Part shown: in pieces, positions 1-64,000 of the stretch
How the letters are laid out: every line of letters begins with the position of its first letter
Numbering within the stretch: position 1 is the stretch's first letter
NCBI GenBank assembly: GCA_020241125.1
Contig: GCA_020241125.1_4708.1
Origin: a phage
DNA: 64,000 nucleotides
Reading direction: 5' to 3' (one strand)
Program-made: the position numbers and the translations under genes
Notes under the pieces: generated by a model
Database searches by the model: none
Seen by the model: only the letters and a program-made list of their open reading frames with translations
Told to the model about the DNA's origin: nothing

Positions 1-645
1 TGCAAGATAACGATGATCGTCTAATGTAAACCCCTCTTGAGTATAGCCCGTAAACGATGCGGTGGGGGAAATGGGAATATAAGGAGGGTCGCAATAAACG
101 ACGTCACCCGGAACCACCTTTTCAAGATGCTTCTGGAACCCACCACTTACAATTTCTACCCCCCCCCCCTCGACGAAGGCAGCCTGAAGATGGTTCGCTG
201 CCAGACGCAATTCCTGTTTCGGGAAATAGACGGTCTTATACCGCCCATGCGCAACATTAAATAAACCATCACGATTATAACGACATAAGCCATTGAAACC
301 GTAACGGTTTAAATACATGAAGCAAACTGCGCGTTCCCACGGATCTTCAGCGCGGTTAAAACGTTCACGTATCTCGTAGTAGCTTCTGACGTCGGTAGGA
401 TCCGTTTGAAAAAGACGTTCCACTTCTTCGATGAAAGATTCTGGACGCGCTAGCAACGCAGACCATACTGAGAGAATATCCTCATTCGCATCACCTATCG
501 AATACGCTGGGTACTTAAGAGCAAGCGTAACAGCGCCGGAACCAACGAATGGTTCAACAAGACGCTTTCCTTTAGGTAACACTTTTTCAATCTCAGGGAT
601 AAGCCTGGTTTTGTTCCCAAGCCATTTAAGAAATGTTCTGCTCAT
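1..645 (-). CDS. dam: DNA adenine methyltransferase, Dam family (partial; C-terminus lies beyond window start)
   Basis: Own translation of minus strand from ATG at 645: MSRTFLKWLGNKTRLIPEIEKVLPKGKRLVEPFVGSGAVTLA...FNRAEDPWERAVCFMYLNRYGFNGLCRYN...VVYCDPPY; matches E. coli Dam motifs (FxGxG SAM site, LNRYGYNGLCRYN, DPPY). Open to position 1. Absent from ORF track because it runs off the edge. Confidence 0.85.
   Translation of the reverse strand, partial: MSRTFLKWLGNKTRLIPEIEKVLPKGKRLVEPFVGSGAVTLALKYPAYSIGDANEDILSVWSALLARPESFIEEVERLFQTDPTDVRSYYEIRERFNRAEDPWERAVCFMYLNRYGFNGLCRYNRDGLFNVAHGRYKTVYFPKQELRLAANHLQAAFVEGGGVEIVSGGFQKHLEKVVPGDVVYCDPPYIPISPTASFTGYTQEGFTLDDHRYLA
159..169 (-). repeat. homopolymeric C11 (G11 on coding strand) tract inside dam coding sequence
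   Basis: 11 consecutive C on plus strand; encodes E-G-G-G-V in-frame in Dam. Confidence 0.9.
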
Positions 646-1060
646 CGATTGGCGTTCCGATAATGTTGATGACTATTTCCGTTCGAACCGGATTGGTCAG
701 TACGGCCTGCATGCATTCAAGCATTGTTGGGTTATCCGTAACCACCACATCGGCGTAACACAACGGATGGCTTTCGAACGCTTCGGTATCACTTACTAAC
801 AGAACACCCATCACATTTACGTATTGCGGTATGCGACCACGAATGCGTTGCCACATGTCTTGAGTAAGGTCCTCGCTTTCTAATGCAACCACAACAACAG
901 GACTGATATTTACCGGAAAACGCGGATGCACCGTACGACGAAATGTTATCCAGTTTTCGATGTGGGATAATGCAAGTTCGAGAGAACAGCATTTTGGAGA
1001 AATCTGTATGTTTATTTGTTGAATCAATGAAAGGGGGTTTTGTACAGTCGCTTCAGCCAT
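626..1060 (-). CDS. hypothetical protein (144 aa)
   Basis: ORF track; stop/start TAA-ATG junction with upstream gene; overlaps dam start by 20 nt. Confidence 0.5.
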   Translation of the reverse strand: MAEATVQNPLSLIQQINIQISPKCCSLELALSHIENWITFRRTVHPRFPVNISPVVVVALESEDLTQDMWQRIRGRIPQYVNVMGVLLVSDTEAFESHPLCYADVVVTDNPTMLECMQAVLTNPVRTEIVINIIGTPIDEQNIS

Positions 1061-2038
1061 TTACTTTTTCCTGAAAATTAATGTTGGTAAGCCGTTTCTT
1101 ACAGCATAATACAACACTAAGAGGTTAATCTTACCTGCGGATACCGTAAGCATTTTACGACGACGTGGTAAACTAACCGGTACGGTAGATGCCATCGTTG
1201 CGCTGTTCTTGAACGTTTGGGAATAACGTCGCAGCGACGCTTCACCTAACAATGGAAGGAACAGATCCTCAGTAAGAATATCATCGCAGATATACGTAAT
1301 CGCAAGTAACGGTGGATTCCACTCGTTCAGGAACTCGAAAATCTCGTTTGCGATACCCAGCGCGTTATTGGGAAGCGGAACCTCACGAACGTATTTCTGA
1401 TTGCCTTTATCCAGCAGGATTCTTGACATACAGTAATCGTGGATTATACCCGCAACATCATCCGCTGTTTCTGCGTTCTGCATCAACGCCCGTGCTTCTT
1501 CCCAGGTCAGCTGACGTTTTGTTTCGTAGTAGGTTGGTTTCAAAACCGCGTAAAAATCGTGGATTAAGCGACCAACATCCCCACGGGTTTTCTCTGCCAA
1601 CGCGATCGCGTACGCTTTCTTCTCCGCATCCGTTAAGATCTGATTACGCCACAGTTCGTATTCGTCTAACAGCTCGGTGTATTTGGCTGTCCATTCAGAG
1701 GAAAGATAATAACCAATACTGTCAATCAATGCGTGCGTTAAAACACCCAGACGCTCGCGTTTTGGATCGACTGACGGCTCATAGACAAAAGGTAGCTTCG
1801 GTTTTTCAAAGCCGCTGGCTACGACGGTATCTGAAAAAGCGTTAGCGAAAACACCCATCGGTTTCCATGACGTAAGGAGATCCTGATATAGCATCGGATG
1901 AACGTTATTAATCGCTGTGAGTTTATCATCGAAAAGACTCACGCTTGGATGTTCAGCATTCGCAAGCTCAAAATAAATTCTTTCGAGCAACGCCTTTACC
2001 GCATCGCGTGTCTTATCGATTGGGCCAATAGAAGCCAT
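1061..2038 (-). CDS. hypothetical protein (325 aa)
   Basis: Long ORF on dominant strand; no motif recognised. Confidence 0.6.
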   Translation of the reverse strand: MASIGPIDKTRDAVKALLERIYFELANAEHPSVSLFDDKLTAINNVHPMLYQDLLTSWKPMGVFANAFSDTVVASGFEKPKLPFVYEPSVDPKRERLGVLTHALIDSIGYYLSSEWTAKYTELLDEYELWRNQILTDAEKKAYAIALAEKTRGDVGRLIHDFYAVLKPTYYETKRQLTWEEARALMQNAETADDVAGIIHDYCMSRILLDKGNQKYVREVPLPNNALGIANEIFEFLNEWNPPLLAITYICDDILTEDLFLPLLGEASLRRYSQTFKNSATMASTVPVSLPRRRKMLTVSAGKINLLVLYYAVRNGLPTLIFRKK

Positions 2039-2052
2039 GTAAATTATCCTCG

Positions 2053-2319
2053 TTAAAAAGTACCCATGATCGATAGGGCAATATGGTCTTTGTTCACACG
2101 CGCATTTAACGACATATCGAGACCGTTTTTCTTAATATGCCAGCGTGCCACCAGTTCCGGTTGGTCAACGGAATACAGCCCTTCTCGATGTTGATTCAAC
2201 CATTTAGCAATTGGATGCAGTTTATCGGGATTGACCACACCCAATTCCAACCCACCGGGTGTTAATGGTTTAGAATAAAAGTCAAGTGCGTTCCGTAAAA
2301 AGTCATCCTCGATGCTCAT
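2053..2319 (-). CDS. hypothetical protein (88 aa)
   Basis: ORF track; ATGA overlap with upstream small ORF. Confidence 0.5.
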   Translation of the reverse strand: MSIEDDFLRNALDFYSKPLTPGGLELGVVNPDKLHPIAKWLNQHREGLYSVDQPELVARWHIKKNGLDMSLNARVNKDHIALSIMGTF

Positions 2320-2432
2320 CGTAGCATACCTACCATGCCGATTACAGCAAACAGTACGCCGACAGCGCTATACGCAAGCAGCGCTTTAGCAACCCAAGAT
2401 TTTATTTCCGTATACTCTTCATTATTCACCAT
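2316..2432 (-). CDS. small hydrophobic protein (38 aa, single predicted TM helix)
   Basis: Own translation MVNNEEYTEIKSWVAKALLAYSAVGVLFAVIGMVGMLR; below ORF-track size cut-off; stop overlaps next start (ATGA). Confidence 0.35.
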   Translation of the reverse strand: MVNNEEYTEIKSWVAKALLAYSAVGVLFAVIGMVGMLR

Positions 2433-2604
2433 GTCTCACCTCGTTCGGTTATTGTCTGATCTCATACCTTTACTTAAGCGTATCCCCCGTCATTAAGACG
2501 GGGTGTTTATCACCAGAGACGATTACCTTCCTCGTCCCACCAAGCAATCGCTCGTGTCGACTCGAATGTGTTAGGGCGTAACGTCATGCCCTTGCGGTCA
2601 ACGA

Positions 2605-2883
2605 TTAACCGCAACTCAGTACCGAACCACTCAATCGAGATAAACAAACCCTTCCGAATGATTGCTTGATAACCTGATAGCCGCTCAAAGAGTCGTTGAA
2701 AGATCCATCATGCCCACACGACACTAATGCTTCTGAATAGCGTCGCATCGATTTTGCATCGCTAGGTAAACGTGTTTTACAATCCCACCATAACACAGCG
2801 TACATCAGTGCAGCATTACGCAATCGTAACGATTGAACTGGTGTTAGCTGTCGTCCTTCAACATCATCGATAATGACATACAT
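2605..2883 (-). CDS. hypothetical protein (92 aa)
   Basis: ORF track, dominant strand. Confidence 0.4.
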   Translation of the reverse strand: MYVIIDDVEGRQLTPVQSLRLRNAALMYAVLWWDCKTRLPSDAKSMRRYSEALVSCGHDGSFNDSLSGYQVIKQSFGRVCLSRLSGSVLSCG

Positions 2884-2889
2884 CGCATC

Positions 2890-3144
2890 TTATTCCGCGC
2901 TTGTTTCCTTAACATGGACACATTCCGCATCGATAGTCACACCGGTAGAACGATGGGTCTCGTTGGTAGAATCAAATCCGCTGTTGAACAACACTGCGAA
3001 TGTGTTATTATCCATACGAGCAAAGGTCTCCGCAATACGATCGGGATGAAAATCAGTGCGGCTGATGGTCGATTTCACAAAAACTCCTATAAACAATTTA
3101 ATTATTGGTATTAAGATTAAAGCAGGATCTGCGGACAGCAGCAT
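2890..3144 (-). CDS. hypothetical protein (84 aa)
   Basis: ORF track; overlaps next gene by 28 nt. Confidence 0.3.
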   Translation of the reverse strand: MLLSADPALILIPIIKLFIGVFVKSTISRTDFHPDRIAETFARMDNNTFAVLFNSGFDSTNETHRSTGVTIDAECVHVKETSAE

Positions 3145-3602
3145 GATTCGTAACCACCTTCATGTGGTAACGTATTGCTGGTGTCAGGCCAAACGAGCTG
3201 AATACCCGCAACCTTTTTACCATATCGAGCGAAAGCCGCTATCGCATACACTTCGTTGAAGGATTCAATATCCTCTATTTCACGCACGTCAAGACGCAAG
3301 GTTTCACCCGTACCTTTCAGAGTTAGATTGCCATCGAACGCGCCTAACGGGATGGTCTTTGCCTTCACCATGAAGTTACCCAGTTTGTTGATTGCTGAAC
3401 CGAGAGCAGGGCAATAACCGGATACGAAGATTTCCGGCATTCCGTGTTCGGTTAGACCAACAGTATACATAAAGCCAGGCTCGTCGCTTCCCTCATCAGG
3501 AGCGACACTGATAATAGCCCATTGCTTTTTCTCGATATATTCTTCGATAAAATCGTCCAGTTTTGAAAAATTGTTTTCATTAAGTTTAACTGTGTTACTC
3601 AT
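3117..3602 (-). CDS. hypothetical protein (161 aa)
   Basis: ORF track, dominant strand. Confidence 0.55.
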   Translation of the reverse strand: MSNTVKLNENNFSKLDDFIEEYIEKKQWAIISVAPDEGSDEPGFMYTVGLTEHGMPEIFVSGYCPALGSAINKLGNFMVKAKTIPLGAFDGNLTLKGTGETLRLDVREIEDIESFNEVYAIAAFARYGKKVAGIQLVWPDTSNTLPHEGGYESCCCPQILL

Positions 3603-3888
3603 GTTCTTTATCCTTTAATGCGTTTTCTAACCAGCGGACATAACTTTCACGATAAAGGTGAATATGTCTTTTACCGTCGCGAAAGTTAGGGTCAATAAGA
3701 TGAATCGCAGCATGGGTTGAGGTCGTCGCATGCTGTAAATGTTTTCGTGTTAATCGCCCAAGTTTTACCCAACGTTGAATATACCGTGCGTCTGCCGCTA
3801 AACAGGTACGTTCATCGATGAAAGGTACCAATACCTGAACGATACTACCGTAATACACCATCGAACTGTTGAACATCTGCGTCTCCAT
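3595..3888 (-). CDS. hypothetical protein (97 aa)
   Basis: ORF track. Confidence 0.5.
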   Translation of the reverse strand: METQMFNSSMVYYGSIVQVLVPFIDERTCLAADARYIQRWVKLGRLTRKHLQHATTSTHAAIHLIDPNFRDGKRHIHLYRESYVRWLENALKDKEHE

Positions 3889-3906
3889 GCAAATGGATGG
3901 GGCGGA

Positions 3907-4215
3907 TTAGTGAAGAATTACCGTTTGCGATCCGTTCTCGTATTCGGTAAGTAACTCGTCATACCGACGATCGACTACCTTGATTGCATTATCGATCTCT
4001 GTCGTGTCTGATACAACAGATCGTTTCGCTTCCAGTCGATATACTAACGCATCACGCATACCCTCGGCTGCAGCGAGTTCACAGGTTGCTTGATGTTTAT
4101 TATCCGAAAAGACGAAGAATGGTTTGTTCTCTTCATCGGCCAGGAAGTAGTTACGAATCTCAACCAACCTTTCATCTGGAACCAGTTCACATTTGTTTTC
4201 GTTCATTTTCATCAT
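3907..4215 (-). CDS. hypothetical protein (102 aa)
   Basis: ORF track. Confidence 0.5.
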   Translation of the reverse strand: MMKMNENKCELVPDERLVEIRNYFLADEENKPFFVFSDNKHQATCELAAAEGMRDALVYRLEAKRSVVSDTTEIDNAIKVVDRRYDELLTEYENGSQTVILH

Positions 4216-4220
4216 CTCTC

Positions 4221-4553
4221 TTAAAGTTTTAACGTATTGACGCCGCTTATAAAGGCGTTGATTTCATTGTCAATATTACCAGTTTGCTCGATAATCTTCT
4301 CCACGGTCAATCTTGGTTTGTTGTAAGCGATACATACAGCATCGGGACCATTTCCATACATGCTCGCGACGTAAATTCGAAGTTCTTTTAAACGATCAAG
4401 TAACAACTGTGTGATATCCAGAACTTCTTCTGTGGCGGTCTGTGTGTTGCATTCGCGTAACTTGTGTTCTAACAGCGAAGTCGCAGCATCGAGCATGGAT
4501 GTGTATTTACGGTAGTTATAAATATCAATTATAGCTGTCTGATTCATATACAC
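4221..4553 (-). CDS. hypothetical protein (110 aa)
   Basis: ORF track. Confidence 0.5.
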   Translation of the reverse strand: MYMNQTAIIDIYNYRKYTSMLDAATSLLEHKLRECNTQTATEEVLDITQLLLDRLKELRIYVASMYGNGPDAVCIAYNKPRLTVEKIIEQTGNIDNEINAFISGVNTLKL

Positions 4554-4558
4554 GTTAT

Positions 4559-4927
4559 TTATTTATCGGGGTCTGGAAAATAGTAAAATCGCCAATGCAA
4601 CATAGAAATCGCATTTCTTATTCGATTCGCACGAACACGGCGTCCGAGAAAGGACTTGTAGCAAGAATCGCAATCCATAAACAACTCATGGCTCGATTTC
4701 ATCAGAACCACGATATCTCTTATATACGAATTGCAGTACTCGATAAACGGGTCTGTATCGTACGTATATTTCCTCGCACTACCTATCCCCAACCCTCTAT
4801 TTAACTCACGACAATTTATCATGAGCTTCACATAACGGATAAGCCGAACGAAGTCACGTAAATTACGATTAAACCAATATCGATACCAAAATGACTGTAT
4901 ACTCCGAACAGTTCTATTTAACTTCAT
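4559..4927 (-). CDS. hypothetical protein (122 aa)
   Basis: ORF track. Confidence 0.5.
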   Translation of the reverse strand: MKLNRTVRSIQSFWYRYWFNRNLRDFVRLIRYVKLMINCRELNRGLGIGSARKYTYDTDPFIEYCNSYIRDIVVLMKSSHELFMDCDSCYKSFLGRRVRANRIRNAISMLHWRFYYFPDPDK

Positions 4928-5555
4928 TGATACCTTCTATTAGTTGTACAGCAACTTCTTTTTCGGTGCTATAAAAGAACTTGCGATGGAACTGAACAAG
5001 AAGTTTTTCGAATTTACATTGAACGATCTTTTTGCGTTCGATATGACCCAGGGAGAGCAAAGCACCCATGCAACGTACCGCTTGTTCGAGAACTTGTTTC
5101 GCGGTATCGTGATCGTCCGGTAACGGTAAATCTTCCTCATCGTCTTTAGCGATAAGGCGTCTGATGATGTTATCGATACGTATCTCATCACCGTTAATAA
5201 AAGCCCCCTTCTCCCAGTCATCGAATCGTTGATGGATTCGACGTTGTAAGTTGGCCCTGTCTTCCATTAACTCTTTCAACTGGCTTTCTAAATGGGATAC
5301 GGTACGGCGGTCGGTTTCAGTGAAGTTTTCCGATTCTTTGTACCACCAATCATTACGCGATAGTAAATCGTTAACGCGCGAAATCGTCCGACGACACTCA
5401 CTAACAAGCCCGTCACCATTCGGTAGCTCTGTACCAAAATAGCATTTGTATTTATAACGCATAACACGGATTAAACGTTTCGCTAGAAAACCTTGCCTTT
5501 CCAGTTTCTTCTTCAGTTGTGTGTATTTCTCTTCTTTTGTTTCCATTAATTCCAT
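4914..5555 (-). CDS. hypothetical protein (213 aa)
   Basis: ORF track. Confidence 0.55.
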   Translation of the reverse strand: MELMETKEEKYTQLKKKLERQGFLAKRLIRVMRYKYKCYFGTELPNGDGLVSECRRTISRVNDLLSRNDWWYKESENFTETDRRTVSHLESQLKELMEDRANLQRRIHQRFDDWEKGAFINGDEIRIDNIIRRLIAKDDEEDLPLPDDHDTAKQVLEQAVRCMGALLSLGHIERKKIVQCKFEKLLVQFHRKFFYSTEKEVAVQLIEGINEVK

Positions 5556-5944
5556 GATGTTGTACCTCGTTCAGCAATCAGGAGAGTCGTGGTTGTGCTT
5601 TTCACTAATCTATTAAAGTCTTGATATATCCGCCTGAGGGATGATTTCAAATCACAATAACGGCTGAAATAAACCTTCAAGTCATCTTTTGTCACAGTCT
5701 CCGTATTTATTTTCGTAGAAACACCGAGATCGATAAACTCTTTTCTTAATTGGGATAATTCATCAAGAAGTCGATGATGGCTTAGATAAATAACAGATTT
5801 ATCGGATAACAACTCGCCGGTTATCCGGCTCTGGCGTTCATCGAAATATTGGAGCCGCCATTCAATTCGCTTACGTAATTTATCAAGTAAATCAACAAAA
5901 GCGGTATAGCTGTTAACGGCTAGGTTAACTTGACTCGTTATCAT
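5546..5944 (-). CDS. hypothetical protein (132 aa)
   Basis: ORF track. Confidence 0.5.
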   Translation of the reverse strand: MITSQVNLAVNSYTAFVDLLDKLRKRIEWRLQYFDERQSRITGELLSDKSVIYLSHHRLLDELSQLRKEFIDLGVSTKINTETVTKDDLKVYFSRYCDLKSSLRRIYQDFNRLVKSTTTTLLIAERGTTSWN

Positions 5945-6291
5945 TCCACTTTCTCCGTTATATGCTTTAAACTGTTACGTATACTTTTCAATCGATGGTT
6001 AAATCCGGAACGATAACATTTCCGTACATCCCGTGCTGATCGCGCTTTATTCGCCTGATTAAGCTGCTCATTCACCTGCGACGCTATACGTAAACGCTCT
6101 AATAAAGACCTCAACCGAACGACAACCAACGGCTGTTCTTTCACCTTCTCTAGTTTGAGTAAAGAGTCAATATGAAACTTTATTTCGATAATCTGATTCC
6201 TGTTTTTGCGGTACTGATGAATATACCAACATCGACGAAAATAGGCGATGTTTAGCATCGGGTAGATCCTTTTCAACGCTACCTCCAACAA
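5941..6291 (-). CDS. hypothetical protein (116 aa)
   Basis: ORF track; 4-nt overlap with neighbour. Confidence 0.5.
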   Translation of the reverse strand: MLEVALKRIYPMLNIAYFRRCWYIHQYRKNRNQIIEIKFHIDSLLKLEKVKEQPLVVVRLRSLLERLRIASQVNEQLNQANKARSARDVRKCYRSGFNHRLKSIRNSLKHITEKVE

Positions 6292-6476
6292 TACATCGGA
6301 TTAGGCGCTTTATGGTATTTATAGATACCTACTTTCTTCTGTCTGCCTTTACCCGGGCCTCGTTTAATACGTTTGTTATAAACACGATCCAAATATCGAT
6401 CAACGATAAATCGGGATAAATACACCGGATCGATATAAGCCAGGGTACCCGCTTCTGTTTCTTCGAGACATTGCAT
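6279..6476 (-). CDS. hypothetical small protein (65 aa)
   Basis: ORF track. Confidence 0.3.
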   Translation of the reverse strand: MQCLEETEAGTLAYIDPVYLSRFIVDRYLDRVYNKRIKRGPGKGRQKKVGIYKYHKAPNPMYCWR

Positions 6477-6502
6477 GCGTAACCTCTCTTTCCTCTAAAA
6501 AG

Positions 6503-6709
6503 TCAGTCCAACATAAGCCATGGCATCGCTTTCGCGATAGAATCCACCGCAGCATTTGCGATCCTTCGTTCGGTGGTTGGTACCACATGCGCCACGAACC
6601 GTTTTCCTTTATTGCAACCTTTCTTGTGTTTTCCTTTGACTAAACGAACACCAATCATGTCGTTGATAACATGATTTAGTATATGGCGCTGTAGAGAATT
6701 AATCATCAC
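6503..6709 (-). CDS. hypothetical small basic protein (68 aa)
   Basis: ORF track. Confidence 0.3.
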   Translation of the reverse strand: MMINSLQRHILNHVINDMIGVRLVKGKHKKGCNKGKRFVAHVVPTTERRIANAAVDSIAKAMPWLMLD

Positions 6710-6875
6710 TTTTACTCCAGGCCGAGAAGATTCTCGGTTTTAGTTCTATCTGTCCGCATATCCAGGTGTATCTCCATTTACCTTTACGAGGACCTTTCTT
6801 ATTTTTAACACCTATCAGAATACGATAGGGATATGACCAAGCCATTCTAAACTCCTAAAATAAATCTCGATATTC

Positions 6876-7202
6876 TTAATGCAGTTGCTTCTTAAAACCT
6901 AATTTAAGAAGCGTCATTCTCTTGTCGATGGTATCTAATGCTTCCAGCAAGGATTCACGCTGTTCTTTCGTAAGCATATCGACGCGTAGACGTTCGTTAA
7001 TTTCCGCTTTAAGCTGTATAGGAAGGGTTTGTGTAAGTATGCTATCAGCCTCCATCTCGTAACTATTTTTCGGTGTGGGTAATGCTTCAGTAACACCAGT
7101 GAGATAAAAACCGATAGTGGTTACTCGTTCATCCATTGCTTCTAGCAGTTCAGAACTTACCTCATCCACGATAGTTCTCCGTATTAGGGTGGGCGTACCC
7201 AC
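6876..7202 (-). CDS. hypothetical protein (108 aa)
   Basis: ORF track. Confidence 0.5.
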   Translation of the reverse strand: MGTPTLIRRTIVDEVSSELLEAMDERVTTIGFYLTGVTEALPTPKNSYEMEADSILTQTLPIQLKAEINERLRVDMLTKEQRESLLEALDTIDKRMTLLKLGFKKQLH

Positions 7203-7216
7203 CCTCAGTTGTTAAT

Positions 7217-8236
7217 TTACACCGCCACCTTAGCCTTGATAGCGGGGTGTGATTGATATCCGACGAACACAAAGTCTTCGTAACGGTAATCCGTAATACT
7301 TTCTGGTTTACGTACGATTGTTAGCTTCGGTAATGGATACGGCTCACGACTAAGTTGTTCTTTAACCTGTTCGAAATGGTTGTGATAGATATGACAATCT
7401 CCACCTGTCCACACGAACTCACCAACGTCCATATTCAGCTGTTGGGCAAGCATATGTGTTAACAACGAGTATGATGCGACGTTAAAGCTCCAACCCAAGA
7501 GCGTGTCGCACGAACGTTGATAAAGCTGACAGGATAAAGCACGTGTTGGTACGTTATGCGCATTCAACCAGAGTTCTGTTTCACTGTGTCGTACATCATC
7601 CGTAACCCACTGGGTTCTTAGTACGTCATTGCGCTGGACATAATCAACGCGTTCATCGATCGTGAGTTCGTGGGTATAGAACTGATAGAATGAATGGCAC
7701 GGAGCGAGATGCATATCGTCTAAATCACCTACGTTCCACGCGCTAACGATGATTCGTCGAGAATCAGGATCTTCTTTGAGTTGACGCATCATGTTTGCGA
7801 TTTGGTCGTGGTGTTTAACATACAAGAGATGTTTGACCATACCGGCGTCAACAACACCGCAATACTCATAGCCGCGTTGCATCAACTCACGAGTACGTTC
7901 TGTATCATGCGGAACAACCACTTTGTAGTCAATCCATTCTCGCCATTGTCTGCCGTAAATCGGTCCTAGATTCCCTTCCTTATCAGCCCATTCATTCCAA
8001 ATACGAACACCGTTATCTTGAAGATAAGCAACGTTTGTGTCGCCGTTAAGAAACCAGAGCAGTTCGTGGATAACGCTCTTAAGGTGAATCTTCTTGGTGG
8101 TTACCAGCGGAAATCCTTTCTTCAAGTCAAAACGCATCTGACGCCCGAATACCGAACGGGTCCCGGTGCCCGTGCGGTCGGCCTTATCGCGACCGTTATC
8201 CATGATGTCTTGCAAAAGGTCCAAATACTGTTTCAT
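7217..8236 (-). CDS. thyA: thymidylate synthase, ThyA family (339 aa, two insertions relative to E. coli ThyA)
   Basis: [31 protein letters not shown]...[12 protein letters not shown]...[30 protein letters not shown]...[11 protein letters not shown]...SFNVASY...[16 protein letters not shown]; catalytic Cys in the PCH motif and the dUMP-specifying Asn are present. Confidence 0.9.
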
Positions 8237-8445
8237 TTTAATCCTCTAAGTGTTTCGAGTAGTTCCTGAAATTTATAACGATATTTAGGATTGCTTAACG
8301 TGTAACAGCAGCCATGTAACACGTTATACGCGTAATCAACTTGTAAACCATGAACCTTCGGATCCGATGATAGATTCAATGGCACATCATCAAAAATCCA
8401 CGCTTCAATGTTCTTCTTAGATTCCTTCGTTAACATCGTTTTCAC
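8233..8445 (-). CDS. hypothetical protein (70 aa)
   Basis: ORF track; ATGA overlap with thyA. Confidence 0.45.
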
Positions 8446-8509
8446 CTCGTAGTAAAAATAAATAGAGTTTTTGTCGAGACGCCCTAATTACTTACAACGT
8501 AGGTTATCC

Positions 8510-9394
8510 TCAATAACGACCGTAGCGTTCCTCGAGCCGTTTTGGTTTTCTCAGAAGGCTATCTTTAAGTGGTACGACGTCGATATCAACACTCTCTGAG
8601 TAATAGCCGTTAGAACTACCATACCAACGGATAACAACACAACCCTTTGCAGTACGGATATGGTAAAATGTCCATTGTATACGTTCGCTGTAATAACCGT
8701 AGTTATCGGTTCTTTCCTCGGTTCTTTCTTCAGCACTGAGTATCTTTTCACCGATGATATCATTAATATCGCCGTCAATGTCTTCAAGATACACCTCTTC
8801 GCAGCAATCCTGCTGATGACAGAATTCGACAACGTTTCCATCACCACGATAGAAAAGAAGGGCGATACCGTTTCGTAATTGCTCGCTCGTTACATCAGAC
8901 ACACAATGCAAACTTTTATCGTCGGTAATCACCAAGACGTTGTTGATTACATGTCCGGCAAGCGCTCCGATCTTATTTACCGTGATAATCGGACGAACCG
9001 GTTCAGATTGAACGATAGGAATACGGACACAACCAATTAAAGCCATCCGTCCTTTCTTTGGTCTAACCGCAAGATACGGTGATTTTCTTGGGTGGTTATG
9101 TAGTCGTATTTCTACTTCGTTGAATTTAATCCCGTATGAACACAGAAAATAATTGAATAGTTTACGGAATTCCTCGGTTGCTTCTTGCAACGTGATGTTA
9201 TTTACTGTGAGTTTATGTCCCCTGAACACCCGGGTTAGATCGATAACATCCAGCGTTTTGAAATATATTTCCGTAAGGGGATGACCTGTGTATTCCAGGC
9301 AAGTAATTGTTCTTTGAACCACGATTTTAGGTTGTGCACCTTTAAAACGTTTCAGGTATTTAACACGATAGCGTGTATGATCTGATGTTAACAT
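8510..9394 (-). CDS. hypothetical protein (~294 aa; start moved to internal ATG with GGAGAGGAG RBS)
   Basis: ORF track 8510..9493; the longer N-terminus would overlap a terminator hairpin. Confidence 0.5.
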   Translation of the reverse strand: MLTSDHTRYRVKYLKRFKGAQPKIVVQRTITCLEYTGHPLTEIYFKTLDVIDLTRVFRGHKLTVNNITLQEATEEFRKLFNYFLCSYGIKFNEVEIRLHNHPRKSPYLAVRPKKGRMALIGCVRIPIVQSEPVRPIITVNKIGALAGHVINNVLVITDDKSLHCVSDVTSEQLRNGIALLFYRGDGNVVEFCHQQDCCEEVYLEDIDGDINDIIGEKILSAEERTEERTDNYGYYSERIQWTFYHIRTAKGCVVIRWYGSSNGYYSESVDIDVVPLKDSLLRKPKRLEERYGRY

Positions 9395-9467
9395 TTTAAT
9401 CTCCTCTCCCGACTTCAGAGAATTCTTAAAATCCGTTAGTTTTGATAGATAGGGTAAGACGGCATAA

Positions 9468-9490
9468 AAGCATCCCATTACGGGATGCTT
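9468..9490 (-). terminator. hairpin (AAGCATCCC/GGGATGCTT) with UUUUAUGCCG tail in minus sense
   Basis: Inverted repeat directly after stop of 9502..10050. Confidence 0.5.
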
Positions 9491-9501
9491 CATTAATCAG
9501 C

Positions 9502-10050
9502 TTATTTCACAAGAACAGCGAATTCGAGAACATGAATAGCTTCATCGTCCATCGGATTTGTCGCGGTATAACCAACGAAGCAATAGCCCATATCCACGAT
9601 AAACTCGCTAAGTTTATCGATGACTGATACCCCGATACGATCGTCAACAGACAGACGACATTTACGGGTTATGTTTTGCCCGCGAGGAACGCCAGCTAAC
9701 ACGGATAGGAAATGTACGATCCGGTTATTGGTTGCGAACTGCATGTAATCATCGTAGTACTTAAGGTCTTTCATCGCAGACTCTACCGTCATACGACGAC
9801 CAGGTGACACATACTCAGAATAAGAATAAGCTGCGATCGTACGACGATCTTCAGTAAGGTAAGTATTCCCTTCGGGATGATAACTCTCGACTGTTCCGTC
9901 TTCATGGGTGACGGTCACAACAGGTGCGCCGTACTCGTCGCGACCGAATTCAATCTTACATTTATCCGAAAGCGGTAGAATCGTACAAGGCTTTGCGTTG
10001 TTCTCATCAGGGAGATTGTAACCGCTCATCATTTTCAAAAAGATAGACAT
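9502..10050 (-). CDS. hypothetical protein (182 aa), paralog of 10137..10670
   Basis: Shared features with neighbour: NNAKP near N-terminus, IEFxRD, TIAxYxYS. Confidence 0.6.
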   Translation of the reverse strand: MSIFLKMMSGYNLPDENNAKPCTILPLSDKCKIEFGRDEYGAPVVTVTHEDGTVESYHPEGNTYLTEDRRTIAAYSYSEYVSPGRRMTVESAMKDLKYYDDYMQFATNNRIVHFLSVLAGVPRGQNITRKCRLSVDDRIGVSVIDKLSEFIVDMGYCFVGYTATNPMDDEAIHVLEFAVLVK

Positions 10051-10102
10051 AATAGAACCTCATGATAATAGATAATAGAAATGATAGATAGTACAACAAA
10101 TT

Positions 10103-10126
10103 GAGGGGGTATTATCCCACCCCCTC
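10103..10126 (-). terminator. GC hairpin (GAGGGGGT/ACCCCCTC) followed by U-rich tract in minus sense
   Basis: Inverted repeat after stop of 10137..10670. Confidence 0.5.
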
Positions 10127-10136
10127 GTAGGGATTA

Positions 10137-10670
10137 CTACTTAACGACCGCGATGATTTTGCCGCTCGCACCGGCGTAATATGCCGTTAATTCACCAGTA
10201 AACAACTCTTGTAAAAGACGATTTACATGACTAACAAAGTTAGGATTGTCTGATTTTACAAACTCGATATTGCGCGTTTGTTTTATATCACGATCGATTA
10301 AACGTATTTCCAACAACGCACAAATAAGGCGATCGTCGAGTTTACCACTCGTATCCAACACTTCCCCATACGTCGTAGCACGGACGTCCGCATACATACG
10401 GTCAACATCATCCTTCCCAAAACCACAGGAATAGGCGTACGTTGCGATGGTATTACCGTTGTCCATCACGTAAACGTTACCGCCCGGGTAATCGATAAAT
10501 CGTTGATCCTTATCGCCATGAGCGACGAACTCCAGTGTCGGTCTACCCATCGAATCACGGTTGAATTCAATTGTGGTCAAACGGTCAGGCACCACATGCA
10601 ACGTAAACGGTTTCGCGTTGTTACGATCGCTAGTATCGCAGTTACCCATTACTTTTACGATAACACTCAT
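10137..10670 (-). CDS. hypothetical protein (177 aa), paralog of 9502..10050
   Basis: See paralog. Confidence 0.6.
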   Translation of the reverse strand: MSVIVKVMGNCDTSDRNNAKPFTLHVVPDRLTTIEFNRDSMGRPTLEFVAHGDKDQRFIDYPGGNVYVMDNGNTIATYAYSCGFGKDDVDRMYADVRATTYGEVLDTSGKLDDRLICALLEIRLIDRDIKQTRNIEFVKSDNPNFVSHVNRLLQELFTGELTAYYAGASGKIIAVVK

Positions 10671-10747
10671 GTTTTATTCCTTAGTAGTCCTAGTAGTAGT
10701 AGTATTGAGGAATTTCACCTCATTAGATAGTCTATTTTGGTAATGTT

Positions 10748-11047
10748 TTACTGAAACAAGACATTAAATTCGACAAGATACCCATCGGATCTATCACCAC
10801 GATATCTGTTGCAGAAAACACCGAATTTCATCAAGAACGCACATAACTCTTCGGCTTTGTATAACGGAATACGATTTTCGTCGAGCAGAGGGCAACTATG
10901 GCTAACCCGCTCCGACGAATCAACGCAACACAAATAAAGAAGGAACCGAACAATAGCTCGGTTCTTAGTGAAGCTCTCGAATTCACCCGCAGTTCTGAAC
11001 TCATCGAGGAGCTTTGTCGTTTTCTTCAATCGTTCACGATCGAGCAT
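10748..11047 (-). CDS. hypothetical protein (99 aa)
   Basis: ORF track. Confidence 0.45.
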   Translation of the reverse strand: MLDRERLKKTTKLLDEFRTAGEFESFTKNRAIVRFLLYLCCVDSSERVSHSCPLLDENRIPLYKAEELCAFLMKFGVFCNRYRGDRSDGYLVEFNVLFQ

Positions 11048-11110
11048 GTTAACCTCAATACGAACATAACCCTCCTCCTTCCCTGTTGGGTTGGAGGAGG
11101 GAATATGCTG

Positions 11111-11425
11111 TTATTCTGTTTTCGGTGTTGAACCGTTCTTCTTGAAGTCGGATTCGTATTTCACGTTAGAATCGAGAACCTCACGAACGGTTTTATCCGT
11201 ACAACCACGAGCGATGTATGCATTAAGATCATCACGTAATTTACGCATCGTTGTTTTATCCGCATCAGAAACATCTGACTTGGTAAGACGGAATGCGATT
11301 GCATCGCGAATTTTATTCAACGTTGCTGGGTTATTACGCTGTTCTGCAAATACCGCTTTGATGAACTTATCGCTATCTTTCGAAGCAATAGCAGCATCAA
11401 GAATCTCAATATGCTTTTCAGACAT
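11111..11425 (-). CDS. hypothetical protein (104 aa)
   Basis: ORF track. Confidence 0.5.
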   Translation of the reverse strand: MSEKHIEILDAAIASKDSDKFIKAVFAEQRNNPATLNKIRDAIAFRLTKSDVSDADKTTMRKLRDDLNAYIARGCTDKTVREVLDSNVKYESDFKKNGSTPKTE

Positions 11426-11476
11426 CTTCTTTCCTTTAATAAACGATCATCGTCATATTCATTGCGCGTGACGTCG

Positions 11477-12730
11477 TCACTTCAGAAGCTTAGACGCCGC
11501 CATGCTTCGCGCCTTCGCAACGTCATACGCATCCATGATTGCGTCACCGATAGCGGTATGACGGATCAACGGAATACCCATATCTGGATACTCTTTGGTA
11601 CCTAAGATGGATACCGGTTTGTCTTGATATGCGGCAATCATCGAACGGATATCCTGAACCTGGTTATAACGACAAACTGGCTTAAAGCCTGCTTTACGGA
11701 ACCAATGCTCTAATTGAGGCCAATCTGTTTCACCGCGAGCAAGATAATAGAAGGCATCCTTACCGTAATATTCGGTCATTTCATCACGGATATTGTTAAC
11801 AAACGCATTCACTGTGGTAATGGCTTCTTTATAGTCCATCACTCCGTCATGCTGAAAACAATAGTCGCGCGCTTCCTTCGGTGCTTTGGTTTGCCACCAT
11901 TCTACCGTGGACTTACTAATATCACCACCATCAGCGATTTGACCATAAACGTCAGGGAAGATATCTATACGTGGGCCGTTAATAACAGATTCTGGATTAG
12001 CTAGATCAAAGAACAAGATGCCGATTTCCAGCAGTACCCCGTTCTTTTCCAGACTGAGATTCTCCACATCCAGGCAAAACGCAGGTTTCTCTACCGCTGA
12101 AAAATCAAAATATCCTTCGAAACGTGGCGTTGGTTCAGCAGCGAGAAACGTCTCATGGACGAACTGAGAGAATGTCTTATTCTCTGCTACTAAGTCAATG
12201 CCCAATTTACTTAGCAGTGGTATAAGCGCACGGTCGTTCTGCTCGATTATCACCAACTCTTGGTTTTTGATATAACGACCAATTGAGTAAAAAAGATGAA
12301 CGATATCTAACGGTTTATACGGAGCCCCAAATGTTGTTCCCTGGAACGACTGAGCTAGCGCCTTATGCGTTTCTTCGCGATGATTCATCAGTTGGATAAT
12401 AGCGCAGCGCAGATAATACCGTAATGTTATCTCGTGAAGATGCGACGTATCTTCCTGAAATAACGTCATGAAACCGTGATACGTATAATACTCTCCTCTT
12501 TTAATTTCTTCGAGGAGTTCTTTGTCCCCATTTATTTCCTCTGGTGTTATCGGTTCGATTTGATCGTGGATAATGTTGAGCAGGTCACTGCCGTGTACCT
12601 TAAACAGTTTTTCAACGTCAAGATTAGGTAAAGTCGCAATCGCCGCGTACATTAATGTTTCTGCGGGATTAAGTTCTTTATTGTCAATTGTGATGGTTAA
12701 AGCCATTTTGTTATACCTCATCGAAATCAA
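11477..12730 (-). CDS. putative 3'-5' exonuclease, DnaQ-like DEDDh-type C-terminal domain (417 aa)
   Basis: CLDVENLSL (Exo I-like D-x-E) and IRHTAIGDAIMDAYDV (Exo III-like H-x-A-x-x-D...D); N-terminal ~200 aa unassigned. Confidence 0.45.
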   Translation of the reverse strand: MISMRYNKMALTITIDNKELNPAETLMYAAIATLPNLDVEKLFKVHGSDLLNIIHDQIEPITPEEINGDKELLEEIKRGEYYTYHGFMTLFQEDTSHLHEITLRYYLRCAIIQLMNHREETHKALAQSFQGTTFGAPYKPLDIVHLFYSIGRYIKNQELVIIEQNDRALIPLLSKLGIDLVAENKTFSQFVHETFLAAEPTPRFEGYFDFSAVEKPAFCLDVENLSLEKNGVLLEIGILFFDLANPESVINGPRIDIFPDVYGQIADGGDISKSTVEWWQTKAPKEARDYCFQHDGVMDYKEAITTVNAFVNNIRDEMTEYYGKDAFYYLARGETDWPQLEHWFRKAGFKPVCRYNQVQDIRSMIAAYQDKPVSILGTKEYPDMGIPLIRHTAIGDAIMDAYDVAKARSMAASKLLK

Positions 12731-12731
12731 A

Positions 12732-13073
12732 TTAGTTCAGTTCTGGTTTATTAGCAGCCAAACCAAGTCCAGCTAATATCACGTAGTCGTACCAAGCTTT
12801 TACTTTTGCTTTCGCCTCATCTAAACTATCTGCGTTGATGTGCGAAAACTCATCGTTGACTGGGAAAGGTGAATCGCAGTCGTAGCTTGTATAGTCTTTC
12901 CAACCTTTCCATTCGATAGTTAGAGAACCAAAAACGGTCTCAGCAACAACGTGGTTATAGCGACATTCTTCACATGGCGAGCGCTCTTCCGACCAAACAA
13001 GCTCATGCTGCGCTAAAAGTTGTTGTACGACCGATAACGGTTGCTCTTCATTAAGTTCGATGCTGTCTATCAT
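12732..13073 (-). CDS. hypothetical protein (113 aa)
   Basis: ORF track. Confidence 0.5.
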   Translation of the reverse strand: MIDSIELNEEQPLSVVQQLLAQHELVWSEERSPCEECRYNHVVAETVFGSLTIEWKGWKDYTSYDCDSPFPVNDEFSHINADSLDEAKAKVKAWYDYVILAGLGLAANKPELN

Positions 13074-13666
13074 CGTATACCCTCCTTTTCCTTATCGTAA
13101 TCGCTGCAAATATTGACAAACGCAGTATTATCAGACAGCGTGGCGACCATCTGACGGATTGCGGCCAACGGTTCAAGTTTAGGATTGATTGATTCACCGG
13201 TCAACGCGCTTATTGCTCGTGTGATCTCAACCAAATCAACGTTCGGGTCGTTATCATCGATGATGAGCAGACTCTTCGCTGGTTTCTGACGACGTTTGAT
13301 GATCAACAAATACGTGATGAGGTTCTCACGCCAAGCATCAGAATCCAGATTGCGTATCAGGGTTAACGCGCGACGTTCTTCCGCCCACGATGGTTTCTCA
13401 CGGATAACAGGCATGTAAGATAACTGCTCAGCAAGCCCTTTCAAACTGACACGGTTGGTACCACCAGGATGCTCACTAATCCGCAACATCTCGGTTAACA
13501 GACGGACATAGGCGGCTGTTGTCGAAACACCCCTCAACGGCAGGAACACATTATGTCCTGGGACACCATCGTGACTCAGCGGTGCGATATACGCCATGAA
13601 TCGCCGAATATCATCATCGGTCTGTTCCCCAGCAACGAACTTAAACGCTTCACGTAAAACGCTCAC
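13070..13666 (-). CDS. hypothetical protein (198 aa)
   Basis: ORF track. Confidence 0.5.
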   Translation of the reverse strand: MSVLREAFKFVAGEQTDDDIRRFMAYIAPLSHDGVPGHNVFLPLRGVSTTAAYVRLLTEMLRISEHPGGTNRVSLKGLAEQLSYMPVIREKPSWAEERRALTLIRNLDSDAWRENLITYLLIIKRRQKPAKSLLIIDDNDPNVDLVEITRAISALTGESINPKLEPLAAIRQMVATLSDNTAFVNICSDYDKEKEGIR

Positions 13667-13952
13667 TATGAAGTCTCCTTAATGTTTCTTGCATACGTAG
13701 TCTCTTCGGCAGAAATAGACGTTTGTATAGATCAATTAACAGATAACGCATAACAGAAGCGACCGCCAGGTATTCACCTTCAGCTTCCGAATAACGTATC
13801 ATGTTAATTGGGTAATTCAAATAAGAATAAGAAAAGAGATCATCGTTGGTAAGGTGATGATCTTCAAGATACTGACGAAACAATTTTGCTAAGGCATCGT
13901 ACTCCATTCCGTAGTAACACAACGACACCTGTCTTGCAGATAGTCGTTTCAT
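13650..13952 (-). CDS. hypothetical protein (100 aa)
   Basis: ORF track. Confidence 0.45.
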   Translation of the reverse strand: MKRLSARQVSLCYYGMEYDALAKLFRQYLEDHHLTNDDLFSYSYLNYPINMIRYSEAEGEYLAVASVMRYLLIDLYKRLFLPKRLRMQETLRRLHSERFT

Positions 13953-14791
13953 GCTGGGTTACCTTTTAGTTTTCCACGTATCATGTCGACAACGCGTGAG
14001 GGATCAGAAATAACATTGGCGATAAGATGATCGATAGGTAGGTCGAGAATGATATTCTTCAGCTGGAAAGCCGTATCTTTACGACGCACGCCGTAGAACA
14101 CGCCATCTTTAAACACAACCTCGTACGAGATGGGGAGCTGGCTAATAACCGTGTTAGCGTAATCACCCAACCACATCGACCCCGCCATCAGATGCGCACA
14201 AACCGCATGACTAATACGCACATCTTTGTTCTTCCGGTTAACGTCTTTAGTTTTCGACATGGTAACCAGAAGCTCACCGATCTTACTCAGCATATCGTCG
14301 TATACCCCAAAGAACTTAATCAGTTGTCGGGCACCTAACGATATATATGTTTCTCGTGGTAAGACACAACACACCTGCGGTAACGTTCCAACCCCATAGA
14401 CACAACTGTGTGGTGATAATGGAAGCAAATCAGCAACCGCGTTCTTGATGTTGTTATACTCAACGATATCGTTGAACGGTGAAAGACCTTTCGTAATCGG
14501 TTTATCAATCGCCACATCGAACTCCGCGAACGTCCATGCTGCTTTACGTGGTTCCCCTTTCTGGTACGGTGGAGCCAGTACCGCGACAACACGAAGTCGA
14601 TGTTCATGGGTATCACGTAGCTTAAGTTGGATACCCTCACCGTCACCCTCACGCACAAGTGAGTAGCGGCTTGCGCAGTCATCACATACCACCGTTGGTT
14701 CGTGTTGACCGTATGCTGCAAGCATCGGTTTACTAAGATCTTTATCACAGTGTTTACAGCGATGATCCTGTTCCTGATAACTGATTTTCAC
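13949..14791 (-). CDS. hypothetical protein with N-terminal Cys4 zinc-ribbon-like motif (280 aa)
   Basis: CKHCDKD...VVCDDCASRY near N-terminus. Confidence 0.5.
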   Translation of the reverse strand: MKISYQEQDHRCKHCDKDLSKPMLAAYGQHEPTVVCDDCASRYSLVREGDGEGIQLKLRDTHEHRLRVVAVLAPPYQKGEPRKAAWTFAEFDVAIDKPITKGLSPFNDIVEYNNIKNAVADLLPLSPHSCVYGVGTLPQVCCVLPRETYISLGARQLIKFFGVYDDMLSKIGELLVTMSKTKDVNRKNKDVRISHAVCAHLMAGSMWLGDYANTVISQLPISYEVVFKDGVFYGVRRKDTAFQLKNIILDLPIDHLIANVISDPSRVVDMIRGKLKGNPA

Positions 14792-14806
14792 ACCGAGACC
14801 CCTTTG

Positions 14807-15763
14807 TTAATGCAAGACACGATCTGCTGGAATTATCGTGGCATTGCTGTCGGACAGATTCGTCGCTTTACGATCAGGACTGAATCGACGAGCGTTCTCT
14901 TCATGGTAGTTGACGGGGTTATCCTGTTTTAACAGTTCCATTGCCTCATCAAACGTTAGTTCCCGAAATCCTCTTGGATAGAGGAACAGGGGTTCATCAA
15001 CATCCAACCCTTTAACAAACCCGTGCGACAACCAGACGCTGCCATCAGCACTGTAAAGAACCGGCTCAACGTCATAATCCAAGACGTATTGATACCAATA
15101 ATTAAACAGTTGAGCAATCCACCGATTACGTAATAAGTAATCGATCATAACCGCACTGCGCACGCTGTGGCACCAGCCGATCTTACCATCGACTTTCTGC
15201 AACAACGTACCCTCATTTGCTTGATGAATAACCGCATTAAATAACCACGCGAGATCGGTTGCGAAAAGTGCGGCTTCTTGAATATCGCTAATGTAACGCA
15301 CGGGTATCGTCAGATGCGTGCGGTAATGCGACATCGCCTCTTCGTAGTTGTCTCCTTCGATGCAGAGAGTCCCGTTTGGTGACAGATGCCCCTGATTCAA
15401 CGACTGACCAATATAAAGATCAGCGATCGCGTTAATGTATTCGACGGTACCCAAGGTTAACTCAGACATAAAACAATCGACATCAACAGCCATCGATGTA
15501 CTGGAAACAAACGGATTGGTTGGGTGAGTTGTATTAGAGAAAATAATAGACCAAACCGCTTCATGTTTTTCATCCGATGGCAAAAACGAAATATGGCGTT
15601 CTGCGCTATTATCGACAACAAATACCTTTACGGTTTTCAAGCAGTTAGTACAAACATAGCACGTGTTCGGCAACGGCATATCCGAAAACATATCGTAACG
15701 AATCGATGCCAGCGAAATGTCATGTCCGCAATGAGGGCATGTCGTATCAATAAGCGTTTTCAT
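14807..15763 (-). CDS. hypothetical protein with N-terminal CxxC...CxxC motif (318 aa)
   Basis: CPHCGHD...CYVCTNC. Confidence 0.5.
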   Translation of the reverse strand: MKTLIDTTCPHCGHDISLASIRYDMFSDMPLPNTCYVCTNCLKTVKVFVVDNSAERHISFLPSDEKHEAVWSIIFSNTTHPTNPFVSSTSMAVDVDCFMSELTLGTVEYINAIADLYIGQSLNQGHLSPNGTLCIEGDNYEEAMSHYRTHLTIPVRYISDIQEAALFATDLAWLFNAVIHQANEGTLLQKVDGKIGWCHSVRSAVMIDYLLRNRWIAQLFNYWYQYVLDYDVEPVLYSADGSVWLSHGFVKGLDVDEPLFLYPRGFRELTFDEAMELLKQDNPVNYHEENARRFSPDRKATNLSDSNATIIPADRVLH

Positions 15764-16026
15764 TATTGAATTCCTTTTGATAAGAATAACTGAATATCGG
15801 TAAACTGTTCTTCAGGAACATCGTCAGCGGCCGTTAGAACCTTAGGACCGTGTTCATTGAGGTAAGCTTCCCGTAGACAATGATGACGTCGATTGGCTTC
15901 CTGGAACTCAGTGTCCGTCATGTAAACCAGCGTAAACTTCGAACGTTTATTCGGATTATATCTCTTATTACGTTTCTTTGGTTTCTTCGCCATAATAGCC
16001 TCGTGAAGGTGGATGGATACACCCAT
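15763..16026 (-). CDS. hypothetical small basic protein (87 aa)
   Basis: ORF track; Lys/Arg-rich N-terminus. Confidence 0.45.
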   Translation of the reverse strand: MGVSIHLHEAIMAKKPKKRNKRYNPNKRSKFTLVYMTDTEFQEANRRHHCLREAYLNEHGPKVLTAADDVPEEQFTDIQLFLSKGIQ

Positions 16027-16041
16027 CCACCTTCCTCCATG

Positions 16042-16563
16042 TTAAAGTGCGTTCAATTCTTCAGGCGTACGTACAGTACGCGTGTTGGGATCAACCATTG
16101 CTGGCACGCCCGCTGGACATTTACGGACATCGATCCGCATCTCCGGCTCGATCGGACGAACGCGATACGTTTTGCCGTCATCGGTTAACACCGAAATGGT
16201 CAACGCTTGGTTCAATTCACTAACGAAGTTCACCAAACGCTGTTGTCCACCCTTCGACCAGAAGTTAAGATCGGTTTCTCCATTGAAATAACTGATTCCA
16301 TCAGCGGTTCCAATCGTGATTTTAACGATACCCGGATAGTCACGAAGAAGAGGTGCCTGATAACCTTCATCTTCCGTATCCAGTTTTACCCACGCGCCCC
16401 CCGTAGACAAGCAGTTAACTTCCAAGGCGGTTGGTGCGCTGACTTCCGCCGATGACCAGGTATACATCGTGCCTAGTTTAGCGTGTCCGGTTTCCAGCTC
16501 GCTGTAATCCCAAGCATGTGCTGATGCCGTAATAAATAAAGCCGCAAGAAACAACTTTTTCAT
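16042..16563 (-). CDS. predicted secreted/periplasmic protein (173 aa) with Sec-type signal peptide
   Basis: N-terminus MKKLFLAALFITASAHA|WDY: basic n-region, hydrophobic core, AxA cleavage motif. Confidence 0.55.
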   Translation of the reverse strand: MKKLFLAALFITASAHAWDYSELETGHAKLGTMYTWSSAEVSAPTALEVNCLSTGGAWVKLDTEDEGYQAPLLRDYPGIVKITIGTADGISYFNGETDLNFWSKGGQQRLVNFVSELNQALTISVLTDDGKTYRVRPIEPEMRIDVRKCPAGVPAMVDPNTRTVRTPEELNAL

Positions 16564-16618
16564 TCTTTTCGATTCCTATTAAAAGTGACCGATTTCTGTG
16601 GTCGAGATTGCTAATAAA

Positions 16619-17080
16619 TTAATTCCGGTTTTGTTTCCGTATTGCACGGTTACGTTTACGTTCTTGGTCTTTGATGGCACCAAGAAACTTCTTTAATTCT
16701 GACGGTTCGAGCGTACCCTCACATACCACACCGTTTTGTTCGATATGGTACGACCAATAACCAACTTCAGCCGTTAAGGATAACGTTGTCGGCTGCTCAT
16801 CGGGTAACGATCGGGGTGAGAAAATAAAGAGTAATTCAAAAGGCGTTTCTCGGCTGATGATGGGACGGATACTAACATCAAGCCCCTCCCATCGCTGAGG
16901 TTTAAATATTCCTCCAGCCGCGACGATTGTCTCCGAGCGTTGTTCTACAAGCTCGGCTAATTCACGATCGTCATTGAAATAAATATCGTGAAGGATATCC
17001 GTATCGATAAAAAACCCGCGATCCGAATCGTGACGAACAATGGAATTCTTCATTCTAACGCCTTTGTTGTTTGTTTTCAT
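16619..17080 (-). CDS. hypothetical protein (153 aa)
   Basis: ORF track. Confidence 0.5.
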   Translation of the reverse strand: MKTNNKGVRMKNSIVRHDSDRGFFIDTDILHDIYFNDDRELAELVEQRSETIVAAGGIFKPQRWEGLDVSIRPIISRETPFELLFIFSPRSLPDEQPTTLSLTAEVGYWSYHIEQNGVVCEGTLEPSELKKFLGAIKDQERKRNRAIRKQNRN

Positions 17081-17129
17081 GTCCTATACGAACATGAAAA
17101 ACCGTTAATTTTTACCATAGCCGCGTGCG

Positions 17130-17405
17130 TTAAAATTCCACACCGCGACCTGTCATCGACGAAGGAACCGCGCGATAATAGAAGTAGATGTAATGGTCAC
17201 GATGGCTAAAATAGTTTTTGCAAGCATAGAACTCTCCAGATCCAATGAATGATTTAATACGTGTAACTTGAGGGTGTCGTGCGATTAACGCCTGTATGAC
17301 GATTTCCATTTGGTGTGCGCTCAAGCCTGGTCGAGCTGCAACATGATAATGAAGCTCTCTAAGAAATTGTTTCCAGGGGTCGTGGTGTGTCGATGATCGA
17401 GACAT
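17130..17405 (-). CDS. hypothetical protein (91 aa)
   Basis: ORF track; AAGGAGA RBS 5 nt upstream of ATG. Confidence 0.5.
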   Translation of the reverse strand: MSRSSTHHDPWKQFLRELHYHVAARPGLSAHQMEIVIQALIARHPQVTRIKSFIGSGEFYACKNYFSHRDHYIYFYYRAVPSSMTGRGVEF

Positions 17406-17443
17406 CTTTATCTCCTTAACAGGTGCTGGTAACGCAGCATAAA

Positions 17444-17461
17444 CCCTCCCCGAAGGGAGGG
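17444..17461 (-). terminator. hairpin CCCTCCC-CGAA-GGGAGGG with UUUAUGCUG tail in minus sense
   Basis: Perfect 7-bp inverted repeat after stop of 17472..18029. Confidence 0.5.
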
Positions 17462-17471
17462 CGGTTGACGA

Positions 17472-18029
17472 TTACTCCATCCATACTTCTTCGTCGTAAT
17501 GATTTTCTATCGCATTACGCCAAAAACGTACGGTGTCCAAACTAATCGGTGCGTAAAAATGTTGGTCAACGCCGACGTTAAGTCCGTTGGCCTTCGCTAA
17601 CATACAACGATGAATATGCCCGAATAGATTAAAGTAGCCTGGGTTTCTTTCGCTGGGTTTATGGCATAGCCAGTAGGATTCGTCATTGCTAATCGGCAAC
17701 ACCAACGGATGTTCATAAACAGCAGCAAACCCCATACCGAGCAGTTTATCACGCCACGCTTCGAAGCTTAATCCTGTCGCTTTGTATGCGTCTTCGTCCC
17801 AATTCCCCATTACCAATTGAACCTGGATATCAGAACGAATGGCTTCCACGAACTCGAACTTACCCCAATCACCTAAATGCCATAACACACTGTTCTTTGG
17901 AAGATTGTTGATGGCTTTCAGCATATGCTGGTTCATATCGGCGACGCTTGCGAACGGACGGCGTGAATACGTCCATGTACGCTCGCTATCAAAATGGGTA
18001 TCCGACATAAAGAAGATGGGTGGGGTCAT
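17472..18029 (-). CDS. calcineurin-like metallophosphoesterase (185 aa)
   Basis: Ordered motifs FMSDTH (D-x-H), GDWG (GD), GNWD (GNH[DE]-like), GHIH (GHxH). Confidence 0.6.
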   Translation of the reverse strand: MTPPIFFMSDTHFDSERTWTYSRRPFASVADMNQHMLKAINNLPKNSVLWHLGDWGKFEFVEAIRSDIQVQLVMGNWDEDAYKATGLSFEAWRDKLLGMGFAAVYEHPLVLPISNDESYWLCHKPSERNPGYFNLFGHIHRCMLAKANGLNVGVDQHFYAPISLDTVRFWRNAIENHYDEEVWME

Positions 18030-18508
18030 TGATCTAATTGCTCCAGAAATGCACGACCCGATTTACTTGCTTTTAAATGCTGTTCTGCGGAAGTAAGCAG
18101 AAGATCGGTTGGCGTGTATGCAGCGCTACCTTTCCACTCTGTTTTCAGTTTACCCTCTTCGATACTGAACTGAATCAGTTGTTGGGTACCGAAGTTAAGC
18201 GTGTTCGTCGCGGCGCTAAATACGCCACCCATCATGCTGTAACCAAAGACTTTCACGTTTTCCGTGTAGAAGTCATTGTCGATCAATTTGTTCTGGAGCT
18301 CGAGTTGGTCGGACGGCAGCAATCCTCCGTCAAAGACACTTAAAATACCAGCCAGGCGATACATACTCACCTTTCCTGAAACGCCCACCACGTAATTGCC
18401 GTACAGTGTTTCTTCCAGTTTAGCAACAACGGTGCGATCGTCGGAGGTTTTCATCGAAACCTCAATACCATCACCAACTTCTGTTAACGTTAAATCAACG
18501 ATACTCAT
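18026..18508 (-). CDS. hypothetical protein (160 aa)
   Basis: ORF track. Confidence 0.5.
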   Translation of the reverse strand: MSIVDLTLTEVGDGIEVSMKTSDDRTVVAKLEETLYGNYVVGVSGKVSMYRLAGILSVFDGGLLPSDQLELQNKLIDNDFYTENVKVFGYSMMGGVFSAATNTLNFGTQQLIQFSIEEGKLKTEWKGSAAYTPTDLLLTSAEQHLKASKSGRAFLEQLDQ

Positions 18509-18530
18509 TCATTATTCTCCGCTTTCATGT

Positions 18531-19217
18531 TTAACACATGATTTCACCATGTTTCTTTTCAACATACGTATAAACATCATCCAAATAAGCAATGAGTTTA
18601 TCACGATCCGCACAGAGCGATTTAATCATCGCAATCTCTTTCATATAAAGCTGCTGACCTAACGCCGGATAGGTAATCCAAGCGTAGCCGTCAGGCGCAA
18701 ATTTAGAAATAAGATAATCGGCGGTTTCCTGTAATGCGAACTCTTTGCTCATCTGGCCGTAACGATGTTCGATTGCACGGATACCAAAACGTTCGCTATC
18801 GAGACGGCCCATATCCGCCAGACGAAGCACTTGAGAGGCAACCGAACTACGTGGACCAGAATACGAGGCACGATGTTCAGCAATAAGTACGCGTATCTCC
18901 TCGATGTCTTCCGGTGTGAAAATATGCTGCTCGTTACGAAGCAGGATAACCGATGCACGAATACCCCCGATAAGGTGGTGGTATGTTCTGTTTTCGTGGC
19001 AAGCGATATCATGCATAAATGCAGCGGTTAATAGACGACGACGTTCCGTGGGTCTGATGATCCCAACCACATCAGCAAGTTCATTTGCCAGTTCAACAAC
19101 GGCAAGCACATGTTCTTCTTGATGTGCAAGATCGTTCTTCCGAATATTTTCAATTACTTCAGCGCGAGTTTCCCGAGATAAGAAATTTAAACAATCCAAC
19201 GAATATAAAGATTTCAT
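18531..19217 (-). CDS. hypothetical protein (228 aa), possible HD-motif hydrolase
   Basis: AAFMHDIACHENRTYHH contains an HD dyad (weak); AAAGAGG RBS; promoter-like motif 40 nt upstream. Confidence 0.5.
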   Translation of the reverse strand: MKSLYSLDCLNFLSRETRAEVIENIRKNDLAHQEEHVLAVVELANELADVVGIIRPTERRRLLTAAFMHDIACHENRTYHHLIGGIRASVILLRNEQHIFTPEDIEEIRVLIAEHRASYSGPRSSVASQVLRLADMGRLDSERFGIRAIEHRYGQMSKEFALQETADYLISKFAPDGYAWITYPALGQQLYMKEIAMIKSLCADRDKLIAYLDDVYTYVEKKHGEIMC

Positions 19218-19262
19218 TGCACGTACCTCTTTGAATCTATTAATAAATTTTCTTTACTCACG

Positions 19263-19282
19263 TAAGTAATATAGCCGTGAAA
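19263..19282 (-). promoter_or_regulatory. conserved promoter-like motif, copy 1 (minus sense TTTCACGGCTATATTACTTA)
   Basis: One of four near-identical copies; TATATTAC core ~40 nt upstream of ATG at 19217. Confidence 0.5.
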
Positions 19283-19361
19283 GGATTTGTGTTGGTCCGT
19301 TTCGATACCCATCGTATTTTATGGATTGTCGAATGACGTCATTTTAAGGGACATCCCCGGC

Positions 19362-19395
19362 CTCCTCCCCAGGAAAGGTGTGGGGAGGAGTTTTT
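19362..19395 (+). terminator. plus-oriented terminator-like hairpin (CTCCTCCCC/GGGGAGGAG + TTTTT) in a divergent intergenic region
   Basis: 9-bp stem followed by T5, ~30 nt upstream of the SNF2 ATG; function unclear. Confidence 0.35.
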
Positions 19396-19425
19396 ATCAT
19401 ACATTCTATTAAATCGAGCGCGATT

Positions 19426-21507
19426 ATGTTGGATAGAATCAATCGTTTAATGAACCGAATAGCGGTTAAAAATCAGAGTAACAATACCGTGCATATCGGG
19501 GGTATCGATGCCTGGCGTCTTTCAGATGACATTCAGCGAATATGGGGTACCTCCCGATTTATGAAACACATGTTTCGTAATTTCTCTTCCAGTGGTCTCA
19601 GTCTCCACAACTTTTACCTTCCCGATTTCGTTTATATTCTCGAAACGATCATCGAGGCAAAGAATACTCGCAGTAATAAACGCATGCTGAAACACCTTAT
19701 TGAGGTACTGCTGCAGGAAACCTGGTTGCAAAATACCACAATCGAGCAACCTGCAATCCTCGATAAAGCACGCATGAACAAAATGCTAACGCTCTCCCTG
19801 TTCGATTATCAAGATGAGTTTATCGACATCTATAACCGTAACGTACCTAAATATCGACTGAAAGGATACGTGTGTGCGATGGGTGCGGGTGCCGGTAAAA
19901 CAATCACCGCGTTGGCTTTAAGCGCCGCAATGAACGTCGACGTATTTGTGGTCTGCTGTCCTAAGAACACCATGCGTTCAGCATGGCAATCCGATGTAAA
20001 CAAAGCCATCGTTGACCCCGCAACAGAAACCGCATTCTGGTCAGATACAATGCCACCGTCACAGCTGCAGAAAAGCGATAAGTATTATTTTCTGCATTAC
20101 GAGTCGATGGGTTTATTAAACGATGTAATGATCAAGCATAAACGCACCGCGAAGCGCGTGTTGATCGTGGTTGATGAAAGCCATAACTTCAACGACAAGA
20201 ACAGCCAACGTTCCCAACGACTGGTTGATCTCGTACAGACGATGCGTCAGACCATGAATGCGGATGTGCATGTCTTGTTTATGTCGGGTACGCCCGTTAA
20301 ACAGATGGGTTCTGAGATGATCCCCTGTTTAGGTTGTATTGACCCGATGTTCCAAGGACAGGTGGTCGATAGCTTCAAAGCAATTTACGGTTTAACCAGC
20401 AGCCGCGCTAACGATATCCTCAGACATCGTCTTGGGTTCATGATGCATGTTGTACCTAAAGAGGCTTATCGTAAAACCCGGCCGGAAGTTCAGGACGTTT
20501 ACGTGAAGCTCCCTAACGGTAGCGATTATACCATCTCGAGTATCCGCGACGACATGGCGATATTCGTACGCGATCGGGCGAAGTATTACAAGGATAACTG
20601 GGGGCATTACAGAAAGATTTTTGATGACGCCTTGGACTACTATCGTAAGACTATTCGTACCGATGGTGAACGTAAAGAGCTATCTCGATACGAATCGATT
20701 GTTGCTCGTTTCCAGAAAGGTTACGACCCCGTCAGAGACAAAGAAGATGCGATGTTCTGCAACGCGTTTGAAAAACGTTCTATTATGCCGGTTCTTCCTT
20801 CTGATTTAAGGGTTGCTTTCAAAGACGCCAAGAGCGTCATCAAGTACGTTGGGTTGAAAATTCAGGGTGAAGCGTTGGCGCGTGTTCTAGGTGCAGCCCG
20901 CATTCGGTGTCATGTCGACATGGTGGAGTACATCGACTTCGAAGGGTACATCAATAACGCTGAAGCCAAGGTGTTGATCTTCACGTCGTACGTTCAGGTG
21001 GTTGAGCGTGTCGACAACATGCTTCGCGATGCCGGTTTCTTACCGGAACCCATTTACGGGAAGACCAACAAGAACATCAACCAGATACTTGCTCGCTTAC
21101 GCGATGATCCTGACAGCGGTCCCGCTATCGCAACATTTGATAGCTTAGCCGAAGGGGTTCCGATGTTGATGTGTAACGTGGGTCTCTTCTTGAACAACCC
21201 ATGGCGTTCATCCGATGAAATCCAAGCCATCAGCCGTCTCGATCGTGTAGGGCAAACGCAACCTGTTCGGATTTATCGTTTCATGTTAGATACAGGAAGC
21301 GAGGGTAACGTTTCTACACGTAGCCACGAAATCATGGAGTTAAGTCGACAGCTTGTTGAAGAAATCACAGGCGTCAAATACGTGGTGAACAAGCAAGATG
21401 CTGTTAACTTGCAGGAAACGTTGGCGATGGAAGGATACGATCAATACGTTACCGTAAACACCACGGAATACGATATTAAACCACGACCTGCGTTCTTGGA
21501 ATGGTGA
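19426..21507 (+). CDS. SNF2-family helicase/ATPase
   Basis: GAGAGKT (Walker A), VVDESHNF (DExH), SGTPV (motif III), QAISRLDRVGQTQPVRIYRF (SNF2 motif VI). Start placed at first ATG; the track ORF starts at an upstream GTG inside the hairpin. Confidence 0.75.
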   Translation: MLDRINRLMNRIAVKNQSNNTVHIGGIDAWRLSDDIQRIWGTSRFMKHMFRNFSSSGLSLHNFYLPDFVYILETIIEAKNTRSNKRMLKHLIEVLLQETWLQNTTIEQPAILDKARMNKMLTLSLFDYQDEFIDIYNRNVPKYRLKGYVCAMGAGAGKTITALALSAAMNVDVFVVCCPKNTMRSAWQSDVNKAIVDPATETAFWSDTMPPSQLQKSDKYYFLHYESMGLLNDVMIKHKRTAKRVLIVVDESHNFNDKNSQRSQRLVDLVQTMRQTMNADVHVLFMSGTPVKQMGSEMIPCLGCIDPMFQGQVVDSFKAIYGLTSSRANDILRHRLGFMMHVVPKEAYRKTRPEVQDVYVKLPNGSDYTISSIRDDMAIFVRDRAKYYKDNWGHYRKIFDDALDYYRKTIRTDGERKELSRYESIVARFQKGYDPVRDKEDAMFCNAFEKRSIMPVLPSDLRVAFKDAKSVIKYVGLKIQGEALARVLGAARIRCHVDMVEYIDFEGYINNAEAKVLIFTSYVQVVERVDNMLRDAGFLPEPIYGKTNKNINQILARLRDDPDSGPAIATFDSLAEGVPMLMCNVGLFLNNPWRSSDEIQAISRLDRVGQTQPVRIYRFMLDTGSEGNVSTRSHEIMELSRQLVEEITGVKYVVNKQDAVNLQETLAMEGYDQYVTVNTTEYDIKPRPAFLEW

Positions 21508-21513
21508 TTAAGA

Positions 21514-21552
21514 AGCTCTGCCTGATGTCAGGCAGAGCTTTATGCTGTATTT
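21514..21552 (+). terminator. intrinsic terminator (12-bp perfect stem AGCTCTGCCTGA/TCAGGCAGAGCT + TTATGCTGTATTTG)
   Basis: Directly after SNF2 stop. Confidence 0.7.
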
Positions 21553-21607
21553 GTTGCAAGATCGTATGACGTATATGCGTCGTAATTATTAAAATAGGGC
21601 AAAATAC

Positions 21608-23062
21608 ATGAAACTCAAACAAAGCTGGAAAGACGAACTTCTCGCGTTAGTAAACAGCAAAAACAGTTTACAACTGACATTAGACGATGTAAAATTTGAA
21701 CTAACGGCACCGGTAAGCGAAGTGCCTGGAACGGTCGTTGTTACAATCAAACCGAACGATAATAGTCGCTACTTTAACGAGCAGTCTCTGACCTACATCC
21801 GTCGAGACATCGCTAAAAACTTCACCGGGATCCCGTTACGGGTTATCGTTAAGCAAGATACCGCTGTAAGGGATATCATCAATACGATTGCTGAACGTTA
21901 CGGATTGGTATTTGACACAGCCGTCGACTTCCTCGAATCCGAGCTGAATAAACAAATTACGTTCGCAGACACCGGTATTAAAGACATTACGGTTCCGGTT
22001 GCAAACACGTCTTATGTTTGGGCGGGTAATCTTCAGTTCAATATTGCTAACGATACGTTAAGCTTGATTACTATCATCAAGAAAACCGATCTTACGAATC
22101 TGGTTTATCTGGATGGTGTTGAAGCTGACACATCTGGTTCGTTACTATTAGCAACCGCAGCACTTGTTAACGAACACGTAAATGAACCGATGGTTGAAAA
22201 CGAAGATATCGTTAATGAATTTATTAACGTTCTTAATACTCTAGCCAAATATGGTGACATAACCGGCGATGAATTAGATGCCGCCTTACAAGCGTACGAT
22301 GAAGCAGAAAACAGGAATAAAACCACGGTAATAACTCTTGGTGATATCCAGTGTGTTGCAACAGAAAAAGACGATTGGGAAATTGGACGTTTACGCGGTC
22401 AGATGGTTCTCGCGCTCAAATCCGATAAATACCCGGAGCCCGATAACACGTTCAGGTTGTTTACGAATGGTGGTGACGTATCGCTAACGTTAAACACAAT
22501 GAAAGATATAAGTATCGATTGGGGTGATGGGAATAAAGTAACGTTGGATGCTGAAGAAAGATACGCGCACCACACATACGCCGACAATAACCAGTACCAA
22601 ATCGAAATTGTGTCTCGTACGGACCCAGATGTGCTGCGACCAAATTATATTTCTGGGAGTGAGATAACCGAAGTAATTCACTGGGCTACTACTTCAACAA
22701 TAGCTCTGAATTTTGTTGGATGCGATAATTTAGCGACTGTTCCAGATGAGATCCCAACTTCGTGGACAACGTTGGACAGCATGTTTGAAAGTTGTACGAA
22801 TTTGAATGATCCGTCTATCTCTAACTGGAATACAAGTAACATCACATCAATGAATGGTATGTTCGGCGGATGCACTAAATTTAACCAACCTTTAGCTGCC
22901 TGGGATGTCAGCTCAGTAACTGACATTGGTGGTATGTTTAACGGATGCAACAGTTTTAACCAAGATTTAAGTGGGTGGCGATTACCGTCAGGAGTAACCC
23001 ACGACAATTACGATAGTGGTGCTTTCTCGTGGCAGACGGAACATAAACCGACGTTCCAGTAA
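21608..23062 (+). CDS. protein with C-terminal DUF285/BspA-type leucine-rich repeats (484 aa)
   Basis: C-terminal repeats NFVGCDNLATVPDEIPTSWTTLDSMFESCTNLNDPSISNWNTSNITSMNGMFGGCTKFNQPLAAWDVSSVTDIGGMFNGCNSFNQDLSGW match the FxxCxxF-NQDIS-xWDVSxVTxMxxMF pattern. Confidence 0.7.
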   Translation: MKLKQSWKDELLALVNSKNSLQLTLDDVKFELTAPVSEVPGTVVVTIKPNDNSRYFNEQSLTYIRRDIAKNFTGIPLRVIVKQDTAVRDIINTIAERYGLVFDTAVDFLESELNKQITFADTGIKDITVPVANTSYVWAGNLQFNIANDTLSLITIIKKTDLTNLVYLDGVEADTSGSLLLATAALVNEHVNEPMVENEDIVNEFINVLNTLAKYGDITGDELDAALQAYDEAENRNKTTVITLGDIQCVATEKDDWEIGRLRGQMVLALKSDKYPEPDNTFRLFTNGGDVSLTLNTMKDISIDWGDGNKVTLDAEERYAHHTYADNNQYQIEIVSRTDPDVLRPNYISGSEITEVIHWATTSTIALNFVGCDNLATVPDEIPTSWTTLDSMFESCTNLNDPSISNWNTSNITSMNGMFGGCTKFNQPLAAWDVSSVTDIGGMFNGCNSFNQDLSGWRLPSGVTHDNYDSGAFSWQTEHKPTFQ

Positions 23063-23083
23063 AAAAAAAAATAGTTAGCATAT

Positions 23084-23122
23084 CTTCCTCCCTACCCATA
23101 ACGGGCGGGGAGGAAGGTTTTA
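23084..23122 (+). terminator. intrinsic terminator (CTTCCTCCC/GGGGAGGAAG + GTTTTATGG)
   Basis: Follows stop and an A11 run at 23061-23071. Confidence 0.65.
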
Positions 23123-23134
23123 TGGCGTTATGAC

Positions 23135-23473
23135 TTAGAACCAGAGTTCTTTCATGAAGTAGGCTTCCGTATCGTAGATAAGCCACCCATCGGGGATTTC
23201 TAAAGGATCGTCTTCGGTTAAGGTGAGCATGTGCAGGGCGAACGCACGCTTAATATCTTCCAACAGCTTATCATCACCGTAACCTTCGGGTAGTTTACGG
23301 TCAGCCAGCTGAGTTTGTTTATAGACATCGCGGAACGCTTCAGGATTATGTTTATCCATCGGGAATTGTTCAGCAGCCTGAACCATCGAAAGCGTCCAGC
23401 TTACAACATTGTAACGCTCACCGTTAATTTCACTGAACTGATCATCGATTAAACAGATTTGTTGTATATTCAT
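23135..23473 (-). CDS. hypothetical protein (112 aa)
   Basis: ORF track. Confidence 0.5.
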   Translation of the reverse strand: MNIQQICLIDDQFSEINGERYNVVSWTLSMVQAAEQFPMDKHNPEAFRDVYKQTQLADRKLPEGYGDDKLLEDIKRAFALHMLTLTEDDPLEIPDGWLIYDTEAYFMKELWF

Positions 23474-24363
23474 TCATTTTCTCCATTCTTATCTTGGTCG
23501 CAATCACACTCTTCGACGTCTTTCTTACTTAAACGTAAGACACCGAGTGCGGCATGCTTGAGTTCTTGCAACGCGCTTTTCAGCTGACCTTCTTCATCGA
23601 AATCAAAATACTTCTCGTTGTAGCTTAATGCTGGAATCATATTTACGAGAGGCTCGATGGCAGGCATCAACATTTCGATGACGACCTTAGGATCAACAAA
23701 GCGATCGAACCCTTCAGGAAGTTTGCTCGCTACAACCTTATCGTTCTTGATGAAGAATTTGTTCTTGAACAAATCGTCAAGAATAGCGTTCTCTTCATCC
23801 GTACGTTTTGCGTGGGGACGATCGATCATCTGAACGAAAACACCACTCAACGCTTCAGGCAAAGTCGGATTTTCACGAAGAGAAGTTCCAGCCGGAATTT
23901 CAATATCGATCTTTGCCCACTCAACAACCTGGTGATCTCGTGTGTAGATAACGTCTACTTCCCACGCCAGGCCGTCCGGACTTTCCACGGTGTAACGTGT
24001 TTTCGCTTGACCTTCCGGAGCCATACGCTCAATGGCATCAAACATCTCGACTGGAATTTCTACCTCGCTTTCCGTTGCATCACCTGGACCACGATACACC
24101 TTCGTGGTCATGATGTATTTCGGTTCTTCGTTATCGATCTGTATAGCTCGTGCTCGTACTTGACCTTTCACACCACCAACGGCCGTGTTATCAAACAACC
24201 ATTGATGTTGCACCATATGTTCAATTTTTGATGCTACTTGACGAAGACGTTCAACACCATCCTCAGCCAGTTTGCCAAAGAAGACCAACTCACGTTCCTG
24301 CTGTGTCTCACCACTTAACATCATTAAATTGGCGATTTGTTTCACGCCTCTTACTTTTGACAT
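23470..24363 (-). CDS. hypothetical protein (297 aa)
   Basis: ORF track. Confidence 0.55.
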   Translation of the reverse strand: MSKVRGVKQIANLMMLSGETQQERELVFFGKLAEDGVERLRQVASKIEHMVQHQWLFDNTAVGGVKGQVRARAIQIDNEEPKYIMTTKVYRGPGDATESEVEIPVEMFDAIERMAPEGQAKTRYTVESPDGLAWEVDVIYTRDHQVVEWAKIDIEIPAGTSLRENPTLPEALSGVFVQMIDRPHAKRTDEENAILDDLFKNKFFIKNDKVVASKLPEGFDRFVDPKVVIEMLMPAIEPLVNMIPALSYNEKYFDFDEEGQLKSALQELKHAALGVLRLSKKDVEECDCDQDKNGENE

Positions 24364-24431
24364 ACATGCTCCGGTTATAAGGGCCTGCTTCGAGGCCCTT
24401 CATTGATTTTTGATTCCACCAAACGCTATCG

Positions 24432-26006
24432 TTACAATTCAAAATCTTCATCGATAACGCGCTGGGTAAGCACTTTGTCGCTGAAGAACTCCACCTTGCG
24501 CTGATGGTATTTACGATGTGCTTCTATCGAAGTACATACCAGATACCAGAACGTTGGTGTCATTCCTTCAAACTTCCCTTTCAGCTGACGTAGCCGTCCC
24601 AACACCTGAATGTTACCGGTTCGTGACCCCATCGCTAACGTCATGAACGTCATCACCAAGTCAGGAAGGTCGATGCCCGTACCTGCCGATTTCACGGTTG
24701 TAACGCTAATATCGTTATCCAACAAGACCATGAAATCTTCTTCAGCAGTATAAGGACCAATCTCTAACTCAGGAATACGTTCACTGAGATAATGCGACAA
24801 CGACTTACACATATCGACGGTTGCACAATACACCAGCATCTTCATACCTTCCTGATACTGGTTCATGAAACCTTTGATTATAACGGTATAGATGAAGTTA
24901 AAGTACGCGAGTTTGAGTTGCTTGTTCTTCATGATAGACTGTTCGAATATCGTGTGAGAATAAGAACCCCCAAAGCCTTTGTATCTGACTTTATCTGTAC
25001 TGCGTAGTCGATACGTCACGGCATTTACCGCAATGTATTTCTTGTATTCGCATTTCGCATAACGTGCTTCTTTCGGATACATCAAATACAACATCCGCTC
25101 GATGAACGGATCGTCGGACACCGCCGTTGCTGACAGATAGATGATTTCCGGAATATTCGCGTAGCACTTCACTTTGAACAAGAAATGCAAAGCTTCGTGA
25201 CATTCGTCATGGATTAACAACCCAATGCCTGTTTTCTCCCAGAACTCGACTGGATGGAAAACATACGGTGCGACACAGTTGTTCTTTTCATAATCGGTTA
25301 TGTATCTCTGAAACATGTTCAGTGAGAATAACGCAATTTTGAAATCCAGCTCACCTTGTTCCACCAACATCTGGAATTCCAGCATGCTGTAACGAGGAAT
25401 GTCGGGATGCGGTGGGTCAGATTGGGCTGTACCGCGTATCTCGATAACATCACCTGGTTCCATACCGAAGAAACTTAGCAACGAGCTGCGCCATCCAGGC
25501 ATGTATCTCGGTGACAGAATAATGCCCGTCCGTACACCACGTCGGAAAGTGATCTCCTGCGACATGGCTGTTTTACCACTGCCCGTGCCTGCGGTGTTTA
25601 GGCTCATTCTGAAGGGGGTATCCTTACCCCCGTCCATGTACTCCAACCATTCTTGCTGATCTTGACGCCATGGAAACTTCCATTTCTTTACGAACTCCAC
25701 TTCTTTACCTGGTACCGGATCGTGATAGACGATTTCCAACCACTCTTTTCGTATCCCTCGAGAAAAGATAAAATCCAAAAACGATTTCAACTGTTCACGG
25801 AGTAAGTATACCTCGCTATAATCGCTTCTTGCCGCGGCATACGTGTTTATGGTATCGGTAACCATTCTCCGTGTACGAGGATCGCGTCGTTTCCTCAGAT
25901 GCAAACAACGGTCTCGAAGGTAATGGCCGATAAGATGGGCAAATCGAAGTCCGTATCCGCTCAGCCTCATGCCGTGCGAGAAGACGTCGATACGAGCTAA
26001 CTTCAT
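24432..26006 (-). CDS. superfamily-2 DExH-box helicase (524 aa)
   Basis: NTAGTGSGKT (Walker A), LLIHDECHE (DExH), LSATAV (SAT), TVKSAGTGIDLPD (motif V), QVLGRLRQ (motif VI). Confidence 0.75.
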   Translation of the reverse strand: MKLARIDVFSHGMRLSGYGLRFAHLIGHYLRDRCLHLRKRRDPRTRRMVTDTINTYAAARSDYSEVYLLREQLKSFLDFIFSRGIRKEWLEIVYHDPVPGKEVEFVKKWKFPWRQDQQEWLEYMDGGKDTPFRMSLNTAGTGSGKTAMSQEITFRRGVRTGIILSPRYMPGWRSSLLSFFGMEPGDVIEIRGTAQSDPPHPDIPRYSMLEFQMLVEQGELDFKIALFSLNMFQRYITDYEKNNCVAPYVFHPVEFWEKTGIGLLIHDECHEALHFLFKVKCYANIPEIIYLSATAVSDDPFIERMLYLMYPKEARYAKCEYKKYIAVNAVTYRLRSTDKVRYKGFGGSYSHTIFEQSIMKNKQLKLAYFNFIYTVIIKGFMNQYQEGMKMLVYCATVDMCKSLSHYLSERIPELEIGPYTAEEDFMVLLDNDISVTTVKSAGTGIDLPDLVMTFMTLAMGSRTGNIQVLGRLRQLKGKFEGMTPTFWYLVCTSIEAHRKYHQRKVEFFSDKVLTQRVIDEDFEL

Positions 26007-28009
26007 AACGTGATTACATCCTCCGGTTTAGGTTCTTTACGCGGTAAAAGCATGTAGTCGATCGGATGATCTGGCTTCATGGTTGGGATATAACTGTTCG
26101 GGTTTTGGAACGCATCCAGTTGCTCTTGGTGAGCGAACTTCATACTCAAGGAGCGCATGTTCATGTTCTTCTTGAAGGTACTGAAGTATCGTGTTGTTCC
26201 CTGTTTCGGCATGCGATAATCTTTCGTGTGTGGCGAACGAATCATGCTGGCGTAGAGAATAACATCGAGATGCGAAAGGTTCATTCGCAGACGCTGGGCA
26301 CACAGACGATGCCAATAATACAGCACGTTTGCAACTTCTTCCGGCGTTGCTTCGTCTTCCGAAAGGAATCCGGCACTGAAAGAACCTTTCCCGAATTTGA
26401 ACTCACGTTCGATTTCTTTTGCGTATTCCATCATGTTTTTGTGGATTAACGGCATCTGGAATAACGTACGTGAATTGTCCCAATGTTTCAAGTCGAAAAT
26501 CACAATCCCGTCAGACGTCACTTCCCAGCTATGGCGTTTTAGATAACGGATAAACGCTTTACTCGGTACAACAGGACGACCGCAGAAATCGAAATTGACT
26601 TTGAGCTTACGATAGCTTTCATCTTTCCTGTCGTAAATCTCCATATCGCAAAGCGTCATGTTAAACAAACGTTGCGGTATCAGCGAACTAATTTCTTCCG
26701 CTTCGGCTACGTCGTACAACATGTTCGCAAGACCTAACTTCATCTTAATCAGCACGTGTTTACCTTTCAGCTCACGTGCGAGTTTGATGTCGTTCATGTT
26801 CTGGCTGTAGCGAAGGATATGTTGATATTCCGGTGGGATTGGTGCTGTGGATACCGTTGACGAACCATCGTGGTGTTTGGTAGAAAGAATGTTCTGCGTT
26901 ACCTGTTGCGAACAGGTACGCGCTGCGCCATCGCCGACATTATCGGTTAGTGCGAAGTTATGACTTAATTCACCGTAACACGTTGTACATACCCCAGCAG
27001 GATCGGGATGATGGCAATAGTTAACGGAGCGCATGCGTACCGTCGTACCAATCAATTCTTTCATGTGTGGTTGTATCGCTACCAACGAACCGTCATCACG
27101 AATAATGAATCGACCATGGAAGCCACGCAGGTCGGTCTCATCACGGATTGGCATCGGGATGGTCTCTTTACTACCACAATCACCAGGATGAAGTCGTTGT
27201 ACAACCGCTGTCGCTATCTGAAGTTCACGACCGAAATATTCAGACTTTTTAATCTGCTCTTTGTTGAACAGCAACGATTTCGCCGCAGAACGACTTTCTT
27301 TCAAGCTGTCGGGAAGAGAGATCAAACCAGCTGCGTACGACCGCATTACTGGATCACGGAATATCTCGGAGTTAATATCAGTCAAGAATCCACGCATCCC
27401 AATACACTGTAGCACCTGCCCAATCGAAACGTGTTCGGTTCTTACCGCACGTGCAATAGGGTTTGCATGTAACGTTTTATCGGTGCTCAGTACCTTGGTC
27501 AGTTTCTTGTATGCGCTTTCGATACCTTCACGGGTGGGTTCCGCTTCGGCGATGATTTTCTTAACTTCGGGGTGTACAGTAATCTGATAAAAATCATCCG
27601 CGCAAATCGTTGTTACGTATTCCTCCAACGCATACGTAAAGAAGTTATACACATTGTTAAACATATCGAACAATGCTTTCCAGAGAACCTCACGATTCTC
27701 TTGTGGGTAAGCATACATGCATTGACGATACGCGGCGCTTTGCAACGCAACCGATGAACCCGCTGTGAACTTGCGTTTATCAACCAGGTTCTCTTTTGTC
27801 AGTGGTGTCTCAGGATACATGCGATGCACAGACCAGTGCATGTAACTAAAGAAAATGCGTCGCGCACGTAATTCATGAACGCCATCGTCCATCTCGATAT
27901 ATACGCGGTCATTAGGCTGTGCCCACTCGAATACCTCATCAACCGGCCAGTGCATAAGCTCGCGTGCCCTCACACGACGTTTCGTGGTGGTCGTCTGTGT
28001 TGTAGTCAT
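26003..28009 (-). CDS. multisubunit RNA polymerase beta'-like subunit, C-terminal module (668 aa)
   Basis: GVCTTCYGELSHNFALTDNVGDGAARTCSQQVTQNILSTKHH resembles the E. coli beta' trigger-loop region CAHCYGRDL...GEPGTQLTMRTFHIGG. Confidence 0.6.
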   Translation of the reverse strand: MTTTQTTTTKRRVRARELMHWPVDEVFEWAQPNDRVYIEMDDGVHELRARRIFFSYMHWSVHRMYPETPLTKENLVDKRKFTAGSSVALQSAAYRQCMYAYPQENREVLWKALFDMFNNVYNFFTYALEEYVTTICADDFYQITVHPEVKKIIAEAEPTREGIESAYKKLTKVLSTDKTLHANPIARAVRTEHVSIGQVLQCIGMRGFLTDINSEIFRDPVMRSYAAGLISLPDSLKESRSAAKSLLFNKEQIKKSEYFGRELQIATAVVQRLHPGDCGSKETIPMPIRDETDLRGFHGRFIIRDDGSLVAIQPHMKELIGTTVRMRSVNYCHHPDPAGVCTTCYGELSHNFALTDNVGDGAARTCSQQVTQNILSTKHHDGSSTVSTAPIPPEYQHILRYSQNMNDIKLARELKGKHVLIKMKLGLANMLYDVAEAEEISSLIPQRLFNMTLCDMEIYDRKDESYRKLKVNFDFCGRPVVPSKAFIRYLKRHSWEVTSDGIVIFDLKHWDNSRTLFQMPLIHKNMMEYAKEIEREFKFGKGSFSAGFLSEDEATPEEVANVLYYWHRLCAQRLRMNLSHLDVILYASMIRSPHTKDYRMPKQGTTRYFSTFKKNMNMRSLSMKFAHQEQLDAFQNPNSYIPTMKPDHPIDYMLLPRKEPKPEDVITL

Positions 28010-28154
28010 TATTGCTTTCCGATTTAAATGGTTTTATCATACGGTTTACCAAATCCGTTGGACTTTACTATCGTTGTGATAGCATCGGGAATCCCTTCCC
28101 TTAGGTTATGTAGGTGTTAATATATCTCCACTGCTGACCTTTATGTCGGCAGCA

Positions 28155-28640
28155 TTATCCAGCTTTCTGTTGTAAAGCGTATGGATCCATAGCGTCAGAC
28201 ATATCCGCAAAAACGGTGAGAATAAACCCCTTTATCTGTCTCACCTCGGTTACACGAAGCCCTTTATCATTACGATATACGTTTTCTTCACCGACTAACT
28301 TTGGTCGAATAACATAAACCCCATCAACAAACGGGAATGTCGGATACGGATAAATACCAATACGAATGATGTTTGGGTGATCGCCTAGAAGGTCACGCCC
28401 AAACTTATCGACTCGACCATAAATCGTTCCATCCACACCTTCCACTTCAATGAGATCATTTCGAATATCCTGAAATAGCTGCTCTAACGTGTCGGCGGGG
28501 TACGTATATGCGACGCCTAACGCTGGATCCTCAATGGTTTTGACACTGAATCCGTTAAGCCAAACAATCTGTTCATCCGCCCATGTTTCTTCATATACCG
28601 TTAATCCATCGCCGTATATGTTGGCGTGTGCTATCTCCAT
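28155..28640 (-). CDS. hypothetical protein (161 aa)
   Basis: ORF track. Confidence 0.5.
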   Translation of the reverse strand: MEIAHANIYGDGLTVYEETWADEQIVWLNGFSVKTIEDPALGVAYTYPADTLEQLFQDIRNDLIEVEGVDGTIYGRVDKFGRDLLGDHPNIIRIGIYPYPTFPFVDGVYVIRPKLVGEENVYRNDKGLRVTEVRQIKGFILTVFADMSDAMDPYALQQKAG

Positions 28641-28753
28641 AATCTCATTTCCTCTTATACGTTAGGATAGATGACATGTTGGATATACGTTGCCTTTGCA
28701 TATATTGCTTTATTTCCGTCAGAAATAACGGAAAATAAAAACAACGACATAGT

Positions 28754-28784
28754 TCCCTCCCACCTCCACATGGGAGAGGGAGGG
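28754..28784 (-). terminator. hairpin (CCCTCCC...GGGAGGG) followed by U-run in minus sense
   Basis: After stop of 28798..29160. Confidence 0.5.
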
Positions 28785-28797
28785 CTATTCGTGTTTA

Positions 28798-29160
28798 TTA
28801 CTCTATGCTGTCTTCTTCAACACAATCCTCTTCGGAACCGTCGAACGTTTTCTGCACTGCAGTGGTATCCCAGTTGGCAGCGTAATCAGCCATCGCTTCG
28901 CGCAGCGCTTCTTCACCGGCATCACCAGCCAGGTCAAGCACAACCAAACCTTGCGCGACGTTTTGAGCAACTGTATCAATAACGGTTGCATCTTCTTCAA
29001 AACTACGTACCGGTTCAATGGTGCCTACATCAACAGCATAGTTCGTGGTCGCTGTAAGCACGGCGACTTGTAGCGCATCGCTATCTTCATCATGCAATGC
29101 TGCTTCAATACCGATTGGACGGGCAAGTTCTTGCAGTGTTAATTTGCGAATTAAGTTCAT
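28798..29160 (-). CDS. hypothetical acidic protein (120 aa)
   Basis: ORF track. Confidence 0.5.
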   Translation of the reverse strand: MNLIRKLTLQELARPIGIEAALHDEDSDALQVAVLTATTNYAVDVGTIEPVRSFEEDATVIDTVAQNVAQGLVVLDLAGDAGEEALREAMADYAANWDTTAVQKTFDGSEEDCVEEDSIE

Positions 29161-29183
29161 TATGTTTTTTCCTCAGGTGAATG

Positions 29184-29534
29184 TTAGCAATCGTTTAAAA
29201 CTTTTTCGATACGATGGTTGACGAGTTCATTGAACGATTCTTCAACTTGTTCAATAATTTCATCAACGTCGATATCTAATTGTTGGGGTTGGATAACATG
29301 CTCTTTCATAGTTTCTAGCCAGTATTCGGCTTTAACCATAACGTTAGCTACTTGTTCGACCTGGCTGCGTATGTCGACGATCTGGCAGTCAGGATTTTTA
29401 ATATCGATGATGTGTCCGTGGTGGTTGATAAAACCTAGCTTATTTGATGCCCTTACCGCATCGCGGGTAAGTTCTTGCAAGATTAAATTATTAACGTAGT
29501 TCACTGCTACGGAACGATTTTCGTTATCACTCAT
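29184..29534 (-). CDS. hypothetical protein (~116 aa; start moved to internal ATG with AAAGAGGA RBS)
   Basis: Track ORF 29184..29612 would run into the terminator hairpin. Confidence 0.45.
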   Translation of the reverse strand: MSDNENRSVAVNYVNNLILQELTRDAVRASNKLGFINHHGHIIDIKNPDCQIVDIRSQVEQVANVMVKAEYWLETMKEHVIQPQQLDIDVDEIIEQVEESFNELVNHRIEKVLNDC

Positions 29535-29612
29535 ACCAGGGATCCTCTTTAAGTCATCACATTCTAGTGTTAAGCAGTTAAAATAAACCGTTCCTTTTAT
29601 CAGCATAAACAT

Positions 29613-29641
29613 CCTCCTCCCACCACATGGGCAGGAGGAGG
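29613..29641 (-). terminator. hairpin (CCTCCTCCC/GGAGGAGG) with UUUAUGCUG tail in minus sense
   Basis: After stop of 29653..30063. Confidence 0.5.
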
Positions 29642-29652
29642 CGTAATATGCA

Positions 29653-30063
29653 TCAGAAAGGAGGACGATCTTTAAATTCTAGCAACGTGTCTTCGAAGCA
29701 AGCGATAAGTTCAGACCGCAATTCGGTACGGCCTTGTTCACCGAAGAGTTCCAGCAACATTAACCCCCGAGCGGTCTTCGTAGCAACCTCTTCGCAGATG
29801 CGGAGATCGCGAACTTCATCATCGCCGACATCTTTACGTAACTGCGCTGCAATGGGCTTAAGATTACCGTTTTCATCGTGTTCGTCACGAAATGCATCAT
29901 AAGCCGCATCGATGTTCGCGATCCGTGTCAACCCTTCAGAATCCCGCCAGTCTCGATATAATCCAAGCAGACGGTTATGATTCTTCGTTTTGACGTTCGG
30001 TGCTGGAAGGTTGCGCAACAGATGTGGTGTAATCATTGCTATCACGCTATCCGAATGATCCAT
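29653..30063 (-). CDS. hypothetical protein (136 aa)
   Basis: ORF track. Confidence 0.5.
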   Translation of the reverse strand: MDHSDSVIAMITPHLLRNLPAPNVKTKNHNRLLGLYRDWRDSEGLTRIANIDAAYDAFRDEHDENGNLKPIAAQLRKDVGDDEVRDLRICEEVATKTARGLMLLELFGEQGRTELRSELIACFEDTLLEFKDRPPF

Positions 30064-30074
30064 CGTATACCTCG

Positions 30075-32243
30075 TTAGCTTTCACAGTCATCTGCGTCGA
30101 TGATTTGTCCGCCAGCAACGTTCAGTTGATGATACAGAATCCTCAACGCACGGTTACCGCCAATGGGATACTTCTCGAAGTTGGTCGCAATAGGAATCGC
30201 TGATGGCTTATCGGTCGCATAGATACTCTCAGTGATGCTATCCACCTGTTTTGGATTGTTCGCATAGTCCATAAAGACGCTCGCGAACCATCCGCCAGCA
30301 AAGGCGGTAACTTCACGATGTTCAGATTCACCGCAGTAACGAGTCGGTTGCTCTTTACCAGGAGAACTGTATTTATCGCTATTACTGAGTTTCGACGGTA
30401 ATCCATGCGCTTGCAGTTTAGGGATGCCCACCGCTGACCAGTCGTTCGCCGTCTTCTCCAACATCATGATGTACGTGTCACCGATCGCAATATCGTTCTT
30501 GGTTGTCCGCCATTGCCCAGAACGTCCACGATACCGTACAGGACCTTTCTTCAACGGGAACTCACGAATCAGATTCTCCATACGTTCTGAACCTGCTGCG
30601 ATACTGTCCGTCGGGATATAAACTTCCGTACCATGGCGTTGTACGTACCGTAAATGATCCCATTTATCCTCATCCGTGATACAGTATTTTTCAACAACCT
30701 GTTCCACGAATTCAGGACTGACGATATAGTAGTAGCGCATCAGTGTGTTCCAAGCGGTCTCCAGATCGCCTGCATCCATCACCGGTTTCAGTTCACGCAT
30801 GATCTGATCACCAACACCGTTGATGTACGGTGCGTTAACACGACTTAAACTCATCCTTTTGATTACCGTACTATCGTCGAACATGAAGTCCGCAACGTTA
30901 CCCCATTGGTCGACCGGCATTTCATCGTCTTCCATGATGTCGGTTACGACGAATTTATCACCCGCCATACCGGTGAATTTAAACCCGATACCTGGAACAA
31001 CGTCGTACGTGTATGTGATGGTCACACGCCAATCATCGAGATTCTCTTTACGGTAATCGCGGGTCGGTAACACATGACGTAGCTGTCCGTTAGGATTGCG
31101 GATATCAATACCGTGTTCAGCATCAGCCAGGTTCAACCACCACATCACCGTTTGATGATGACGTATCGGCGTACCAACGCGTTCACGTTCGTACTTACGA
31201 ACAGCATCCTGAATTCGGGTGTAAAGCAAACCAATCGCGTTCTCGTATTTCAGGAATTGACGATACGGAGGACGCATCTTCTCTTCCATCATAATCGCAC
31301 GCTCGCGGGCTTGACGTCCAGAACGACGATGTCGGTCGCTGACAACATCGATATCCGTTACACGCGCATTCGGTTCCGCGTAAGTGAGATCATCGTAAAC
31401 ATAATCCACACGCTGAAGGTTACACGTCATCATGTCAACAACGCTGAGGATAGGATCGATTTCGCGTGTTGCTGCAAGTAACCCATCCTTACGAATACGC
31501 TCACCGTTCTCGGGTATTGCTTGATATACCTCATCATCACCGTAGAGATTGATTGGGTATCGTGATTTACCTGATGTGATCGTCCGCTTCTCAATGCCGG
31601 TACTGGTGAAATGCTTCAATACACCACGACGGGCAACACCACCATCCTCGATACACTGATAGAAGCTACCGAAACACACTTTGCAATCGCGACCGTAACC
31701 CCACTCGCGCGTTTCTTGATTGATCGCTGGACTTTCCATCAAACGAGAATATCGCGGTACGATCTGGCCTCGACGAAGGGAATGGAACAAGTTGGTTGGT
31801 CGAAAACGGAAACCGTACTGCTGATGCATGATGTGATGCTCGGGCACTTCAAGCAAGCGTAGCTCGTGACGGTTACCATCCTCTTGGTTTTCATACAGCA
31901 CGTAATGCATCGTGTTTGTTTTGATGCTGTTTGCTGTATGCCCAGGTTGGAAACGTGGGATGATATCTATGATGCGAGATTCAACTGGAAACTCTACTGA
32001 CCAAGTGTTCTGTCCGTACTGGTATTCAATCCCCGTCGTTAGTCGGGACGGTTTCGCATCTTTGATAACCAACGCTTGGCTAAGATGTCCACCAAACATC
32101 GCAGCGCGCTGTGCTGAGTTATAATGCAATAGCCCGTTAAGTCCAGTCCCTACGCCAGTATACTCCTGTTTAATGGGAATGATTTTACCTTCAGCGATTG
32201 CCTGCTTCACAGATTCATAAAGAGGTTTTTCTTTATAATGCAT
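30075..32243 (-). CDS. multisubunit RNA polymerase beta-like subunit, C-terminal module (~722 aa)
   Basis: Ordered matches to bacterial beta: NSAQRAAMFGG (cf NMQRQAVP), YGQNTWSVEF (cf GQNMRVAFMPW), MAGDKFVVTDIMEDDEMPV (cf GDKMAGRHGNKG...EDMPY), GESEHREVTAFAGG (cf GEMEVWALEAYGA). Start moved to internal ATG (MHYKEKP) with AGGAAG RBS. Confidence 0.6.
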   Translation of the reverse strand: MHYKEKPLYESVKQAIAEGKIIPIKQEYTGVGTGLNGLLHYNSAQRAAMFGGHLSQALVIKDAKPSRLTTGIEYQYGQNTWSVEFPVESRIIDIIPRFQPGHTANSIKTNTMHYVLYENQEDGNRHELRLLEVPEHHIMHQQYGFRFRPTNLFHSLRRGQIVPRYSRLMESPAINQETREWGYGRDCKVCFGSFYQCIEDGGVARRGVLKHFTSTGIEKRTITSGKSRYPINLYGDDEVYQAIPENGERIRKDGLLAATREIDPILSVVDMMTCNLQRVDYVYDDLTYAEPNARVTDIDVVSDRHRRSGRQARERAIMMEEKMRPPYRQFLKYENAIGLLYTRIQDAVRKYERERVGTPIRHHQTVMWWLNLADAEHGIDIRNPNGQLRHVLPTRDYRKENLDDWRVTITYTYDVVPGIGFKFTGMAGDKFVVTDIMEDDEMPVDQWGNVADFMFDDSTVIKRMSLSRVNAPYINGVGDQIMRELKPVMDAGDLETAWNTLMRYYYIVSPEFVEQVVEKYCITDEDKWDHLRYVQRHGTEVYIPTDSIAAGSERMENLIREFPLKKGPVRYRGRSGQWRTTKNDIAIGDTYIMMLEKTANDWSAVGIPKLQAHGLPSKLSNSDKYSSPGKEQPTRYCGESEHREVTAFAGGWFASVFMDYANNPKQVDSITESIYATDKPSAIPIATNFEKYPIGGNRALRILYHQLNVAGGQIIDADDCES

Positions 32244-32274
32244 AGGACTTCCTATTATCGAATTGAGGTACGTC

Positions 32275-32628
32275 ATGTCTAACACGCCCCTGAACGACTT
32301 TCTTAAGACAAACCCCGATGACCTCATCCACGATCTTGATTTCAGGAACGTTGTTGAGATGCATCTGGAATATTTCAAAAATGCCGGACTGGTCTCTACG
32401 ATAGACATACCACCCGAACGCGCCTACGAATTCGATGGTAACTTTTATGGATTGTGTCGTGTTCTGCTTGGCGAGGGCAGTGAACCAATGCACTGGATAA
32501 CCATGAGACTCAATGGTTATCGTGACCCTACGGAATACACCGCCGATGTTCTAACCATGAAGATTGTCGATACAAGCGCAATCAACACATTAAAACAACA
32601 GTACCGCACAATCCACTACAGCGCTTAA
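32275..32628 (+). CDS. hypothetical protein (117 aa)
   Basis: Plus-strand ORF with GAGGT RBS and a terminator right after its stop. Confidence 0.45.
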   Translation: MSNTPLNDFLKTNPDDLIHDLDFRNVVEMHLEYFKNAGLVSTIDIPPERAYEFDGNFYGLCRVLLGEGSEPMHWITMRLNGYRDPTEYTADVLTMKIVDTSAINTLKQQYRTIHYSA

Positions 32629-32633
32629 GATAA

Positions 32634-32662
32634 CCCTCCCACAGCGTAAAGCGTAGGGAGGG
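32634..32662. terminator. hairpin CCCTCCC...GGGAGGG between convergent genes
   Basis: Lies between stops of 32275..32628 (+) and 32694..33974 (-). Confidence 0.5.
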
Positions 32663-32693
32663 CATTTATACCGTCGTTCGATGACTTAATACA

Positions 32694-33974
32694 TCAGAAA
32701 CGATTTACAGTACGTCCTGTCCACGCGCTCAGGATGTTGTTACGTTCCATCTCAGCACGACGACGTAAACCGTTTGGCGACTGCGGTGCTGGCGGCATCC
32801 CCCATCCAGCAGGTTGCATGCCCATGCCTGGCCAAGCAGCATTATTGAACATCGTACCGTTACGTTCCGCAACACGGTTCATCAACGCATCAAACGTGCT
32901 ATTACCTGCCGGTTGGTTACCACCACTTTCCCACTGATTAGGTTGGACAGGTGCGGTTTTACCTAACAGGTTATCGATCACACTGCCTGTTGAAGCAGGA
33001 CGCGGTTGCATACCTTCATGTGCAGCTGCTGATGGATTTGGCTTAACCGTCGGCTGCGGACGACTGTTCAGCGTTACACCCATGTTGTATTTCGCTGGCG
33101 GAATCTGACCACGATGTTGATTGATCGGTTCAAAATCCTCAACCCAAGTAACATCACAGTAGCCGTTCTCTTTACCGTCGTACTTATCACCAAACAGTTT
33201 GATGAGATTGTTCAGCGGTTCCATCAGCTTAGCGAAGCTGTGGATAAGACAATCGAAATACGGAGCATGAGGATCGCTTGACCCAGCGTTGTACGTTTCA
33301 CTTACCTCACCCGCGTGCGGGATAACGTACTCAACCAGGTTTCTCAGCATGTTAAGATCTTTCTTGGAAATCTCAACACCACACCAATACGTTTTCTTAT
33401 CTTTCGTGCTGATATGTTCTTCTTCCATGAACGGGAAAGTAACGACCGCAACGCGGGTCATCTTCTTACCCATGTAGGTTGCGCCGGTACGACGAAGATA
33501 AATTTTGGACAGCGTATACGGTGTGTCGCGTTTCAGCCAAACGGTGACCAGTTTACCCAGGGTCGTTAATGTTTTATCGCTGGCGTCCGCAAGGATGTTG
33601 AAGAACTCTTTTTGCTTCGGTCCGAAACGTTTTGCTTCTTTAGGATTGATTGCGGTTTCAACCATCCAAATCAGCATGGAGCATAGCGTGGCGTTAAAAC
33701 GAACAACCATCGCACGACGCAGGAACTGAAGTACTTCCGATTCGCCGTTCATCACGTCTTCACTTAGCGGATGGAACAGCACACGTTCAGCCAGCTGATT
33801 TCCGGTACGAACTTCAGAAACCGGCATCAGCAACGGCATGCTTTCCACGGTAGCGGCAACTGCAACAACTTTACCATCCCCATCCGTAAAACGATATTCT
33901 AATTCGTGGGCGTCATTCTCAAAATAGTTAACGCTCTGTAGTGCTTTGCGATAAGCTTCGATAAGCTTCGACAT
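32694..33974 (-). CDS. hypothetical protein (426 aa) with Gly/Pro/Gln/Met-rich low-complexity C-terminal tail
   Basis: C-terminal ~110 aa: GMQPRPASTG...GMGMQPAGWGMPPAPQSPNG. Confidence 0.55.
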   Translation of the reverse strand: MSKLIEAYRKALQSVNYFENDAHELEYRFTDGDGKVVAVAATVESMPLLMPVSEVRTGNQLAERVLFHPLSEDVMNGESEVLQFLRRAMVVRFNATLCSMLIWMVETAINPKEAKRFGPKQKEFFNILADASDKTLTTLGKLVTVWLKRDTPYTLSKIYLRRTGATYMGKKMTRVAVVTFPFMEEEHISTKDKKTYWCGVEISKKDLNMLRNLVEYVIPHAGEVSETYNAGSSDPHAPYFDCLIHSFAKLMEPLNNLIKLFGDKYDGKENGYCDVTWVEDFEPINQHRGQIPPAKYNMGVTLNSRPQPTVKPNPSAAAHEGMQPRPASTGSVIDNLLGKTAPVQPNQWESGGNQPAGNSTFDALMNRVAERNGTMFNNAAWPGMGMQPAGWGMPPAPQSPNGLRRRAEMERNNILSAWTGRTVNRF

Positions 33975-34029
33975 ATTGTATTTCCTTTTCTTTACGTCAA
34001 CGGTCCCCCTACAACAGGGGACCTATGGA

Positions 34030-35616
34030 TTAGAAGTTGCCTTTGGTAGTTACCGCATCCACCAGGTTAAACAAATCAACGCTCAGCTTATACACCTCCT
34101 GCTGGCTACGGTTGAGCAGCGGGCTGTATGCGGATGGGTTGATGTTCGGCATGGTGTACGGAATCGGTGCAGAGCCGTCAACGCTGATCTTGAACTGGCT
34201 GTCCAGGAACAGGTTAATCGCGCCGCTCACCATAACCGCATTCGGGTTGTTACCCAACATGGAGGGTAGGATATTGGTAATCATGTCAGAACGCATTTGT
34301 TCAGCAGCACGGTTACAATCGTATCCTTTAATGAACGGTACAGCGTCGGTAACCGCAACCGCCCACTGACCAGGCATGATACCGAGTTCTGGGTGACCAT
34401 GGTTGTCAGCAATGAAACGGAACGACTCCAACATGCGATACGTCATCGCAGCAGGCATCATTGCAGCAAGCGATGAGCAATACAGCGTTGGATAATCGAT
34501 CACGTCCCAGCTCTGGCTGTCGGTCGGCATCCAACCAAACTCGGTGGTTGCTGATGTACCACGACGAGCTTCCACATACGGGAATAACGTTAAGACGTCA
34601 CGGATATGTTCACCGAACATCCGTTTCATGTCAGCCCAACTCAGGCTACCGCTGAAAGCGAACCCTTCATCACGCATAATCGCACCGAATACCGGATGTG
34701 CAACCAGCGGTTCTTCACGAACAGCTTGAGCGGCTTCTACGTAAATATCCTCGTTCTCTGCGCTACCTGGATGAGACCCGCTTTCGTACGTCTGACGAAT
34801 AGCGCCAACATTATCGAAGGCTTTTCTCAGATAGATGGTTGGGATGTTCGTATCAGCACTAGCGGGTTTGATTTTCTCTGTTGCGAAACACATTGCTGCT
34901 TCCACACCACGGAAAACCGGTTCCGGTTGCGGTGGGTAGGATGTACGATGAACCACATCAGCGTAGGCTGGATCGAACTGTTGCATCACGTTCTGCATGG
35001 CTGGGTCCATGAACTGGTTATCAAAACCACCATTACCTACCCAACGTGCTGTTGATGCATAGGTCAGCGTATCCTGAACACGAGTACTGAACTGAACATC
35101 ACGATTAACGGGGTCGTATGCGCCGGTCAACAGGTTCGTTGCGTCCATCGGGGTTGCACGAACAATTTGCTTACCGAACATGTCCGTTGTGGTTGTTTCG
35201 GTTACCTGGATTACGTTCGTGAAGAAGAACACCAGTTCGTTCGGCAGATCGATAGCGCGCGTTGTAAACGCATCGAGGCTTACAGAATGGTCGGTGTATC
35301 CAGAAATGTAATGGACACGCTTGGTTCCTGGTGCGAGGGCCAAGGATTCTTCTACCGCCATCATGAAATGGAAACGACGTGTGCCCCAACCATTCGCAAT
35401 CTCCGAAACCCCCTCAGGTTCTGCAGACTGCTGCAACAAACCGGTTGCAAGCTTATTGATTGCTGATGGTGTTGTTGCCGTACCGAACCGCGTCGTGTTA
35501 ATGAAGTCTTCGATGCTACGCATGCTATCTGCGTGGAATCGTAGTGGACGACGTTGTACGTTGTTATACGGTGCGGTTTCAACCATCAGTATTTCACGAA
35601 CATTCATCGGGATCAT
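34030..35616 (-). CDS. hypothetical protein (528 aa)
   Basis: Long ORF; 2-nt gap to upstream gene suggests co-transcription. Confidence 0.55.
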   Translation of the reverse strand: MIPMNVREILMVETAPYNNVQRRPLRFHADSMRSIEDFINTTRFGTATTPSAINKLATGLLQQSAEPEGVSEIANGWGTRRFHFMMAVEESLALAPGTKRVHYISGYTDHSVSLDAFTTRAIDLPNELVFFFTNVIQVTETTTTDMFGKQIVRATPMDATNLLTGAYDPVNRDVQFSTRVQDTLTYASTARWVGNGGFDNQFMDPAMQNVMQQFDPAYADVVHRTSYPPQPEPVFRGVEAAMCFATEKIKPASADTNIPTIYLRKAFDNVGAIRQTYESGSHPGSAENEDIYVEAAQAVREEPLVAHPVFGAIMRDEGFAFSGSLSWADMKRMFGEHIRDVLTLFPYVEARRGTSATTEFGWMPTDSQSWDVIDYPTLYCSSLAAMMPAAMTYRMLESFRFIADNHGHPELGIMPGQWAVAVTDAVPFIKGYDCNRAAEQMRSDMITNILPSMLGNNPNAVMVSGAINLFLDSQFKISVDGSAPIPYTMPNINPSAYSPLLNRSQQEVYKLSVDLFNLVDAVTTKGNF

Positions 35617-35617
35617 T

Positions 35618-37204
35618 TTATTTTTTTCCTCTTAAATTTACTACGTGTTCATTTAATCGAACAACTAATTGCACAAGCTGCTGACGGATATCTGCTGGAC
35701 AAAGCATCAATCCTTTACGGTCAGCTGGGACTTTCTCAAGGATTTCCGGGCCTGCTGCTGAAACATCCCAGTCCCATTCACAAAACGCATCGGCCACCAT
35801 GTTAATACCGACAACCGGTAAAGTTGTACGTTCATCTTCATACATGGCGTGTGGATACAATTTATTGACAGTAATGATCTCCTGTGGTTTTAATTGGTGG
35901 ATAATCTGATAAACATCGTCGCGTTTGACCTGGATACCTACGGTCAGCGCGGCCAGTTGAGGAAAACCCCAATGGTCTAACAAACAAGCTGCGATCGCTA
36001 ACGCTTTTGCCTGATGCACGGCTTCAATCGGTGCCAGACTTCTCGCCGGAAGATGGCTATCAAGCAACCATTGCGCCAGTGCTCGGCATCCGCGGTTAAT
36101 TGGTTTTAACTCAACGGTGTCATCGTGTTTAGCGTACGTGTATCCGTCGTAACGTTTTGCGATACGCGCATACATGTCTTCAACTTTACCGTAAGGTGCC
36201 GTTTCGTCGACGTCGTGCAACACACGTTCCATCTGGGTAAGATACGCAATGTCGAGAATGAGTACACGTGGTGAACGTTTATCTTTCACCATCAACGCAT
36301 CAATCACGCCTTGACTGTCTTCATCTTGCGCATTCCCTCGCGGCGTTTTCTCGCGAATCGGTCCGCTGAAACGTCGTTCCGTACAAAGGTTATTCACATA
36401 GCTGAAGATCAGTGTTACTAGATGCGTACAACTCACTAACACCCCATCTTTAACGACAGGCTGTACAGCTTGGTCCAAGTCGCGTACGGCGAGACGGCGG
36501 ACGATGGCTTGTGAACGCAACCAGCCGGGCACTTTCTCCGTCGACATGTAATCCACGGTCATCGACAGCGTGATCTTTTTATCACCCGTCTGTGCGCGGA
36601 TATAGTCTTCCAGTCGGTCGTAAGCGGCGATATCATGAATGCGTGTTTTATACATCAACGACATAGCCACTTCTTCTTTACGAACCGTTCCGTACGTTTT
36701 CCCTGCGTCAATCAGAAACTCTGCCCAAATCGGCACCATCAGACGGACGTAGATCGCTAACGCCGTTAACTCAACGTAATCATTTCGTAAATAGGTTTTC
36801 TCAGGTATGTCATCCTCACCTAATGTTGTTTTCATGTCCGGTGGTAATTTTACCCAACCTGGGGTATTACACAATGCCAGAATCTCTTCGTACACAACCG
36901 GTTTGTAAATTTCACCAACAGCGCGACTCAACTCCTCCATTTGTTGTTGTGGAGCAATGTAGTTATCCATCGCTTCACGTGCTTTAACGAACCCTTCGAA
37001 GATGTCGTCAATTCGACGTGGGTTCTTTTGTTCTATCCAGGCGAGATACTTGTTAATCTCCCGCATCTGATTGCTAGCCATATCCCCATCAATCTTGATG
37101 TAACCCTGACCTGAAAATTCCACAGTACGTCCATCACGGTGTTTGATGAGATAGTGATCCAGCTTTTCTTTTCCTTGCGTCGTAATGACGGGCACTATGT
37201 GCAT
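35618..37204 (-). CDS. hypothetical protein (~528 aa; start at internal ATG with AAGAGG RBS)
   Basis: Track ORF extends to 37339, but the promoter-like motif and RBS support the ATG at 37204 (MHIVPVITTQ). Confidence 0.55.
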   Translation of the reverse strand: MHIVPVITTQGKEKLDHYLIKHRDGRTVEFSGQGYIKIDGDMASNQMREINKYLAWIEQKNPRRIDDIFEGFVKAREAMDNYIAPQQQMEELSRAVGEIYKPVVYEEILALCNTPGWVKLPPDMKTTLGEDDIPEKTYLRNDYVELTALAIYVRLMVPIWAEFLIDAGKTYGTVRKEEVAMSLMYKTRIHDIAAYDRLEDYIRAQTGDKKITLSMTVDYMSTEKVPGWLRSQAIVRRLAVRDLDQAVQPVVKDGVLVSCTHLVTLIFSYVNNLCTERRFSGPIREKTPRGNAQDEDSQGVIDALMVKDKRSPRVLILDIAYLTQMERVLHDVDETAPYGKVEDMYARIAKRYDGYTYAKHDDTVELKPINRGCRALAQWLLDSHLPARSLAPIEAVHQAKALAIAACLLDHWGFPQLAALTVGIQVKRDDVYQIIHQLKPQEIITVNKLYPHAMYEDERTTLPVVGINMVADAFCEWDWDVSAAGPEILEKVPADRKGLMLCPADIRQQLVQLVVRLNEHVVNLRGKK

Positions 37205-37257
37205 AACAACCTCTTTTCGCGGTTCCCTGTTAAAACGTCTTCTGTGACGTCTACCAC

Positions 37258-37280
37258 AAAGGTAATATAAGCGTGAATAA
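37258..37280 (-). promoter_or_regulatory. conserved promoter-like motif, copy 2 (minus sense TTATTCACGCTTATATTACCTTT)
   Basis: TATATTAC core ~58 nt upstream of ATG 37204. Confidence 0.5.
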
Positions 37281-37408
37281 TTTTGGATTCCGGCTGAGTT
37301 ATCGCTCAGCATGCAAGGCATCCCGCCGAAGCGAGACACCTTGCACTAACGGAAAATATTCGCGTTACCTTCTGAATCGAGGACTCAGAATGCGATGCTA
37401 AAGCATGA

Positions 37409-38200
37409 TTAGAACGCTAAGCCATCAAAGGCTACGGACGGATCATCGTCGTCATTTGCGCTTGGCGCATCCCAACGGGTATCAGGGGCCGCTGAAGCCG
37501 AACTTGATGCGTTAGAGTTACCGTTGTACTGGCCGTTACCAGCATTACGGTTACCGCCGCCGTTGTTATTGTTACGGTTATAGCTATTGTTGCCACCATT
37601 ACTTACGCTACGGCTTTCACCGTCGAAATTGGTTGCGAGGATGCTCGGCAACACTGCGCGATGAATACGTACAAATTCCAACGCACAAAGCGGAGAAACA
37701 ACCCCGATCTGTAAAGGTTGCCCAGACTCATCAACCAGAGCGTGGAAACGCGGTGGCTTGAATACGAATTGGATGTTCGGTTTTTGGTACGCGGTTACAG
37801 CGATATATACCGAACCATCATCGTTCTTACCAACCCATGTTGTACTTTCGGTAATCTGTTTCTTCTTACCTGGATTATTGCGATCGTCGATAACCTTTTC
37901 GTTCTTCATCGCAAAACGTTGGCCTGGCTTACCCTTAGCAACCTGCTCGAGGATCGCAAGCAGGTTATAGAACGCGTATGAACTCATGCGTGCCCAAATG
38001 CTTTCGGCGCGACCCTGCTGGTCTTTACGACCTGTATAAACCGTGATGCGCGGTTGATTCTTAGCAACGCTAATTTTCAATGAGGGGATTGAATTACCGC
38101 CCTCAACCTTTTCGTCCGCCCACAGTTTCCAGTTGTTGTCGTCATACGCTGTAGGAATAATGTTTCCTTGTGGTTTACTGCCCGAATTCCAATTGCTCAT
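37409..38200 (-). CDS. putative single-stranded DNA-binding protein (SSB-like architecture, 263 aa)
   Basis: Folded N-terminal ~200 aa, Gly/Asn-rich linker (SNGGNNSYNRNNNNGGGNRNAGNGQYNGNSN), acidic tip ANDDDDPSVAFDGLAF, as in bacterial SSB (DDDIPF). Confidence 0.4.
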   Translation of the reverse strand: MSNWNSGSKPQGNIIPTAYDDNNWKLWADEKVEGGNSIPSLKISVAKNQPRITVYTGRKDQQGRAESIWARMSSYAFYNLLAILEQVAKGKPGQRFAMKNEKVIDDRNNPGKKKQITESTTWVGKNDDGSVYIAVTAYQKPNIQFVFKPPRFHALVDESGQPLQIGVVSPLCALEFVRIHRAVLPSILATNFDGESRSVSNGGNNSYNRNNNNGGGNRNAGNGQYNGNSNASSSASAAPDTRWDAPSANDDDDPSVAFDGLAF

Positions 38201-38273
38201 TTTCAGCCTCGTTACGTAGTGTGAATCAATTTCTGGTTCAGATGATAGTCAATATTAGTTAAAAATTACAGCC

Positions 38274-39071
38274 TCAGCGGAACATGTCCAACAGAAAACG
38301 TTTTGCGAAGGGGTCACGTAACTGGTTGACACCAAAGCGTGTACGGTCTTCCGTTGTTAATGGATTCCACTGACTCTGTTTCGCAAGATCTAACAGCATC
38401 CTTTTTATTTTCACCGGCCCGCTATTGAACTGTACGGCTTGGTCACCGAACGTTCCCAATGTCATCTTTGTAAATGGAAGGTTCGCAACCTCTGGACGAT
38501 CCCCACCAGTAAGTTTGGTCGACCACTGATGTTTTCGTTTCAAGGTTCCGGTATGGCTCTCCACCAAAATAAGTTCACCAAAACCGGTTCTTGCCAACAA
38601 GTCAGAAACATAGTGCGTGGTGATATACGATGTCTTGGTTATCGTGGGTAATTTACAATCCATCGATTCGATATTAGGGAGTCGATCTACAGACGCCATC
38701 AACCCACGATAAAGTGTAGCGAGTCCTTTTTGTTTTTCGGTGTGTGGCTCCTTATGTATAGCGTGCGGATAAACACGCTTTATTGACGCATAGGTTGGCG
38801 CATATATCCGCAAACGAATATGGGGAATGAGTTCATTCACCAACTGCCTTAGCTGCAGTAACTCGTTTTGAAAATCCCCTGTTATCATCGATAACGGTAA
38901 TTTATGTTGTTCAACGTCTTCAAAGCTTTCAACGAAATTGCGTGCTAAAGTACGCAGGTTGAACAACCAATCCATCGGTGTTTCTGGCTGTTGCTGTACT
39001 GCTGATAGTGTTGCTGACGTCCCTACCGATAAAGGATAATCACCTAACGTGCGGGCGTACATATTGCTCAT
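38274..39071 (-). CDS. hypothetical protein (~265 aa; start at MSNMY with AAGGAG RBS)
   Basis: ORF track 38274..39107; RBS favours internal ATG. Confidence 0.5.
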   Translation of the reverse strand: MSNMYARTLGDYPLSVGTSATLSAVQQQPETPMDWLFNLRTLARNFVESFEDVEQHKLPLSMITGDFQNELLQLRQLVNELIPHIRLRIYAPTYASIKRVYPHAIHKEPHTEKQKGLATLYRGLMASVDRLPNIESMDCKLPTITKTSYITTHYVSDLLARTGFGELILVESHTGTLKRKHQWSTKLTGGDRPEVANLPFTKMTLGTFGDQAVQFNSGPVKIKRMLLDLAKQSQWNPLTTEDRTRFGVNQLRDPFAKRFLLDMFR

Positions 39072-39090
39072 ACCCCACAACTCCTTCTTA

Positions 39091-40233
39091 TCATGGCAAC
39101 GTATCAAGCCAAGCAGAAACCTTTAAGGCATCAACGTTCGGGTATTTATTACGAATGCGTTCGACCAACAAACGCTTAACGTTGTCCTTTGTCAAGTCTC
39201 CACCTTTCTCGATAACGTTATTGACAAAACTGTTCTTTAATAGCGACTGGTTGTTCTTGGCGTCCGTTTTAATTGACCAAACGAAGCCTGGATACAAAGA
39301 AGGGATAGAACGAAACGTTTTCGCCGCATCGTCTTCCTTATCGCAGCGTATTCGGATATGATCACCCTTCTTCAATGGAGCCAATTCCCGTTCCAACACA
39401 CGGACAATTTCATCTCCAACAAGACCATGCAGTTTTATCGTCTTGTAGACATCTGCTTTCTTGTTTTCAACAAATTCCCACTGGTCGTTAAACGTTTCCG
39501 TTAACATATAACGGAGATACCCTTTTGGACCTTCTTCACCGTGCGCCAAGCGACCGAACGAACCGCCAACCATGATACGTCCTTTCTGGGATTGTAAGTG
39601 AATATGTCCGCTCACGATCCATCCCTGGGTCTTCTCCACCATTGCGTTATACGCATCGCTGCTATGAACACATGTCGCTTTTAACGCTTCTGGTGGAAGC
39701 TGATATTCAAACGCACCGTGCATCAGAATGAAGCCCGGCGATCCCTTCTCATCAATAAGTCGGTTCACGGCTGACAACGTCACATCCGGGTCGTGGCTGT
39801 AGTTATCTGGAAGATAAAGTACTTTTAAACCAAAGTCTTCATCAACCATGCAGAGGTCATCGTAATAACGAACTTTCGCTCCTATCTCCATGACCTCGTT
39901 CTGTTCAACGAACCACTGACTTTGCTTCTGGTCGTGTAAGTTGGTACCCTCAAGAAAGATCAACGTAATATCGTGTTTTCTTGCATACCGTAACAACCAG
40001 GTACCCCAGGCACGAACAGCAACCACGTCACTCGTCACAAACGTCGTGATACGATCGAAGACATCACCACTGAACGTAATCACATCAAGCAGCGCAGGAT
40101 CTTCTTTTGTAATGTAATAACGCAGCTGGCTAATCAGGTTTACTGTCGGTGTTTGACGATGGATAAAGTGAATATCCGACAAGTTGATTCCACGTAATAC
40201 CCCAGGCGTTTTATTTCGACTGAAGTCTCGCAT
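39091..40233 (-). CDS. calcineurin-like metallophosphoesterase, possible SbcD/Mre11-type nuclease (380 aa)
   Basis: Ordered motifs INLSDIH (D-x-H), FSGDVFD (GD-x-x-D), GTNLHD (GNHD-like), LMHGAF, SGHIH (GHxH). Confidence 0.5.
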   Translation of the reverse strand: MRDFSRNKTPGVLRGINLSDIHFIHRQTPTVNLISQLRYYITKEDPALLDVITFSGDVFDRITTFVTSDVVAVRAWGTWLLRYARKHDITLIFLEGTNLHDQKQSQWFVEQNEVMEIGAKVRYYDDLCMVDEDFGLKVLYLPDNYSHDPDVTLSAVNRLIDEKGSPGFILMHGAFEYQLPPEALKATCVHSSDAYNAMVEKTQGWIVSGHIHLQSQKGRIMVGGSFGRLAHGEEGPKGYLRYMLTETFNDQWEFVENKKADVYKTIKLHGLVGDEIVRVLERELAPLKKGDHIRIRCDKEDDAAKTFRSIPSLYPGFVWSIKTDAKNNQSLLKNSFVNNVIEKGGDLTKDNVKRLLVERIRNKYPNVDALKVSAWLDTLP

Positions 40234-41015
40234 CAGAATTCCTCTAAGTTGCTGCTGCTAATAGTCCCCGTCGTAGACGGCATGTTTCTACTACCCACCG
40301 ACGCAGTTGTTGAAGAGGTTCTGGCTAGATTCAATCCGTTTAATAACCCACACTCTTTTACCGTACGACGTGAACCATCACGAACGTCATAAAGAGGTAC
40401 GTTATAATGGTCAAAAATCCGAAGCCATTGCACGTAATCAGCAACAACATGGTCTTTGCTTTCATTCGGGGCAAAGCGATCAAGCTGATGGTCGACGTAA
40501 GCTTTAGCGCTTTCAGGATTGAAGTTATACTGTCGACGTGCTTTGTCCACCATCGCGAGGAAACATGTATTGGGGTCACGATTGATGTATGAACGCGTCC
40601 GGATAAAGATAGCCGGTACCGTAAACAGAACCTTGTTGTTATTCCCATCAGCAACGATGTTAACCGCACGATGCGGTTGGCCTGCTATCTTACACCAATC
40701 GTGAACAATGGTGCTATTACTCAGCATCTCCGCGTATTCAGGATCCTGGGAAAACATTCCTGCGAACGGATACAAGAAATGTTTAACGAACAGCGATTCA
40801 GGCAGGATGTTGGGACGCGTCATCTCCTGTAAACCTTTTCGTAGAAGCTCGCTATTGTCTACCAGCTCCTGCCACATGTCCGGTCGTGTTTTCGGGATGG
40901 ACGGATCCTGAGCGCGGCGAATGCGCTCTTCCTCATTTACAACCACTACCCCAGCCGGATACCCCAATAAATCCGTTCCTTCGCTAACGTTGCTGTTAGT
41001 TTGGCGCGCCTTCAT
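40233..41015 (-). CDS. hypothetical protein (260 aa)
   Basis: ORF track. Confidence 0.5.
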   Translation of the reverse strand: MKARQTNSNVSEGTDLLGYPAGVVVVNEEERIRRAQDPSIPKTRPDMWQELVDNSELLRKGLQEMTRPNILPESLFVKHFLYPFAGMFSQDPEYAEMLSNSTIVHDWCKIAGQPHRAVNIVADGNNNKVLFTVPAIFIRTRSYINRDPNTCFLAMVDKARRQYNFNPESAKAYVDHQLDRFAPNESKDHVVADYVQWLRIFDHYNVPLYDVRDGSRRTVKECGLLNGLNLARTSSTTASVGSRNMPSTTGTISSSNLEEF

Positions 41016-41403
41016 TTACTTCCTCCTGCCACTTGATAAAATTACCACGCTCGGATCGCAGAACACCACCCAGATCGTACGATATACCTTTCTCTGTGAC
41101 AATCCCCCCAATCTGGAGATCAACACGTTCCGTCGTCGGATCGATATACTTGACACGGACTTTCAATTCCACGCGATCGTAATAACGCATTAAATAATCA
41201 TACAACATCCGGTACGTCGCATCTTCCAATTTGGGTGCGCTATACTGCGACGTTGCAATGAGGTACGGTAGTGAAACGATGGAACCTTGATAGCAATACG
41301 ACTGGGAATAATTCGATATTGCGAAATTGGTCATTAACCCATCCAGCTTTTTACCCGACGCGGTTAAAAAGCTCGACAGTCCCGGTAACGGATTCGATGC
41401 CAT
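40996..41403 (-). CDS. hypothetical protein (135 aa)
   Basis: ORF track. Confidence 0.45.
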   Translation of the reverse strand: MASNPLPGLSSFLTASGKKLDGLMTNFAISNYSQSYCYQGSIVSLPYLIATSQYSAPKLEDATYRMLYDYLMRYYDRVELKVRVKYIDPTTERVDLQIGGIVTEKGISYDLGGVLRSERGNFIKWQEEVNEGAPN

Positions 41404-41416
41404 GAGGAACTCCTCT

Positions 41417-41866
41417 TTAAGCGTAATTCATTCCAACCAATCTATCGTAGTTAGGCATATGCCCTAACTCCAGTTCGACGGGCATGGATACATTGGTGCG
41501 TGGTGCGTAAAATGTTCGCGTATGCATATCGATATACCCACAGTCCAAATAAACAATATCGGACAACTCCGCTGGATGTTTAGGTGCGGGAATCTTTAAG
41601 CGATTGTAACACTCAAGCTGCCACCAGGCATGAAAAAAGTTATTGTAAGCGTACGATTTACTGTTAGCAACTTTAAGTCCGTAGATCACCCATAACGCCG
41701 CCATGAAGTTGGTCGCGTTAATTCGCATCGGTTGTTCATTATTGAGCATGTACGTGTAGGTAAACAACGGTGTGTTACCATCACCGAAACGTCCGACCAA
41801 GGTATTGTTTGTGCGTTCGACCTCAAAGGAAAAATGCTGGCTGCTATTGCCATCAAAATGGATCAT
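41417..41866 (-). CDS. hypothetical protein (~149 aa; start uncertain)
   Basis: Track ORF starts at a GTG inside a hairpin (41956); in-frame ATGs at 41890 and 41866, the latter with GAGGAG RBS. Confidence 0.4.
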   Translation of the reverse strand: MIHFDGNSSQHFSFEVERTNNTLVGRFGDGNTPLFTYTYMLNNEQPMRINATNFMAALWVIYGLKVANSKSYAYNNFFHAWWQLECYNRLKIPAPKHPAELSDIVYLDCGYIDMHTRTFYAPRTNVSMPVELELGHMPNYDRLVGMNYA

Positions 41867-41985
41867 TCCGTTCTCCTCAAGCTTTTTCATTTCATAGAGT
41901 GGTGGAAATTCGTAGAAAGTTACAAAAATAAAAAAGAATGGGCAGCCCCTCCCCACCCGAAGGTAGGGAGAGACCGCAAATATAC

Positions 41986-42450
41986 TTAAACCAAAGCTGC
42001 GATAACGTCGTTAACATTACGGCCTCGCAACTCTGCCGCTAAACGAATAACTTCATCCAGGGAACGGTTTGTACGAATCTTGGCCACTTTCCAATTTTCA
42101 GGATACTGTTCGAAGTTAAGCAACCAAGTCATTACCTTTGCTTGTTCCATACCGTTGAGTTTGATTGTCGTGCGCGGATTGGCTTTGAACCACTTCTTGC
42201 TCAGCTGCGCCATACGGCGAACAGGGTAAGCGTAAGCGCGAGTCCAGTCTTTGGACAGATTGTCGAGTAATTCACAGTAGCTGTTGTCGTAGTCTTTGTT
42301 GATACGACGTAATAACCAGTTGGCGGTCATCTGATAAAGTTTATCATCTTCACGTAACCGCATACCCGCTACTGCTAAATAAATGATAAGACCTGCGCCC
42401 AGGATGAGAGACAGGATAAACAGAATTTGGGTTTCTTGTGCTAAAGTCAT
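41986..42450 (-). CDS. predicted membrane protein (154 aa, N-terminal TM segment)
   Basis: MTLAQETQILFILSLILGAGLIIYLAVAGMRL; GAGGA RBS; promoter-like motif upstream. Confidence 0.55.
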   Translation of the reverse strand: MTLAQETQILFILSLILGAGLIIYLAVAGMRLREDDKLYQMTANWLLRRINKDYDNSYCELLDNLSKDWTRAYAYPVRRMAQLSKKWFKANPRTTIKLNGMEQAKVMTWLLNFEQYPENWKVAKIRTNRSLDEVIRLAAELRGRNVNDVIAALV

Positions 42451-42540
42451 TTTACTATCCTCGGATTTCGTTAGGATTTAATTTCCAATATAAGGGCAAT
42501 GTGATATGCCTTATACAGTCGATTGATGTTGTACATCACT

Positions 42541-42560
42541 TAAGTAATATAGCCGTGAAA
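42541..42560 (-). promoter_or_regulatory. conserved promoter-like motif, copy 3 (minus sense TTTCACGGCTATATTACTTA)
   Basis: Identical over 20 nt to copy 1; ~85 nt upstream of ATG 42450. Confidence 0.5.
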
Positions 42561-42569
42561 AATGTTGGA

Positions 42570-43367
42570 TTAACGTGTTCTCCTATCACGATGCGTATAC
42601 GACTGAAGACCGATGTCCATATGCGGTAACGTCAGCGTCTGCCAGATCTGTCGTGCGTAGCGATCGAGCGTATGATCGTCAGTAACACAATCGACGGGTT
42701 CGATGAGGTGGGTCGTATACTGGCTTTTCTCAGAGAAAGGTTCGATGTTAGCTGTATCGCCTAATCCGCTTTTCACGGTGAAGACAAGACGTGTGACGAT
42801 CATCGCCTTATGCTGCTGTTCATTATAACGAAGGCTGCGGTATACGGCATAGCTTCCTCCCTTTAAGCTTCGGGTATAACGAAGGTCGGAGGTCGTCTCG
42901 GAAATCTGATACAGCATCCAGTCCAACGTATCACGCCAGTACGCATCATCCACATCAGGAACTGTAATACCATACCGCGTAGGTAGCAGTTCTAAAAGCA
43001 ATTTATAAAGTCCGCGACGCAGACCATGCTCTTCTGTTTCCGATAAACCGTTTCCAACGTAACGTGAAATACGTGTACGTAAATACGTACGGATGAACAT
43101 ATTCGCCATCAGTGTTTTCACTCTGCTACTGGTATCCTCAAAGCGATCAACGCTGAAACTCGTTTCAATCAGCCGTCCATTAAAATACAATGCGGCAACA
43201 TACATCGCGTTATTGCTATCACGTTCAATGTTTAAACGACCGCAGATATTAGCCGCGTCGTTCATGGTAAATTCTAATTTATCGTGTTCGATACGATAGA
43301 TAATATCCTCTTGGGTTGCCAGGCTCGCAATGCGACGGTAGCCCGGAGAAGTACGTTTTACACTCAT
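42570..43367 (-). CDS. hypothetical protein (~265 aa; start at internal ATG with GAGGA RBS)
   Basis: Track ORF starts at 43406 inside the UUUAUGCCG terminator tail; the internal ATG (MSVKRTS) has a proper RBS. Confidence 0.5.
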   Translation of the reverse strand: MSVKRTSPGYRRIASLATQEDIIYRIEHDKLEFTMNDAANICGRLNIERDSNNAMYVAALYFNGRLIETSFSVDRFEDTSSRVKTLMANMFIRTYLRTRISRYVGNGLSETEEHGLRRGLYKLLLELLPTRYGITVPDVDDAYWRDTLDWMLYQISETTSDLRYTRSLKGGSYAVYRSLRYNEQQHKAMIVTRLVFTVKSGLGDTANIEPFSEKSQYTTHLIEPVDCVTDDHTLDRYARQIWQTLTLPHMDIGLQSYTHRDRRTR

Positions 43368-43409
43368 GATTGTCCTCGTTTTCAATTTTAAGATTGCATG
43401 CGGCATAAA

Positions 43410-43434
43410 CCCTCCCCGCCTTATGCGGGGAGGG
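43410..43434 (-). terminator. hairpin (CCCTCCCCGC/GCGGGGAGGG) with GUUUAUGCCG tail in minus sense
   Basis: 10-bp perfect stem after stop of 43450..44088. Confidence 0.55.
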
Positions 43435-43449
43435 CAGCCATTAAATGGA

Positions 43450-44088
43450 TTAACCTAATTTACCACCGGCGATATTGGTGAAATCTTCGCCATCAGGAAC
43501 TTGCAGTAGGATACGTGCCATGTCCCAGTTGGTTAATGTAATTGCTTTATCATCGATACTCAGTTCTGGTAGGTCGAGTTCATGATCATCAAACTCGTAG
43601 GAAATACTCCACGTTTCATCTGTTTTAGGATCGGTTATCAACACACCGTCTGTTACACGCATGTAGTCCGGGTGCAGTTCATTACTGAACGTGCCGAACG
43701 GATCGGTGTAACATTCAGCATACCCCTCGATCTGCTGACGCTGTGCCTTCGTACGTAATTCAGGGCACGCCATGATCAGTTGTCGAGATATGCCGTTTGC
43801 AGCTCGGAAATCCTCCACGGTGTTACATGGCATAACCACATCGTCATGGAAGATGTTCTCCGATTGTCTCAGCAAAGTCTTACGGAGTTCAGCATAGTTT
43901 ATCTGATTGAATGCGTCGAACGTTGCTAACGATTCAGCGTAAAAATGCTTTACGTGTTCGCTTGCGCCGCCGAGGCTATTCATCAGCTTGTGGCCGTACT
44001 CCATAAAGCTTTTATCGAGACCGGAGGACATTTCTCCGAACCTCAGTGCACGATAACTGTCTCGTCCACCTGTAAATATTTGCGCCAT
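43450..44088 (-). CDS. hypothetical protein (212 aa)
   Basis: AGGAGG RBS 9 nt upstream of ATG; follows beta' exon 2. Confidence 0.6.
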   Translation of the reverse strand: MAQIFTGGRDSYRALRFGEMSSGLDKSFMEYGHKLMNSLGGASEHVKHFYAESLATFDAFNQINYAELRKTLLRQSENIFHDDVVMPCNTVEDFRAANGISRQLIMACPELRTKAQRQQIEGYAECYTDPFGTFSNELHPDYMRVTDGVLITDPKTDETWSISYEFDDHELDLPELSIDDKAITLTNWDMARILLQVPDGEDFTNIAGGKLG

Positions 44089-44103
44089 TACAGGCGTCCT
44101 CCT

Positions 44104-44346
44104 TTAGCAATGGTTGTTAGTTGCTTCTATTTCGTCAAGATAAGGTTCTACGTCATCGCCCTCCACGAATTCGTTGAACCAACAGTCAATAGTGGAAATA
44201 ACCGGTGACTGGTGTTCACATTTCTTAGATACCTTAAAAGGTACGTTATTATCCATCATGCCGAGTTCGGGTCGAAAACGCCCGAAATGTTTCGCAGTCC
44301 AAATGTCTGGGACGATATGGTTGTTCATTGCGTCGCCGTCAAAGTC
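44104..44346 (-). CDS. RNA polymerase beta'-like N-terminal subunit, exon 2 (begins at the DFDGD catalytic motif)
   Basis: Reading frame opens 3 codons upstream (UGA) and encodes DFDGDAMNNH...; cf bacterial beta' NADFDGDQMAVH. No RBS; joins exon 1 to give GYNA|DFDGD. Confidence 0.6.
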   Translation of the reverse strand, partial: DFDGDAMNNHIVPDIWTAKHFGRFRPELGMMDNNVPFKVSKKCEHQSPVISTIDCWFNEFVEGDDVEPYLDEIEATNNHC

Positions 44347-44696
44347 CACATATCTTCAGTATGAATCGCTACTTCATACCCGCAGCATTACCTGCAGCTC
44401 CTGGTGTTACCAGGACGGAGAGATCATCTCATCACCCACGAAGGGTGTTCCGCGCTACCCTCAGCGAATTCGAGGGACATGATCGTTGAACCTTCCACCG
44501 ATAATCGGTGGCTAGGCTGCTGATTAAACATTGTACGTTGGGGTGGCATCCTGGTTCAGGACTGTCGTTGAAGCCTCCCAACATCCACTCACTTATTTCC
44601 GCCTTATCGGCTCCCATAAGGGCAGAGTGGCTTTAGCCCGTCTCAGCAATTCACGGAATTCAAGCTCTTCCTTTCAGAAGGCAGGGCCTCATCTGA
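44347..44696 (-). other. putative self-splicing intron (group I-like, 350 nt, no ORF) interrupting the beta' gene
   Basis: Exon 1 frame ends ...KGYNA and exon 2 starts DFDGD, restoring the YNADFDGD motif; 5' exon ends in U and insert ends in G; insert carries GGUUCAACGAUCAUGUC and AAGAUAU near its 3' end (resembling group I R and S elements) and several stem-loops (CCUGGUAACACCAGG). Confidence 0.55.
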
Positions 44697-45947
44697 AGCA
44701 TTGTATCCCTTAAGGATCATCACGCTTAACCCGATGGTATTATCCTGCGGATCGCGTTTAACCTTGGTGATTTCAAGACATTGGTTACTGCTTCGGTCAA
44801 GTGATGGGTTTCGAACAAAACCGCACACAATCCCATCGAACGGTGTATCAGCAATAAGCTCATCGTGCAGCTCACTCATCATCGGATGATAATTACGGAC
44901 ATGTTCCGCAACGAACGCACGTGCTGCTCTCGGTGAATAACCACGATGGAATAACTTGGATTGGATATGTTCTTTATTGGTTAAAGTAAATGGTGCGTAT
45001 GGGAAATGCAGATGATAATAACGATGGTTCGCTGTTATCGAACTGATTACAGTACGCGTGGTGAATGGATGTAATGTACCTAATATGTTTTTACGTGTGA
45101 TACCTTTCTTCTTACCGATGAACTCATCGAAAATCGCCGCATGGTATTGCAGTAGCTTCAATTGCACTTTCGCCATCCAGTTTTCTTTCTTTCTGGCGCT
45201 CAAAGGTGTTGTTGGGTGATAGATACTATTCAACGTACCGATAGCATCGATCGCACCTTCCATTTTGCTATCCGCATAACGACCGGTTGGCGTATTCTCG
45301 ATAACGAACATCATGGCCGCAGGAAAGCTGATATACTGACTGAAGAACTTATCACGATGGATACGGATGAATTCTCGTAGCGTATCAACTTTCTCCGTGT
45401 TCTTCGGTCCGCGTAACGTCGGTCCTTTATACAAGATCTCCATGATGCGATCGAAGTTCTGTATAAAACTATTTACACCGCGACGTATCCCGAATACATC
45501 GAATTGCTGCTCCAGATAGTTCTTGAGTTCGATGGGTCGTTTTACATTTGGACGGTAACTGGCATCAATGAGCCACGTCATCGTTTCAAAGCTTTTGATA
45601 TTCAACTCGCTTGCCAGCACGAGATGGACCAACGGGTTAATGAACGCATCAATTCCTTCAGGAACACGCGCCCAAACCGTCGAACGAATCTCTTGTTCTG
45701 CTGGATAGGTTACAACCGTTTTACAGTTCGGACACACCGTGCCGAGCAGCTCACCACGATTGTAGAAACCACAACCACATTGTGGCGTGATATCCAACGT
45801 ATCGCTGGAGTAAACACGGGTGATAAAACTGTTTAATTTCTTCTTCTCTTCGACGACTTTTGTATCGTAATCATTCAACAAAATCGGCGTGAAAGGAAGT
45901 TCTGCGAGCTGTCTATCGAAACTCACGATATCGAGCATGATGGCCAT
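44697..45947 (-). CDS. RNA polymerase beta'-like N-terminal subunit, exon 1 (417 aa to the GYNA junction)
   Basis: N-terminal zinc finger CGCGFYNRGELLGTVCPNCKTVV (cf beta' CxC...CxxC); TAGGAG RBS; unspliced frame continues 17 codons to a stop. Confidence 0.65.
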
Positions 45948-45989
45948 GGGGTATCTCCTACAAATGAAAAAGAACGTTAGGACGTATAA

Positions 45990-46013
45990 GGGAGGGAGGT
46001 TGCCCTCCCTCCC
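45990..46013 (-). terminator. hairpin GGGAGGGAGG-TTGC-CCTCCCTCCC after the 631-aa gene
   Basis: 10-bp perfect inverted repeat 27 nt after the stop; U-run further downstream. Confidence 0.55.
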
Positions 46014-46039
46014 GTCAGATTACATCGAACGTTCTTCCA

Positions 46040-47935
46040 TTAGAACAGGTTGAATGCCCCACCCATGTTGTTAACGCCAACATTCGGACGATCGCTACGT
46101 GCGTAGATGTTACCGGAGATGTTACCCAGACCACGAGCACGTGCTGCCATGTTACCACGAACAGCGGTACCTGCCAGATGCTGGATGTTCTCAGGACGGA
46201 TGGTGAAGCCAGCATCAGCAGCGGCCTCGATCAGCGCCTGCAGTGCTAACGGATCGAAGTCGTAACGCATTGCCCAGCCGGTTTGTTCCCAGCTACCAGA
46301 CAGAACACGATCAATGATTTCGTGACGAGCGACAACACGCTGAGACATCGTCATATCGGTACGGTCGAAGCTGTCTTCCCAAGCTTCTACGGTATCCGGG
46401 TTAGTGATGTTCATCATGTACAGATCGTCCATATCACGAATATCGTGACGGTGACCATCCTGGTGGTTATAATGACCCAGCGGGATACGGTTACCGGTAG
46501 CGTAGACCAGTGGTGCGCCGTACTGATATTTCTTGCTGAAGCAACCCAGGGTAGTATCATCGAAGGCACGGAAGAGTGCTTTGTAACCTTCGGAGATTTC
46601 CCGGACTTCACCTTCAACTTTGCCCGTATAGATCTTCTCAGCCGCCGGGATCATACGCAGCAGCCAGCTGTATTCGCCTTCTTCCGGTACGTCGATAGAA
46701 ATCAGCAGAGACGGATACAGTACCTGTTGCAGGAACTTGTAAATCTGCTCGTTGGTTTGAGTAGACAGATCCAGCGGTGCGGTAACTTCCGGATCCAGTA
46801 CCATCGCCAGAGCACCCGGGTTATGCGGACCAATACCACGAGCAGCGTTGCTGATTAAAGACTGTGCCCACGCCATACCGCTGTTCAGCGTAGCGATGGT
46901 GCCAATCAGACCCAACACGAAAGTGTTCGGCGTGAACGCATCCAGCTCCAGCGGGTAAGCGCTGGTCATCACGTAACGCGGTTGGTATTGTACAGTCGGC
47001 GGTACCGGATAACCGTTAACCAGAACAGGGCCTTGGTTGAAGGTCGGGTTCTGCGGGCTGTAGGTCAGGTCAATGTAACCGGTGGTTGCGACCAGACGCT
47101 GCTGACTATCGTAATCGCTCATCGCTTGACGGATGCGGTTAGAGATAGTTACAGTGATGTCAGAACGCACAGGGTTACCAACAATATCGCTGTCCTGCAT
47201 ACCGCTGGTGTTGTACTGAACGCTGCTGATTGGCTGATCGCTTGCCATCATGCCCAGGTTGAACTGCGGCAGACCCAGTTTATCGCCGAGACGGATTTCG
47301 ATCGCGGTTTGGATTGCGTTATCTGCAGCAGACAGCAGGGTGGTTGCCAGATGCGCAGATTCAGCGGTGATTTCATTGGTCACCACAGCCAGACCAGCGA
47401 TACGAGCAGTACCATTAGACTTACCACCGATAGCTGCATACATTGCCGCCATGACTTCGTTGATGAACGTACCGTTCAGGTTATCAACCCAGGTACGCGG
47501 CACCAGAATGTTACCATGCGGGCCTTGTTCTTCACGACGCGGCAGCGGAGCCAAACCGGCAACCAGTGGAAGCACATAACCGAAGAAGTGGTTATGGTCA
47601 CCAACTTTTGCACCGCTCATAACAACCAGGGTCGGATACGGTACACTGTATTGGTTAGGATCGACGGTCACCATGATGAAGTCGTCTTTGAATCCTTTAT
47701 CTTCCAGTTCTTTTTCCATCAGACGACGGAGATTCAGTACCTGCTCGGAGCCAGTATTACGGCTAATACGACGGCTCAGTGTACGGTTGATCGTACGCAT
47801 CGTATGAGTTACTTTAGGCTGGCCAGCAAAATCTGCAGCGGTTTCCAGCGCCTCATCAGCACGTTGTGCGGTGCGGGTTTCAGCTGCACGAATTTCTACA
47901 TTATCGTTACCGTTATTACGTACGTCTAAGCCCAT
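46040..47935 (-). CDS. chmA: candidate chimallin / phage-nucleus shell protein (631 aa); major capsid protein not excluded
   Basis: Large ORF with strongly optimal codon usage, AAGAGGAA RBS, promoter-like motif 70 nt upstream, directly upstream of the beta'-N gene (order as recalled for phiKZ gp54-gp55), ~8 kb from PhuZ. No motif confirmation possible by eye. Confidence 0.45.
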   Translation of the reverse strand: MGLDVRNNGNDNVEIRAAETRTAQRADEALETAADFAGQPKVTHTMRTINRTLSRRISRNTGSEQVLNLRRLMEKELEDKGFKDDFIMVTVDPNQYSVPYPTLVVMSGAKVGDHNHFFGYVLPLVAGLAPLPRREEQGPHGNILVPRTWVDNLNGTFINEVMAAMYAAIGGKSNGTARIAGLAVVTNEITAESAHLATTLLSAADNAIQTAIEIRLGDKLGLPQFNLGMMASDQPISSVQYNTSGMQDSDIVGNPVRSDITVTISNRIRQAMSDYDSQQRLVATTGYIDLTYSPQNPTFNQGPVLVNGYPVPPTVQYQPRYVMTSAYPLELDAFTPNTFVLGLIGTIATLNSGMAWAQSLISNAARGIGPHNPGALAMVLDPEVTAPLDLSTQTNEQIYKFLQQVLYPSLLISIDVPEEGEYSWLLRMIPAAEKIYTGKVEGEVREISEGYKALFRAFDDTTLGCFSKKYQYGAPLVYATGNRIPLGHYNHQDGHRHDIRDMDDLYMMNITNPDTVEAWEDSFDRTDMTMSQRVVARHEIIDRVLSGSWEQTGWAMRYDFDPLALQALIEAAADAGFTIRPENIQHLAGTAVRGNMAARARGLGNISGNIYARSDRPNVGVNNMGGAFNLF

Positions 47936-48004
47936 TTGGGATTCCTCTTTTCTTAAACTTTATTAAATGACGTCATTGAATCAGCTTCTACTCGCTCATT
48001 CACC

Positions 48005-48024
48005 TAGGTAATATAACCCTGAAA
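48005..48024 (-). promoter_or_regulatory. conserved promoter-like motif, copy 4 (minus sense TTTCAGGGTTATATTACCTA)
   Basis: TATATTAC core ~73 nt upstream of ATG 47935. Confidence 0.5.
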
Positions 48025-48189
48025 TTTTTTTCAATATTGGTGTAACCACATTGAACGATATAAACCCCTAGGCGAACGCTGCCGAGAAGCAACATTCTTT
48101 CTACATATAATCAGGATATGTCTGTAAACTTTTACTTCTCTTATTGAGAGTAATGTCATATCCGTTTACCATCTTCTTACGGAGTTCGT

Positions 48190-49284
48190 ATGTTTCGTGT
48201 TTTAAATAACCTCCCGCGAACATCATCGGGTGTGCAACCCGTCCCTCAGAAAGACTATCTAATACGCGAAGTTCAAAGAAACCTACAGACAATCCAGAAC
48301 CACTATCAAGGTTTTACCTTCGCGGTTCAGAGCGATCACATCCTTGCGTTGCTGCTCGCACAGCTCCCTATGAGATACGACATCTCAGTACAAACTTACT
48401 ACGACATGATTCTCGATCTTACTCCAGAATTGGGTAATCGTGTTAAGTTGACAACATCAAGATACGCGGGTAAGTTATTCGACGGTGCTTTCTATCCGGG
48501 ATTGCACGAAGCTATTATCGCAACCGGTGAAAGTCGTCTTATTTCACGTGACGTTCTTGACAACTGGCGTAATTGGTCACCGGTTAGAATCGTGACGCAC
48601 CCATACGCAAATCTTCGTTACATTCCTCTTCACCGAAAGCCGGTTGAAGAAGGACGAGGTTTTGCGGTCATTATGGTTGATGTACCTTTATTAGCGCTAC
48701 AGTATCGAATGTGGTCTTTGGTCATGGGTCATAACGTCGACGGCAAATGGGTGGTTAAAGAACCGGTTACAAGCTTCCTTGCGAGTTTTCCGTTGGTTAA
48801 CGCATTATACTCACACAACGATGTTGTTATACGCAATCGTTGTTTGTGGGTATCTCCGGCTAAGAATCCACTCAAATCACCAATTTACGTTAACGACCTT
48901 GATAACGTATTCAGTCAAGTCGTTCTGTCCGTACAGCATCATTTATTACGAAGAAGACGAAGCTACACCGACATGCTTAAACAGATACCGAGTTTATACG
49001 GGGATCAGTACCAAGCAACCCGAATGGGTTACACCGTCGATCTTCGGCAAACGCGATGGGCAAGGGATCTGGGTTGTCTGTCATTATGGCAACAACTCGT
49101 CACGTTGCAAAACGTATCTGAAAGCGTCGGGTTCAGCAGTCAAATCGATAATGACCTGTACCGTGCTGCCGACCGGAGTCTAAAAGAAGGTAACTGGGAG
49201 TCCTCTCCGTTACCTGGCGATTTAAGACGTGAAGTTATCGCACAGGTTGCCGACCTCTTAAAAATTCTTCCCGCTGGTGCATAA
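48190..49284 (+). CDS. hypothetical protein (364 aa)
   Basis: Plus ORF with GGAG RBS; divergent from the 631-aa gene. Confidence 0.55.
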   Translation: MFRVLNNLPRTSSGVQPVPQKDYLIREVQRNLQTIQNHYQGFTFAVQSDHILALLLAQLPMRYDISVQTYYDMILDLTPELGNRVKLTTSRYAGKLFDGAFYPGLHEAIIATGESRLISRDVLDNWRNWSPVRIVTHPYANLRYIPLHRKPVEEGRGFAVIMVDVPLLALQYRMWSLVMGHNVDGKWVVKEPVTSFLASFPLVNALYSHNDVVIRNRCLWVSPAKNPLKSPIYVNDLDNVFSQVVLSVQHHLLRRRRSYTDMLKQIPSLYGDQYQATRMGYTVDLRQTRWARDLGCLSLWQQLVTLQNVSESVGFSSQIDNDLYRAADRSLKEGNWESSPLPGDLRREVIAQVADLLKILPAGA

Positions 49285-49288
49285 TAAC

Positions 49289-49344
49289 CTCCCTCCTCCC
49301 TTGCATCCTCCCAACCCGTAAGGGAAGGGAGGATGGGGTGGTGG
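49289..49344. terminator. compound GC hairpin (TCCTCCC...GGGAGGA) between convergent genes
   Basis: Between stops of 48190..49284 (+) and 49351..51504 (-). Confidence 0.45.
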
Positions 49345-49350
49345 GTTATG

Positions 49351-51504
49351 TTACTCTGCGGTTTCTTGCTTCGGTAAATAACTTGCTGCGATGTCTTGGG
49401 CTAACAATGTATTGTTTTTATTCGAGATGAAAATACCATAACTTTCCATTAACGCGTAATACGAACGCACGAGCGTAGAGATCAATCGACGAATATCCAT
49501 ACCTTGAATAAAGATATCAGGAAGCCCGGAGGCTTCGATCACCGGTAATGGTATCGTTAAGTTGCTTATCGTTTTCTTATCGTTACGTACAATCCAATCA
49601 CGGAAACGTTGTTGTAACCCTTTATCCTCCCAGGAATCAATCCAATCGTTAAGAAGCGTTTTGTTCTTCGTCGCCAACGGCACACGAACCCCAACATAGG
49701 GTGGTTCCTGGCAATGGCCGTACGATTGAGCAAACACCTCTTCCCACATATCGTAAGACTGTTTCGTTACTGCAACATGCGGTTTCACTTTAACACGTGT
49801 TAAGAAATCAGGATCACCACGTTTCATGGACTCAACGATTTCGTTTTCTAACGAGATAATATCGTCAAGAACCAATCGAATGCTGATCTTCTCGTTACGT
49901 AACAGCTTATCCATGATACCACACATCATGCGTTCAACACGTTTGACGATCATTTTTGGTGCTGACGCATCGCGCATAACCGGACCTTTCAATTCCAGCT
50001 TCGGTGGATTGATAGGAACCCCTTCACGCATGGTCATGTAACCGTAATAGTTTTTACCCATCGAGGTTAACGACAGAATCAAGAACATATATTCGTTCTT
50101 CATTTCCATCACGTACATATGCTCTTTCGCCACACCGATATTACCAGAACACATCGCCATCAGATGAACCGTAATCTGCGTAACCAGATAGATAAGCGTG
50201 TTTGCTAAGCGCGTCGAAACTGGATTGATCTCCATATTTCCAAATCGCCACTGAACCCACTCCTGGCAGGTAAACACCGTCGAGTCGGTATCAGACAACA
50301 CACCCACTTCACGGATTGCTGATGGGAAAGCATAAACACCAGCCGGTTGGTTCTCGGTACGCCAGAACGCCATAATCAAATCAGCATAGCTTTGAATACG
50401 CTGTAGCATTAATTTTGTCGTTGCTGCAGTAAGACGATAACCAAGCTCATTTCCTTTTTCTAGCGCTACGTAAATCGCTTCCCCATTCAAGAACTCCGTA
50501 CATTGTGCTGTAATCCAAGCGACCGTGTTGTTATCCATGGAAGCAATAATGGCTTTAGCCTCTTCCATCGTTTCAACAGGTTCGGATGCCAGCTCGCATA
50601 ACGAATCAAGAAAATCTCGAACAAATTCAGGATTAAGCTCACGTAACGAGTACAGGTTATTGCTATACATGTAGCAGGCGCGTTCCAGTGGGGTTAAACC
50701 GGTAATTAACTCCCGGATAGTCAGTTCTTTCTCTGGGTCGAAAGTATATCGATGCAAGCATTTCGATACGTTAGCCCAAACCTCTTCCGGCGTAGGGTAA
50801 TGTAGTTTGTATTTTACCATTACCTGTTCAATGGCTTTACGATCGCTGTTGCGGACAATACTCACGATGTTTTCAATTGCGATATCACAATCGTAATAAT
50901 GGAAATTGCCCGCAAGGAAGCGTTCGTTGTTCGCATTGGCTGAACCTGAAGCACAGCGACACGTTGTCGTTAAACTTGGATGCGCAATTGGATTATAAAA
51001 AGGGTTAAACTTGGACGCCTGGGTTCCTGACAAACTGTTGTTATCTAACTTGGTGTTGGTTTGTCGTTTATCGTGTAACTCAGCTTCATCTTTACGTCCG
51101 TGTGCTTGCGCTATCGACATTTGTTTCTTTTGTTTCTTACGCAACTTACCGTTTTCAACCGCAAAGTCGCTTAGCACACTGGAACGTGTTTCACGTGGAT
51201 AACAGTTAGCCCACACCGGCGTGATAATTAAATTATTTTCTTTAATATCATTGAAGTATTGGCTGAACTTGATGACTTCTTTTTCTCGATTTCCTTCGGT
51301 GCGCTGTGTTAATACAAGGCAGTCGGGATCAACCATCCCGTATTTTCCACCAGGACGAACCGTATCAAGGACAAACTGCAACGCTTCCTGCTGTGATATC
51401 CCACGCATGCGCATTAAGAACAGGGTATAATCCTGTACCGCTTCTTTGGTCATATCCAACGTACGGCCATATCCGTTTTCATCGTAAAAGAACGGATTTT
51501 CCAT
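49351..51504 (-). CDS. hypothetical protein (717 aa); candidate divergent family-B-like DNA polymerase catalytic module
   Basis: VGVLSDTDSTVF resembles polymerase motif C (YGDTDS); downstream GKNYYGYM resembles the KxY motif; motifs A and B not convincingly found. Confidence 0.55.
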   Translation of the reverse strand: MENPFFYDENGYGRTLDMTKEAVQDYTLFLMRMRGISQQEALQFVLDTVRPGGKYGMVDPDCLVLTQRTEGNREKEVIKFSQYFNDIKENNLIITPVWANCYPRETRSSVLSDFAVENGKLRKKQKKQMSIAQAHGRKDEAELHDKRQTNTKLDNNSLSGTQASKFNPFYNPIAHPSLTTTCRCASGSANANNERFLAGNFHYYDCDIAIENIVSIVRNSDRKAIEQVMVKYKLHYPTPEEVWANVSKCLHRYTFDPEKELTIRELITGLTPLERACYMYSNNLYSLRELNPEFVRDFLDSLCELASEPVETMEEAKAIIASMDNNTVAWITAQCTEFLNGEAIYVALEKGNELGYRLTAATTKLMLQRIQSYADLIMAFWRTENQPAGVYAFPSAIREVGVLSDTDSTVFTCQEWVQWRFGNMEINPVSTRLANTLIYLVTQITVHLMAMCSGNIGVAKEHMYVMEMKNEYMFLILSLTSMGKNYYGYMTMREGVPINPPKLELKGPVMRDASAPKMIVKRVERMMCGIMDKLLRNEKISIRLVLDDIISLENEIVESMKRGDPDFLTRVKVKPHVAVTKQSYDMWEEVFAQSYGHCQEPPYVGVRVPLATKNKTLLNDWIDSWEDKGLQQRFRDWIVRNDKKTISNLTIPLPVIEASGLPDIFIQGMDIRRLISTLVRSYYALMESYGIFISNKNNTLLAQDIAASYLPKQETAE

Positions 51505-51579
51505 AAATCCTCCAAAAGTTATTTAGTCTGTCTACATCATCTCGTATATCTGTTAAAAAAGAAGGACGGCATAAAAAAG

Positions 51580-51607
51580 AACCGATCCAGCCGAAGCCAG
51601 ATCGGTT
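51580..51607 (-). terminator. hairpin AACCGATC...GATCGGTT flanked by A/T runs (bidirectional), CUUUUUUAUGCCG tail in minus sense
   Basis: In the 300-bp intergenic region after stop of 51804..52217. Confidence 0.55.
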
Positions 51608-51803
51608 AAAAAGGATAATAACTGACAGAAAGATATCGATGATGTTCGTGAAACAAGATCTTCTCTCGTGTACAATGATGCTAGATCAGAGGGAGGTTGT
51701 AACACGAGAGGTGGTCCGCCAAAGAAGGAATAAAAAACACGAACCTATCTTATTTCACTGATGGCACTAACCACTCAAAATATATAGTACCGTATGTAAA
51801 AGT

Positions 51804-52217
51804 TTACTGATTAATCAAGTCGTTAGCAACAATCTTGGTGTAACCCGCCTGATTAAGAATTTGATTAATTTTCGTCACGTCGGTCGCATCCTCAATAACG
51901 ATGCTGGGTTTATAGATCAGCGTCTTGGTAACGACGATTGTACTCTCCTTAATCCAAGGAATCCCTAGAATCACATACTCACCATCGGCTGTAATGACCT
52001 CGACGTAATTGTATTTCGTCGGATCGTTCGGTACACTAGACGGGAGCCGGGAATAAATCTGTTGGTGAATGGCGTCTACATCACGACCGTTACGTACAGC
52101 TGTGCGATAATTGTACACAGCGCTAATTTCTACTCCGTTGAAGTTAACCCCAAGTTCTGGGGCGTACACATCAAAACTCACAACAGAGCCAATCTTTTCT
52201 AAATCAGAAGCTGGCAT
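51804..52217 (-). CDS. hypothetical protein (137 aa)
   Basis: ORF track. Confidence 0.5.
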   Translation of the reverse strand: MPASDLEKIGSVVSFDVYAPELGVNFNGVEISAVYNYRTAVRNGRDVDAIHQQIYSRLPSSVPNDPTKYNYVEVITADGEYVILGIPWIKESTIVVTKTLIYKPSIVIEDATDVTKINQILNQAGYTKIVANDLINQ

Positions 52218-52626
52218 AATAGCATCCTTTATTTAAAATGTATTCATATCCGAAAGTCGTCGCTGACCAGACCCGGATAGATGATAGTGTTCCGCCACGA
52301 TAAAACGTTTTTGTGAATTCCATATCCTGGACAACACGATAATAAACACGTCCGATAATACGCACGATAAGGTTTCGTGATAACGATCTCTCCTCGCAGT
52401 ATTCATCGATAAAGTCATCGTCGATATCCGATAAGACAACATCCGCAATTTCTTGCAGTAGATTCCTCATCAGCATCTGCCTTCCTTCGGTACCCCACCC
52501 AGACAAACAGTAATCGTCTTCTGCCTGACTATAGATGTCGTTAACCGCCTGTTCGAGCAGTTGCTCAAGATAGTAGTCATCGCGTTTTATAACGTGGCGA
52601 CGGCGCTCAGTGGCGTATTTTTCCAT
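52204..52626 (-). CDS. hypothetical protein (~140 aa; start uncertain)
   Basis: Track ORF 52204..52749 overlaps the upstream gene by 160 nt; internal ATG (MEKYATERR) chosen. Confidence 0.4.
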   Translation of the reverse strand: MEKYATERRRHVIKRDDYYLEQLLEQAVNDIYSQAEDDYCLSGWGTEGRQMLMRNLLQEIADVVLSDIDDDFIDEYCEERSLSRNLIVRIIGRVYYRVVQDMEFTKTFYRGGTLSSIRVWSATTFGYEYILNKGCYYASF

Positions 52627-53075
52627 CCTGTGTTTCTCTTGTTCGGCGTATGTATTAACGACGCCACAGTCTTTTCTGGATCGTCCCACAATGCGCGACG
52701 AAAACTGGATACTACCATAACGGTAGGATAGATTTGTACAACCTCCCATCCGTAACGATGTGCGTTAGTCGTACGTCCGACATTGAACAGACATAACTGA
52801 TTTAAGAAACAGAGCTGCATCTTCGTAAACAACACCATATCTTCACGTTTAACGTATCCGAGGATATATGCATTCTCGAACGCCTCGCGTGACAAGACGG
52901 GACGATTAAGATACCGTAACGCTAATACCAACAACGTTGTTATGCGCAACGGATCTTCTGGGTCATTCATGGTGCTCAGCTCTGCTTGTAACCAGTCAGG
53001 GATAGTAACCGTCAGACGATAGGTATCTGTTCCACGATCAACCACATTCAATGTTGAAAAAGGCAACATATCCAT
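52587..53075 (-). CDS. hypothetical protein (162 aa)
   Basis: ORF track. Confidence 0.45.
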   Translation of the reverse strand: MDMLPFSTLNVVDRGTDTYRLTVTIPDWLQAELSTMNDPEDPLRITTLLVLALRYLNRPVLSREAFENAYILGYVKREDMVLFTKMQLCFLNQLCLFNVGRTTNAHRYGWEVVQIYPTVMVVSSFRRALWDDPEKTVASLIHTPNKRNTGWKNTPLSAVATL

Positions 53076-53613
53076 GAATTCCTTCTAGCTCGAGGTTGTT
53101 CTCGCCGGTCTTCGGTAATAACCCACTGGCCGTTAACATCTGTGTCATCGAGTAGTCAAAGCACGGGAATATCAGGTTAACGGTTTCCTGGATCGCGTCA
53201 ACATAACTATAAATGGCTTCATAATACTCACCGTCATGATCTACGCTAACCAGTTCCTGACACAGTTCTTCGCTTATCATTTCATATACCGGCGGATACC
53301 ACGATTGAAATGGTCGCTGCATACGTAACGACCAATACTCGTACGTCGTATACTGAAGCACGTCGTAAGCCGATACGTTAATGCGGTCGAAGAAAGCATA
53401 CTTGTCCATATGCTGATACAACATCGCCAGCACGGTTTCCAAGCACACCGATATCCGCACGCCGTCATCTTTCCCGTTAAGAAAATTAGGTTTCTGCCGA
53501 TAACGCACAAATGCCGACGGCTTTGATTGCATTATTCCACCACCAACCATAACGTCATACTCGTATCTAACGTAAAATTGAAATGCCACCAATCTTCTAC
53601 ACGTGGAATCCAC
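53038..53613 (-). CDS. hypothetical protein (191 aa)
   Basis: ORF track. Confidence 0.45.
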   Translation of the reverse strand: MDSTCRRLVAFQFYVRYEYDVMVGGGIMQSKPSAFVRYRQKPNFLNGKDDGVRISVCLETVLAMLYQHMDKYAFFDRINVSAYDVLQYTTYEYWSLRMQRPFQSWYPPVYEMISEELCQELVSVDHDGEYYEAIYSYVDAIQETVNLIFPCFDYSMTQMLTASGLLPKTGENNLELEGIHGYVAFFNIECG

Positions 53614-54215
53614 GTACGAAGGATTTGGTTAACTTCGCTTCGCATCACCGATAAACGACAACGAAAATCGAACTTCTCATCGTGGCCGTAGTCTTCATGC
53701 ATGAAAACTTCATCCAAAACGAACTCAAGTTGCATGTCGACATCACGGCCAGAGATATTCCGTTTGTACAGATACAGTTCAATCGTGTCGTAAAGCAACG
53801 TGTGAATATCATAATTTCCGTTCGGTGAGAAATAAGGTAATCGCTCATCGAGCATCGTAAACAGATATTCGCTGTAGTTTAATAACGGGATGATGTACCG
53901 ACGCCCTGTCTGTGGTGTGCGAATATGTATCGAAACCTGACTTGGGCGCGGAATAACCGACGGCTTAGAATCGTCTCTCTGAAATTGCTCTAAAGATCGC
54001 AACAAAGGTGGCCGCATTGTAACTCTCCAACGCCCAATTGTAAGGCCCTTCCAACATGTGTTCCCATACGTGAATAAACTCACTACCGAAGACAGGCTCC
54101 AGCGCCATGGTGAGATTCGTAAGTTCTGACGCAGCCGCATGGTAAGCATCAACATGTCTTTCCATTGACGGATCGTCTTCATTGAAAATACGTTCTGTGT
54201 CGCCAGCCCGCTCAA
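53532..54215 (-). CDS. hypothetical protein (227 aa; boundaries uncertain, overlapping frames)
   Basis: Protein-like composition only in the C-terminal two-thirds; a second frame (53965..54594) overlaps. Confidence 0.35.
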   Translation of the reverse strand: MSGLATQNVFSMKTIRQWKDMLMLTMRLRQNLRISPWRWSLSSVVSLFTYGNTCWKGLTIGRWRVTMRPPLLRSLEQFQRDDSKPSVIPRPSQVSIHIRTPQTGRRYIIPLLNYSEYLFTMLDERLPYFSPNGNYDIHTLLYDTIELYLYKRNISGRDVDMQLEFVLDEVFMHEDYGHDEKFDFRCRLSVMRSEVNQILRTWIPRVEDWWHFNFTLDTSMTLWLVVE

Positions 54216-55189
54216 TAAGTTCGGTAATGAGATCTGTCCATGTCTCGTGACACGTCATCATTTCCTGTTCTCGACTTAGTATGCCGATGTCTGCGTGGAC
54301 GCTGGACTCGAACCGGTCTAAAAGGACCCGAAGAACGTGCACCTTGTCGATGTATTTCACCGTTATCCAGGAAAGCGGTTGCCACCGACTCAGCATCCAT
54401 CCGGTACTCGGGAACCCCAAACTCATATAGTACGGGTTGCACCGGACCGAAGACGGAGCGACGTTGTTTAAATCGCTCCTTAAGGGCAAGGCCTTGTTTA
54501 ATATAAACGGGTTCATTGGCGAGTTGTTCCGCTTTTCGTTTTGCGTGAGCCAATCGAAGTTCTTCCAATTGCCCAAGCCATTCAAATTGTTCATCTGTTA
54601 GCTCCTGGGGACGTTCAACAATCGCGCCAGACGGGCAGATATTGATCGTAATGTTAATTGACGGCATCGCCATCACTCGAGGATTACTATTACGTACGCG
54701 GACAACATGTTCGGTTGCTGATTTACGATCGACGCAATACTCTGTTTCTTGGAACTCAAATGCTTTTAACGGTGTTGGTTTTATTTGACGTTTAGGAACG
54801 CGGCCAAGATCAACAATATAGGCATAATCGCACACACGTTCTATTCCGTAAATACGGTTATCCGACCAGTTCTTACCAAACAGCTTATTGTGGTGATAAG
54901 ACAGATATTCGGTTACCATACCCTGGACAACATCGAAGTCTTCTCGAAATTCAGGTTGGTACCAAATCGGACCGAGAATATCTGCGAACGATTCATGACG
55001 ATATCGAGGATCATGTCGAGTCCAGGTCATTCTCTGATTAAGATCGAAATCCACCAACAACTCGGTTAATTGCAATTTTTCCTTCGGAGAAAGCTGGCGT
55101 TGATGATGCAAACTCAGGCAATCGATAAGCGGTAATGAAACCCACGATGCTAATGTGTACAAATCGATCCTGGCTAATCTCTTGGTCAT
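54212..55189 (-). CDS. hypothetical protein (325 aa; C-terminal Arg-rich stretch may be out of frame)
   Basis: ORF track; overlaps frame 53965..54594. Confidence 0.45.
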   Translation of the reverse strand: MTKRLARIDLYTLASWVSLPLIDCLSLHHQRQLSPKEKLQLTELLVDFDLNQRMTWTRHDPRYRHESFADILGPIWYQPEFREDFDVVQGMVTEYLSYHHNKLFGKNWSDNRIYGIERVCDYAYIVDLGRVPKRQIKPTPLKAFEFQETEYCVDRKSATEHVVRVRNSNPRVMAMPSINITINICPSGAIVERPQELTDEQFEWLGQLEELRLAHAKRKAEQLANEPVYIKQGLALKERFKQRRSVFGPVQPVLYEFGVPEYRMDAESVATAFLDNGEIHRQGARSSGPFRPVRVQRPRRHRHTKSRTGNDDVSRDMDRSHYRTY

Positions 55190-55280
55190 ACTCTTTTCCT
55201 AAGTCCCCATTGTTTATACACACGATATCTGGGAATAGTTAAAATATACGGCGTAAAACGAAGCAGGAGAGTTTCTGACG

Positions 55281-55601
55281 TCATTTTCTCCCTCTTCGAA
55301 TACTACCGATACCTCTTTCGTCTAAGACGTCCCAGGCACGCTTTATTTCATCCTCCGTTGCTCTGGTATCTGGAGGGACAACCATAACACAGTCGTGGAA
55401 CGGCCAATGTGTAGGTCTGGGGTTAGCGAACAAATCATCCCATTCAAATGTCCATTCTTTCTTTGAGCGATTGTAGTAGAGCGTAAGGTACGTGTTGGTA
55501 TACGCCGGATAACCGCGCATAACTTCAATATCCTTACGATCTTGCCGTTCCTGATTCCAATCGTTAAACCGCTTTCTTATTTTCTCCCACCACTTTCCCA
55601 T
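55281..55601 (-). CDS. hypothetical protein (106 aa)
   Basis: ORF track. Confidence 0.5.
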   Translation of the reverse strand: MGKWWEKIRKRFNDWNQERQDRKDIEVMRGYPAYTNTYLTLYYNRSKKEWTFEWDDLFANPRPTHWPFHDCVMVVPPDTRATEDEIKRAWDVLDERGIGSIRRGRK

Positions 55602-55623
55602 GCTTTCTCCTACACGGCATAAA

Positions 55624-55645
55624 AGCCTGCCCCGAAGGACAGGCT
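55624..55645 (-). terminator. hairpin AGCCTG-CCCCGAAGGA-CAGGCT with CUUUUAUGCCG tail in minus sense
   Basis: After stop of 55655..55855. Confidence 0.45.
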
Positions 55646-55654
55646 CGATAGAAC

Positions 55655-55855
55655 TTAACGACCATCCAATTTCAATGAAGGATGGTTGACGATATGTGCG
55701 TGTTTTGCTGGGTCATATAGCTGATATGGAAAATAGCCATGCCATTGACGGCCTTGGCATTTCGTACACAGGAACTGACCAACACCTTGTCGATTCTCGT
55801 AAGCGAGTTCGGTACTATCAACATGACCGCAACGTTCGCAGATAAACAGCGACAT
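55655..55855 (-). CDS. small zinc-ribbon protein (66 aa)
   Basis: CERCGH...CTKCQG (two CxxC pairs). Confidence 0.45.
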   Translation of the reverse strand: MSLFICERCGHVDSTELAYENRQGVGQFLCTKCQGRQWHGYFPYQLYDPAKHAHIVNHPSLKLDGR

Positions 55856-55892
55856 AGCGCATCCCCATTCACTTGAACCTTTTGGTTCGGCA

Positions 55893-56873
55893 TTAGAAAA
55901 GCAAGAAACCGCTATTCTTCGCTTCCGCTACAGTTTCGTCACCAACTTTCGGCGCTTGTTGACGTGCGTTACGATGTTCGATGTAACGTTTCGCTTCGTC
56001 CGCGATCTGTTTGATAATACCCCCTAAACGATCGGTACTTAAAACAAACGACGTCGCTTCACGAATTGGGCTGCTTTCAGGCACAAAACCATCGCAGCTG
56101 TAAATAGCGCTAACGCCCATGACTTTTGTCGCGTCTTTCGGATAAAGCGTACAGAAAGCAATCGGGCTATCGTTCTCTTTCGTCCAATCGTATCCCATGA
56201 ACGTATTCAGTTCGGTGATCGTTGGTTCCAAACCGGTAACACGTGGATGGTTTAAGAAGTTTTCCAGGTCGGCGCTGTCAAGACGACGGTTCTCGCCAGA
56301 AAACAGAACACAAAGCTGGCTAATAACAACCTGCACGTCCAGGTTGACATCCTGCTCCGATTTCCCATTTTCGCCATTCATGTGATAGCTAACAATCACT
56401 GGACGTTTCAACCCTTCTGCAGCCGCCATCAGTCCTTTGAAGGTGCGATCGGCGTTGATCGTTTGACGCTCGTCATCGAACGAGGCAACGATGCAACACA
56501 CCACACGTTCACCACGTTCCAGCAGGTTAGCAACCAACGCAGGACCTGCAACAGAACCTGAACCACCGCTCAGACTAAAGACCACGATATTAAATTTACC
56601 TGGCGTATGCTTATTCAGAATACCCGGGATTTGTGAACAGATCAGTTCAGCGTTCTCATCACGCTTCTTACCAGAACCGTCTAACTCACGACCGGCTACA
56701 TCTTTAAAGATGTAAATATGATCGTCACCCAGTGTGCTATCGCGTAGGTTAGCGCGGCTGGTATCGACATACGTCATGCTGTGTAATCCTTTCGCGACTT
56801 CGCCTTCAAATGCTGAGCCGATTTCGCCACCACAACCACCGACAGCCCAAATATGTACTTGGTTCTCTTGCAT
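55893..56873 (-). CDS. phuZ: phage tubulin PhuZ-like (tubulin/FtsZ-fold GTPase, 326 aa)
   Basis: N-terminal VHIWAVGGCGGEIGSAF (cf tubulin IHIQAGQCGNQIG) and VVFSLSGGSGSVAGP (tubulin signature GGGTGSG); size matches PhuZ. Confidence 0.8.
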   Translation of the reverse strand: MQENQVHIWAVGGCGGEIGSAFEGEVAKGLHSMTYVDTSRANLRDSTLGDDHIYIFKDVAGRELDGSGKKRDENAELICSQIPGILNKHTPGKFNIVVFSLSGGSGSVAGPALVANLLERGERVVCCIVASFDDERQTINADRTFKGLMAAAEGLKRPVIVSYHMNGENGKSEQDVNLDVQVVISQLCVLFSGENRRLDSADLENFLNHPRVTGLEPTITELNTFMGYDWTKENDSPIAFCTLYPKDATKVMGVSAIYSCDGFVPESSPIREATSFVLSTDRLGGIIKQIADEAKRYIEHRNARQQAPKVGDETVAEAKNSGFLLF

Positions 56874-56937
56874 GTGAACTCCTAACTTAATATGTATTTA
56901 ACGTACAATGAATCTTTCTTTGCTAAAGGGGTGACCC

Positions 56938-57780
56938 ATGGGTGCTATTGACTACAGTGTAGATCGTATCTGTCGTACAATACCGGCAGATATCCTACAG
57001 TATTGCTATATCGATCGTTACGACTGGCGTAATCGCTATCCTCGTTCCGTAGAAGACATCATTACCGATTGGGTAATCCGTAAACGGGTTATCGGCGACA
57101 TCGATATCTACGGGGGACTACAAACCGTTATTCCCCTTGATGATGCAGGTGTCACAATCGAAGAAGTCACCATTAACTGTTATGTTTTCCACATTCCGTT
57201 GGAAGCCACACAGGGACGTTATATCACGTCCGCATTATCCATTATTTCAGGGAGCGTGAACAACTACGGAATAAACTATAACGGGCAATGGGGCGCTTTC
57301 AACCAAACCCAATTTCAACGTCAGCTTTGTGGGTGGAACCCCGCAAGCAACACGTTACAGCAAGGGATGAACGCGTTCGGTCCCATGAACGTTCTTAGTA
57401 CAGCCAACGTTGATATCATCGCCCCTAACACCATCATGGTGAACAACGTCACGCCTGTACAATTTCCCCTGAGCCTACGCTGTTTCCTTGCCCACGATCC
57501 GGAACTTACCAACCTCAGCATGGAGGTTTGGAACGACTTCTACAAACTCTGTTTATACGCCACGCAAAGTGACATCTACAACAGAACCGTTATCCGTCTC
57601 GATAGAGGTGTTACAGCACAAGGACAAGAAGTCGGTGCATTCAAGGAATACATCGATCGCTTTGCTGATGCTGAAAACACATATCAGGAATTCCTGAACG
57701 AAACGTGGGCTGGCGTTGCTGCCTGGAACGATCCACAAACTAAACGTCGCGCCATTCGACTACAAACCGGTTACTTCTGA
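56938..57780 (+). CDS. hypothetical protein (280 aa)
   Basis: Plus ORF with AAAGGGG RBS; terminator follows. Confidence 0.55.
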   Translation: MGAIDYSVDRICRTIPADILQYCYIDRYDWRNRYPRSVEDIITDWVIRKRVIGDIDIYGGLQTVIPLDDAGVTIEEVTINCYVFHIPLEATQGRYITSALSIISGSVNNYGINYNGQWGAFNQTQFQRQLCGWNPASNTLQQGMNAFGPMNVLSTANVDIIAPNTIMVNNVTPVQFPLSLRCFLAHDPELTNLSMEVWNDFYKLCLYATQSDIYNRTVIRLDRGVTAQGQEVGAFKEYIDRFADAENTYQEFLNETWAGVAAWNDPQTKRRAIRLQTGYF

Positions 57781-58307
57781 TTAACGACAGCTTCCTCCCT
57801 CGGTGTTTTCGAGGGAGGTATTTGCCGTTTAAACACTTTCAGCACGTTCGCAAATTCAGCGGCAATAATACAGGCCGAGGTTGATAGCTTATTACTGAAA
57901 ATGAGATCGTCCGGTAAACAATCGAACTGAATACCGTATTGCGTCTTTGTCTCATCAACGATCAATGACGGTGTCGATCTTGTCTTCGCGATGTCGGTGA
58001 TATACAAACGTAGAAATAATTCACCGTCTTCGCTATCCATAAAACGATAGGCGTTACCAGAAAACGCAACACATGGCGTAACGATAAATTGAACACGATC
58101 GTCGGTCGGATGGATATTTAACCAACGTTCGATATCATTACTACTCACATTTCGCATATTTACTACGGTAAAAGCAAATAGCGTATCGTGATGTTTGGAA
58201 TAATGCAGCACGTACGCCGCACCTTTCTTTCTGTGAATCCCTTCAATGTATTCTATTGTCGTATAGCCGGATTTATATAGCTTTACTTGCGGTTTATCAC
58301 TCATCAT
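57771..58307 (-). CDS. hypothetical protein (~178 aa; start at ATGATG with GGGAAGGG RBS)
   Basis: Track ORF 57771..58388 overlaps the upstream gene; internal start chosen. Confidence 0.4.
   Translation of the reverse strand: MMSDKPQVKLYKSGYTTIEYIEGIHRKKGAAYVLHYSKHHDTLFAFTVVNMRNVSSNDIERWLNIHPTDDRVQFIVTPCVAFSGNAYRFMDSEDGELFLRLYITDIAKTRSTPSLIVDETKTQYGIQFDCLPDDLIFSNKLSTSACIIAAEFANVLKVFKRQIPPSKTPREEAVVNQK
57794..57830 (+). terminator. intrinsic terminator (CCTCCCTCG/CGAGGGAGG + TATTTGCCGTTT)
   Basis: 14 nt after stop of 56938..57780; overlaps the 3' end of convergent minus ORF. Confidence 0.6.
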
Positions 58308-58603
58308 AACAACCCTTCCCGTTTCATCGCAGCACGCATACTTGCGTAAAGCGCATTCTTCATCGCACCTGGACGCAACGGATAACAAATCTCATATCGA
58401 CGTCCTTGTTTTACAGCAATTTTCCTTCCATTCAGAAACAACGTGCCATTATCCAGCAACAACTCACCTTGTAGTACCATGAGTCCTGCTTTAACATGAC
58501 GTCCTTCTTCTTTCGTTAAGACCTTATAGCCGTGTTTATCCAATAACCACAATTCGTAGATACCATGCGCAGCCTTCGGCATTACTTTCTTCTTCGTCGT
58601 CAT
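58304..58603 (-). CDS. hypothetical protein (99 aa)
   Basis: ORF track. Confidence 0.45.
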   Translation of the reverse strand: MTTKKKVMPKAAHGIYELWLLDKHGYKVLTKEEGRHVKAGLMVLQGELLLDNGTLFLNGRKIAVKQGRRYEICYPLRPGAMKNALYASMRAAMKREGLL

Positions 58604-58615
58604 GGAAGATCCTCC

Positions 58616-58990
58616 TTAAACTCCTTGTCGGATCATCACCAACCGGAGCATGTTGTATTCCAATGTAGCGCTTTCTAATTCGAATTCATATCGATACCAG
58701 AAATTCGGCTCTAATTGACCTACAACACATTTACGAACATCTGTCTGCACCTTCCTCGACAACACCTGTAACAGTTGTGTTATCTCCGGCTTGAAGTAAT
58801 GCGCCAAACCTAACTGATCAGAATAAAACAGGCCACAATCAAAGATGGCCTGTAAAATAACATATTCAACCATCAGGTGACGCGCATCGGGGTCAGGGAA
58901 TGGCGAACGTAAAGCGAGATCTAACACATCGACGATTGGGCCGACATAAATGGCGGCACGGTACTCACGAATAACACTGATGTTATCCAT
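58616..58990 (-). CDS. hypothetical protein (124 aa)
   Basis: ORF track. Confidence 0.5.
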   Translation of the reverse strand: MDNISVIREYRAAIYVGPIVDVLDLALRSPFPDPDARHLMVEYVILQAIFDCGLFYSDQLGLAHYFKPEITQLLQVLSRKVQTDVRKCVVGQLEPNFWYRYEFELESATLEYNMLRLVMIRQGV

Positions 58991-59003
58991 GATAACCTAT
59001 TCG

Positions 59004-59828
59004 TTAACTATCGCTTTCTGACGTATCGACGTAGTTGAAAATACGATCCCGTAAACACTCGTAACGAGGCAACGCGCTAAGAATGATCATCTTCAACTGC
59101 ATCGCGATCGATACACGTTCTTCATTCGATGCATCGTCTCCCCATTTACCCGGCTTAACCTGAATGGGTTCGTGCGGATCCTGCGGGAATATAAAACTTA
59201 ACAACAGATAATCTGTGCGGAACTCCCACACTTCTCGACCGTCGTTATCGGTTTCCTTACGCAACGTGAAGAGTTGACGTTCGGTGGTTGGATCCAACAT
59301 CAGCGGTCGGCCACGAACAATCTCCAGTTTACGTGGGCTGACGAACGTCGTACGTTCAGGAAGGTATTTTTCAACATCATCCGTATCCAACAAGAACAAA
59401 ATGATGTCGTCGAAATACTTCGGTGCGTACGTGTGTATCGGTTCACCGTCGCTATACGAAGAGATCTCTTGAAGTATTGGTGTCTTACACGAAAAGTTCT
59501 GGCATGAGCCGCGGGTGATCGGTAAGGTGGTCCATTGATGTTCTGTAGACAATTCAACAGGCACTAACGGATAGTCATCAATGAAAACCACACACGTTGT
59601 ACTAATGGGTATTCTTCCATCATTACCGGGTTCAAAAACCAAACGTATCTTACCGGTAATCAACGCCATCTCATCTGGCATTAAATGGCTTGCTGAACGG
59701 GCAAGTCTGAAACCGCTCGCCTGTTTATAAGGTTCGGGTTTATAGCCACGGACAATAAGAGACACATCCGCAAGTTCAACGCTCACGAATGCATCTTTGA
59801 TGTCTTCATTGTTCGTCGTTAACGTCAT
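59004..59828 (-). CDS. hypothetical protein (274 aa)
   Basis: ORF track. Confidence 0.55.
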   Translation of the reverse strand: MTLTTNNEDIKDAFVSVELADVSLIVRGYKPEPYKQASGFRLARSASHLMPDEMALITGKIRLVFEPGNDGRIPISTTCVVFIDDYPLVPVELSTEHQWTTLPITRGSCQNFSCKTPILQEISSYSDGEPIHTYAPKYFDDIILFLLDTDDVEKYLPERTTFVSPRKLEIVRGRPLMLDPTTERQLFTLRKETDNDGREVWEFRTDYLLLSFIFPQDPHEPIQVKPGKWGDDASNEERVSIAMQLKMIILSALPRYECLRDRIFNYVDTSESDS

Positions 59829-60843
59829 TGTTCATTTTCTCCATTGCAACGAATCGTTCAAGCTCGCGTAATAAACGCTCTTTTAACGCAGGATCAACTT
59901 CCGGAGCATGTTTATCACGATACCACTCTGTCCCGTTGTATTGCAGGCTAACATGCCATGTTCCTAACGGGCTTTCCTCTGCAGCGGCGATGAAATTCTT
60001 AACGCCGGTTTTGGTAGGATACTCCATGATAGGAATAGCCTGCTTCAGATCCATTACGGTAAGATCCTGGAAGTTATAATCCAGGAGCGTTAATGCACGT
60101 TTGTCGCGTAACAGTAACCCGCAATCCAAGATAGTGAAATCGATACCCCAAAATTGTAGCTTACCGCCCGTACTGATAGGAATATGACCGCGATAAACCG
60201 CGAGATAAATCTCACCTTTATCGGTTTCTTTATTGTATCCTGCGATGAATGCTGCGGTAATTAACGGCTGATCGCCTTTCGCAAAGAAAACAGGATGCGT
60301 ACGATAAAGCCAATCATTACGGATTAAATCGGATACCTGACCTAAACGTGCCGTGGGCACCATTGTCGATCCTAAGTCACTATTACTAACTTCGAATTGG
60401 TAATATTCAAACAGAACACCGTCGACTTCTTCTTTAGCGTATGGTTCACGATCCGGATTAGCGAGTATATAACGCAACTTATTATCGATTTCGGCTACGC
60501 GTTCCTCATGGGTATCCATAAGGCTAGTGACGACGAAAGCAGCCAGATTACGTACGCTAAGGAACACGTCGTCTTTCTCCTGGTCGCTTAGTCCTTCTTC
60601 ATCTGCTAGCGTTGTCCAATGCAGTGGTCCCTCCACCATTTTCAACCATTTGTCTTCACGCTCTGGGTAAACAAAGGGCTTGTGTACAGGAACGCTGGTA
60701 TGCTGCACACGCAATAGTAACGAACAAGGGGATTGCATTATCGACTCCCATGGCACTATACCACTCGTGACAGCGATGACGTGACGATTAAGAACAAGAG
60801 AAGCTGAATAAGTAATGTTATCTAATCCTGGTAATTGATCCAT
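59806..60843 (-). CDS. hypothetical protein (345 aa)
   Basis: ORF track; AT-rich 300-bp region upstream. Confidence 0.55.
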   Translation of the reverse strand: MDQLPGLDNITYSASLVLNRHVIAVTSGIVPWESIMQSPCSLLLRVQHTSVPVHKPFVYPEREDKWLKMVEGPLHWTTLADEEGLSDQEKDDVFLSVRNLAAFVVTSLMDTHEERVAEIDNKLRYILANPDREPYAKEEVDGVLFEYYQFEVSNSDLGSTMVPTARLGQVSDLIRNDWLYRTHPVFFAKGDQPLITAAFIAGYNKETDKGEIYLAVYRGHIPISTGGKLQFWGIDFTILDCGLLLRDKRALTLLDYNFQDLTVMDLKQAIPIMEYPTKTGVKNFIAAAEESPLGTWHVSLQYNGTEWYRDKHAPEVDPALKERLLRELERFVAMEKMNNDVNDEQ

Positions 60844-61098
60844 GATAGAAATCCTTAGTATGTTTGATATGTTGTTTAATTAACATATTAAGTTTAAAAG
60901 AGGTTATGTTTTACGTATTGTTAATAACGTATTCTTATCTCTATTAAGTTATGTTCTATCTAAAGATAGTAAACAGATATAATGCTCCCCACCTCCCCAT
61001 TCTCCCAAGTAATACTGGCCTACCGGCCCTCTCCTTTTTAAGGGAGAGAGTAAGCATTCAGTATTGCTCAAATGAATAAGCAAAACAGTATAAACTTA

Positions 61099-61122
61099 CC
61101 GTCTCGAGATAACTCGAGACGG
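61099..61122 (-). terminator. perfect palindromic hairpin CCGTCTCGAG-ATAA-CTCGAGACGG with U-rich tail in minus sense
   Basis: 30 nt after stop of 61152..61505. Confidence 0.6.
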
Positions 61123-61151
61123 CGTAGTAGTATCTGTTTATCTCTTTTATG

Positions 61152-61505
61152 CTAACAGCCTATTTCTGCATGAACCTTTAACGATTCGAATACATCTTGC
61201 TTCTTTATCATCGTCTTGTATAAACGTGATTGAGCAATGATCTTTATCCATTGTTGTGGATCGCGTAAATTCACATTTTCAAAACGGGGTGGGGTATTAT
61301 CTCCGTCGAGTCGGATATACCCTAAGAGCAATCCTTCATGGTCTCCTCGACGGATTTCGATATGCGGTTTGAGGAAGACATGATTGTCTGGTGGATACCA
61401 GCTTACGGTGTAGTAATGGTTTCCTGAAACAACGAATTCGTGAACGGCTTTTGTCTCATCGTCAATGACCGCATTTACGCTGGGAATCATTAATTTTTGA
61501 AGCAT
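61152..61505 (-). CDS. hypothetical protein (117 aa)
   Basis: ORF track. Confidence 0.5.
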   Translation of the reverse strand: MLQKLMIPSVNAVIDDETKAVHEFVVSGNHYYTVSWYPPDNHVFLKPHIEIRRGDHEGLLLGYIRLDGDNTPPRFENVNLRDPQQWIKIIAQSRLYKTMIKKQDVFESLKVHAEIGC

Positions 61506-62089
61506 GGGACATAAACCTCCATCAACATCGCATAAAGCGCACCAAGCCCATGCAGGACTTGGTTAGGTGCAAAGGTCGGAGTGTAGCATACTTGTTCGGT
61601 TGGTGCTTGTTGACGTAAGTCTAACGGATCTCCGTTGATAAGCATCTGCAGGAGATCAGCATCATCTTGCAATGTGTCTTCATCGATATACGCATCAACA
61701 CAAAGCAGTCGGTGTAACTGTTCTGGTTTAATTGAAATACCTACAACCATGCAGTTGTTGTAGGTGGCGTTGTCCAGAAAGAAGTGAATGACGCCCGCTT
61801 GAGGATCGCCACCGTAGTGGAGCCAACGCGTAAAACCAGCCGACATCATCCATAGCGGGTTGTGTTGTAACGCACTGACGACGCGGGTCTCGAAATCCAA
61901 ACCAAACTTCTGGAAGATTGCGCCCATCTGGAAACGATCTTCATCGAGACGGTAACGGAATATACAGGCATCCGATCCCGTTGAGTTATCATACACCGAA
62001 AGATACCCACGATGGATTTCCACGGTAACATTGTTGTCGTCAAGCGTGGCGCTCGCAACGCCGTTAGAAAAGGTTGGAACAAAGCTCAT
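61490..62089 (-). CDS. hypothetical protein (199 aa)
   Basis: ORF track. Confidence 0.5.
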   Translation of the reverse strand: MSFVPTFSNGVASATLDDNNVTVEIHRGYLSVYDNSTGSDACIFRYRLDEDRFQMGAIFQKFGLDFETRVVSALQHNPLWMMSAGFTRWLHYGGDPQAGVIHFFLDNATYNNCMVVGISIKPEQLHRLLCVDAYIDEDTLQDDADLLQMLINGDPLDLRQQAPTEQVCYTPTFAPNQVLHGLGALYAMLMEVYVPCFKN

Positions 62090-62637
62090 CTTGTAATCCT
62101 TAATTTACCTGAATGAATTATCGTTGATGGGTCCACGACGCGACCGTATTTCGCGTTACGTAATACACGATGCCCAAAGAAGTCAGCGGTTTCCAAAACA
62201 ACCGTGTAACAACCCAGCTGATGTTGATGTCCCCAAAACCGTTCAATGGGAATCCAGCAGGGCGACATGCCTTTGTGTCGCCAATCCGTAACACAGCCGA
62301 ATTCAGCAAACTGTTCAGTAAACCACTCGTCAATGTCGGTATCCGTAAAGAGAAACACGTGGTTTTTAACCAGATAAGCGAACCCAGGATAAAAAAGCTG
62401 AGGGTCATCTGGGTCACGGAGATAAACACGAAGTTTGTCTAGCGTACCCTCGACAACGATTGTATCGGGTAATCCTGGCGGCGTGAACCGAAGTTGGAAG
62501 TTATCCTCGTTTGCCGAGGCGTTAACCAAATACCCCAGTTGAAGGGGTCGATGCAATTCGAAAAGGTTAAACGTTAATGCATATTCGATATACTCTAATC
62601 CTATATTCATGTCTGACCTATGTGGTATGGACGGCAT
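62086..62637 (-). CDS. hypothetical protein (183 aa)
   Basis: ORF track; ATGA overlap with downstream gene. Confidence 0.5.
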   Translation of the reverse strand: MPSIPHRSDMNIGLEYIEYALTFNLFELHRPLQLGYLVNASANEDNFQLRFTPPGLPDTIVVEGTLDKLRVYLRDPDDPQLFYPGFAYLVKNHVFLFTDTDIDEWFTEQFAEFGCVTDWRHKGMSPCWIPIERFWGHQHQLGCYTVVLETADFFGHRVLRNAKYGRVVDPSTIIHSGKLRITR

Positions 62638-62742
62638 TGCATTGCCTTCCGCGAGTGTAATCAGGAAGGTAATGTAGGTTTATTTTAATCTCCATTTCGC
62701 GATGATATGACAGTCTTTATTACGTTTACCATCTGAGGGAGC

Positions 62743-63987
62743 ATGCTCATGTCTTCTATTTTACAGGTGTTTAATGCGCATGCGGAAGGCATTGACATCG
62801 ACGAGTATTTTGTTAATCAGGTTATCCGTTACGCGACACGCTTCCGTACGCAAGACCAAGAACACATGCGTTTTTTCGGTGGGGTTCTGTTAGGTGTACA
62901 GAAAATCCGATTCACAACAAGACATAACGATACATGGTTTTCCGACGTCTTGATGATGGATGAAGAAAGCTTACGGCGCGATTTGAGTAAACTACCCTTC
63001 TACAATACGCAGACCAACCGTGTTGCCTCAAACGCCTTTAACCTAAGTTGCTGTTGGTTGCTTTATGCGATCTTCCACAGCAAACAAATCAAAAAAGAAA
63101 AGGTTCGTGAAGCCGGGATGCTTGCAGCAATGCAAGTCCTCCATTATAAATTCATTTGCGGTCTGGTAGCACGACGTTATCCTTATAACGCCGATCCGGC
63201 TATCGCCATTAAGGCGTACGATGAGTTAACCCTCAAATCAGGCATCAAGCGCATGAATAGCTGGAATGAGTACATCGACGAACGCTGTAACGCCATCATT
63301 GCGCGCAATAGCACGCATCTCAGTCGCTGGTCAACCCTGGAACCAGATAGTGTCGCCGAACGTTTTGTGCGTGATGTGAATACCGGAATCCGTAAGGTTA
63401 TCAACCGTATCACCGATACGTACTATGCGATGTATGAAGAGGGTAAGAAGATAGGCACGTCCTCTCAAACTGTAGAATTAGACGACGGCCTCGCTGTTCG
63501 CGATATCAAACGCAACGAAACCACTTATCGTCAATATCTGTTCGAAATCGCTTATGACCGAACAAGTTTCGTTAAACGTGAACTCATGGTCGTCATCCTC
63601 GACGTGCATCATACTACCAATCTTTTATCCCTTGAGCGAGCGTTAAGCTATATCAGCGCTAACGTAGAACGACCGACAAGAGACGGAAAACAGGTCTCTC
63701 AGATGTTGCGGCTTGTAATGGAGCATGCTATCGAGTATATCATCTTGAATAAGGTCGATATGCGCGATCTTACGTTCTTATTCTACATGCGTAACGTGTA
63801 CACGTCCAACCGTACCAGCAACCCGAAACTGTTAGAACTGCGTAAACTTGGCTCTGAAGTCATTAAGAAAGCAACCAACGCGAGAAACGACGCTGAAGCT
63901 GCAGCGACACGTACCGGTGTCTTTCTGTATATCCTGCTTCGTGTGTTTAGCCGTAACTATTACGTTCGACGTGCGATGTCACGTTAA
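62743..63987 (+). CDS. hypothetical protein (414 aa)
   Basis: Plus ORF with GAGGGA RBS. Confidence 0.55.
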   Translation: MLMSSILQVFNAHAEGIDIDEYFVNQVIRYATRFRTQDQEHMRFFGGVLLGVQKIRFTTRHNDTWFSDVLMMDEESLRRDLSKLPFYNTQTNRVASNAFNLSCCWLLYAIFHSKQIKKEKVREAGMLAAMQVLHYKFICGLVARRYPYNADPAIAIKAYDELTLKSGIKRMNSWNEYIDERCNAIIARNSTHLSRWSTLEPDSVAERFVRDVNTGIRKVINRITDTYYAMYEEGKKIGTSSQTVELDDGLAVRDIKRNETTYRQYLFEIAYDRTSFVKRELMVVILDVHHTTNLLSLERALSYISANVERPTRDGKQVSQMLRLVMEHAIEYIILNKVDMRDLTFLFYMRNVYTSNRTSNPKLLELRKLGSEVIKKATNARNDAEAAATRTGVFLYILLRVFSRNYYVRRAMSR

Positions 63988-64000
63988 CAATGTAACGGTA

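Follow-up and report, generated by a model that had tools for sequence, protein, structure and literature searches.

Bacterial pathogens adapted to a host characteristically carry phase-variable methylases. Phasevarion Type III mod genes occur in Haemophilus, Neisseria, Helicobacter and Moraxella, and phase variation through simple sequence repeats is uncommon in the Enterobacteriaceae, the host group of the phage described here. Bacterial phase-variable methyltransferases comprise the enzymes of phasevarions and, with a poly-G tract, the C. jejuni Type IIG enzyme cj0031 (PMC4889913; reviewed in PMC12707154 and PMC13076061). The locus that we describe resembles these systems in that a repeat lies inside a methyltransferase ORF, where slipped-strand mispairing would toggle the reading frame between ON and OFF, and in that ON and OFF alleles occur among close relatives with the downstream ORF intact. 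It differs from them in that the gene belongs to a virulent jumbo phage and not to a bacterial chromosome, and in that the enzyme is an orphan D12-class Dam (alpha-type, GATC-like) and not a component of a Type III or Type IIG restriction-modification system.

Among phages, hypermutable poly-G tracts have so far been known from receptor-binding genes of Campylobacter phages. The tracts of these phages are said to lie in receptor-binding or structural genes and to change host recognition. They were described by Sorensen et al. (2021, Cell Rep 35:109214; cited in PMC12823448). As in Campylobacter phages, where the tract varies in length and gives rise to genetically mixed populations, the poly-G tract here lies in a coding region of a lytic phage. 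Unlike theirs, it lies in a DNA-modification gene, within a clade-specific loop insertion, and both host and phage are of moderate GC with few such tracts (one G/C tract in 64 kb). A third point of comparison is provided by orphan phage Dam enzymes such as T4 Dam and P1 Dmt (Murphy et al. 2013; cited in PMC12707154). Like T4 Dam and P1 Dmt, the enzyme here is a stand-alone D12-class adenine methylase without a partner endonuclease, a type presumed to serve anti-restriction or phage DNA transactions; unlike them, it has a clade-specific seven-residue insertion that contains the tract. We know of no frame-toggling repeat reported for T4 Dam, P1 Dmt or other orphan phage Dams. Our literature searches turned up neither a phage Dam controlled by a repeat nor any account of this G11 tract.

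The tract lies near the start of a 64-kb window (the whole stretch of DNA analysed here), which we assign by sequence similarity to a Goslar-like, nucleus-forming jumbo phage. Positions 661-3000 share 96.7% identity with the chimallivirus Escherichia phage vB_EcoM_Goslar, and positions 1-660 have no counterpart in Goslar (Table 1). Positions 1-2145 match a 198,944-bp contig of the NCBI isolate assembly GCA_012441205.1 (locus L094) at 100%, that is, at 2145 of 2145 bases, with G11 in the tract; in this contig, 850 bp carrying the Dam ORF alone take the place of 33 bp in Goslar. The neighbours of Dam are two conserved Goslar hypothetical genes, and no restriction endonuclease gene adjoins Dam in the 850-bp cassette or its flanking genes. 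Because the cassette holds the Dam ORF only and because its neighbours occur in Goslar without Dam, we regard the enzyme as an orphan methylase. A promoter and terminator scan of positions 1-2400 gave nothing exceeding the shuffled background.

Table 1 Features of the Dam locus in the window, and tract alleles and products in related loci
Feature	Position	Strand	Details
Dam accessory cassette, in-window part	1..660	-	Goslar homology starts at 661
Dam D12-class DNA adenine methyltransferase gene, 5' 215 codons	1..645	-	ATG at 645; continues past the left window end
Motif IV, catalytic DPPY, aa 186-189	79..90	-	downstream of tract; D186, P187, P188, Y189 invariant
TGA	122..124	-	stop used at G12 (174-aa product ending in EGGGGRNCKWWVPEAS), from frame translation
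TAG directly after tract	156..158	-	stop used at G10 (162-aa product) or G13 (163-aa product)
G11 homopolymer (C11 on + strand)	159..169	-	candidate hypermutable tract; last base of Glu159, Gly160-162, first base of Val163
Motif I, AdoMet binding, F33-V-G-S-G-A38	532..549	-	upstream of tract; F33, V34, G35 invariant in alignment
G10 loci, flanks identical to window			L082, L087, L089
G11 loci, flanks identical to window			L093-L098
G12 loci, flanks identical to window			L076-L081, L092
G13 locus, flanks identical to window			L091
Protein P0144, 162 aa			ends in EGGG; G10 in 3 of 9 loci, other 6 are contig-end truncations
Protein P0147, 163 aa			ends in EGGGG; G13 (L091)
Protein P0135, 174 aa			ends in EGGGGRNCKWWVPEAS; G12 (L076-L081)
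Protein P0171, 275 aa			full length; G11
GGGAGGAGGGG allele			L004, L005, L007, L100-L108
G6AG4 allele			L008, L009
G5AG5 allele			encodes EGEGV; L115
GAG9 allele			encodes ERGGV; L010
EGRGV and EGKGV forms			known from protein only

The phage is found in bacterial isolate assemblies. With the Dam DNA as query, blastn against GenBank phages gave only a 51-bp chance-like match, Goslar being without Dam. Neither the complete RefSeq E. coli genomes nor the PLSDB plasmids gave a match in megablast. A scan of IMG/VR with the Dam protein gave 65 loci, the best at 43% identity and none a close relative, and scanning the JGI metagenomes and the GTDB genomes by pattern gave 10 stretches, comprising four true Goslar-like loci (L109, L111, L115 and L116) and six chance matches. 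Goslarvirus genomes occur by the hundreds in E. coli, Salmonella and Shigella isolate assemblies, where they have been read as persistent or carrier-state infections (PMC12768965; bioRxiv 10.1101/2024.12.31.630880); a methylase, a homopolymer or a frameshift is mentioned in neither of these two reports, the first of which covers some 237 Goslarvirus genomes.

The first-pass annotation of the window had placed the gene in the Dam family, and profile, structure and motif comparisons all agree. The protein matches Pfam PF02086 (D12 N6-adenine MTase) with E = 3.8e-52 and 178 bits against a cutoff of 22, over profile positions 1-210 of 253, the rest falling off the window. The full-length Dam of relatives identical to the window (P0171) matches the E. 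coli Dam structures 2G1P and 4GOL with E = 1e-68 over residues 2-274 at ~45% identity, with further matches to DpnM (2DPM, 9e-42) and T4 Dam (1e-14). In a 32-sequence alignment, FVGSGA and DPPY follow the alpha-class motif order (FxGxG, then DPPY). Seven of the nine positions that we take to be DNA contacts in E. coli Dam are kept (K9, N120, L122, R124, R137, Y138 and K139), and the two others differ (Y119 is F and P134 is A). Judging from these contacts, the phage Dam is likely to be specific for GATC, of which the window contains 283 sites (observed/expected 1.16). In the protein search, six close Dam clusters have at least 79% identity and all remaining homologues at most 50%, the nearest phage Dam proteins being 44-46% identical.

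Compared with E. coli Dam, the phage enzyme keeps motifs I and IV and differs by the seven-residue insertion (F)VEGGGV, within which the tract is encoded, between a helix and the strand preceding motif IV. The insertion is confined to this phage clade and is missing in E. coli Dam and in all 27 of the more distant homologues. In an AlphaFold model of the protein (pLDDT 88, pTM 0.88), the three glycines form a surface turn joining helix 143-158 to strand 162-166, upstream of the DPPY strand. Because it encodes a surface turn in a clade-specific insertion, the tract is predicted to be structurally harmless.

The tract itself is as first annotated, with 11 consecutive G at 159-169 encoding E-GGG-V. 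The + strand reads ...tttcta CCCCCCCCCCC tcgacg..., with C11 placed exactly by a run-length scan, and the ORF translation gives the - strand codons GAG GGG GGG GGG GTA (E159, G160-G162, V163). The annotation had also located the tract correctly between the NRYGxNGLCRYN region (NRYGFNGLCRYN, aa 113-124) and DPPY. The ORF is open over its 215 codons up to the window edge with the two other frames closed, and the in-frame tract length is G11 (3n+2). Several observations set the run apart from its surroundings. No other G/C homopolymer in the 64-kb window exceeds 6, only 0.008 C runs of at least 11 are expected from base composition over the same length, and GGG is the rarest Gly codon (14.6% of Gly codons in the long ORFs of the window, with GAG at 34% of Glu codons), so that from this phage's codon usage the probability of writing E-G-G-G-V as G11 is ~0.001. 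The G11 run in the phage Dam gene is a non-chance feature. A simple sequence repeat within an ORF is counted as unstable from a G/C run of about 8 upward, a length that G11 exceeds. A second homopolymer, A11 at 23061-23071, was considered as another switch and rejected, because it makes up the tail of a hairpin terminator located where convergent genes meet.

Tract length, far from being invariant among relatives, varies across assemblies. DNA-verified lengths of pure-tract alleles are G10 (3 loci), G11 (10), G12 (7) and G13 (2), and all four lengths occur in flanks identical to those of the window. The complete 275-aa enzyme comes from G11 only, while G10, G12 and G13 give products of 162, 174 and 163 aa, respectively, which end before DPPY; the N-termini of P0144, P0147, P0135 and P0171 are identical to that of the window protein, and separate C-terminal ORFs of 99-113 aa are also present in the protein database. 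The suggestion that the tract is a slipped-strand site is thus borne out at the level of alleles, G11 alone being in frame. The alleles differ in little else. Over 2,145 bp, one extra G is the sole difference between the window and the G12 locus L076 (GCA_020395325.1), and over 3.5 kb L094 and L076 differ by one G in the tract and one SNP. G12 is also the length in GCA_020241865.1, and G10 that in GCA_958330875.1. The G10 locus L089 has one SNP relative to the window, and three runs of one project, SRR12795771 (G11), SRR12795745 (G12) and SRR12795744 (G13), are identical over ~3.5 kb except in the tract. Across the G10-G13 comparisons, there are 0-2 SNPs over 2.1-3.5 kb. A pure tract likewise occurs in the lineage with 79% protein identity (G11 in L099, G13 in L109), whose cluster contains the matching truncated products.

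Because motif I lies upstream of the tract, the truncated products retain it. Motif IV is absent from every out-of-frame product, and the truncated forms should be inactive because they lack this motif and the C-terminal ~40% of the enzyme (113 of 275 residues). For the window lineage, reassembly of an active enzyme from the two partial ORFs of an OFF allele, N-terminal and C-terminal, was considered and rejected, as the first usable downstream start (GTG at 'VVPGD', P0136) costs the protein a core strand. The tract of the 79%-identity lineage is directly followed by a GTG (P0156, P0158 and P0159), and a split Dam may be possible there.

Relatives in which the tract is interrupted provide an internal control. 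All interruptions read at the DNA level are G to A; at least six patterns have become established, together making up about half of the contigs listed. Among these contigs, interrupted alleles are in frame in ~71 cases with 2 plain frameshifts (P0006, G6AG5), and pure-tract alleles are in frame in ~24 cases and definitely frameshifted in ~29; as the loci were picked via particular proteins, these ON and OFF counts are descriptive and not frequencies. Five more contigs with interrupted alleles have truncated products with an odd, unverified tract (P0132, P0133 and P0152), and 19 further contigs have 162-aa forms of pure-tract alleles, some of which are contig-end truncations (6 of 9 for P0144). 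Because interrupted alleles are nearly always in frame and pure ones often are not, frameshifts track the homopolymer and not the Dam gene. The first-pass annotation had named relatives encoding the same glycines without a homopolymer as evidence against a switch. Such relatives do exist (GGGAGGAGGGG and G6AG4), and being almost never frameshifted they strengthen the case for a mutational hotspot instead of weakening it. Pure-tract alleles sit alongside interrupted ones in every lineage, and L116 has a pure G11 within a lineage otherwise carrying GGGAGGAGGGG.

Altogether, these observations make it probable that the G run is truly hypermutable through strand slippage and switches the orphan phage Dam ON (G11) or OFF (G10, G12 and G13). 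The foremost alternative is that the hotspot is real and has no switch function, OFF alleles being dead-end losses of a dispensable gene and selection favouring interruption of the tract. Goslar, which grows lytically, lacks the whole cassette; the interruption patterns are numerous and widespread; the in-frame share of pure-tract alleles (~40-45%) is near the 1/3 expected without selection on state; and Dam may matter little to a phage whose nucleus already shields its DNA from restriction (PMC12707154). Given that Goslar manages in the absence of Dam and that stable interrupted alleles are fixed in many lineages, the mutability of the tract may indeed be a liability and not a selected property. 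Against mere decay, in all 13 OFF loci with downstream sequence, setting the tract to an in-frame length leaves 113 codons open as far as the normal stop, and none of them has a second disabling mutation, so that the OFF states are young or reversible. Consistently, dN/dS is ~0.1-0.15 upstream and downstream of the tract alike, and by this estimate purifying selection is equally strong on either side. Furthermore, dS is saturated between the main lineages and the 79%-identity lineage (L099), and both retain a pure G11 despite three uses of the rarest Gly codon. The loop at the tract accepts E, R and K among the cluster proteins, and because of this tolerance three GGG codons in a row are unexplained by protein constraint. 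The pure G11 of L116 within an interrupted lineage also speaks against a hotspot without function. We therefore consider a hotspot without function possible but rather unlikely.

Sequencing or assembly artefacts, the former a concern already raised in the first-pass annotation, are a less probable source of the variation, which in that case would reflect one true tract length with G10, G12, G13, split ORFs and contig breaks all arising from short-read homopolymer errors. All tract-length variants come from short-read assemblies (Logan, ENA and NCBI pathogen surveillance), PCR-based Illumina libraries are error-prone at long G runs, and errors, too, would give frameshifts restricted to homopolymer alleles. 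The odd tract translations EGRGWGG and EGVGG, each followed by a stop (P0132 and P0133), resemble noisy G-rich reads. Six further contigs end within the tract, which fits either mixed lengths among the reads or the read stutter that could cause such breaks. However, the consensus is reproducible: the G12 contig of SRR12795745 was recovered from 4 samples, P0135 (G12) is present on 10 contigs, including two independent NCBI assemblies, and P0171 (G11) on 11. The span from G10 to G13, up to 3 nt, goes beyond the typical stutter of +/-1, and consensus errors in over half of the assemblies at G11 would greatly exceed known Illumina behaviour. Assembled poly-G lengths are in routine use for Campylobacter phasome studies. 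For these reasons, we judge an artefact to be improbable as a general account, although it may lie behind single length calls and the breaks in contigs.

Leaky control, in which RNA polymerase slippage or ribosomal frameshifting would partly restore the frame so that tract length tunes Dam dose, is very unlikely in our estimation. In its favour, long homopolymers are known sites of transcriptional slippage, chimalliviruses transcribe with non-canonical RNA polymerases of their own, and the RNA around the tract is more stable than shuffled sequence (z = -2.76), the G run pairing with an upstream C/U-rich stretch, a fold that we judged insufficient as a frameshift signal. Against it, most of the slippage sites that have been characterised consist of A or T, translation in the G10 and G13 frames meets TAG right after the tract, and no conserved frameshift-stimulating element was identified.

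Returning to a tract that toggles Dam by slipped-strand mispairing, we envisage that single-G gains and losses would arise by polymerase slippage during phage DNA replication, and that the slippage products probably escape host mismatch repair because the phage copies its DNA within its own nucleus. Phage populations would then be mixtures of interconverting Dam-ON and Dam-OFF genotypes, the truncated products being presumably inactive, and recurrent G-to-A interruptions would yield stable 'locked-ON' alleles. If host Dam cannot reach the phage nucleus, ON bursts might release progeny with GATC-methylated DNA and OFF bursts progeny with unmethylated DNA. We speculate that methylation might pay at entry into a new host by evading GATC-directed, methylation-sensitive nucleases, and that it might carry a cost, for example, through the effect of extra Dam on the host in a persistent carrier-state infection.

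It is tempting to go one step further and to suggest, tentatively and with some doubt, that Goslar-like chimalliviruses use a phase-variable Dam for epigenetic bet-hedging, with methylated and unmethylated virion subpopulations trading restriction evasion against a carrier-state cost. With bet-hedging of this kind, the phage enzyme alone would set GATC methylation because the protein nucleus probably excludes host Dam. The known hosts, E. coli, Salmonella and Shigella, are all dam+. Because dam+ hosts cannot carry methyl-GATC-dependent nucleases, one obvious benefit of the OFF state is gone. If bet-hedging nevertheless holds, a phasevarion-like switch would be seen for the first time in a virulent phage.

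Because these phages occur in hundreds of isolate assemblies, read data that bear on the switch already exist. In many records, annotation pipelines split Dam into two ORFs, which should count as a tract-length state and not as a pseudogene. A natural Dam ON/OFF pair bears on whether DNA in the phage nucleus is accessible to host Dam, and on what purpose a methylase serves when the phage is protected against restriction anyway. Finally, a toggling tract in the Dam of an enterobacterial jumbo phage would extend the logic of contingency loci to phage DNA modification.

Altogether, our comparisons show that Dam is an accessory gene within the genus, because a clean 850-bp Dam cassette (positions 1486-2335 of L094, the locus from GCA_012441205.1; 1-660 is the part within the window) is swapped for 33 bp in Goslar, with flanking homology between the two loci of 96% on one side and 93% on the other. 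The Dam ORF is 100% identical among the three phages represented by loci L093, L094, and L095, while the 1.5 kb upstream of it diverges by about 3.5-5% (70-77 mismatches). Identity of the ORF next to diverged upstream DNA suggests that the Dam cassette was recently exchanged by recombination among Goslar-like phages.

Two loci (L002 and L003), found in two runs of a single project, carry the tract GGGGGGAGGGGG, i.e., G6AG5, which is interrupted yet frameshifted and has its in-frame counterpart in the G6AG4 allele of L008 and L009. G6AG5 either reflects slippage within a short G4/G5 run or derives from a G12 OFF allele that later gained a G-to-A change, and it may represent an OFF state heading toward fixation. 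Among the relatives' Dam proteins, cluster member P0150 (257 aa) has an in-frame internal deletion and cluster member P0153 (230 aa) is frameshifted past DPPYIPI; thus Dam is occasionally inactivated outside the tract too. In the lineage of P0156, P0158, and P0159 (79% protein identity), the codon immediately 3' of the tract is GTG, and gene callers place a 113-aa C-terminal ORF ("MEIV...") that begins immediately past the G run. The OFF alleles of this lineage might co-express the N- and C-terminal halves of Dam.

The RNA from the minus strand at window positions 110-220 is predicted to fold at -39.6 kcal/mol, more stably than shuffled sequences (z = -2.76), with the CUGCCUUC stretch upstream of the tract pairing with the G run. 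This extra stability may be a mere by-product of the G run itself.

The second long homopolymer in the window, A11, is positioned at the stop of a BspA-like ORF, its first bases lying within the TAA, with a GC-rich hairpin between it and the convergent gene. Together, A11 and the hairpin look like an ordinary bidirectional intrinsic terminator rather than a coding switch.

Features around the A11 homopolymer in the window
Feature	Position	Strand	Remark
BspA-like leucine-rich-repeat ORF	21608-23062	+	484 aa
A11 homopolymer	23061-23071		
GC-rich hairpin	about 23086-23118		3' of A11, directly before convergent gene
Convergent gene	23135-23473	-	

Across the whole window, GATC is present without depletion (observed/expected 1.16); the palindromes CTAG (0.14), GGCC (0.38), and TATA (0.57) are strongly depleted, and ACGT (1.86) and TCGA (1.62) are enriched. 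The avoidance of GGCC by a phage whose DNA is shielded in a nucleus may be of interest. Gene arrangement over the 64 kb is strongly one-directional, since the minus strand carries 47 of the 53 ORFs with lengths of 150 aa or more.

Finally, window positions 1-2145 are identical to contig AASNJI010000001.1 (198,944 bp) of NCBI GCA_012441205.1, a bacterial isolate assembly, and many relatives lie on 236-249-kb contigs in surveillance assemblies of E. coli O157, Salmonella, and Shigella. The presence of these phages in isolate assemblies is consistent with recent descriptions of Goslarviruses as persistent or "BAPS" phages.

What the first reader, a model, noticed from the sequence alone, without database searches (positions are those of the whole stretch)
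7217..8236. ThyA-family enzyme with two large insertions
The protein aligns end to end with E. coli ThyA, with catalytic Cys and the dUMP-specifying Asn conserved. It carries about 33 extra residues after GRQWREW and about 40 extra after FYQFY (339 aa versus 264). Phage ThyA paralogs with altered loops include hydroxymethylases that start base hypermodification, so the substrate or product may differ from canonical thymidylate synthesis.
Basis: partly seen in the sequence, partly recalled or inferred. Interest (0 to 1): 0.4.

Follow-up and report, generated by a model that had tools for sequence, protein, structure and literature searches.

The report
Jumbo-phage thymidylate synthase with two inserts
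This is the ordinary thymine-making enzyme (thymidylate synthase) of a Goslar-like giant E. coli phage; its two extra folded segments are shared by many giant phages, leave the catalytic residues unchanged, and give no sign of a new chemistry or modified DNA base.

Summary
ORF 7217-8236 (- strand, 339 aa) aligns end to end with E. coli ThyA, with +34 residues after QWREW and +41 after FYQFY.

The suggestion of altered substrate or product is not supported:
- 27 of 28 dUMP/folate-contact residues are identical; the 28th is I264V. This includes Cys146, His147, Asn177, Trp80 and the C-terminal closure residues.
- The protein passes two NCBIfam thymidylate-synthase equivalog cut-offs.
- The modelled core superposes on E. 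coli TS (TM 0.96).

The window is about 96% identical to phage Goslar. Goslar annotates this gene as thymidylate synthase, also encodes thymidylate kinase, has no annotated thymidine-hypermodification genes, and its DNA was processed with restriction enzymes.

The inserts are real folded modules (pLDDT above 90): a beta-alpha-beta-beta unit and a three-helix cap on a dimer-interface hairpin. They are under strong purifying selection (omega 0.016). They are shared by SPN3US-like, Goslar-like and 201phi2-1-type jumbo phages and by many metagenomic ThyAs. No solved TS structure covers them and I found no paper on them. Their role is unknown; dimer stabilisation or partner docking is the most likely.

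Verdict: a canonical enzyme with a lineage-typical decoration. Modest interest.

The parts
7217..8236 (-). thyA coding sequence, 339 aa, thymidylate synthase (ThyA/PF00303)
   Evidence: ORF list; Pfam E=1.5e-114; NCBIfam NF002499 421.8 bits (cut-off 405) and NF002497 416 bits (cut-off 327); 92.2% nt and 95.6% aa identity to Goslar gp141 'thymidylate synthase'.
7817..7933 (-). Insert 1, aa 102-140 ([39 protein letters not shown]). It replaces E. coli loop 102-106, net +34. Predicted fold is beta-alpha-beta-beta.
   Evidence: Block alignment; translation. AF2 model, pLDDT 95-98: strand 101-107, helix 112-120, strands 124-130 and 135-143. D103, K105, Y123, G127, Y139 and H143 are nearly invariant in the clade. 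2 synonymous and 0 non-synonymous changes versus Goslar.
7541..7672 (-). Insert 2, aa 189-232 ([44 protein letters not shown]). It replaces the E. coli hairpin turn 155-157, net +41. Predicted fold is a three-helix cap on the extended beta-hairpin.
   Evidence: Block alignment; translation. AF2 helices 193-202, 204-213 and 217-226, pLDDT 93-99. Family-wide motif ELSxxER ... LDxxxVPxR. 12 synonymous and 1 non-synonymous change versus Goslar. Net charge -4.
7697..7699 (-). Codon of catalytic Cys180 (= E. coli Cys146)
   Evidence: Alignments; translation.
7481..7483 (-). Codon of Asn252 (= E. coli Asn177, the pyrimidine-specificity determinant)
   Evidence: Alignments; translation; role of N177 from PMC8670742.
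7462..7532 (-). Divergent patch 2 versus Goslar (gene nt 705-775; aa 237-253, [18 protein letters not shown] versus Goslar CMLLARSQDTVLGTPFNI), in the dimer-interface/active-site strand
   Evidence: Pairwise DNA alignment. Segment identities: window-Goslar 0.51, against 0.94-0.97 in the flanks.
7690..7711 (-). Divergent patch 1 versus Goslar (gene nt 526-547; aa 176-179, HLAP versus ALPA), next to the catalytic Cys

Best explanation
The gene encodes a canonical, folate-dependent thymidylate synthase: dUMP + 5,10-methylene-THF gives dTMP + DHF. It belongs to a Goslar-like, nucleus-forming jumbo phage of E. coli. It supplies dTMP to the phage's own thymidylate kinase and so to unmodified thymine-containing DNA.

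The two extra segments are independently folded modules grafted onto two indel-tolerant sites of the TS fold. Insert 1 is a beta-alpha-beta-beta unit at the loop after the Y94 helix, the site of 'eukaryotic insert 2'. Insert 2 is a three-helix cap on the tip of the long beta-hairpin whose base carries Cys146 and Arg166 and whose returning strand (LSCQLYQR) lies in the dimer interface.

Shown: family membership, an intact catalytic and cofactor apparatus, the fold and selective constraint of the inserts, and their wide distribution in jumbo phages.

Inferred: that the inserts leave the chemistry unchanged and act as structural or protein-protein elements, most plausibly reinforcing or specialising the obligate dimer, or docking a phage partner.
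For: Family and chemistry:
- Pfam full length; two NCBIfam thymidylate-synthase equivalog cut-offs exceeded; 68% core identity to E. coli ThyA.
- 27 of 28 dUMP/folate/closure residues identical, plus I264V.
- AF2 model with mean pLDDT 97 and pTM 0.93. Its core matches E. coli TS ternary and product complexes at TMt 0.96.
- PHROG 160 'thymidylate synthase', E=1.9e-117.

Inserts are real and constrained:
- pLDDT above 90 throughout.
- dN/dS 0.016 over 83 insert codons versus Goslar, against 0.137 in the core.
- Insert 1 is conserved across clades at 58-65% overall identity.
- Insert 2 has conserved boundary motifs across 50%-identity representatives.

Lineage trait:
- SPN3US, SEGD1, phiEaH2, Asesino, Machina, Proteus phage 7 and Goslar all carry 339-353 aa forms.
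- The best structural match is the 201phi2-1 TS, TMq 0.93.
- Site-C inserts of at least 20 aa occur in 76 of 102 well-aligned representatives. Sites B and C occur independently of each other.

Context:
- Goslar encodes thymidylate kinase (gp008) and no annotated hypermodification enzyme.
- Goslar DNA was hydrolysed with restriction enzymes.
- TS-GFP is excluded from the phage nucleus during PhiPA3 infection, which fits a cytoplasmic metabolic enzyme (PMC9067925).
- LSCQLYQR is a TS monomer-monomer interface peptide (PMC8041318).
Against: - No enzymatic or nucleoside-composition data exist for this phage or for Goslar.
- No DHFR gene is detectable in Goslar or the window (best tblastn E=0.26). 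The usual phage TS-DHFR pairing is therefore absent and DHF recycling must rely on the host.
- A dTMP kinase would also be needed in a 5-hmdU pathway, so its presence is not discriminating.
They are inferred from strand geometry (about 10 residues x 3.3 A from Cys180/Arg241 to the cap) and from established TS structure.
- The window carries unusual residues next to Asn177 (GWSFN instead of GLPFN). This position also varies among relatives: KP, TP, GS, AP.
- The role assigned to the inserts is conjecture. No conserved neighbouring gene suggests a partner.
Confidence: 0.88

Rival explanations
1. One reading: the insertions mark a ThyA paralogue with altered chemistry, such as a dUMP or dCMP hydroxymethylase, that initiates DNA base hypermodification.
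For: Phage TS homologues do include hydroxymethylases (PMC8989533; PMC7824862). No DHFR is found in Goslar, and a hydroxymethylase would not produce DHF. Substitutions L174W and P175S lie next to Asn177. No biochemical data exist.
Against: N177 and H147 are retained, so a dCMP substrate is excluded by the known determinants. W80, E58, Y94 and the C-terminal VAV are retained. Equivalog-level HMM scores. 68% core identity to a bona fide TS. dCMP hydroxymethylase gp42 matches the model only at TMq 0.54. No 5-HMUDK, aGPT-Pplase, dTTPase or dCMP deaminase is annotated in Goslar. Goslar DNA was treated with restriction enzymes in a terminal-mapping experiment. The same inserts occur in dozens of phages routinely annotated as TS.
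Confidence: 0.04
2. The inserts are functionless passengers: neutral loop expansions, or relics of mobile elements (degenerate mini-inteins, in-frame intron or MITE remnants) tolerated at permissive sites.
For: Both sites are indel hot spots with very variable insert lengths across the family, 0-130 aa at site B and 0-79 aa at site C. The middle of insert 2 is poorly conserved between clades. Goslar-type genomes do harbour group I introns and HNH endonucleases.
Against: 14 synonymous against 1 non-synonymous change in the inserts between the window and Goslar, omega 0.016, stricter than the core. Confident, compact predicted folds. Insert 1 is conserved across phages that are only about 60% identical overall. 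No flanking or dispersed DNA repeats. No Rfam intron match anywhere in the window. The segments are too short (39 and 44 aa) and lack intein splice-junction residues (read directly from the sequence).
Confidence: 0.06
3. The inserts are a targeting or regulatory device specific to nucleus-forming phages, for example an import signal for the phage nucleus, or a tether to the chimallin shell or PhuZ for channelling dTMP.
For: The insert-bearing form is enriched in Chimalliviridae-type jumbo phages: Goslar, SPN3US-like phages and 201phi2-1. Insert 2 is an acidic, solvent-exposed helical module.
Against: TS-GFP is reported as excluded from the phage nucleus in PhiPA3 infection (PMC9067925). Site-C inserts also occur in many metagenomic ThyAs of unknown and probably non-chimallivirus origin, in varied combinations. 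No conserved partner gene lies next to thyA.
Confidence: 0.1

Closest known systems
Escherichia phage vB_EcoM_Goslar gp141 (YP_009820826.1), annotated thymidylate synthase
   Same: Same gene at the syntenic position. 92.2% nt and 95.6% aa identity, same length (339 aa), and the inserts differ at only one residue.
   Different: Fifteen amino-acid differences. Eleven fall in two short patches around Cys180 and in the LSCQLYQR interface strand, and look like recombination tracts. The window has an extra 895-bp segment with a DUF7448 ORF just upstream.
E. coli ThyA (PDB 2TSC, 1TYS, 4GEV and others)
   Same: 68% identity over all 264 core positions, 27 of 28 ligand-contact residues identical (the 28th is I264V), and a core TM-score of 0.96. 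The same reaction is expected.
   Different: E. coli ThyA lacks the 34- and 41-residue modules. No solved TS chain matches them.
Thymidylate synthases of SPN3US-like (Seoulvirus) and Erwinia jumbo phages, and of Pseudomonas phage 201phi2-1
   Same: Both inserts at the same sites. Insert 1 is clearly homologous (RGYxYxG motif). 58-65% overall identity for the SPN3US group. The 201phi2-1 TS superposes on the whole model, TMq 0.93.
   Different: The middle of insert 2 differs in sequence and length (41-53 aa). The 201phi2-1 TS is 457 aa, with further additions.
Lactobacillus casei TS 'small-domain' insertion, and the two eukaryotic TS inserts (established knowledge, from memory; human numbering 117-128 and 146-153)
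   Same: A precedent that TS tolerates lineage-specific surface insertions without any change of chemistry. Insert 1 here is at the site of eukaryotic insert 2, after QWRxF/W.
   Different: The L. casei and eukaryotic insert-1 site (E. coli 81-89) is empty here. The hairpin-tip insert (E. coli 155-157) has no counterpart in any characterised TS I know of or could find.
T4 gp42 dCMP hydroxymethylase and phage dUMP hydroxymethylases (e.g. SPO1 gp29)
   Same: Same superfamily and the same Cys-Michael-addition mechanism (PMC8989533).
   Different: gp42 has Asp in place of Asn177 and a different residue at position 147 (PMC8670742). Its structural similarity to the model is much lower, TMq 0.54. 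The window protein keeps the TS-specific residues.

Membership tests
ThyA thymidylate synthase (PF00303; EC 2.1.1.45) | Full-length match to the family profile above curated thresholds | tested here: met
   Pfam 382 bits against a cut-off of 24.3. NCBIfam equivalogs NF002499, 421.8 bits (cut-off 405), NF002497, 416 bits (cut-off 327), and TIGR03284, 358.5 bits (cut-off 108).
ThyA thymidylate synthase (PF00303; EC 2.1.1.45) | Catalytic nucleophile Cys146 with His147, and phosphate-binding Arg21, Arg166, Arg126' and Arg127' | tested here: met
   C180, H181, R21, R241, R160 and R161.
ThyA thymidylate synthase (PF00303; EC 2.1.1.45) | dUMP specificity: Asn177 (not Asp), plus Ser167, Asp169, His207 and Tyr209 | tested here: met
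   N252, S242, D244, H282 and Y284. The discriminating role of positions 177 and 147 comes from PMC8670742.
ThyA thymidylate synthase (PF00303; EC 2.1.1.45) | Folate-site and hydride-transfer apparatus: Glu58, Ile79, Trp80, Trp83, Tyr94, Leu143, Leu172, Gly173, Phe176 and the C-terminal V-A-I/V | tested here: met
   All identical except I264V. The list of residues is from established TS enzymology (Carreras and Santi 1995, from memory).
ThyA thymidylate synthase (PF00303; EC 2.1.1.45) | TS fold | tested here: met
   AF2 pLDDT 97. Foldseek to E. coli TS: TMt 0.96, E=3.6e-44.
ThyA thymidylate synthase (PF00303; EC 2.1.1.45) | Catalysis of dUMP + CH2-THF to dTMP + DHF; obligate homodimer | not testable with these tools
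   Needs an enzyme assay. No multimer prediction was available.
dCMP hydroxymethylase (T4 gp42 type) | Asp at the position of E. coli Asn177 | tested here: not met
   Asn252 is present.
dUMP hydroxymethylase / thymidine hypermodification pathway | Co-occurrence with 5-HMUDK, aGPT-Pplase, dTTPase/dTMPase or dCMP deaminase genes (PMC8989533) | tested here: not met
   None is annotated in the whole Goslar genome, which is about 96% identical to the window across the aligned 61 kb. None is among the thyA neighbours scanned with Pfam and PHROGs. Caveat: most Goslar genes are 'hypothetical' and were not all re-scanned.
dUMP hydroxymethylase / thymidine hypermodification pathway | Modified thymidine in virion DNA | not testable with these tools
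   Only indirect evidence: Goslar DNA was hydrolysed by several restriction enzymes (PMC6563267).
Intein or intron insertion in thyA | Intein splice motifs and size of at least 130 aa, or a group I intron RNA fold | tested here: not met
   The inserts are 39 and 44 aa, in frame, and under protein-level purifying selection. No Rfam family reaches its gathering score in the window.

The most novel reading that the evidence does not exclude
The three-helix cap on the dimer-interface hairpin, with or without the beta-alpha-beta-beta module, could be a jumbo-phage-specific interaction device. It might make the phage TS dimer orthogonal to the 68%-identical host ThyA by preventing mixed dimers. Or it might dock TS to a phage partner, such as thymidylate kinase or a nucleus-associated factor, to channel dTMP towards the phage nucleus. 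The sharply bounded allele swap in the adjoining interface strand between the window and Goslar would then reflect co-evolution of that interface.
Probability: 0.2. Interest if true: 0.5.

Novelty: new member of a known kind. Interest (0 to 1): 0.22.

Why it matters
If the verdict holds, this gene needs no special follow-up as a DNA-modification lead. It is the normal dTMP-synthesis gene of a Goslar-type chimallivirus, and the phage probably has canonical thymine.

What remains of interest is structural. Thymidylate synthase is one of the most conserved enzymes known. A large group of jumbo-phage and metagenomic ThyAs nonetheless carries a confidently folded, selectively constrained helical cap on a dimer-interface hairpin, at a site where no characterised TS has an insertion. 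No structure or paper was found for it. Knowing what it does (dimer stability, partner docking, host-enzyme orthogonality) would say something about how giant phages organise nucleotide supply in the cytoplasm for a genome replicating inside a protein nucleus.

Tried and rejected
- **Inserts as mobile DNA.** There are no direct or inverted repeats at the insert boundaries. No other copy occurs in the window by blastn or tblastn. GC content matches the core.
- **Inserts as introns or inteins.** No Rfam hit in the window. They are in frame, short, and under protein-level selection.
- **Inserts as known domains.** No Pfam hit even at E up to 10. No meaningful PDB sequence hit.
- **Host gene conversion as the source of the E. 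coli-like active-site patch.** The window patch is 65% identical to E. coli thyA at the nucleotide level, the same as the rest of the gene. Goslar's patch is 43%. So the host is not the donor, and Goslar's allele looks like the imported one.
- **Mosaic origin of core versus inserts.** Cores of insert-bearing ThyAs are all 55-77% identical to E. coli ThyA, so the high similarity is simply TS conservation.
- **A conserved neighbouring partner gene.** None is shared between the Goslar-type and SPN3US loci.
- **DHFR as supporting context.** Not found in Goslar or the window, so this is uninformative.
- **First AF2 run with 11 sequences.** It gave a poor core (pLDDT 70) and was replaced by a 79-sequence alignment.
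- **First regex-anchor measurement of insert lengths.** It mis-anchored and was replaced by hmmalign to an E. coli ThyA HMM.
- **afdb50 fold search.** Unavailable.
- **Cluster-member look-up of 10 representatives.** It gave no organism names.
- **Model coordinates.** They could not be read in the sandbox, so no distances were computed.

Full report
**1. The observation**

The window contains an ATG-to-stop ORF at 7217-8236 on the minus strand, encoding 339 aa. It has an AGAGGA ribosome-binding site, and its start codon overlaps the stop of a 70-aa upstream ORF (ATGA).

It matches Pfam Thymidylat_synt over its full length (E=1.5e-114). It aligns with E. coli ThyA structures in three blocks: query 1-101 = Ec 1-101, 141-188 = Ec 107-154, and 233-339 = Ec 158-264.

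The two gaps are insertions of net +34 residues (aa 102-140, window 7817-7933) and +41 residues (aa 189-232, window 7541-7672), confirmed by translation. They account exactly for 339 versus 264 residues. The catalytic Cys and the Asn that specifies dUMP are present.

**2. Where the window comes from**

The gene is 92.2% identical in DNA and 95.6% in protein to gp141 of Escherichia phage vB_EcoM_Goslar, which is annotated as thymidylate synthase. Five megablast blocks covering 61 kb of the 64-kb window align to Goslar at 93.5-97.8% identity and in the same order. Goslar is a 237-kb jumbo phage whose record annotates a nuclear shell protein and tubulin PhuZ, so it is a nucleus-forming phage. The window is therefore a Goslar-like phage.

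**3. Is the chemistry altered?**

I tabulated 28 positions that contact dUMP or the folate, or that close the active site in E. coli TS. The list comes from established TS enzymology, from memory.
- 27 are identical: R21, K48, H51, S54, E58, I79, W80, W83, Y94, R126, R127, L143, C146, H147, Q165, R166, S167, D169, L172, G173, F176, N177, H207, Y209, V262 and A263, with D169 counted in both the dUMP and folate lists.
- The last is I264V. From memory, Val is the C-terminal residue of the L. casei and human enzymes.

Positions 177 and 147 are the ones that separate dUMP-specific synthases from dCMP-modifying homologues (PMC8670742), and here they are Asn and His. The protein exceeds the curated cut-offs of two NCBIfam thymidylate-synthase 'equivalog' models, and of TIGR03284. 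Its best PHROG is 'thymidylate synthase'.

A model built from a 79-sequence alignment has mean pLDDT 97 and pTM 0.93. Its core superposes on E. coli TS ligand complexes with a target-normalised TM-score of 0.96. A dCMP hydroxymethylase (Acj9 gp42) reaches only TMq 0.54.

The genomic context points the same way:
- Goslar encodes thymidylate kinase (gp008).
- It has no annotated 5-hmdU DNA kinase, aGPT-Pplase, dTTPase, dCMP deaminase or glycosyltransferase. These are the accessory genes that accompany dUMP hydroxymethylases (PMC8989533).
- Goslar DNA was hydrolysed with several restriction enzymes during end mapping (PMC6563267).

I conclude that the enzyme makes dTMP, with about 0.9 confidence. 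The hydroxymethylase idea is left at a few per cent. It cannot be fully excluded without an assay. The absence of a phage DHFR is the one contextual item that does not positively support TS chemistry, but it is equally explained by use of host FolA.

**4. What the insertions are**

They are not sequence noise.
- **Fold.** In the model both are confidently folded, with pLDDT above 90. Insert 1 forms a strand (101-107), a helix (112-120) and two strands (124-130, 135-143). Insert 2 forms three helices (193-202, 204-213, 217-226) that cap an extended beta-hairpin (strands 181-190 and 232-244).
- **Selection.** Between the window and Goslar the 83 insert codons carry 14 synonymous and 1 non-synonymous difference (dN/dS 0.016). 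The core gives 0.137.
- **Origin.** They are not repeats, are not found elsewhere in the window, and have the same GC content as the core. No Rfam intron is present. Neither segment matches any Pfam family or PDB chain by sequence. No solved TS covers them: the query-normalised TM-score is only 0.75 for the best PDB hits.

**5. Distribution**

The inserts are a lineage trait, not a peculiarity of this phage.
- SPN3US, SEGD1, the SPFM phages, Proteus phage 7, and Erwinia phages phiEaH2, Asesino, Wellington, Caitlin and Machina encode 339-353-aa ThyAs. These are 58-65% identical to the ~225-kb-contig ThyA P0013, itself 65% identical to the window protein, and the aligned clade representatives carry both inserts.
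- Hundreds of contigs of 220-227 kb in Salmonella, Shigella and E. coli assemblies do the same.
- The best structural match in the viral library is the 457-aa TS of Pseudomonas phage 201phi2-1. It superposes on the whole model including the inserts (TMq 0.93, rmsd 2.4 A).
- I searched 1.84 billion 50%-identity representatives and aligned the hits to an E. coli ThyA HMM. This shows three indel hot spots: E. coli 81-89 (the L. casei / eukaryotic-insert-1 site), 101-109 (insert 1 here; the eukaryotic-insert-2 site) and 151-158 (insert 2 here).
- Among 102 well-aligned representatives from the top 150, 76 carry at least 20 extra residues at the hairpin site. They do so with or without inserts at the other two sites. 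Some have site-B inserts without site-C inserts. The modules are therefore independent.
- The hairpin insert is homologous across these distant sequences. It opens with ELS/TxxER and closes with L/M-D-x3-5-V/I-P-x-R/Y, before the LSCQLYQRS strand. Its middle is hypervariable.

**6. Likely role of the inserts (inference)**

Cys180 immediately precedes the outgoing strand of the hairpin, and Arg241 is the tenth residue of the returning strand. At about 3.3 A per residue, the helical cap sits roughly 30 A from the catalytic centre.

The returning strand, LSCQLYQR, is the peptide used as a TS monomer-monomer interface binder (PMC8041318). So insert 2 decorates the edge of the dimer-interface sheet.

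Insert 1 occupies the loop where eukaryotic TSs carry their second insert. From memory, that loop is not a ligand-binding element.

The most economical reading is that both are peripheral structural or protein-interaction modules, for dimer reinforcement or specialisation, or for docking of a phage partner. This is analogous to the surface insertions of T4 TS that were proposed to mediate contacts in the dNTP-synthesising complex (from memory, not checked here).

I could not test this:
- No multimer prediction was available.
- No conserved neighbour gene suggests a partner.

A nuclear-import role is unlikely, because TS-GFP is excluded from the phage nucleus in PhiPA3 infection (PMC9067925).

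**7. Comparison and novelty**

The protein meets every ThyA membership criterion that can be tested in silico. It fails the criteria for dCMP hydroxymethylase, for hypermodification-pathway context, and for an intein or intron.

TSs with lineage-specific surface insertions are already a known phenomenon (L. casei, eukaryotes, T4). This exact gene is deposited and annotated in Goslar. I therefore file it as a new member of a known kind.

The hairpin-cap insert has no counterpart in any solved or, as far as my searches went, published TS. That is a small structural curiosity shared by many jumbo phages. Interest is modest (0.22).

**8. Side observations**

- The window and Goslar thyA alleles are about 97% identical except for two sharply bounded patches: gene nt 526-547 and 705-775 (window 7690-7711 and 7462-7532). 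These hold 11 of the 15 amino-acid differences and lie at the catalytic Cys and in the interface strand. Nucleotide comparison with E. coli thyA shows that the host is not the donor.
- Relative to Goslar, the window has an extra 895-bp segment with a DUF7448 ORF just upstream of thyA, and an extra 132-aa ORF downstream. It lacks the HNH endonuclease and group I intron that interrupt an RNA-polymerase subunit gene in Goslar.
- Genomes of a related jumbo-phage group, about 222 kb long, are deposited as 'plasmids' of E. coli and Enterobacter.

Noticed in passing
window 7462-7532 and 7690-7711 (within thyA): Against Goslar the gene is about 97% identical except for two sharply bounded divergent tracts, about 50% identical. 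They carry 11 of the 15 amino-acid differences and lie next to the catalytic Cys and in the LSCQLYQR dimer-interface/active-site strand. This looks like recombination between thyA alleles. E. coli thyA is not the donor: the window patch is 65% identical to E. coli and the Goslar patch 43%.
   Followed up: partly
window 8510-9493 (- strand ORF, 327 aa); indel 8510-9404: An 895-bp segment absent from Goslar sits immediately upstream of the thyA operon. It encodes a 327-aa protein whose C-terminal part matches DUF7448 (E=1.4e-23) and PHROG 2650, of unknown function.
   Followed up: partly
window 5545-5940 (ORF 5546-5944, - strand, 132 aa): A further segment of about 400 bp with a 132-aa ORF has no counterpart in Goslar and no significant family match.
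   Followed up: no
window about 44689-44698 (ORF 44643-45947, RNA polymerase subunit): Goslar has 1,466 bp here, containing an HNH endonuclease (gp186) and an annotated group I intron that splits an RNA polymerase beta-type subunit gene. The window has only 8 bp and a continuous ORF, with no Rfam intron hit. It is therefore an intron-less, endonuclease-less allele.
   Followed up: partly
window 22155-23030 (3' part of ORF 21608-23062): This stretch is not alignable to Goslar by megablast, although both flanks are about 96% identical. It corresponds to the C-terminal part of Goslar gp161, a BspA-like leucine-rich-repeat protein, so it is a diverged or swapped domain.
   Followed up: no
NZ_CP173450.1 (E. 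coli strain 98232, 221,873 bp) and NZ_CP134650.1 (Enterobacter ludwigii, 222,441 bp); P0007-P0120 contigs: Replicons of about 222 kb deposited as 'plasmids', and hundreds of contigs of 220-227 kb in Salmonella, Shigella and E. coli isolate assemblies, carry the insert-bearing thyA at about 63% identity to the window protein. They are probably genomes of an SPN3US-related jumbo-phage group carried along with bacterial isolates.
   Followed up: no
proteins P0123, P0129, P0154, P0167 and others: Some ThyA representatives are 480-590 aa long, with about 250 extra residues between E. coli positions 35 and 123 or at the N-terminus, and most also carry the hairpin insert. They could hold inteins, homing-endonuclease domains or fused DHFR-like domains.
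   Followed up: no
Goslar genome (L004-L008) and window: No dihydrofolate reductase is detectable with E. coli FolA as tblastn query (best E=0.26), and no ribonucleotide reductase is annotated. The phage keeps only TS and thymidylate kinase of the usual jumbo-phage nucleotide-metabolism set.
   Followed up: partly

Follow-up and report, generated by a model that had tools for sequence, protein, structure and literature searches.

Genes and signals of the locus

We analyzed a phage-derived window, i.e., the whole stretch of 64,000 nucleotides, which across the region of the gene pair studied here shares 95% nucleotide identity with Escherichia phage vB_EcoM_Goslar. Judged by its sequence, the source of the window is a Goslar-like nucleus-forming jumbo phage (Chimalliviridae). 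The initial annotation had described two adjacent genes of 182 and 177 amino acids as a tandem paralogous pair, each with its own hairpin terminator. Both open reading frames (ORFs) were found on the minus strand with the coordinates and lengths claimed. They correspond to Goslar gp143 and gp144, both annotated as hypothetical proteins, and are referred to below as A182 and B177; the ORF next upstream in the array is called C99. The features are as follows.

9468..9490, minus strand: hairpin after A182, AAGCAUCCC-GUAAU-GGGAUGCUU then UUAUGCC (fold -16.2 kcal/mol, z = -4.1)
9502..10050, minus strand: A182, 182 aa, ortholog of Goslar gp143 (Goslar_00143), 93% amino acid identity
9811-10050, minus strand: A182 residues 1-80, N-module (shared module)
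9505-9810, minus strand: A182 residues 81-182, C-domain, predicted alpha/beta
10103..10126, minus strand: hairpin after B177, GAGGGGGUG-GGAUAA-UACCCCCUC then AAUUUGUUGU (terminator scan; fold -18 kcal/mol)
10137..10670, minus strand: B177, 177 aa, ortholog of Goslar gp144 (Goslar_00144)
10422-10670, minus strand: B177 residues 1-83, N-module (shared module)
10140-10421, minus strand: B177 residues 84-177, C-part, with relatives detected among its own orthologs only
10698..10719, minus strand: junction of a missing third paralog, where two blastn segments against the relative L005 overlap by 22 nt
10748..11047, minus strand: C99, 99-aa ORF, free-standing homolog of the A182 C-domain

Both hairpins assigned to the pair are real, and terminators are annotated at the homologous Goslar sites. 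Between C99 and a 104-aa gene (11111-11425), window 11050-11092 (-) contains a strong hairpin (CCCUCCUCC...GGAGGAGGG; -28.9 kcal/mol, z = -5.4). Since C99 is followed by a weak hairpin only (-6 kcal/mol), C99 and B177 may be co-transcribed. Scanning window 9300-11600 for sigma-70-type promoters returned 0 matches, compared to 5.8 ± 2.2 expected from shuffles, which fits a phage using its own RNA polymerases for transcription. ATGAGG, considered as a common promoter motif upstream of A182 and B177, was discarded: one occurrence is a ribosome-binding site and the other lies within a weak hairpin.

On the other side of the pair, a DUF7448 gene (Pfam E = 1.4e-23) occupies window 8510-9493 (-). It is also found in the relatives L005 and L008 and is absent from Goslar at the corresponding place, the Goslar alignment being interrupted between window 9405 and 8509. 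The 327-aa DUF7448 ORF as listed begins within the A182 terminator; in relatives, the start is an internal MLTSDHTRY and the product has 294 aa (8510-9394). The interval between the thymidylate synthase and DUF7448 genes (window 7217-8445 (-), L005 7234-8835) also varies among relatives, with one 70-aa gene in the window and Goslar and with a 79-aa and a 109-aa gene in L005 and L008. Because of this variation in gene content, we regard the interval from thyA to the exonuclease gene as a hyperplastic accessory region.

Orthologs of the pair are numerous and lie on 235-249 kb contigs in E. coli, Salmonella, Shigella and Enterobacter assemblies. Many isolate assemblies, under the labels E. coli, Salmonella enterica, Shigella flexneri and Enterobacter hormaechei, contain near-complete Goslar-like genomes, which suggests either carrier-state infection or contamination of the sequenced cultures.

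A conserved N-terminal module joined to fast-changing C-terminal parts

All three motifs that had been proposed as common to both proteins were found (DENNAKPCT/DRNNAKPFT, KIEFGRDEYGAP/TIEFNRDSMGRP and TIAAYSYS/TIATYAYS, in A182/B177, respectively). BLASTP aligned A182 residues 1-78 with B177 residues 1-81 at 40% identity (E = 4e-14), and a profile-profile comparison of the two ortholog families gave 98.4% probability (E = 8.5e-15). The Smith-Waterman score was 132, compared to 24.7 ± 4.6 for 1,000 shuffles, none of which reached 132 (z = 23); by the shuffled control that the initial annotation had put forward, the similarity is far above chance. These alignments indicate that A182 and B177 are paralogous over the first ~80 residues. 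The module starts at residue 1-3 in both proteins, and a profile search of all window ORFs recovered it in these two copies only. Synonymous sites in the two modules are saturated (proportion of synonymous differences, pS, 0.77), so that the duplication is old.

The similarity ends at about residue 80. Beyond this point, the C-terminal halves of A182 and B177 reached a Smith-Waterman score of 21, compared to 25.2 ± 4.9 for shuffles (z = -0.9), 869 of 1,000 shuffles reaching 21, and their family profiles gave no match by hhalign (E = 0.46). Similarly, the B177 C-half scored z = -0.9 to -0.5 against every other C-domain (hhalign E = 0.27-0.68), and its profile matched no other window ORF. The proposed local duplication followed by divergence is thus upheld for the N-terminal ~80 residues, while a simple tandem duplication of the whole gene is doubtful: the pair has the adjacency, common strand and similar length of whole-gene tandem paralogs, but not their full-length homology.

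Among the window ORFs, the profile of the A182 C-domain matched only A182 itself and C99. The relation between the two was detected by phmmer within the window (E about 1e-4), by Smith-Waterman (score 69, z = 10.8, reached by 0 of 1,000 shuffles) and by hhalign (96.9% probability, E = 2e-10, 85 columns). BLASTP of A182 against C99 gave no match; given that the three other methods all detect the relation, this is a sensitivity problem. Their sequences thus identify the A182 C-half as homologous to C99. The two are only distantly related and share no nucleotide homology able to drive recombination. C99 has its own ATG and GAGG ribosome-binding site, and its omega against relatives is 0.08-0.19, indicating purifying selection. 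In Goslar it is 99% identical (MK327938, 134266-134562 (-)) and unannotated, the record having a plus-strand ORF, Goslar_00145 (134413-134640), at this place. As C99 is conserved, homologous to the gp143 C-domain and under purifying selection, it is almost certainly C99, and not Goslar_00145, that is the real gene, and the Goslar annotation is probably on the wrong strand.

We then followed the suggestion of a dN/dS analysis, using the Nei-Gojobori method and comparing N and C parts within the same genome pairs. Omega was 0.03-0.14 for the N-modules, indicating strong purifying selection. At the protein level, change in the C-domains is 4-8 times faster than in the N-modules, with a dN of 0.60 versus 0.075 in B177 and of 0.34 versus 0.084 in A182, and mean column entropy is ~2-fold higher in the C-halves (32-73 distinct orthologs). 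Where dS was unsaturated, C-domain omega was 0.2-0.6 and therefore below 1. In a blastn comparison of B177 with L005, the flanks aligned at 82-92% nucleotide identity, whereas the ~245 bp encoding the C-part gave no alignment; on these grounds, the B177 C-part exists as sharply different alleles. Either allele replacement or very fast change of the C-parts is well supported by these sequence comparisons.

The AlphaFold2 model of A182 (pLDDT 92.4, pTM 0.80) places seven strands in the N-module, at residues 3-8, 22-27, 32-37, 43-48, 54-57, 63-67 and 70-75, and the isolated B177 N-module was also modelled with seven strands (pLDDT 90.3). The N-module is thus predicted to be a seven-strand all-beta domain. 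The A182 C-domain was modelled as three consecutive helices, then a strand, a fourth helix and two further strands. All homologs that Foldseek returned from BFVD are uncharacterised (Goslar, MadMel, Phabio, 201phi2-1 and CcrSC). For the N-module, no close solved structure was found and a profile search of the PDB gave nothing credible, the PDB candidates being too weak for assigning a fold family or function. A match of A182 to Gloeobacter phycobilisome linker proteins (9k9w, E = 3e-4) was rejected as chance, because no single stretch passes the threshold and the match spans the boundary of the two predicted domains.

Copy number and distribution of the module

In L005 and L008, two more distant Goslar-like genomes, the array reads C99, a 200/201-aa gene, the B ortholog, the A ortholog and the DUF7448 gene. 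The 200/201-aa gene, which lies at 4323-4925 in L005 and is missing from the window and from Goslar, is a third N-module paralog. Its N terminus begins MTIYLKMINGH...NTYVV, and the z scores of its N-module are 25 with A182 and 16 with B177. The alignment with Goslar gp143 covers residues 1-174 (26% identity, E = 8e-8).

In L005, TTACTACT direct repeats lie on both sides of the extra gene. The C99-B177 spacer of the window is a precise chimera of two L005 sequences, the one upstream of the 200-aa gene and the one upstream of the B ortholog, joined at this direct repeat. Furthermore, the same ~670-bp segment distinguishes L007 from L008, two genomes with 97-98% identity, indicating that copy number is variable among close relatives. 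The comparison of copy number among related phages, which the initial annotation had also called for, thus gave three or two N-module genes between close relatives. We read the two-copy state as a deletion, which is more parsimonious than an insertion. Since relatives carry three N-module genes, the pair is the remainder, in the window lineage, of a larger variable cluster. This history of the array, consisting of an old N-module duplication, a free copy of a C-module and the recent loss of one member, is well supported.

To place the module among other phages, we searched a library of 1.84 billion representatives (50% identity clusters) with the N-module profile. It matched 580 clusters at E ≤ 0.001 and 367 at E ≤ 1e-10, and recovered the cluster representatives of both ortholog groups (P0092, E = 3e-19; P0054, E = 6.9e-18). 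In 146 of the 150 best library matches the module begins within residues 1-6. Family alignments share the motifs VK-x-MSGE, D-x-N-x-SK-x-F and GN-x-YV...T-I-A-[ST]-[FY]. The proteins range from 73 to 481 aa; 100 of 172 family sequences are at most 100 aa long and consist of the module alone (~75-100 aa), and 44 of 172 exceed 130 aa. C-terminal extensions of at least 50 residues numbered 47 and fell into 32 BLAST-distinct groups.

B177 matched phrog_10337 (E = 3.2e-7) and phrog_10807 (E = 5.6e-6), A182 matched PHROGs weakly (E = 1.1e-3), and free-standing N-module members did so at up to E = 6e-43. The two PHROGs, a 99-aa profile and a 379-aa profile of the RAY gp198 type, respectively, contain the same N-terminal module as the pair and are both labelled "unknown function." They are automatic clusters for which neither a function nor a structure or domain definition is described, and they miss the architecture of a constant N-module with variable C termini.

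Members in cultured phages, all annotated as hypothetical, come from jumbo phages that are chimalliviruses or others (Goslar, the RAY group with the 379-aa gp198, 201phi2-1 gp34, Salmonella phage SA002 and Proteus phage 10) and from the smaller, ~45-kb Acinetobacter Obolenskvirus phages; overall, the module occurs also in phages of ~35-60 kb. Mid-size phages tend to carry the free-standing gene at the borders of the packaging-head module. In L011 and L016 it is flanked by MuF on one side and by the scaffold/capsid genes on the other; in Acinetobacter phage WCHABP1 (gp42) it follows MuF, and in L022, L028 and L004 it is located upstream of terminase genes. In a chimallin-encoding contig, it adjoins the divergent DNA polymerase gene. 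HNH endonuclease genes adjoin N-module genes or sit within a few kilobases of them in several unrelated phages (L009, i.e., 201phi2-1 19152-20778, where gp35 adjoins gp34; L004 3228-4007; L010 6891-7448), which could either point to mobility or be coincidental.

Pfam, NCBIfam and PADLOC scans of A182, B177, C99 and the free-standing and long members gave nothing above noise. No relatives were found in bacterial genomes with two narrow peptide patterns and one genome per species, which is weak evidence of absence from prophages. The literature contained no mention of a function for Goslar gp143/gp144, for RAY gp198 or for the PHROG numbers, and text matches for "gp143" and "gp144" were all PhiKZ proteins.

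Expression and possible role

In the Goslar RNA-seq data, which are tallied per annotated gene and whose library may not be strand-specific, gp143 and gp144 each have ~860-970 raw reads (Armbruster et al., 10.1101/2023.09.20.558163, Supplementary Table 2). Upon ChmA knockdown, their log2 fold change is about +0.1, while that of the capsid gene gp41 is about -4 (10.1101/2023.09.20.558163). Because they remain unchanged while late genes fall, we assign both to the early, nucleus-independent class. LC-MS of virions detected gp143 with 3 peptides (~4.5-10.5 estimated copies per virion) and gp144 with 2 peptides (~1.1-2.6 estimated copies per virion) (10.64898/2026.04.21.720040, Table S4), and the masses in this table agree with the translations of A182 and B177. 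The proteins are thus made but are not significant virion components: the published Goslar tables show neither the late expression nor the substantial copy number of a virion-packaged protein.

Taken as a whole, the locus is best explained, in our view with reasonable probability, as a constant-module/variable-module accessory array with a role in host interaction. Its evolutionary and architectural part is highly probable. The cluster combines two kinds of module, a constant N-terminal domain of ~80 residues, predicted to be all-beta, and a fast-changing C-terminal domain, one type of which also exists as the separate neighboring gene C99. The functional part, that the products are accessory host-interaction proteins serving host takeover or counter-defence, is tentative. 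Such products would be non-essential and would target the host from within the cytoplasm at an early stage; the constant module may supply a common activity, e.g., binding of one conserved partner or ligand, and the variable domain a target-specific activity under an arms race. This role is favored by the early expression, the non-core status of the genes, their hyperplastic stretch and the constant/variable pattern. Against it, the free-standing members in smaller phages are usually in or next to the packaging-head module, which is normally expressed late, so that an early cytoplasmic effector role does not fit the whole family. The arms race is likewise open to objection, since fast change of the C-domain, with an omega below 1 where dS is unsaturated, could reflect relaxed constraint.

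A plain whole-gene tandem duplication, in which all C-halves descend from one ancestor and that of B177 has diverged beyond sequence recognition, would account for two adjacent genes of similar length on the same strand, and we regard it as possible but doubtful. MAFFT sets the two C-halves collinear with like hydrophobic patterns. The third paralog aligns with gp143 over both domains, and P0199, a more distant homolog of 185 aa, forms a bridge among A182 (z = 12), the third paralog (z = 3.8) and C99 (z = 3.4), so that strong divergence inside one C-fold is demonstrably possible. This account is opposed by the B177 C-half, which stays at the level of shuffles against every other C-domain, and by the family at large, in which the N-module is joined to at least 32 unrelated C termini and domain replacement is therefore common. 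It also leaves C99 as a separate gene unexplained.

The position of free-standing members between MuF and scaffold/capsid genes, or just upstream of terminase genes, would suit a module that serves as a capsid-targeting or packaging handle, the proteins traveling inside the virion and leaving it together with the DNA, in the manner of the T4 internal proteins or of injected chimallivirus proteins. The gp143 and gp144 peptides in purified Goslar virions point in the same direction, but their estimated 1-10 copies per virion are in the range of carry-over. Furthermore, virion genes drop ~16-fold upon ChmA knockdown, unlike these two early, nucleus-independent genes, and, in 201phi2-1, gp30, gp32 and gp36 are flagged as virion proteins but their neighbor gp34 is not. 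We therefore consider a packaging handle improbable.

It is very improbable that the locus is a polymorphic-effector locus in which C99 represents an orphan C-domain cassette recombining into N-module genes, as in Rhs/CDI. The homology of C99 to the A182 C-domain within the same array, the B177 C-segment that looks replaced between relatives while its flanks remain similar, and the highly polymorphic C termini of the family would agree with such a cassette. C99, however, has its own start codon and ribosome-binding site, is under purifying selection as a protein and is too distant from the A182 C-domain to offer nucleotide homology for recombination, and no toxin-like or immunity-like gene was recognised with Pfam, NCBIfam, PADLOC or PHROG. 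Finally, a chance or compositional similarity, or ORFs that are not real genes, is already refuted by the score against shuffles (z = 23), dozens of conserved orthologs, omega values far below 1, peptides and transcripts in Goslar and confident structure models.

The preferred reading, an accessory array of constant and variable modules, can be set beside known systems. The DUF7941 paralogs of Goslar (gp22, gp23, gp31 and others; 10.64898/2026.04.21.720040) resemble the pair in having, in the same phage, a multi-copy N-terminal module with differing C-terminal domains. However, DUF7941 proteins are abundant virion or host-recognition proteins confined to chimalliviruses (10.64898/2026.04.21.720040), whereas the present module is found in traces in virions, is expressed early and occurs also in ~35-60 kb phages. 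No DUF7941 match was found in A182 or B177 (Pfam scan, E ≤ 1).

By analogy, the T4 internal proteins would resemble the pair in combining a constant N-terminal part with a fast-diversifying rest, in being encoded at a variable accessory locus and in their proposed anti-host role. Their constant part is a capsid-targeting peptide of 10-20 residues that is cut off by the prohead protease; they are made late, are abundant in heads and are encoded at a hyperplastic locus. Unlike this peptide, the constant part of the pair is a predicted folded domain of 80 residues that often stands alone, and the Goslar genes are early and their products scarce in virions.

Bacterial polymorphic toxin loci (Rhs, CDI, MuF-toxins) contain orphan C-terminal cassettes. 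They would be comparable to the array in their conserved N-terminal part, polymorphic C termini and a neighboring free copy of one C-domain type. They differ from it in that no toxin or immunity domains were recognised here, C99 is intact and under purifying selection, and nothing in the array implies an apparatus for secretion or delivery.

Tandem and modular paralogy in the accessory regions of jumbo phages is already known, and the evolution of the gene family is in this respect ordinary. The analysis connects two hypothetical proteins of a model nucleus-forming phage to a compact, confidently modelled domain of ~580 clusters that has neither a curated family nor a solved relative, and it amends what is probably a wrong-strand annotation in the Goslar record. 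One could go further and imagine the N-module as a portable handle with one conserved docking partner, a component of the host or of the phage, and with interchangeable, fast-evolving effector domains attached to it in phages of 40 kb to 300 kb. We hold this to be a speculative and rather improbable extension; if true, the Goslar-group array of two or three N-module genes and a free C-domain gene would be the phage equivalent of a polymorphic effector locus and would work during the first minutes of infection.

Within the accessory array as we favor it, the C-terminal parts attached to an early-expressed domain vary even among near-identical phages. Constant/variable accessory genes in hyperplastic regions often serve host takeover or counter-defence, which makes gp143, gp144 and C99 reasonable candidates for knockdown screens.

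Follow-up and report, generated by a model that had tools for sequence, protein, structure and literature searches.

Four minus-strand intergenic elements of a Goslar-like jumbo phage as probable early promoters of the chimallivirus class

Four similar AT-rich elements, each a short way upstream of a gene, recur along a 64,000-nucleotide stretch of phage DNA (contig GCA_020241125.1_4708.1; the whole stretch is hereafter the window), and raise the question of what they do and, if they start transcription, which RNA polymerase reads them. A preliminary description, made from the letters alone, had placed them at 19263-19282, 37258-37280, 42541-42560 and 48005-48024 and had likened them to the early promoters of phiKZ-like phages. 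The elements are present at these coordinates, all on the minus strand, and we consider it highly probable that they are early promoters of the chimallivirus (phiKZ-like) class. Taken together, the comparisons set out below indicate that they very probably act as start signals from which the phage's own injected RNA polymerase would transcribe its first genes.

The closest relative of the window is Escherichia phage vB_EcoM_Goslar (MK327938.1, genus Goslarvirus), from which the window is nonetheless distinct. Positions 18000-24000 align to Goslar at 96% identity over 85% of their length, a stringency that no other deposited phage reaches, and blastn of the whole window against the assembled Goslar genome returns five collinear blocks of 93.5-97.8% identity. 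Judged by this similarity, the window derives from a Goslar-like chimallivirus, that is, a nucleus-forming jumbo phage of the Chimalliviridae. Members of this family carry two multisubunit polymerases, one packaged in the virion (vRNAP) and one not (nvRNAP) (PMC7598289). All five of the five vRNAP subunits have been detected in Goslar virions by mass spectrometry (preprint 10.64898/2026.04.21.720040), and genes for nvRNAP subunits were found by phmmer inside the window. Positions 5545-5940 of the window, which contain a 132-aa open reading frame (ORF; 5546-5944) with no significant Pfam match, are absent from Goslar, as are positions 8510-9404, with a 327-aa ORF (8510-9493; DUF7448, E 1.4e-23) beside a thymidylate synthase gene. 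A 484-aa protein encoded at 21608-23062 on the plus strand joins an N-terminal DUF7941 to a C-terminal DUF285 (BspA-like repeat), and the divergent part, 22156-23029, corresponding to its C-terminal half, is the sole replaced, non-alignable segment of the window relative to Goslar. The filament cloud of the Goslar virion is reported to be made of DUF7941 proteins and has been proposed to aid host encounter; as far as the sequence goes, the C-terminal replacement may be a swap of a host-range module.

Aligned with the Goslar copies, the elements extend over about 43 nt and share a single layout: TAAT/TATTG, an A-rich tract, TTTCA(C/G)GG, one variable base, the core TATATTAC, yTAn and GTGA. The core is invariant at all four window sites, for which the consensus reads TTTCAsGGyTATATTACyTAnGTG. 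The near-identity first noted among the four copies is exact over a 20-mer at three sites and looser at site 2, where the 20-mer carries three mismatches (ATTCACGCTTATATTACCTT). The suggested resemblance to phiKZ-like early promoters is borne out beyond the core: the elements contain the phiKZ core, match the early-promoter motif of phage 201phi2-1 over the full 24 nt and are related to those of phages OBP and N1M2. Coordinates, strands and scores under the profile described below are as follows.

19254..19296, minus strand: site 1, candidate early-promoter element; core 19266-19273, GTG 19259-19261, predicted start ~19259; 34.7 bits
37250..37292, minus strand: site 2, candidate early-promoter element; core 37262-37269, predicted start ~37255; 34.1 bits
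42532..42574, minus strand: site 3, candidate early-promoter element; core 42544-42551, predicted start ~42537; 42.5 bits
47996..48038, minus strand: site 4, candidate early-promoter element (chimallin); core 48008-48015, predicted start ~48001; 39.4 bits

Site 1 sits in the divergent gap between an HD hydrolase gene (minus strand) and a helicase gene (plus strand). Site 2, the most divergent copy (ATTCACGCTTATATTACCTTTGTGG), lies between the homologues of ChmC (Goslar gp176) and PHIKZ068, and site 3, which agrees best with the consensus, overlaps the last 5 nt of the upstream ORF 42570-43406. The divergent gap of site 1 also holds, at ~19361-19390 before the helicase start, a 10-bp CTCCTCCCC/GGGGAGGAG hairpin with a T-run on the plus strand only. 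It resembles the phiKZ terminator motif CCYCCCC...GGGRRGG (PMC10914365) and is annotated in Goslar as a plus-strand terminator, for which a position upstream of the helicase start is an odd place.

The element class is discrete, and four is its complete count for the window. Specifically, a search of the window for the 20-mer with up to three mismatches yields four matches, these sites alone, against 0.05 expected from shuffled sequences. The sequence-only profile R1 was built from eight distinct copies; in an unfiltered scan of the window it gives the four sites 34.1-42.5 bits and its next match 8.6 bits. A position weight matrix gives the four sites 45-59 versus ~10 or less elsewhere; no additional copy in the window emerged from either scan. 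The bare 8-mer TATATTAC is not enriched in the window (four occurrences, all on the minus strand, versus 2.9 expected; 32 of 100 shuffles reach four). Since its frequency is at chance level, the signal resides in the shared flanks and the placement, not in the core count.

Two weak look-alikes, intergenic and co-oriented with the following gene, occur on the minus strand at 28093-28135 and 62657-62699 (score ~9-10), without the upstream half and the TTTCA block. They have in common TGGAGAT...A(A/C)ACCTACATWACCT, with a core resembling that of phage EL. The first is upstream of a 668-aa gene (26003-28009); the annotation of gp165, its orthologue in Goslar, notes a weak similarity to an RNA polymerase beta subunit. 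The second is upstream of the gene at 62086-62637. They could be weak early promoters or represent a different promoter class, which two cases are too few to define.

Placement is uniform: all four window sites are intergenic and oriented as the next gene. Goslar, with a genome of 237 kb, has ten copies of TATATTAC, every one of them on the minus strand; eight are intergenic with full flanks, and the two within coding sequences (gp003 and gp235) are without them. Profile matching adds four Goslar sites with the core TACATTAC (record positions ~15068, 43267, 49733 and 86706), located upstream of gp021, gp040, gp046 (the weakest match of the four) and gp075. The resulting 12 sites are all on the minus strand, each upstream of a co-oriented minus-strand gene, in a genome that is ~92% coding. 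When annotation tables were compared with profile matches, 11 of the 12 fell in annotated intergenic gaps; the twelfth, one of the four with the core TACATTAC, is inside the 62-codon ORF Goslar_00047, which may be a spurious gene call. Equal abundance in coding regions, which the preliminary description had raised as a point against promoters, is thus not what the genomes display (coding overlap at none of the four window sites and at one of the 12 Goslar sites). Among the 2.9 million contigs of IMG/VR, the strict Goslar-type 24-mer is confined to three Goslar-like genomes.

From the first base of the core to the ATG, the distances at sites 1-4 are 56, 65, 101 and 80 nt. An earlier estimate of 40-85 nt between element and start codon, counted here from coordinates as the interval between the 3' end of the 20-mer and the ATG, holds for sites 1, 2 and 4 (45, 53 and 69 nt), with site 3 slightly outside the range (90 nt). 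An AGGAG/GAGG-type ribosome-binding site is present at every ATG, as had been claimed. The start codon of 35618..37204, repositioned to 37204 in the preliminary description with the help of the motif, coincides with that of the annotated Goslar gp175 (528 aa) and allows an end-to-end alignment with PHIKZ068; a longest-ORF call would instead place site 2 within an ORF beginning at a GTG at 37339, unlike the Goslar gp175 annotation. The repositioning is thus correct.

Could the host read these sequences? Under this explanation, the E. coli RNA polymerase would use the elements as sigma-70 promoters whose -10 box is an extended TATATT; TATATT differs from TATAAT at one position, and site 4 has TTGAAA upstream. 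However, this TTGAAA is only 13 nt from TATATT, and the TTTCAsGG block abutting the core, the C at core position 8 and the downstream GTGA are not sigma-70 determinants. Furthermore, rifampicin is reported to be without effect on phiKZ-type infection. Host promoters are, in our judgement, an extremely improbable explanation. A sigma-70 scan with permissive settings, which asked for at least 9 of 12 matches and a spacer of 16-18 nt, accepted none of the four elements. Over longer stretches, sigma-70-like matches are fewer than in dinucleotide-preserving shuffles (12 versus 19.5 ± 4.5 in 36500-48500 and 1 versus 6.6 ± 2.3 in 17500-21000), a depletion consistent with a phage avoiding promoters for the host polymerase.

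Returning to phage promoters of the early class, the genes behind the sites are listed below, together with one terminator and one further hairpin.

46040..47935, minus strand: chmA, nuclear-shell protein chimallin, 631 aa (Pfam PF25677 Chimallin_Phikzvirus, E 2.7e-26); first gene behind site 4
44643..45947, minus strand: nvRNAP beta-prime N-terminal subunit, PHIKZ055 homologue (phmmer, PDB 7ogp_A, E 1.3e-60); second gene behind site 4
41986..42450, minus strand: 154-aa protein of unknown function, Goslar_00182 homologue, no Pfam match; sole gene between site 3 and the terminator
41942..41977, minus strand: intrinsic terminator, 16-bp stem, UUCG loop and U-run (RNA fold -31.3 kcal/mol, z -5.98)
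37313..37344, minus strand: 14-bp UUCG hairpin without a U-run, between the stop codon of the ChmC homologue and site 2 (-29.4 kcal/mol, z -5.84)
35618..37204, minus strand: PHIKZ068 homologue (phmmer, PDB 9rjs_B and 7ogp_B, E 5e-28, full length); first gene behind site 2
30075..32408, minus strand: nvRNAP beta subunit, PHIKZ071 homologue (phmmer, 7ogp_C, E 1e-85); in the same-strand run behind site 2
18531..19217, minus strand: HD-domain phosphohydrolase (Pfam PF01966, E 5.5e-8); first gene behind site 1

The chimallin of the window is 98.7% identical to the Goslar protein encoded at 171006-172898, and the order of chmA followed by nvRNAP beta-prime is common to phiKZ, PhiPA3, Eowyn, RAY and Noxifer. 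The alignment with PHIKZ068 runs from query residues 23-518 to chain residues 20-517 of 521; PHIKZ068 (gp68) is the fifth, sigma-like promoter-specificity subunit of the nvRNAP (PMC13282480). Goslar_00159, the counterpart of 18531..19217, is annotated as a putative HD superfamily hydrolase. A strong terminator (41942-41977) directly follows the 154-aa gene on its 3' side, and the hairpin at 37313..37344 is, from its predicted fold, a possible terminator or RNA-end structure.

The nvRNAP beta-prime gene is uninterrupted in the window (434 aa; junction near 44689/44698), and its Goslar orthologue, gp188, carries a 1,466-bp insertion (168195-169660), in which a group I intron is combined with an HNH/NUMOD1 homing endonuclease (gp186-187). 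The window phage and Goslar constitute an intron-minus/intron-plus pair of near-identical phages. In phiKZ, gp55 likewise has an HNH gene, gp56, behind it, and PHIKZ055 and PHIKZ056.1 are joined in the PDB entry.

The strongest support for the promoter reading is positional. Within the Goslar-like trio, the sequence upstream of chimallin is near-identical (one difference in 400 nt) and hence uninformative, so distant lineages were compared. The window and phiKZ share the order ChmA, beta-prime, ..., ChmC, gp68, gp69, gp70, gp71-73, gp74, helicase. The element of phiKZ gp54 (chimallin) is 80 nt upstream, a spacing identical to that of site 4, and the phiKZ element between gp67 (ChmC) and gp68 is the exact counterpart of site 2; copies are also present upstream of gp58.1 and gp76. 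Across the nine lineages examined, the element precedes chimallin in eight, namely Goslar-like, phiKZ, PhiPA3 (core TATATCAC), Eowyn, RAY, RSL2, Noxifer (TATATCAC) and Proteus phage 10, with the core 70-158 nt from the annotated start, and each copy scores far above a null of 300-nt windows taken from the same locus. In the ninth, Xanthomonas phage LucasX (upstream of LUCX_59), the upstream half GATTTAAAAACATTTCGAACC is kept and the core is CTTACTAT, not TATATTAC, a sequence pattern that suggests a lineage with a shifted core specificity of the polymerase. A profile trained on Goslar copies only places the foreign sites at the top of their loci (RAY, 23.5 bits, E 3e-6; phiKZ gp54, E 5e-5; phiKZ gp68, E 4e-4; Eowyn, E 2e-3; phiKZ gp58.1, E 5e-3; PhiPA3, E 1e-2). 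The chimallin proteins of these distant lineages match that of the window at only 21-31% identity. We lean slightly towards the view that the chimallin and gp68-like promoters are ancient positional orthologues throughout the Chimalliviridae, in which a non-coding element of ~30 nt (ATTnAAAAAnATTTnAnnnnTATATTAC) has outlasted this protein divergence in recognisable form and at near-constant spacing from its gene, and that the whole Goslar-type early programme runs from only about a dozen sites. If so, the promoter-recognition surface of the vRNAP would be among the most constrained features of the family, and the motif could offer both a portable early-expression cassette and a genome-only readout of the early gene set in any chimallivirus.

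The elements might instead be cis elements other than promoters, whether a regulator operator, an N4-type hairpin signal or a conserved RNA motif of the 5' leader. Any intergenic motif of 40 nt that recurs in this way might, in principle, be bound by a regulator, and in several copies the core is framed by a short inverted repeat, CAC on one side and GTG on the other. Inspection of the alignment, however, reveals that the CAC/GTG variation is uncompensated (CAG with GTG, GAG with CTG, CAC with ATG). The orientation of the element strictly follows the downstream gene, its distance to the start codon is on the scale of a 5' untranslated region, and the orthologous phiKZ element is just upstream of a mapped primary start site (PMC8244752). 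A non-promoter element is accordingly very unlikely in our view. Folding of site 3 with RNA energy parameters, as a probe for an N4-type hairpin or other structured element, gave -4.3 kcal/mol (z -0.51), and this candidate was rejected.

For promoters of the early class, a mechanism can be transferred from phiKZ and 201phi2-1, in which the injected vRNAP would recognise the element independently of the host sigma-70 polymerase. The core TATATTAC would occupy approximately -14 to -7, TTTCA(C/G)GG approximately -23 to -16, and the A-rich tract with TAAT/TATTG approximately -35 to -25. Transcription would begin 5-8 nt past the core, in or beside the conserved GTGA; with the 8-nt core centred at about -10, the start would fall on the last G of GTG. 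This register, which is taken from statements in publications (PMC7598289, PMC11512511), predicts minus-strand 5' ends at 19259, 37255, 42537 and 48001 (±2 nt) and 5' untranslated regions of 42, 51, 87 and 66 nt. Site 4 would drive chimallin and nvRNAP beta-prime, and site 3 a short unit for the 154-aa protein that would end at the terminator 41942-41977. Site 2 would drive the gp68-like specificity subunit of the nvRNAP together with downstream genes, among them, further down, another nvRNAP subunit, and site 1 the HD hydrolase and a long same-strand gene run. Because the genes behind the elements include chimallin and nvRNAP subunits, the first transcripts would go towards building both the nuclear shell and the second polymerase. 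The gene content of the window agrees with the phiKZ scheme, in which nvRNAP subunits are reported to be expressed from early promoters, and chimallin has been reported as early-expressed in chimalliviruses. Recognition of such motifs by the vRNAP is deduced in the literature too, where the wording is 'must define' (PMC7598289).

The reader of the elements might instead be the nvRNAP, which would make them middle or late promoters, or both polymerases might use them. In phiKZ, dRNA-seq of PHIKZ054 identified a primary start site carrying the early-promoter motif and a secondary one with a middle-type motif (PMC8244752), so that chimallin expression may not be confined to the early phase. Among the nvRNAP genes of 201phi2-1, some are without a nearby early promoter, and some have been assigned middle or late promoters (PMC11512511). 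The phiKZ middle motif (TACT at about -22 after an A-repeat) and late motif (TATG at the start), however, are unlike the element (PMC7598289, PMC8244752), which agrees with the early consensus over 24 nt. Moreover, nvRNAP genes, including that of the specificity subunit, would be caught in a circle if they depended on the nvRNAP only. We regard a middle or late role, or shared use, as unlikely, and early promoters read by the vRNAP remain our favoured explanation.

The literature searched yielded no description of Goslar promoters, and the Goslar GenBank record annotates terminators and not promoters. The elements represent a form, particular to this lineage and hitherto undescribed, of a promoter class that is well known; the mechanism itself is not new, and specialists would expect such a feature in this phage family. 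Of most interest as a by-product is the strong conservation, in position and in sequence, of the chimallin and gp68 promoters across the Chimalliviridae. Goslar is the E. coli model for nucleus-forming phages, and the early-promoter set (four sites in the window, 12 in Goslar) permits a prediction, from the genome, of the genes that would come to expression first in the early-infection vesicle: chimallin, the beta-prime and gp68-like subunits of the nvRNAP, the HD hydrolase run and several small proteins of unknown function. The set also gives exact predicted 5' ends, supports the start codon of the gp68 homologue and is useful for annotation, and the element is a ready-made candidate early-expression part for engineering Goslar-like phages.

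How, then, do the elements compare with known systems? Every jumbo phage that encodes these polymerases is reported to have motifs of this kind ahead of its presumed early operons, and where transcripts have been profiled, these motifs constitute the early-promoter consensus, with an AT-rich block centred at about -10 (PMC7598289, PMC11512511, PMC8244752, PMC10914365). Predicted early promoters have been given as TTAWTAVAA_HYWTTTRARR_BTATATTACDWHDGTG for 201phi2-1, as ...TTTCARRYAKATATTATYWAAGTG for OBP and N1M2, as WTTTYAAACCTACATTATY for EL and as TATATTAC for phiKZ (PMC7058600, Table 2). Closest in sequence are 201phi2-1, OBP and N1M2, which have in common with the window elements TTTnAnn, the core, a 4-nt spacer, GTG and an upstream A/T-rich block. 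The window consensus fits that of 201phi2-1 position by position, including the 4-nt spacer before GTG; by contrast, the core of OBP and N1M2 is ATATTAT, and the hosts of the three phages are Pseudomonas or Klebsiella rather than E. coli. In 201phi2-1, ONT-cappable-seq places the start sites ~10 bp downstream of the motif, whose conserved positions are at -10, -20 and -30 (PMC11512511). The -20 and -30 layout, likewise reported for phiKZ (PMC8244752) and 201phi2-1 (PMC11512511), has its counterpart in the alignments of the window copies, in which a T-rich block (TTTnA, within TTTCAsGG) at -20 and an A/T-rich one (the A-tract and TAAT/TATTG) at -30 are conserved.

With phiKZ, the elements share an identical 8-nt core, A-rich then T-rich upstream blocks, and an intergenic, co-oriented placement at the head of gene runs. 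They differ in that phiKZ copies have TTTGAGAT(T/C) upstream and TAAnnTG downstream, whereas the Goslar-type flanks are much more rigid (TTTCAsGG, yTAnGTGA). Early promoters in phiKZ number 28-32 sites (Ceyssens 2014, as cited in PMC8244752, PMC10914365 and PMC7598289), against about 12 in Goslar, where some sites outside the window use the core TACATTAC; some early transcription in Goslar may therefore use other signals. The core variant of phage EL, TACATTA(C/T), recurs at those four Goslar sites (gp021, gp040, gp046 and gp075) and in the two weak look-alikes of the window, and is used by none of the four window sites. Further afield, the polymerases of the T7 and N4 types are single-subunit, whereas those of the Chimalliviridae are of the split multisubunit beta/beta-prime kind, and the N4 vRNAP promoters are DNA hairpins, whereas the window element does not fold. 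N4 injects its polymerase with its DNA. Promoters of the T7 and N4 types are, like the window elements, phage-specific, long (~20-40 bp), highly conserved and dedicated to a phage-encoded polymerase.
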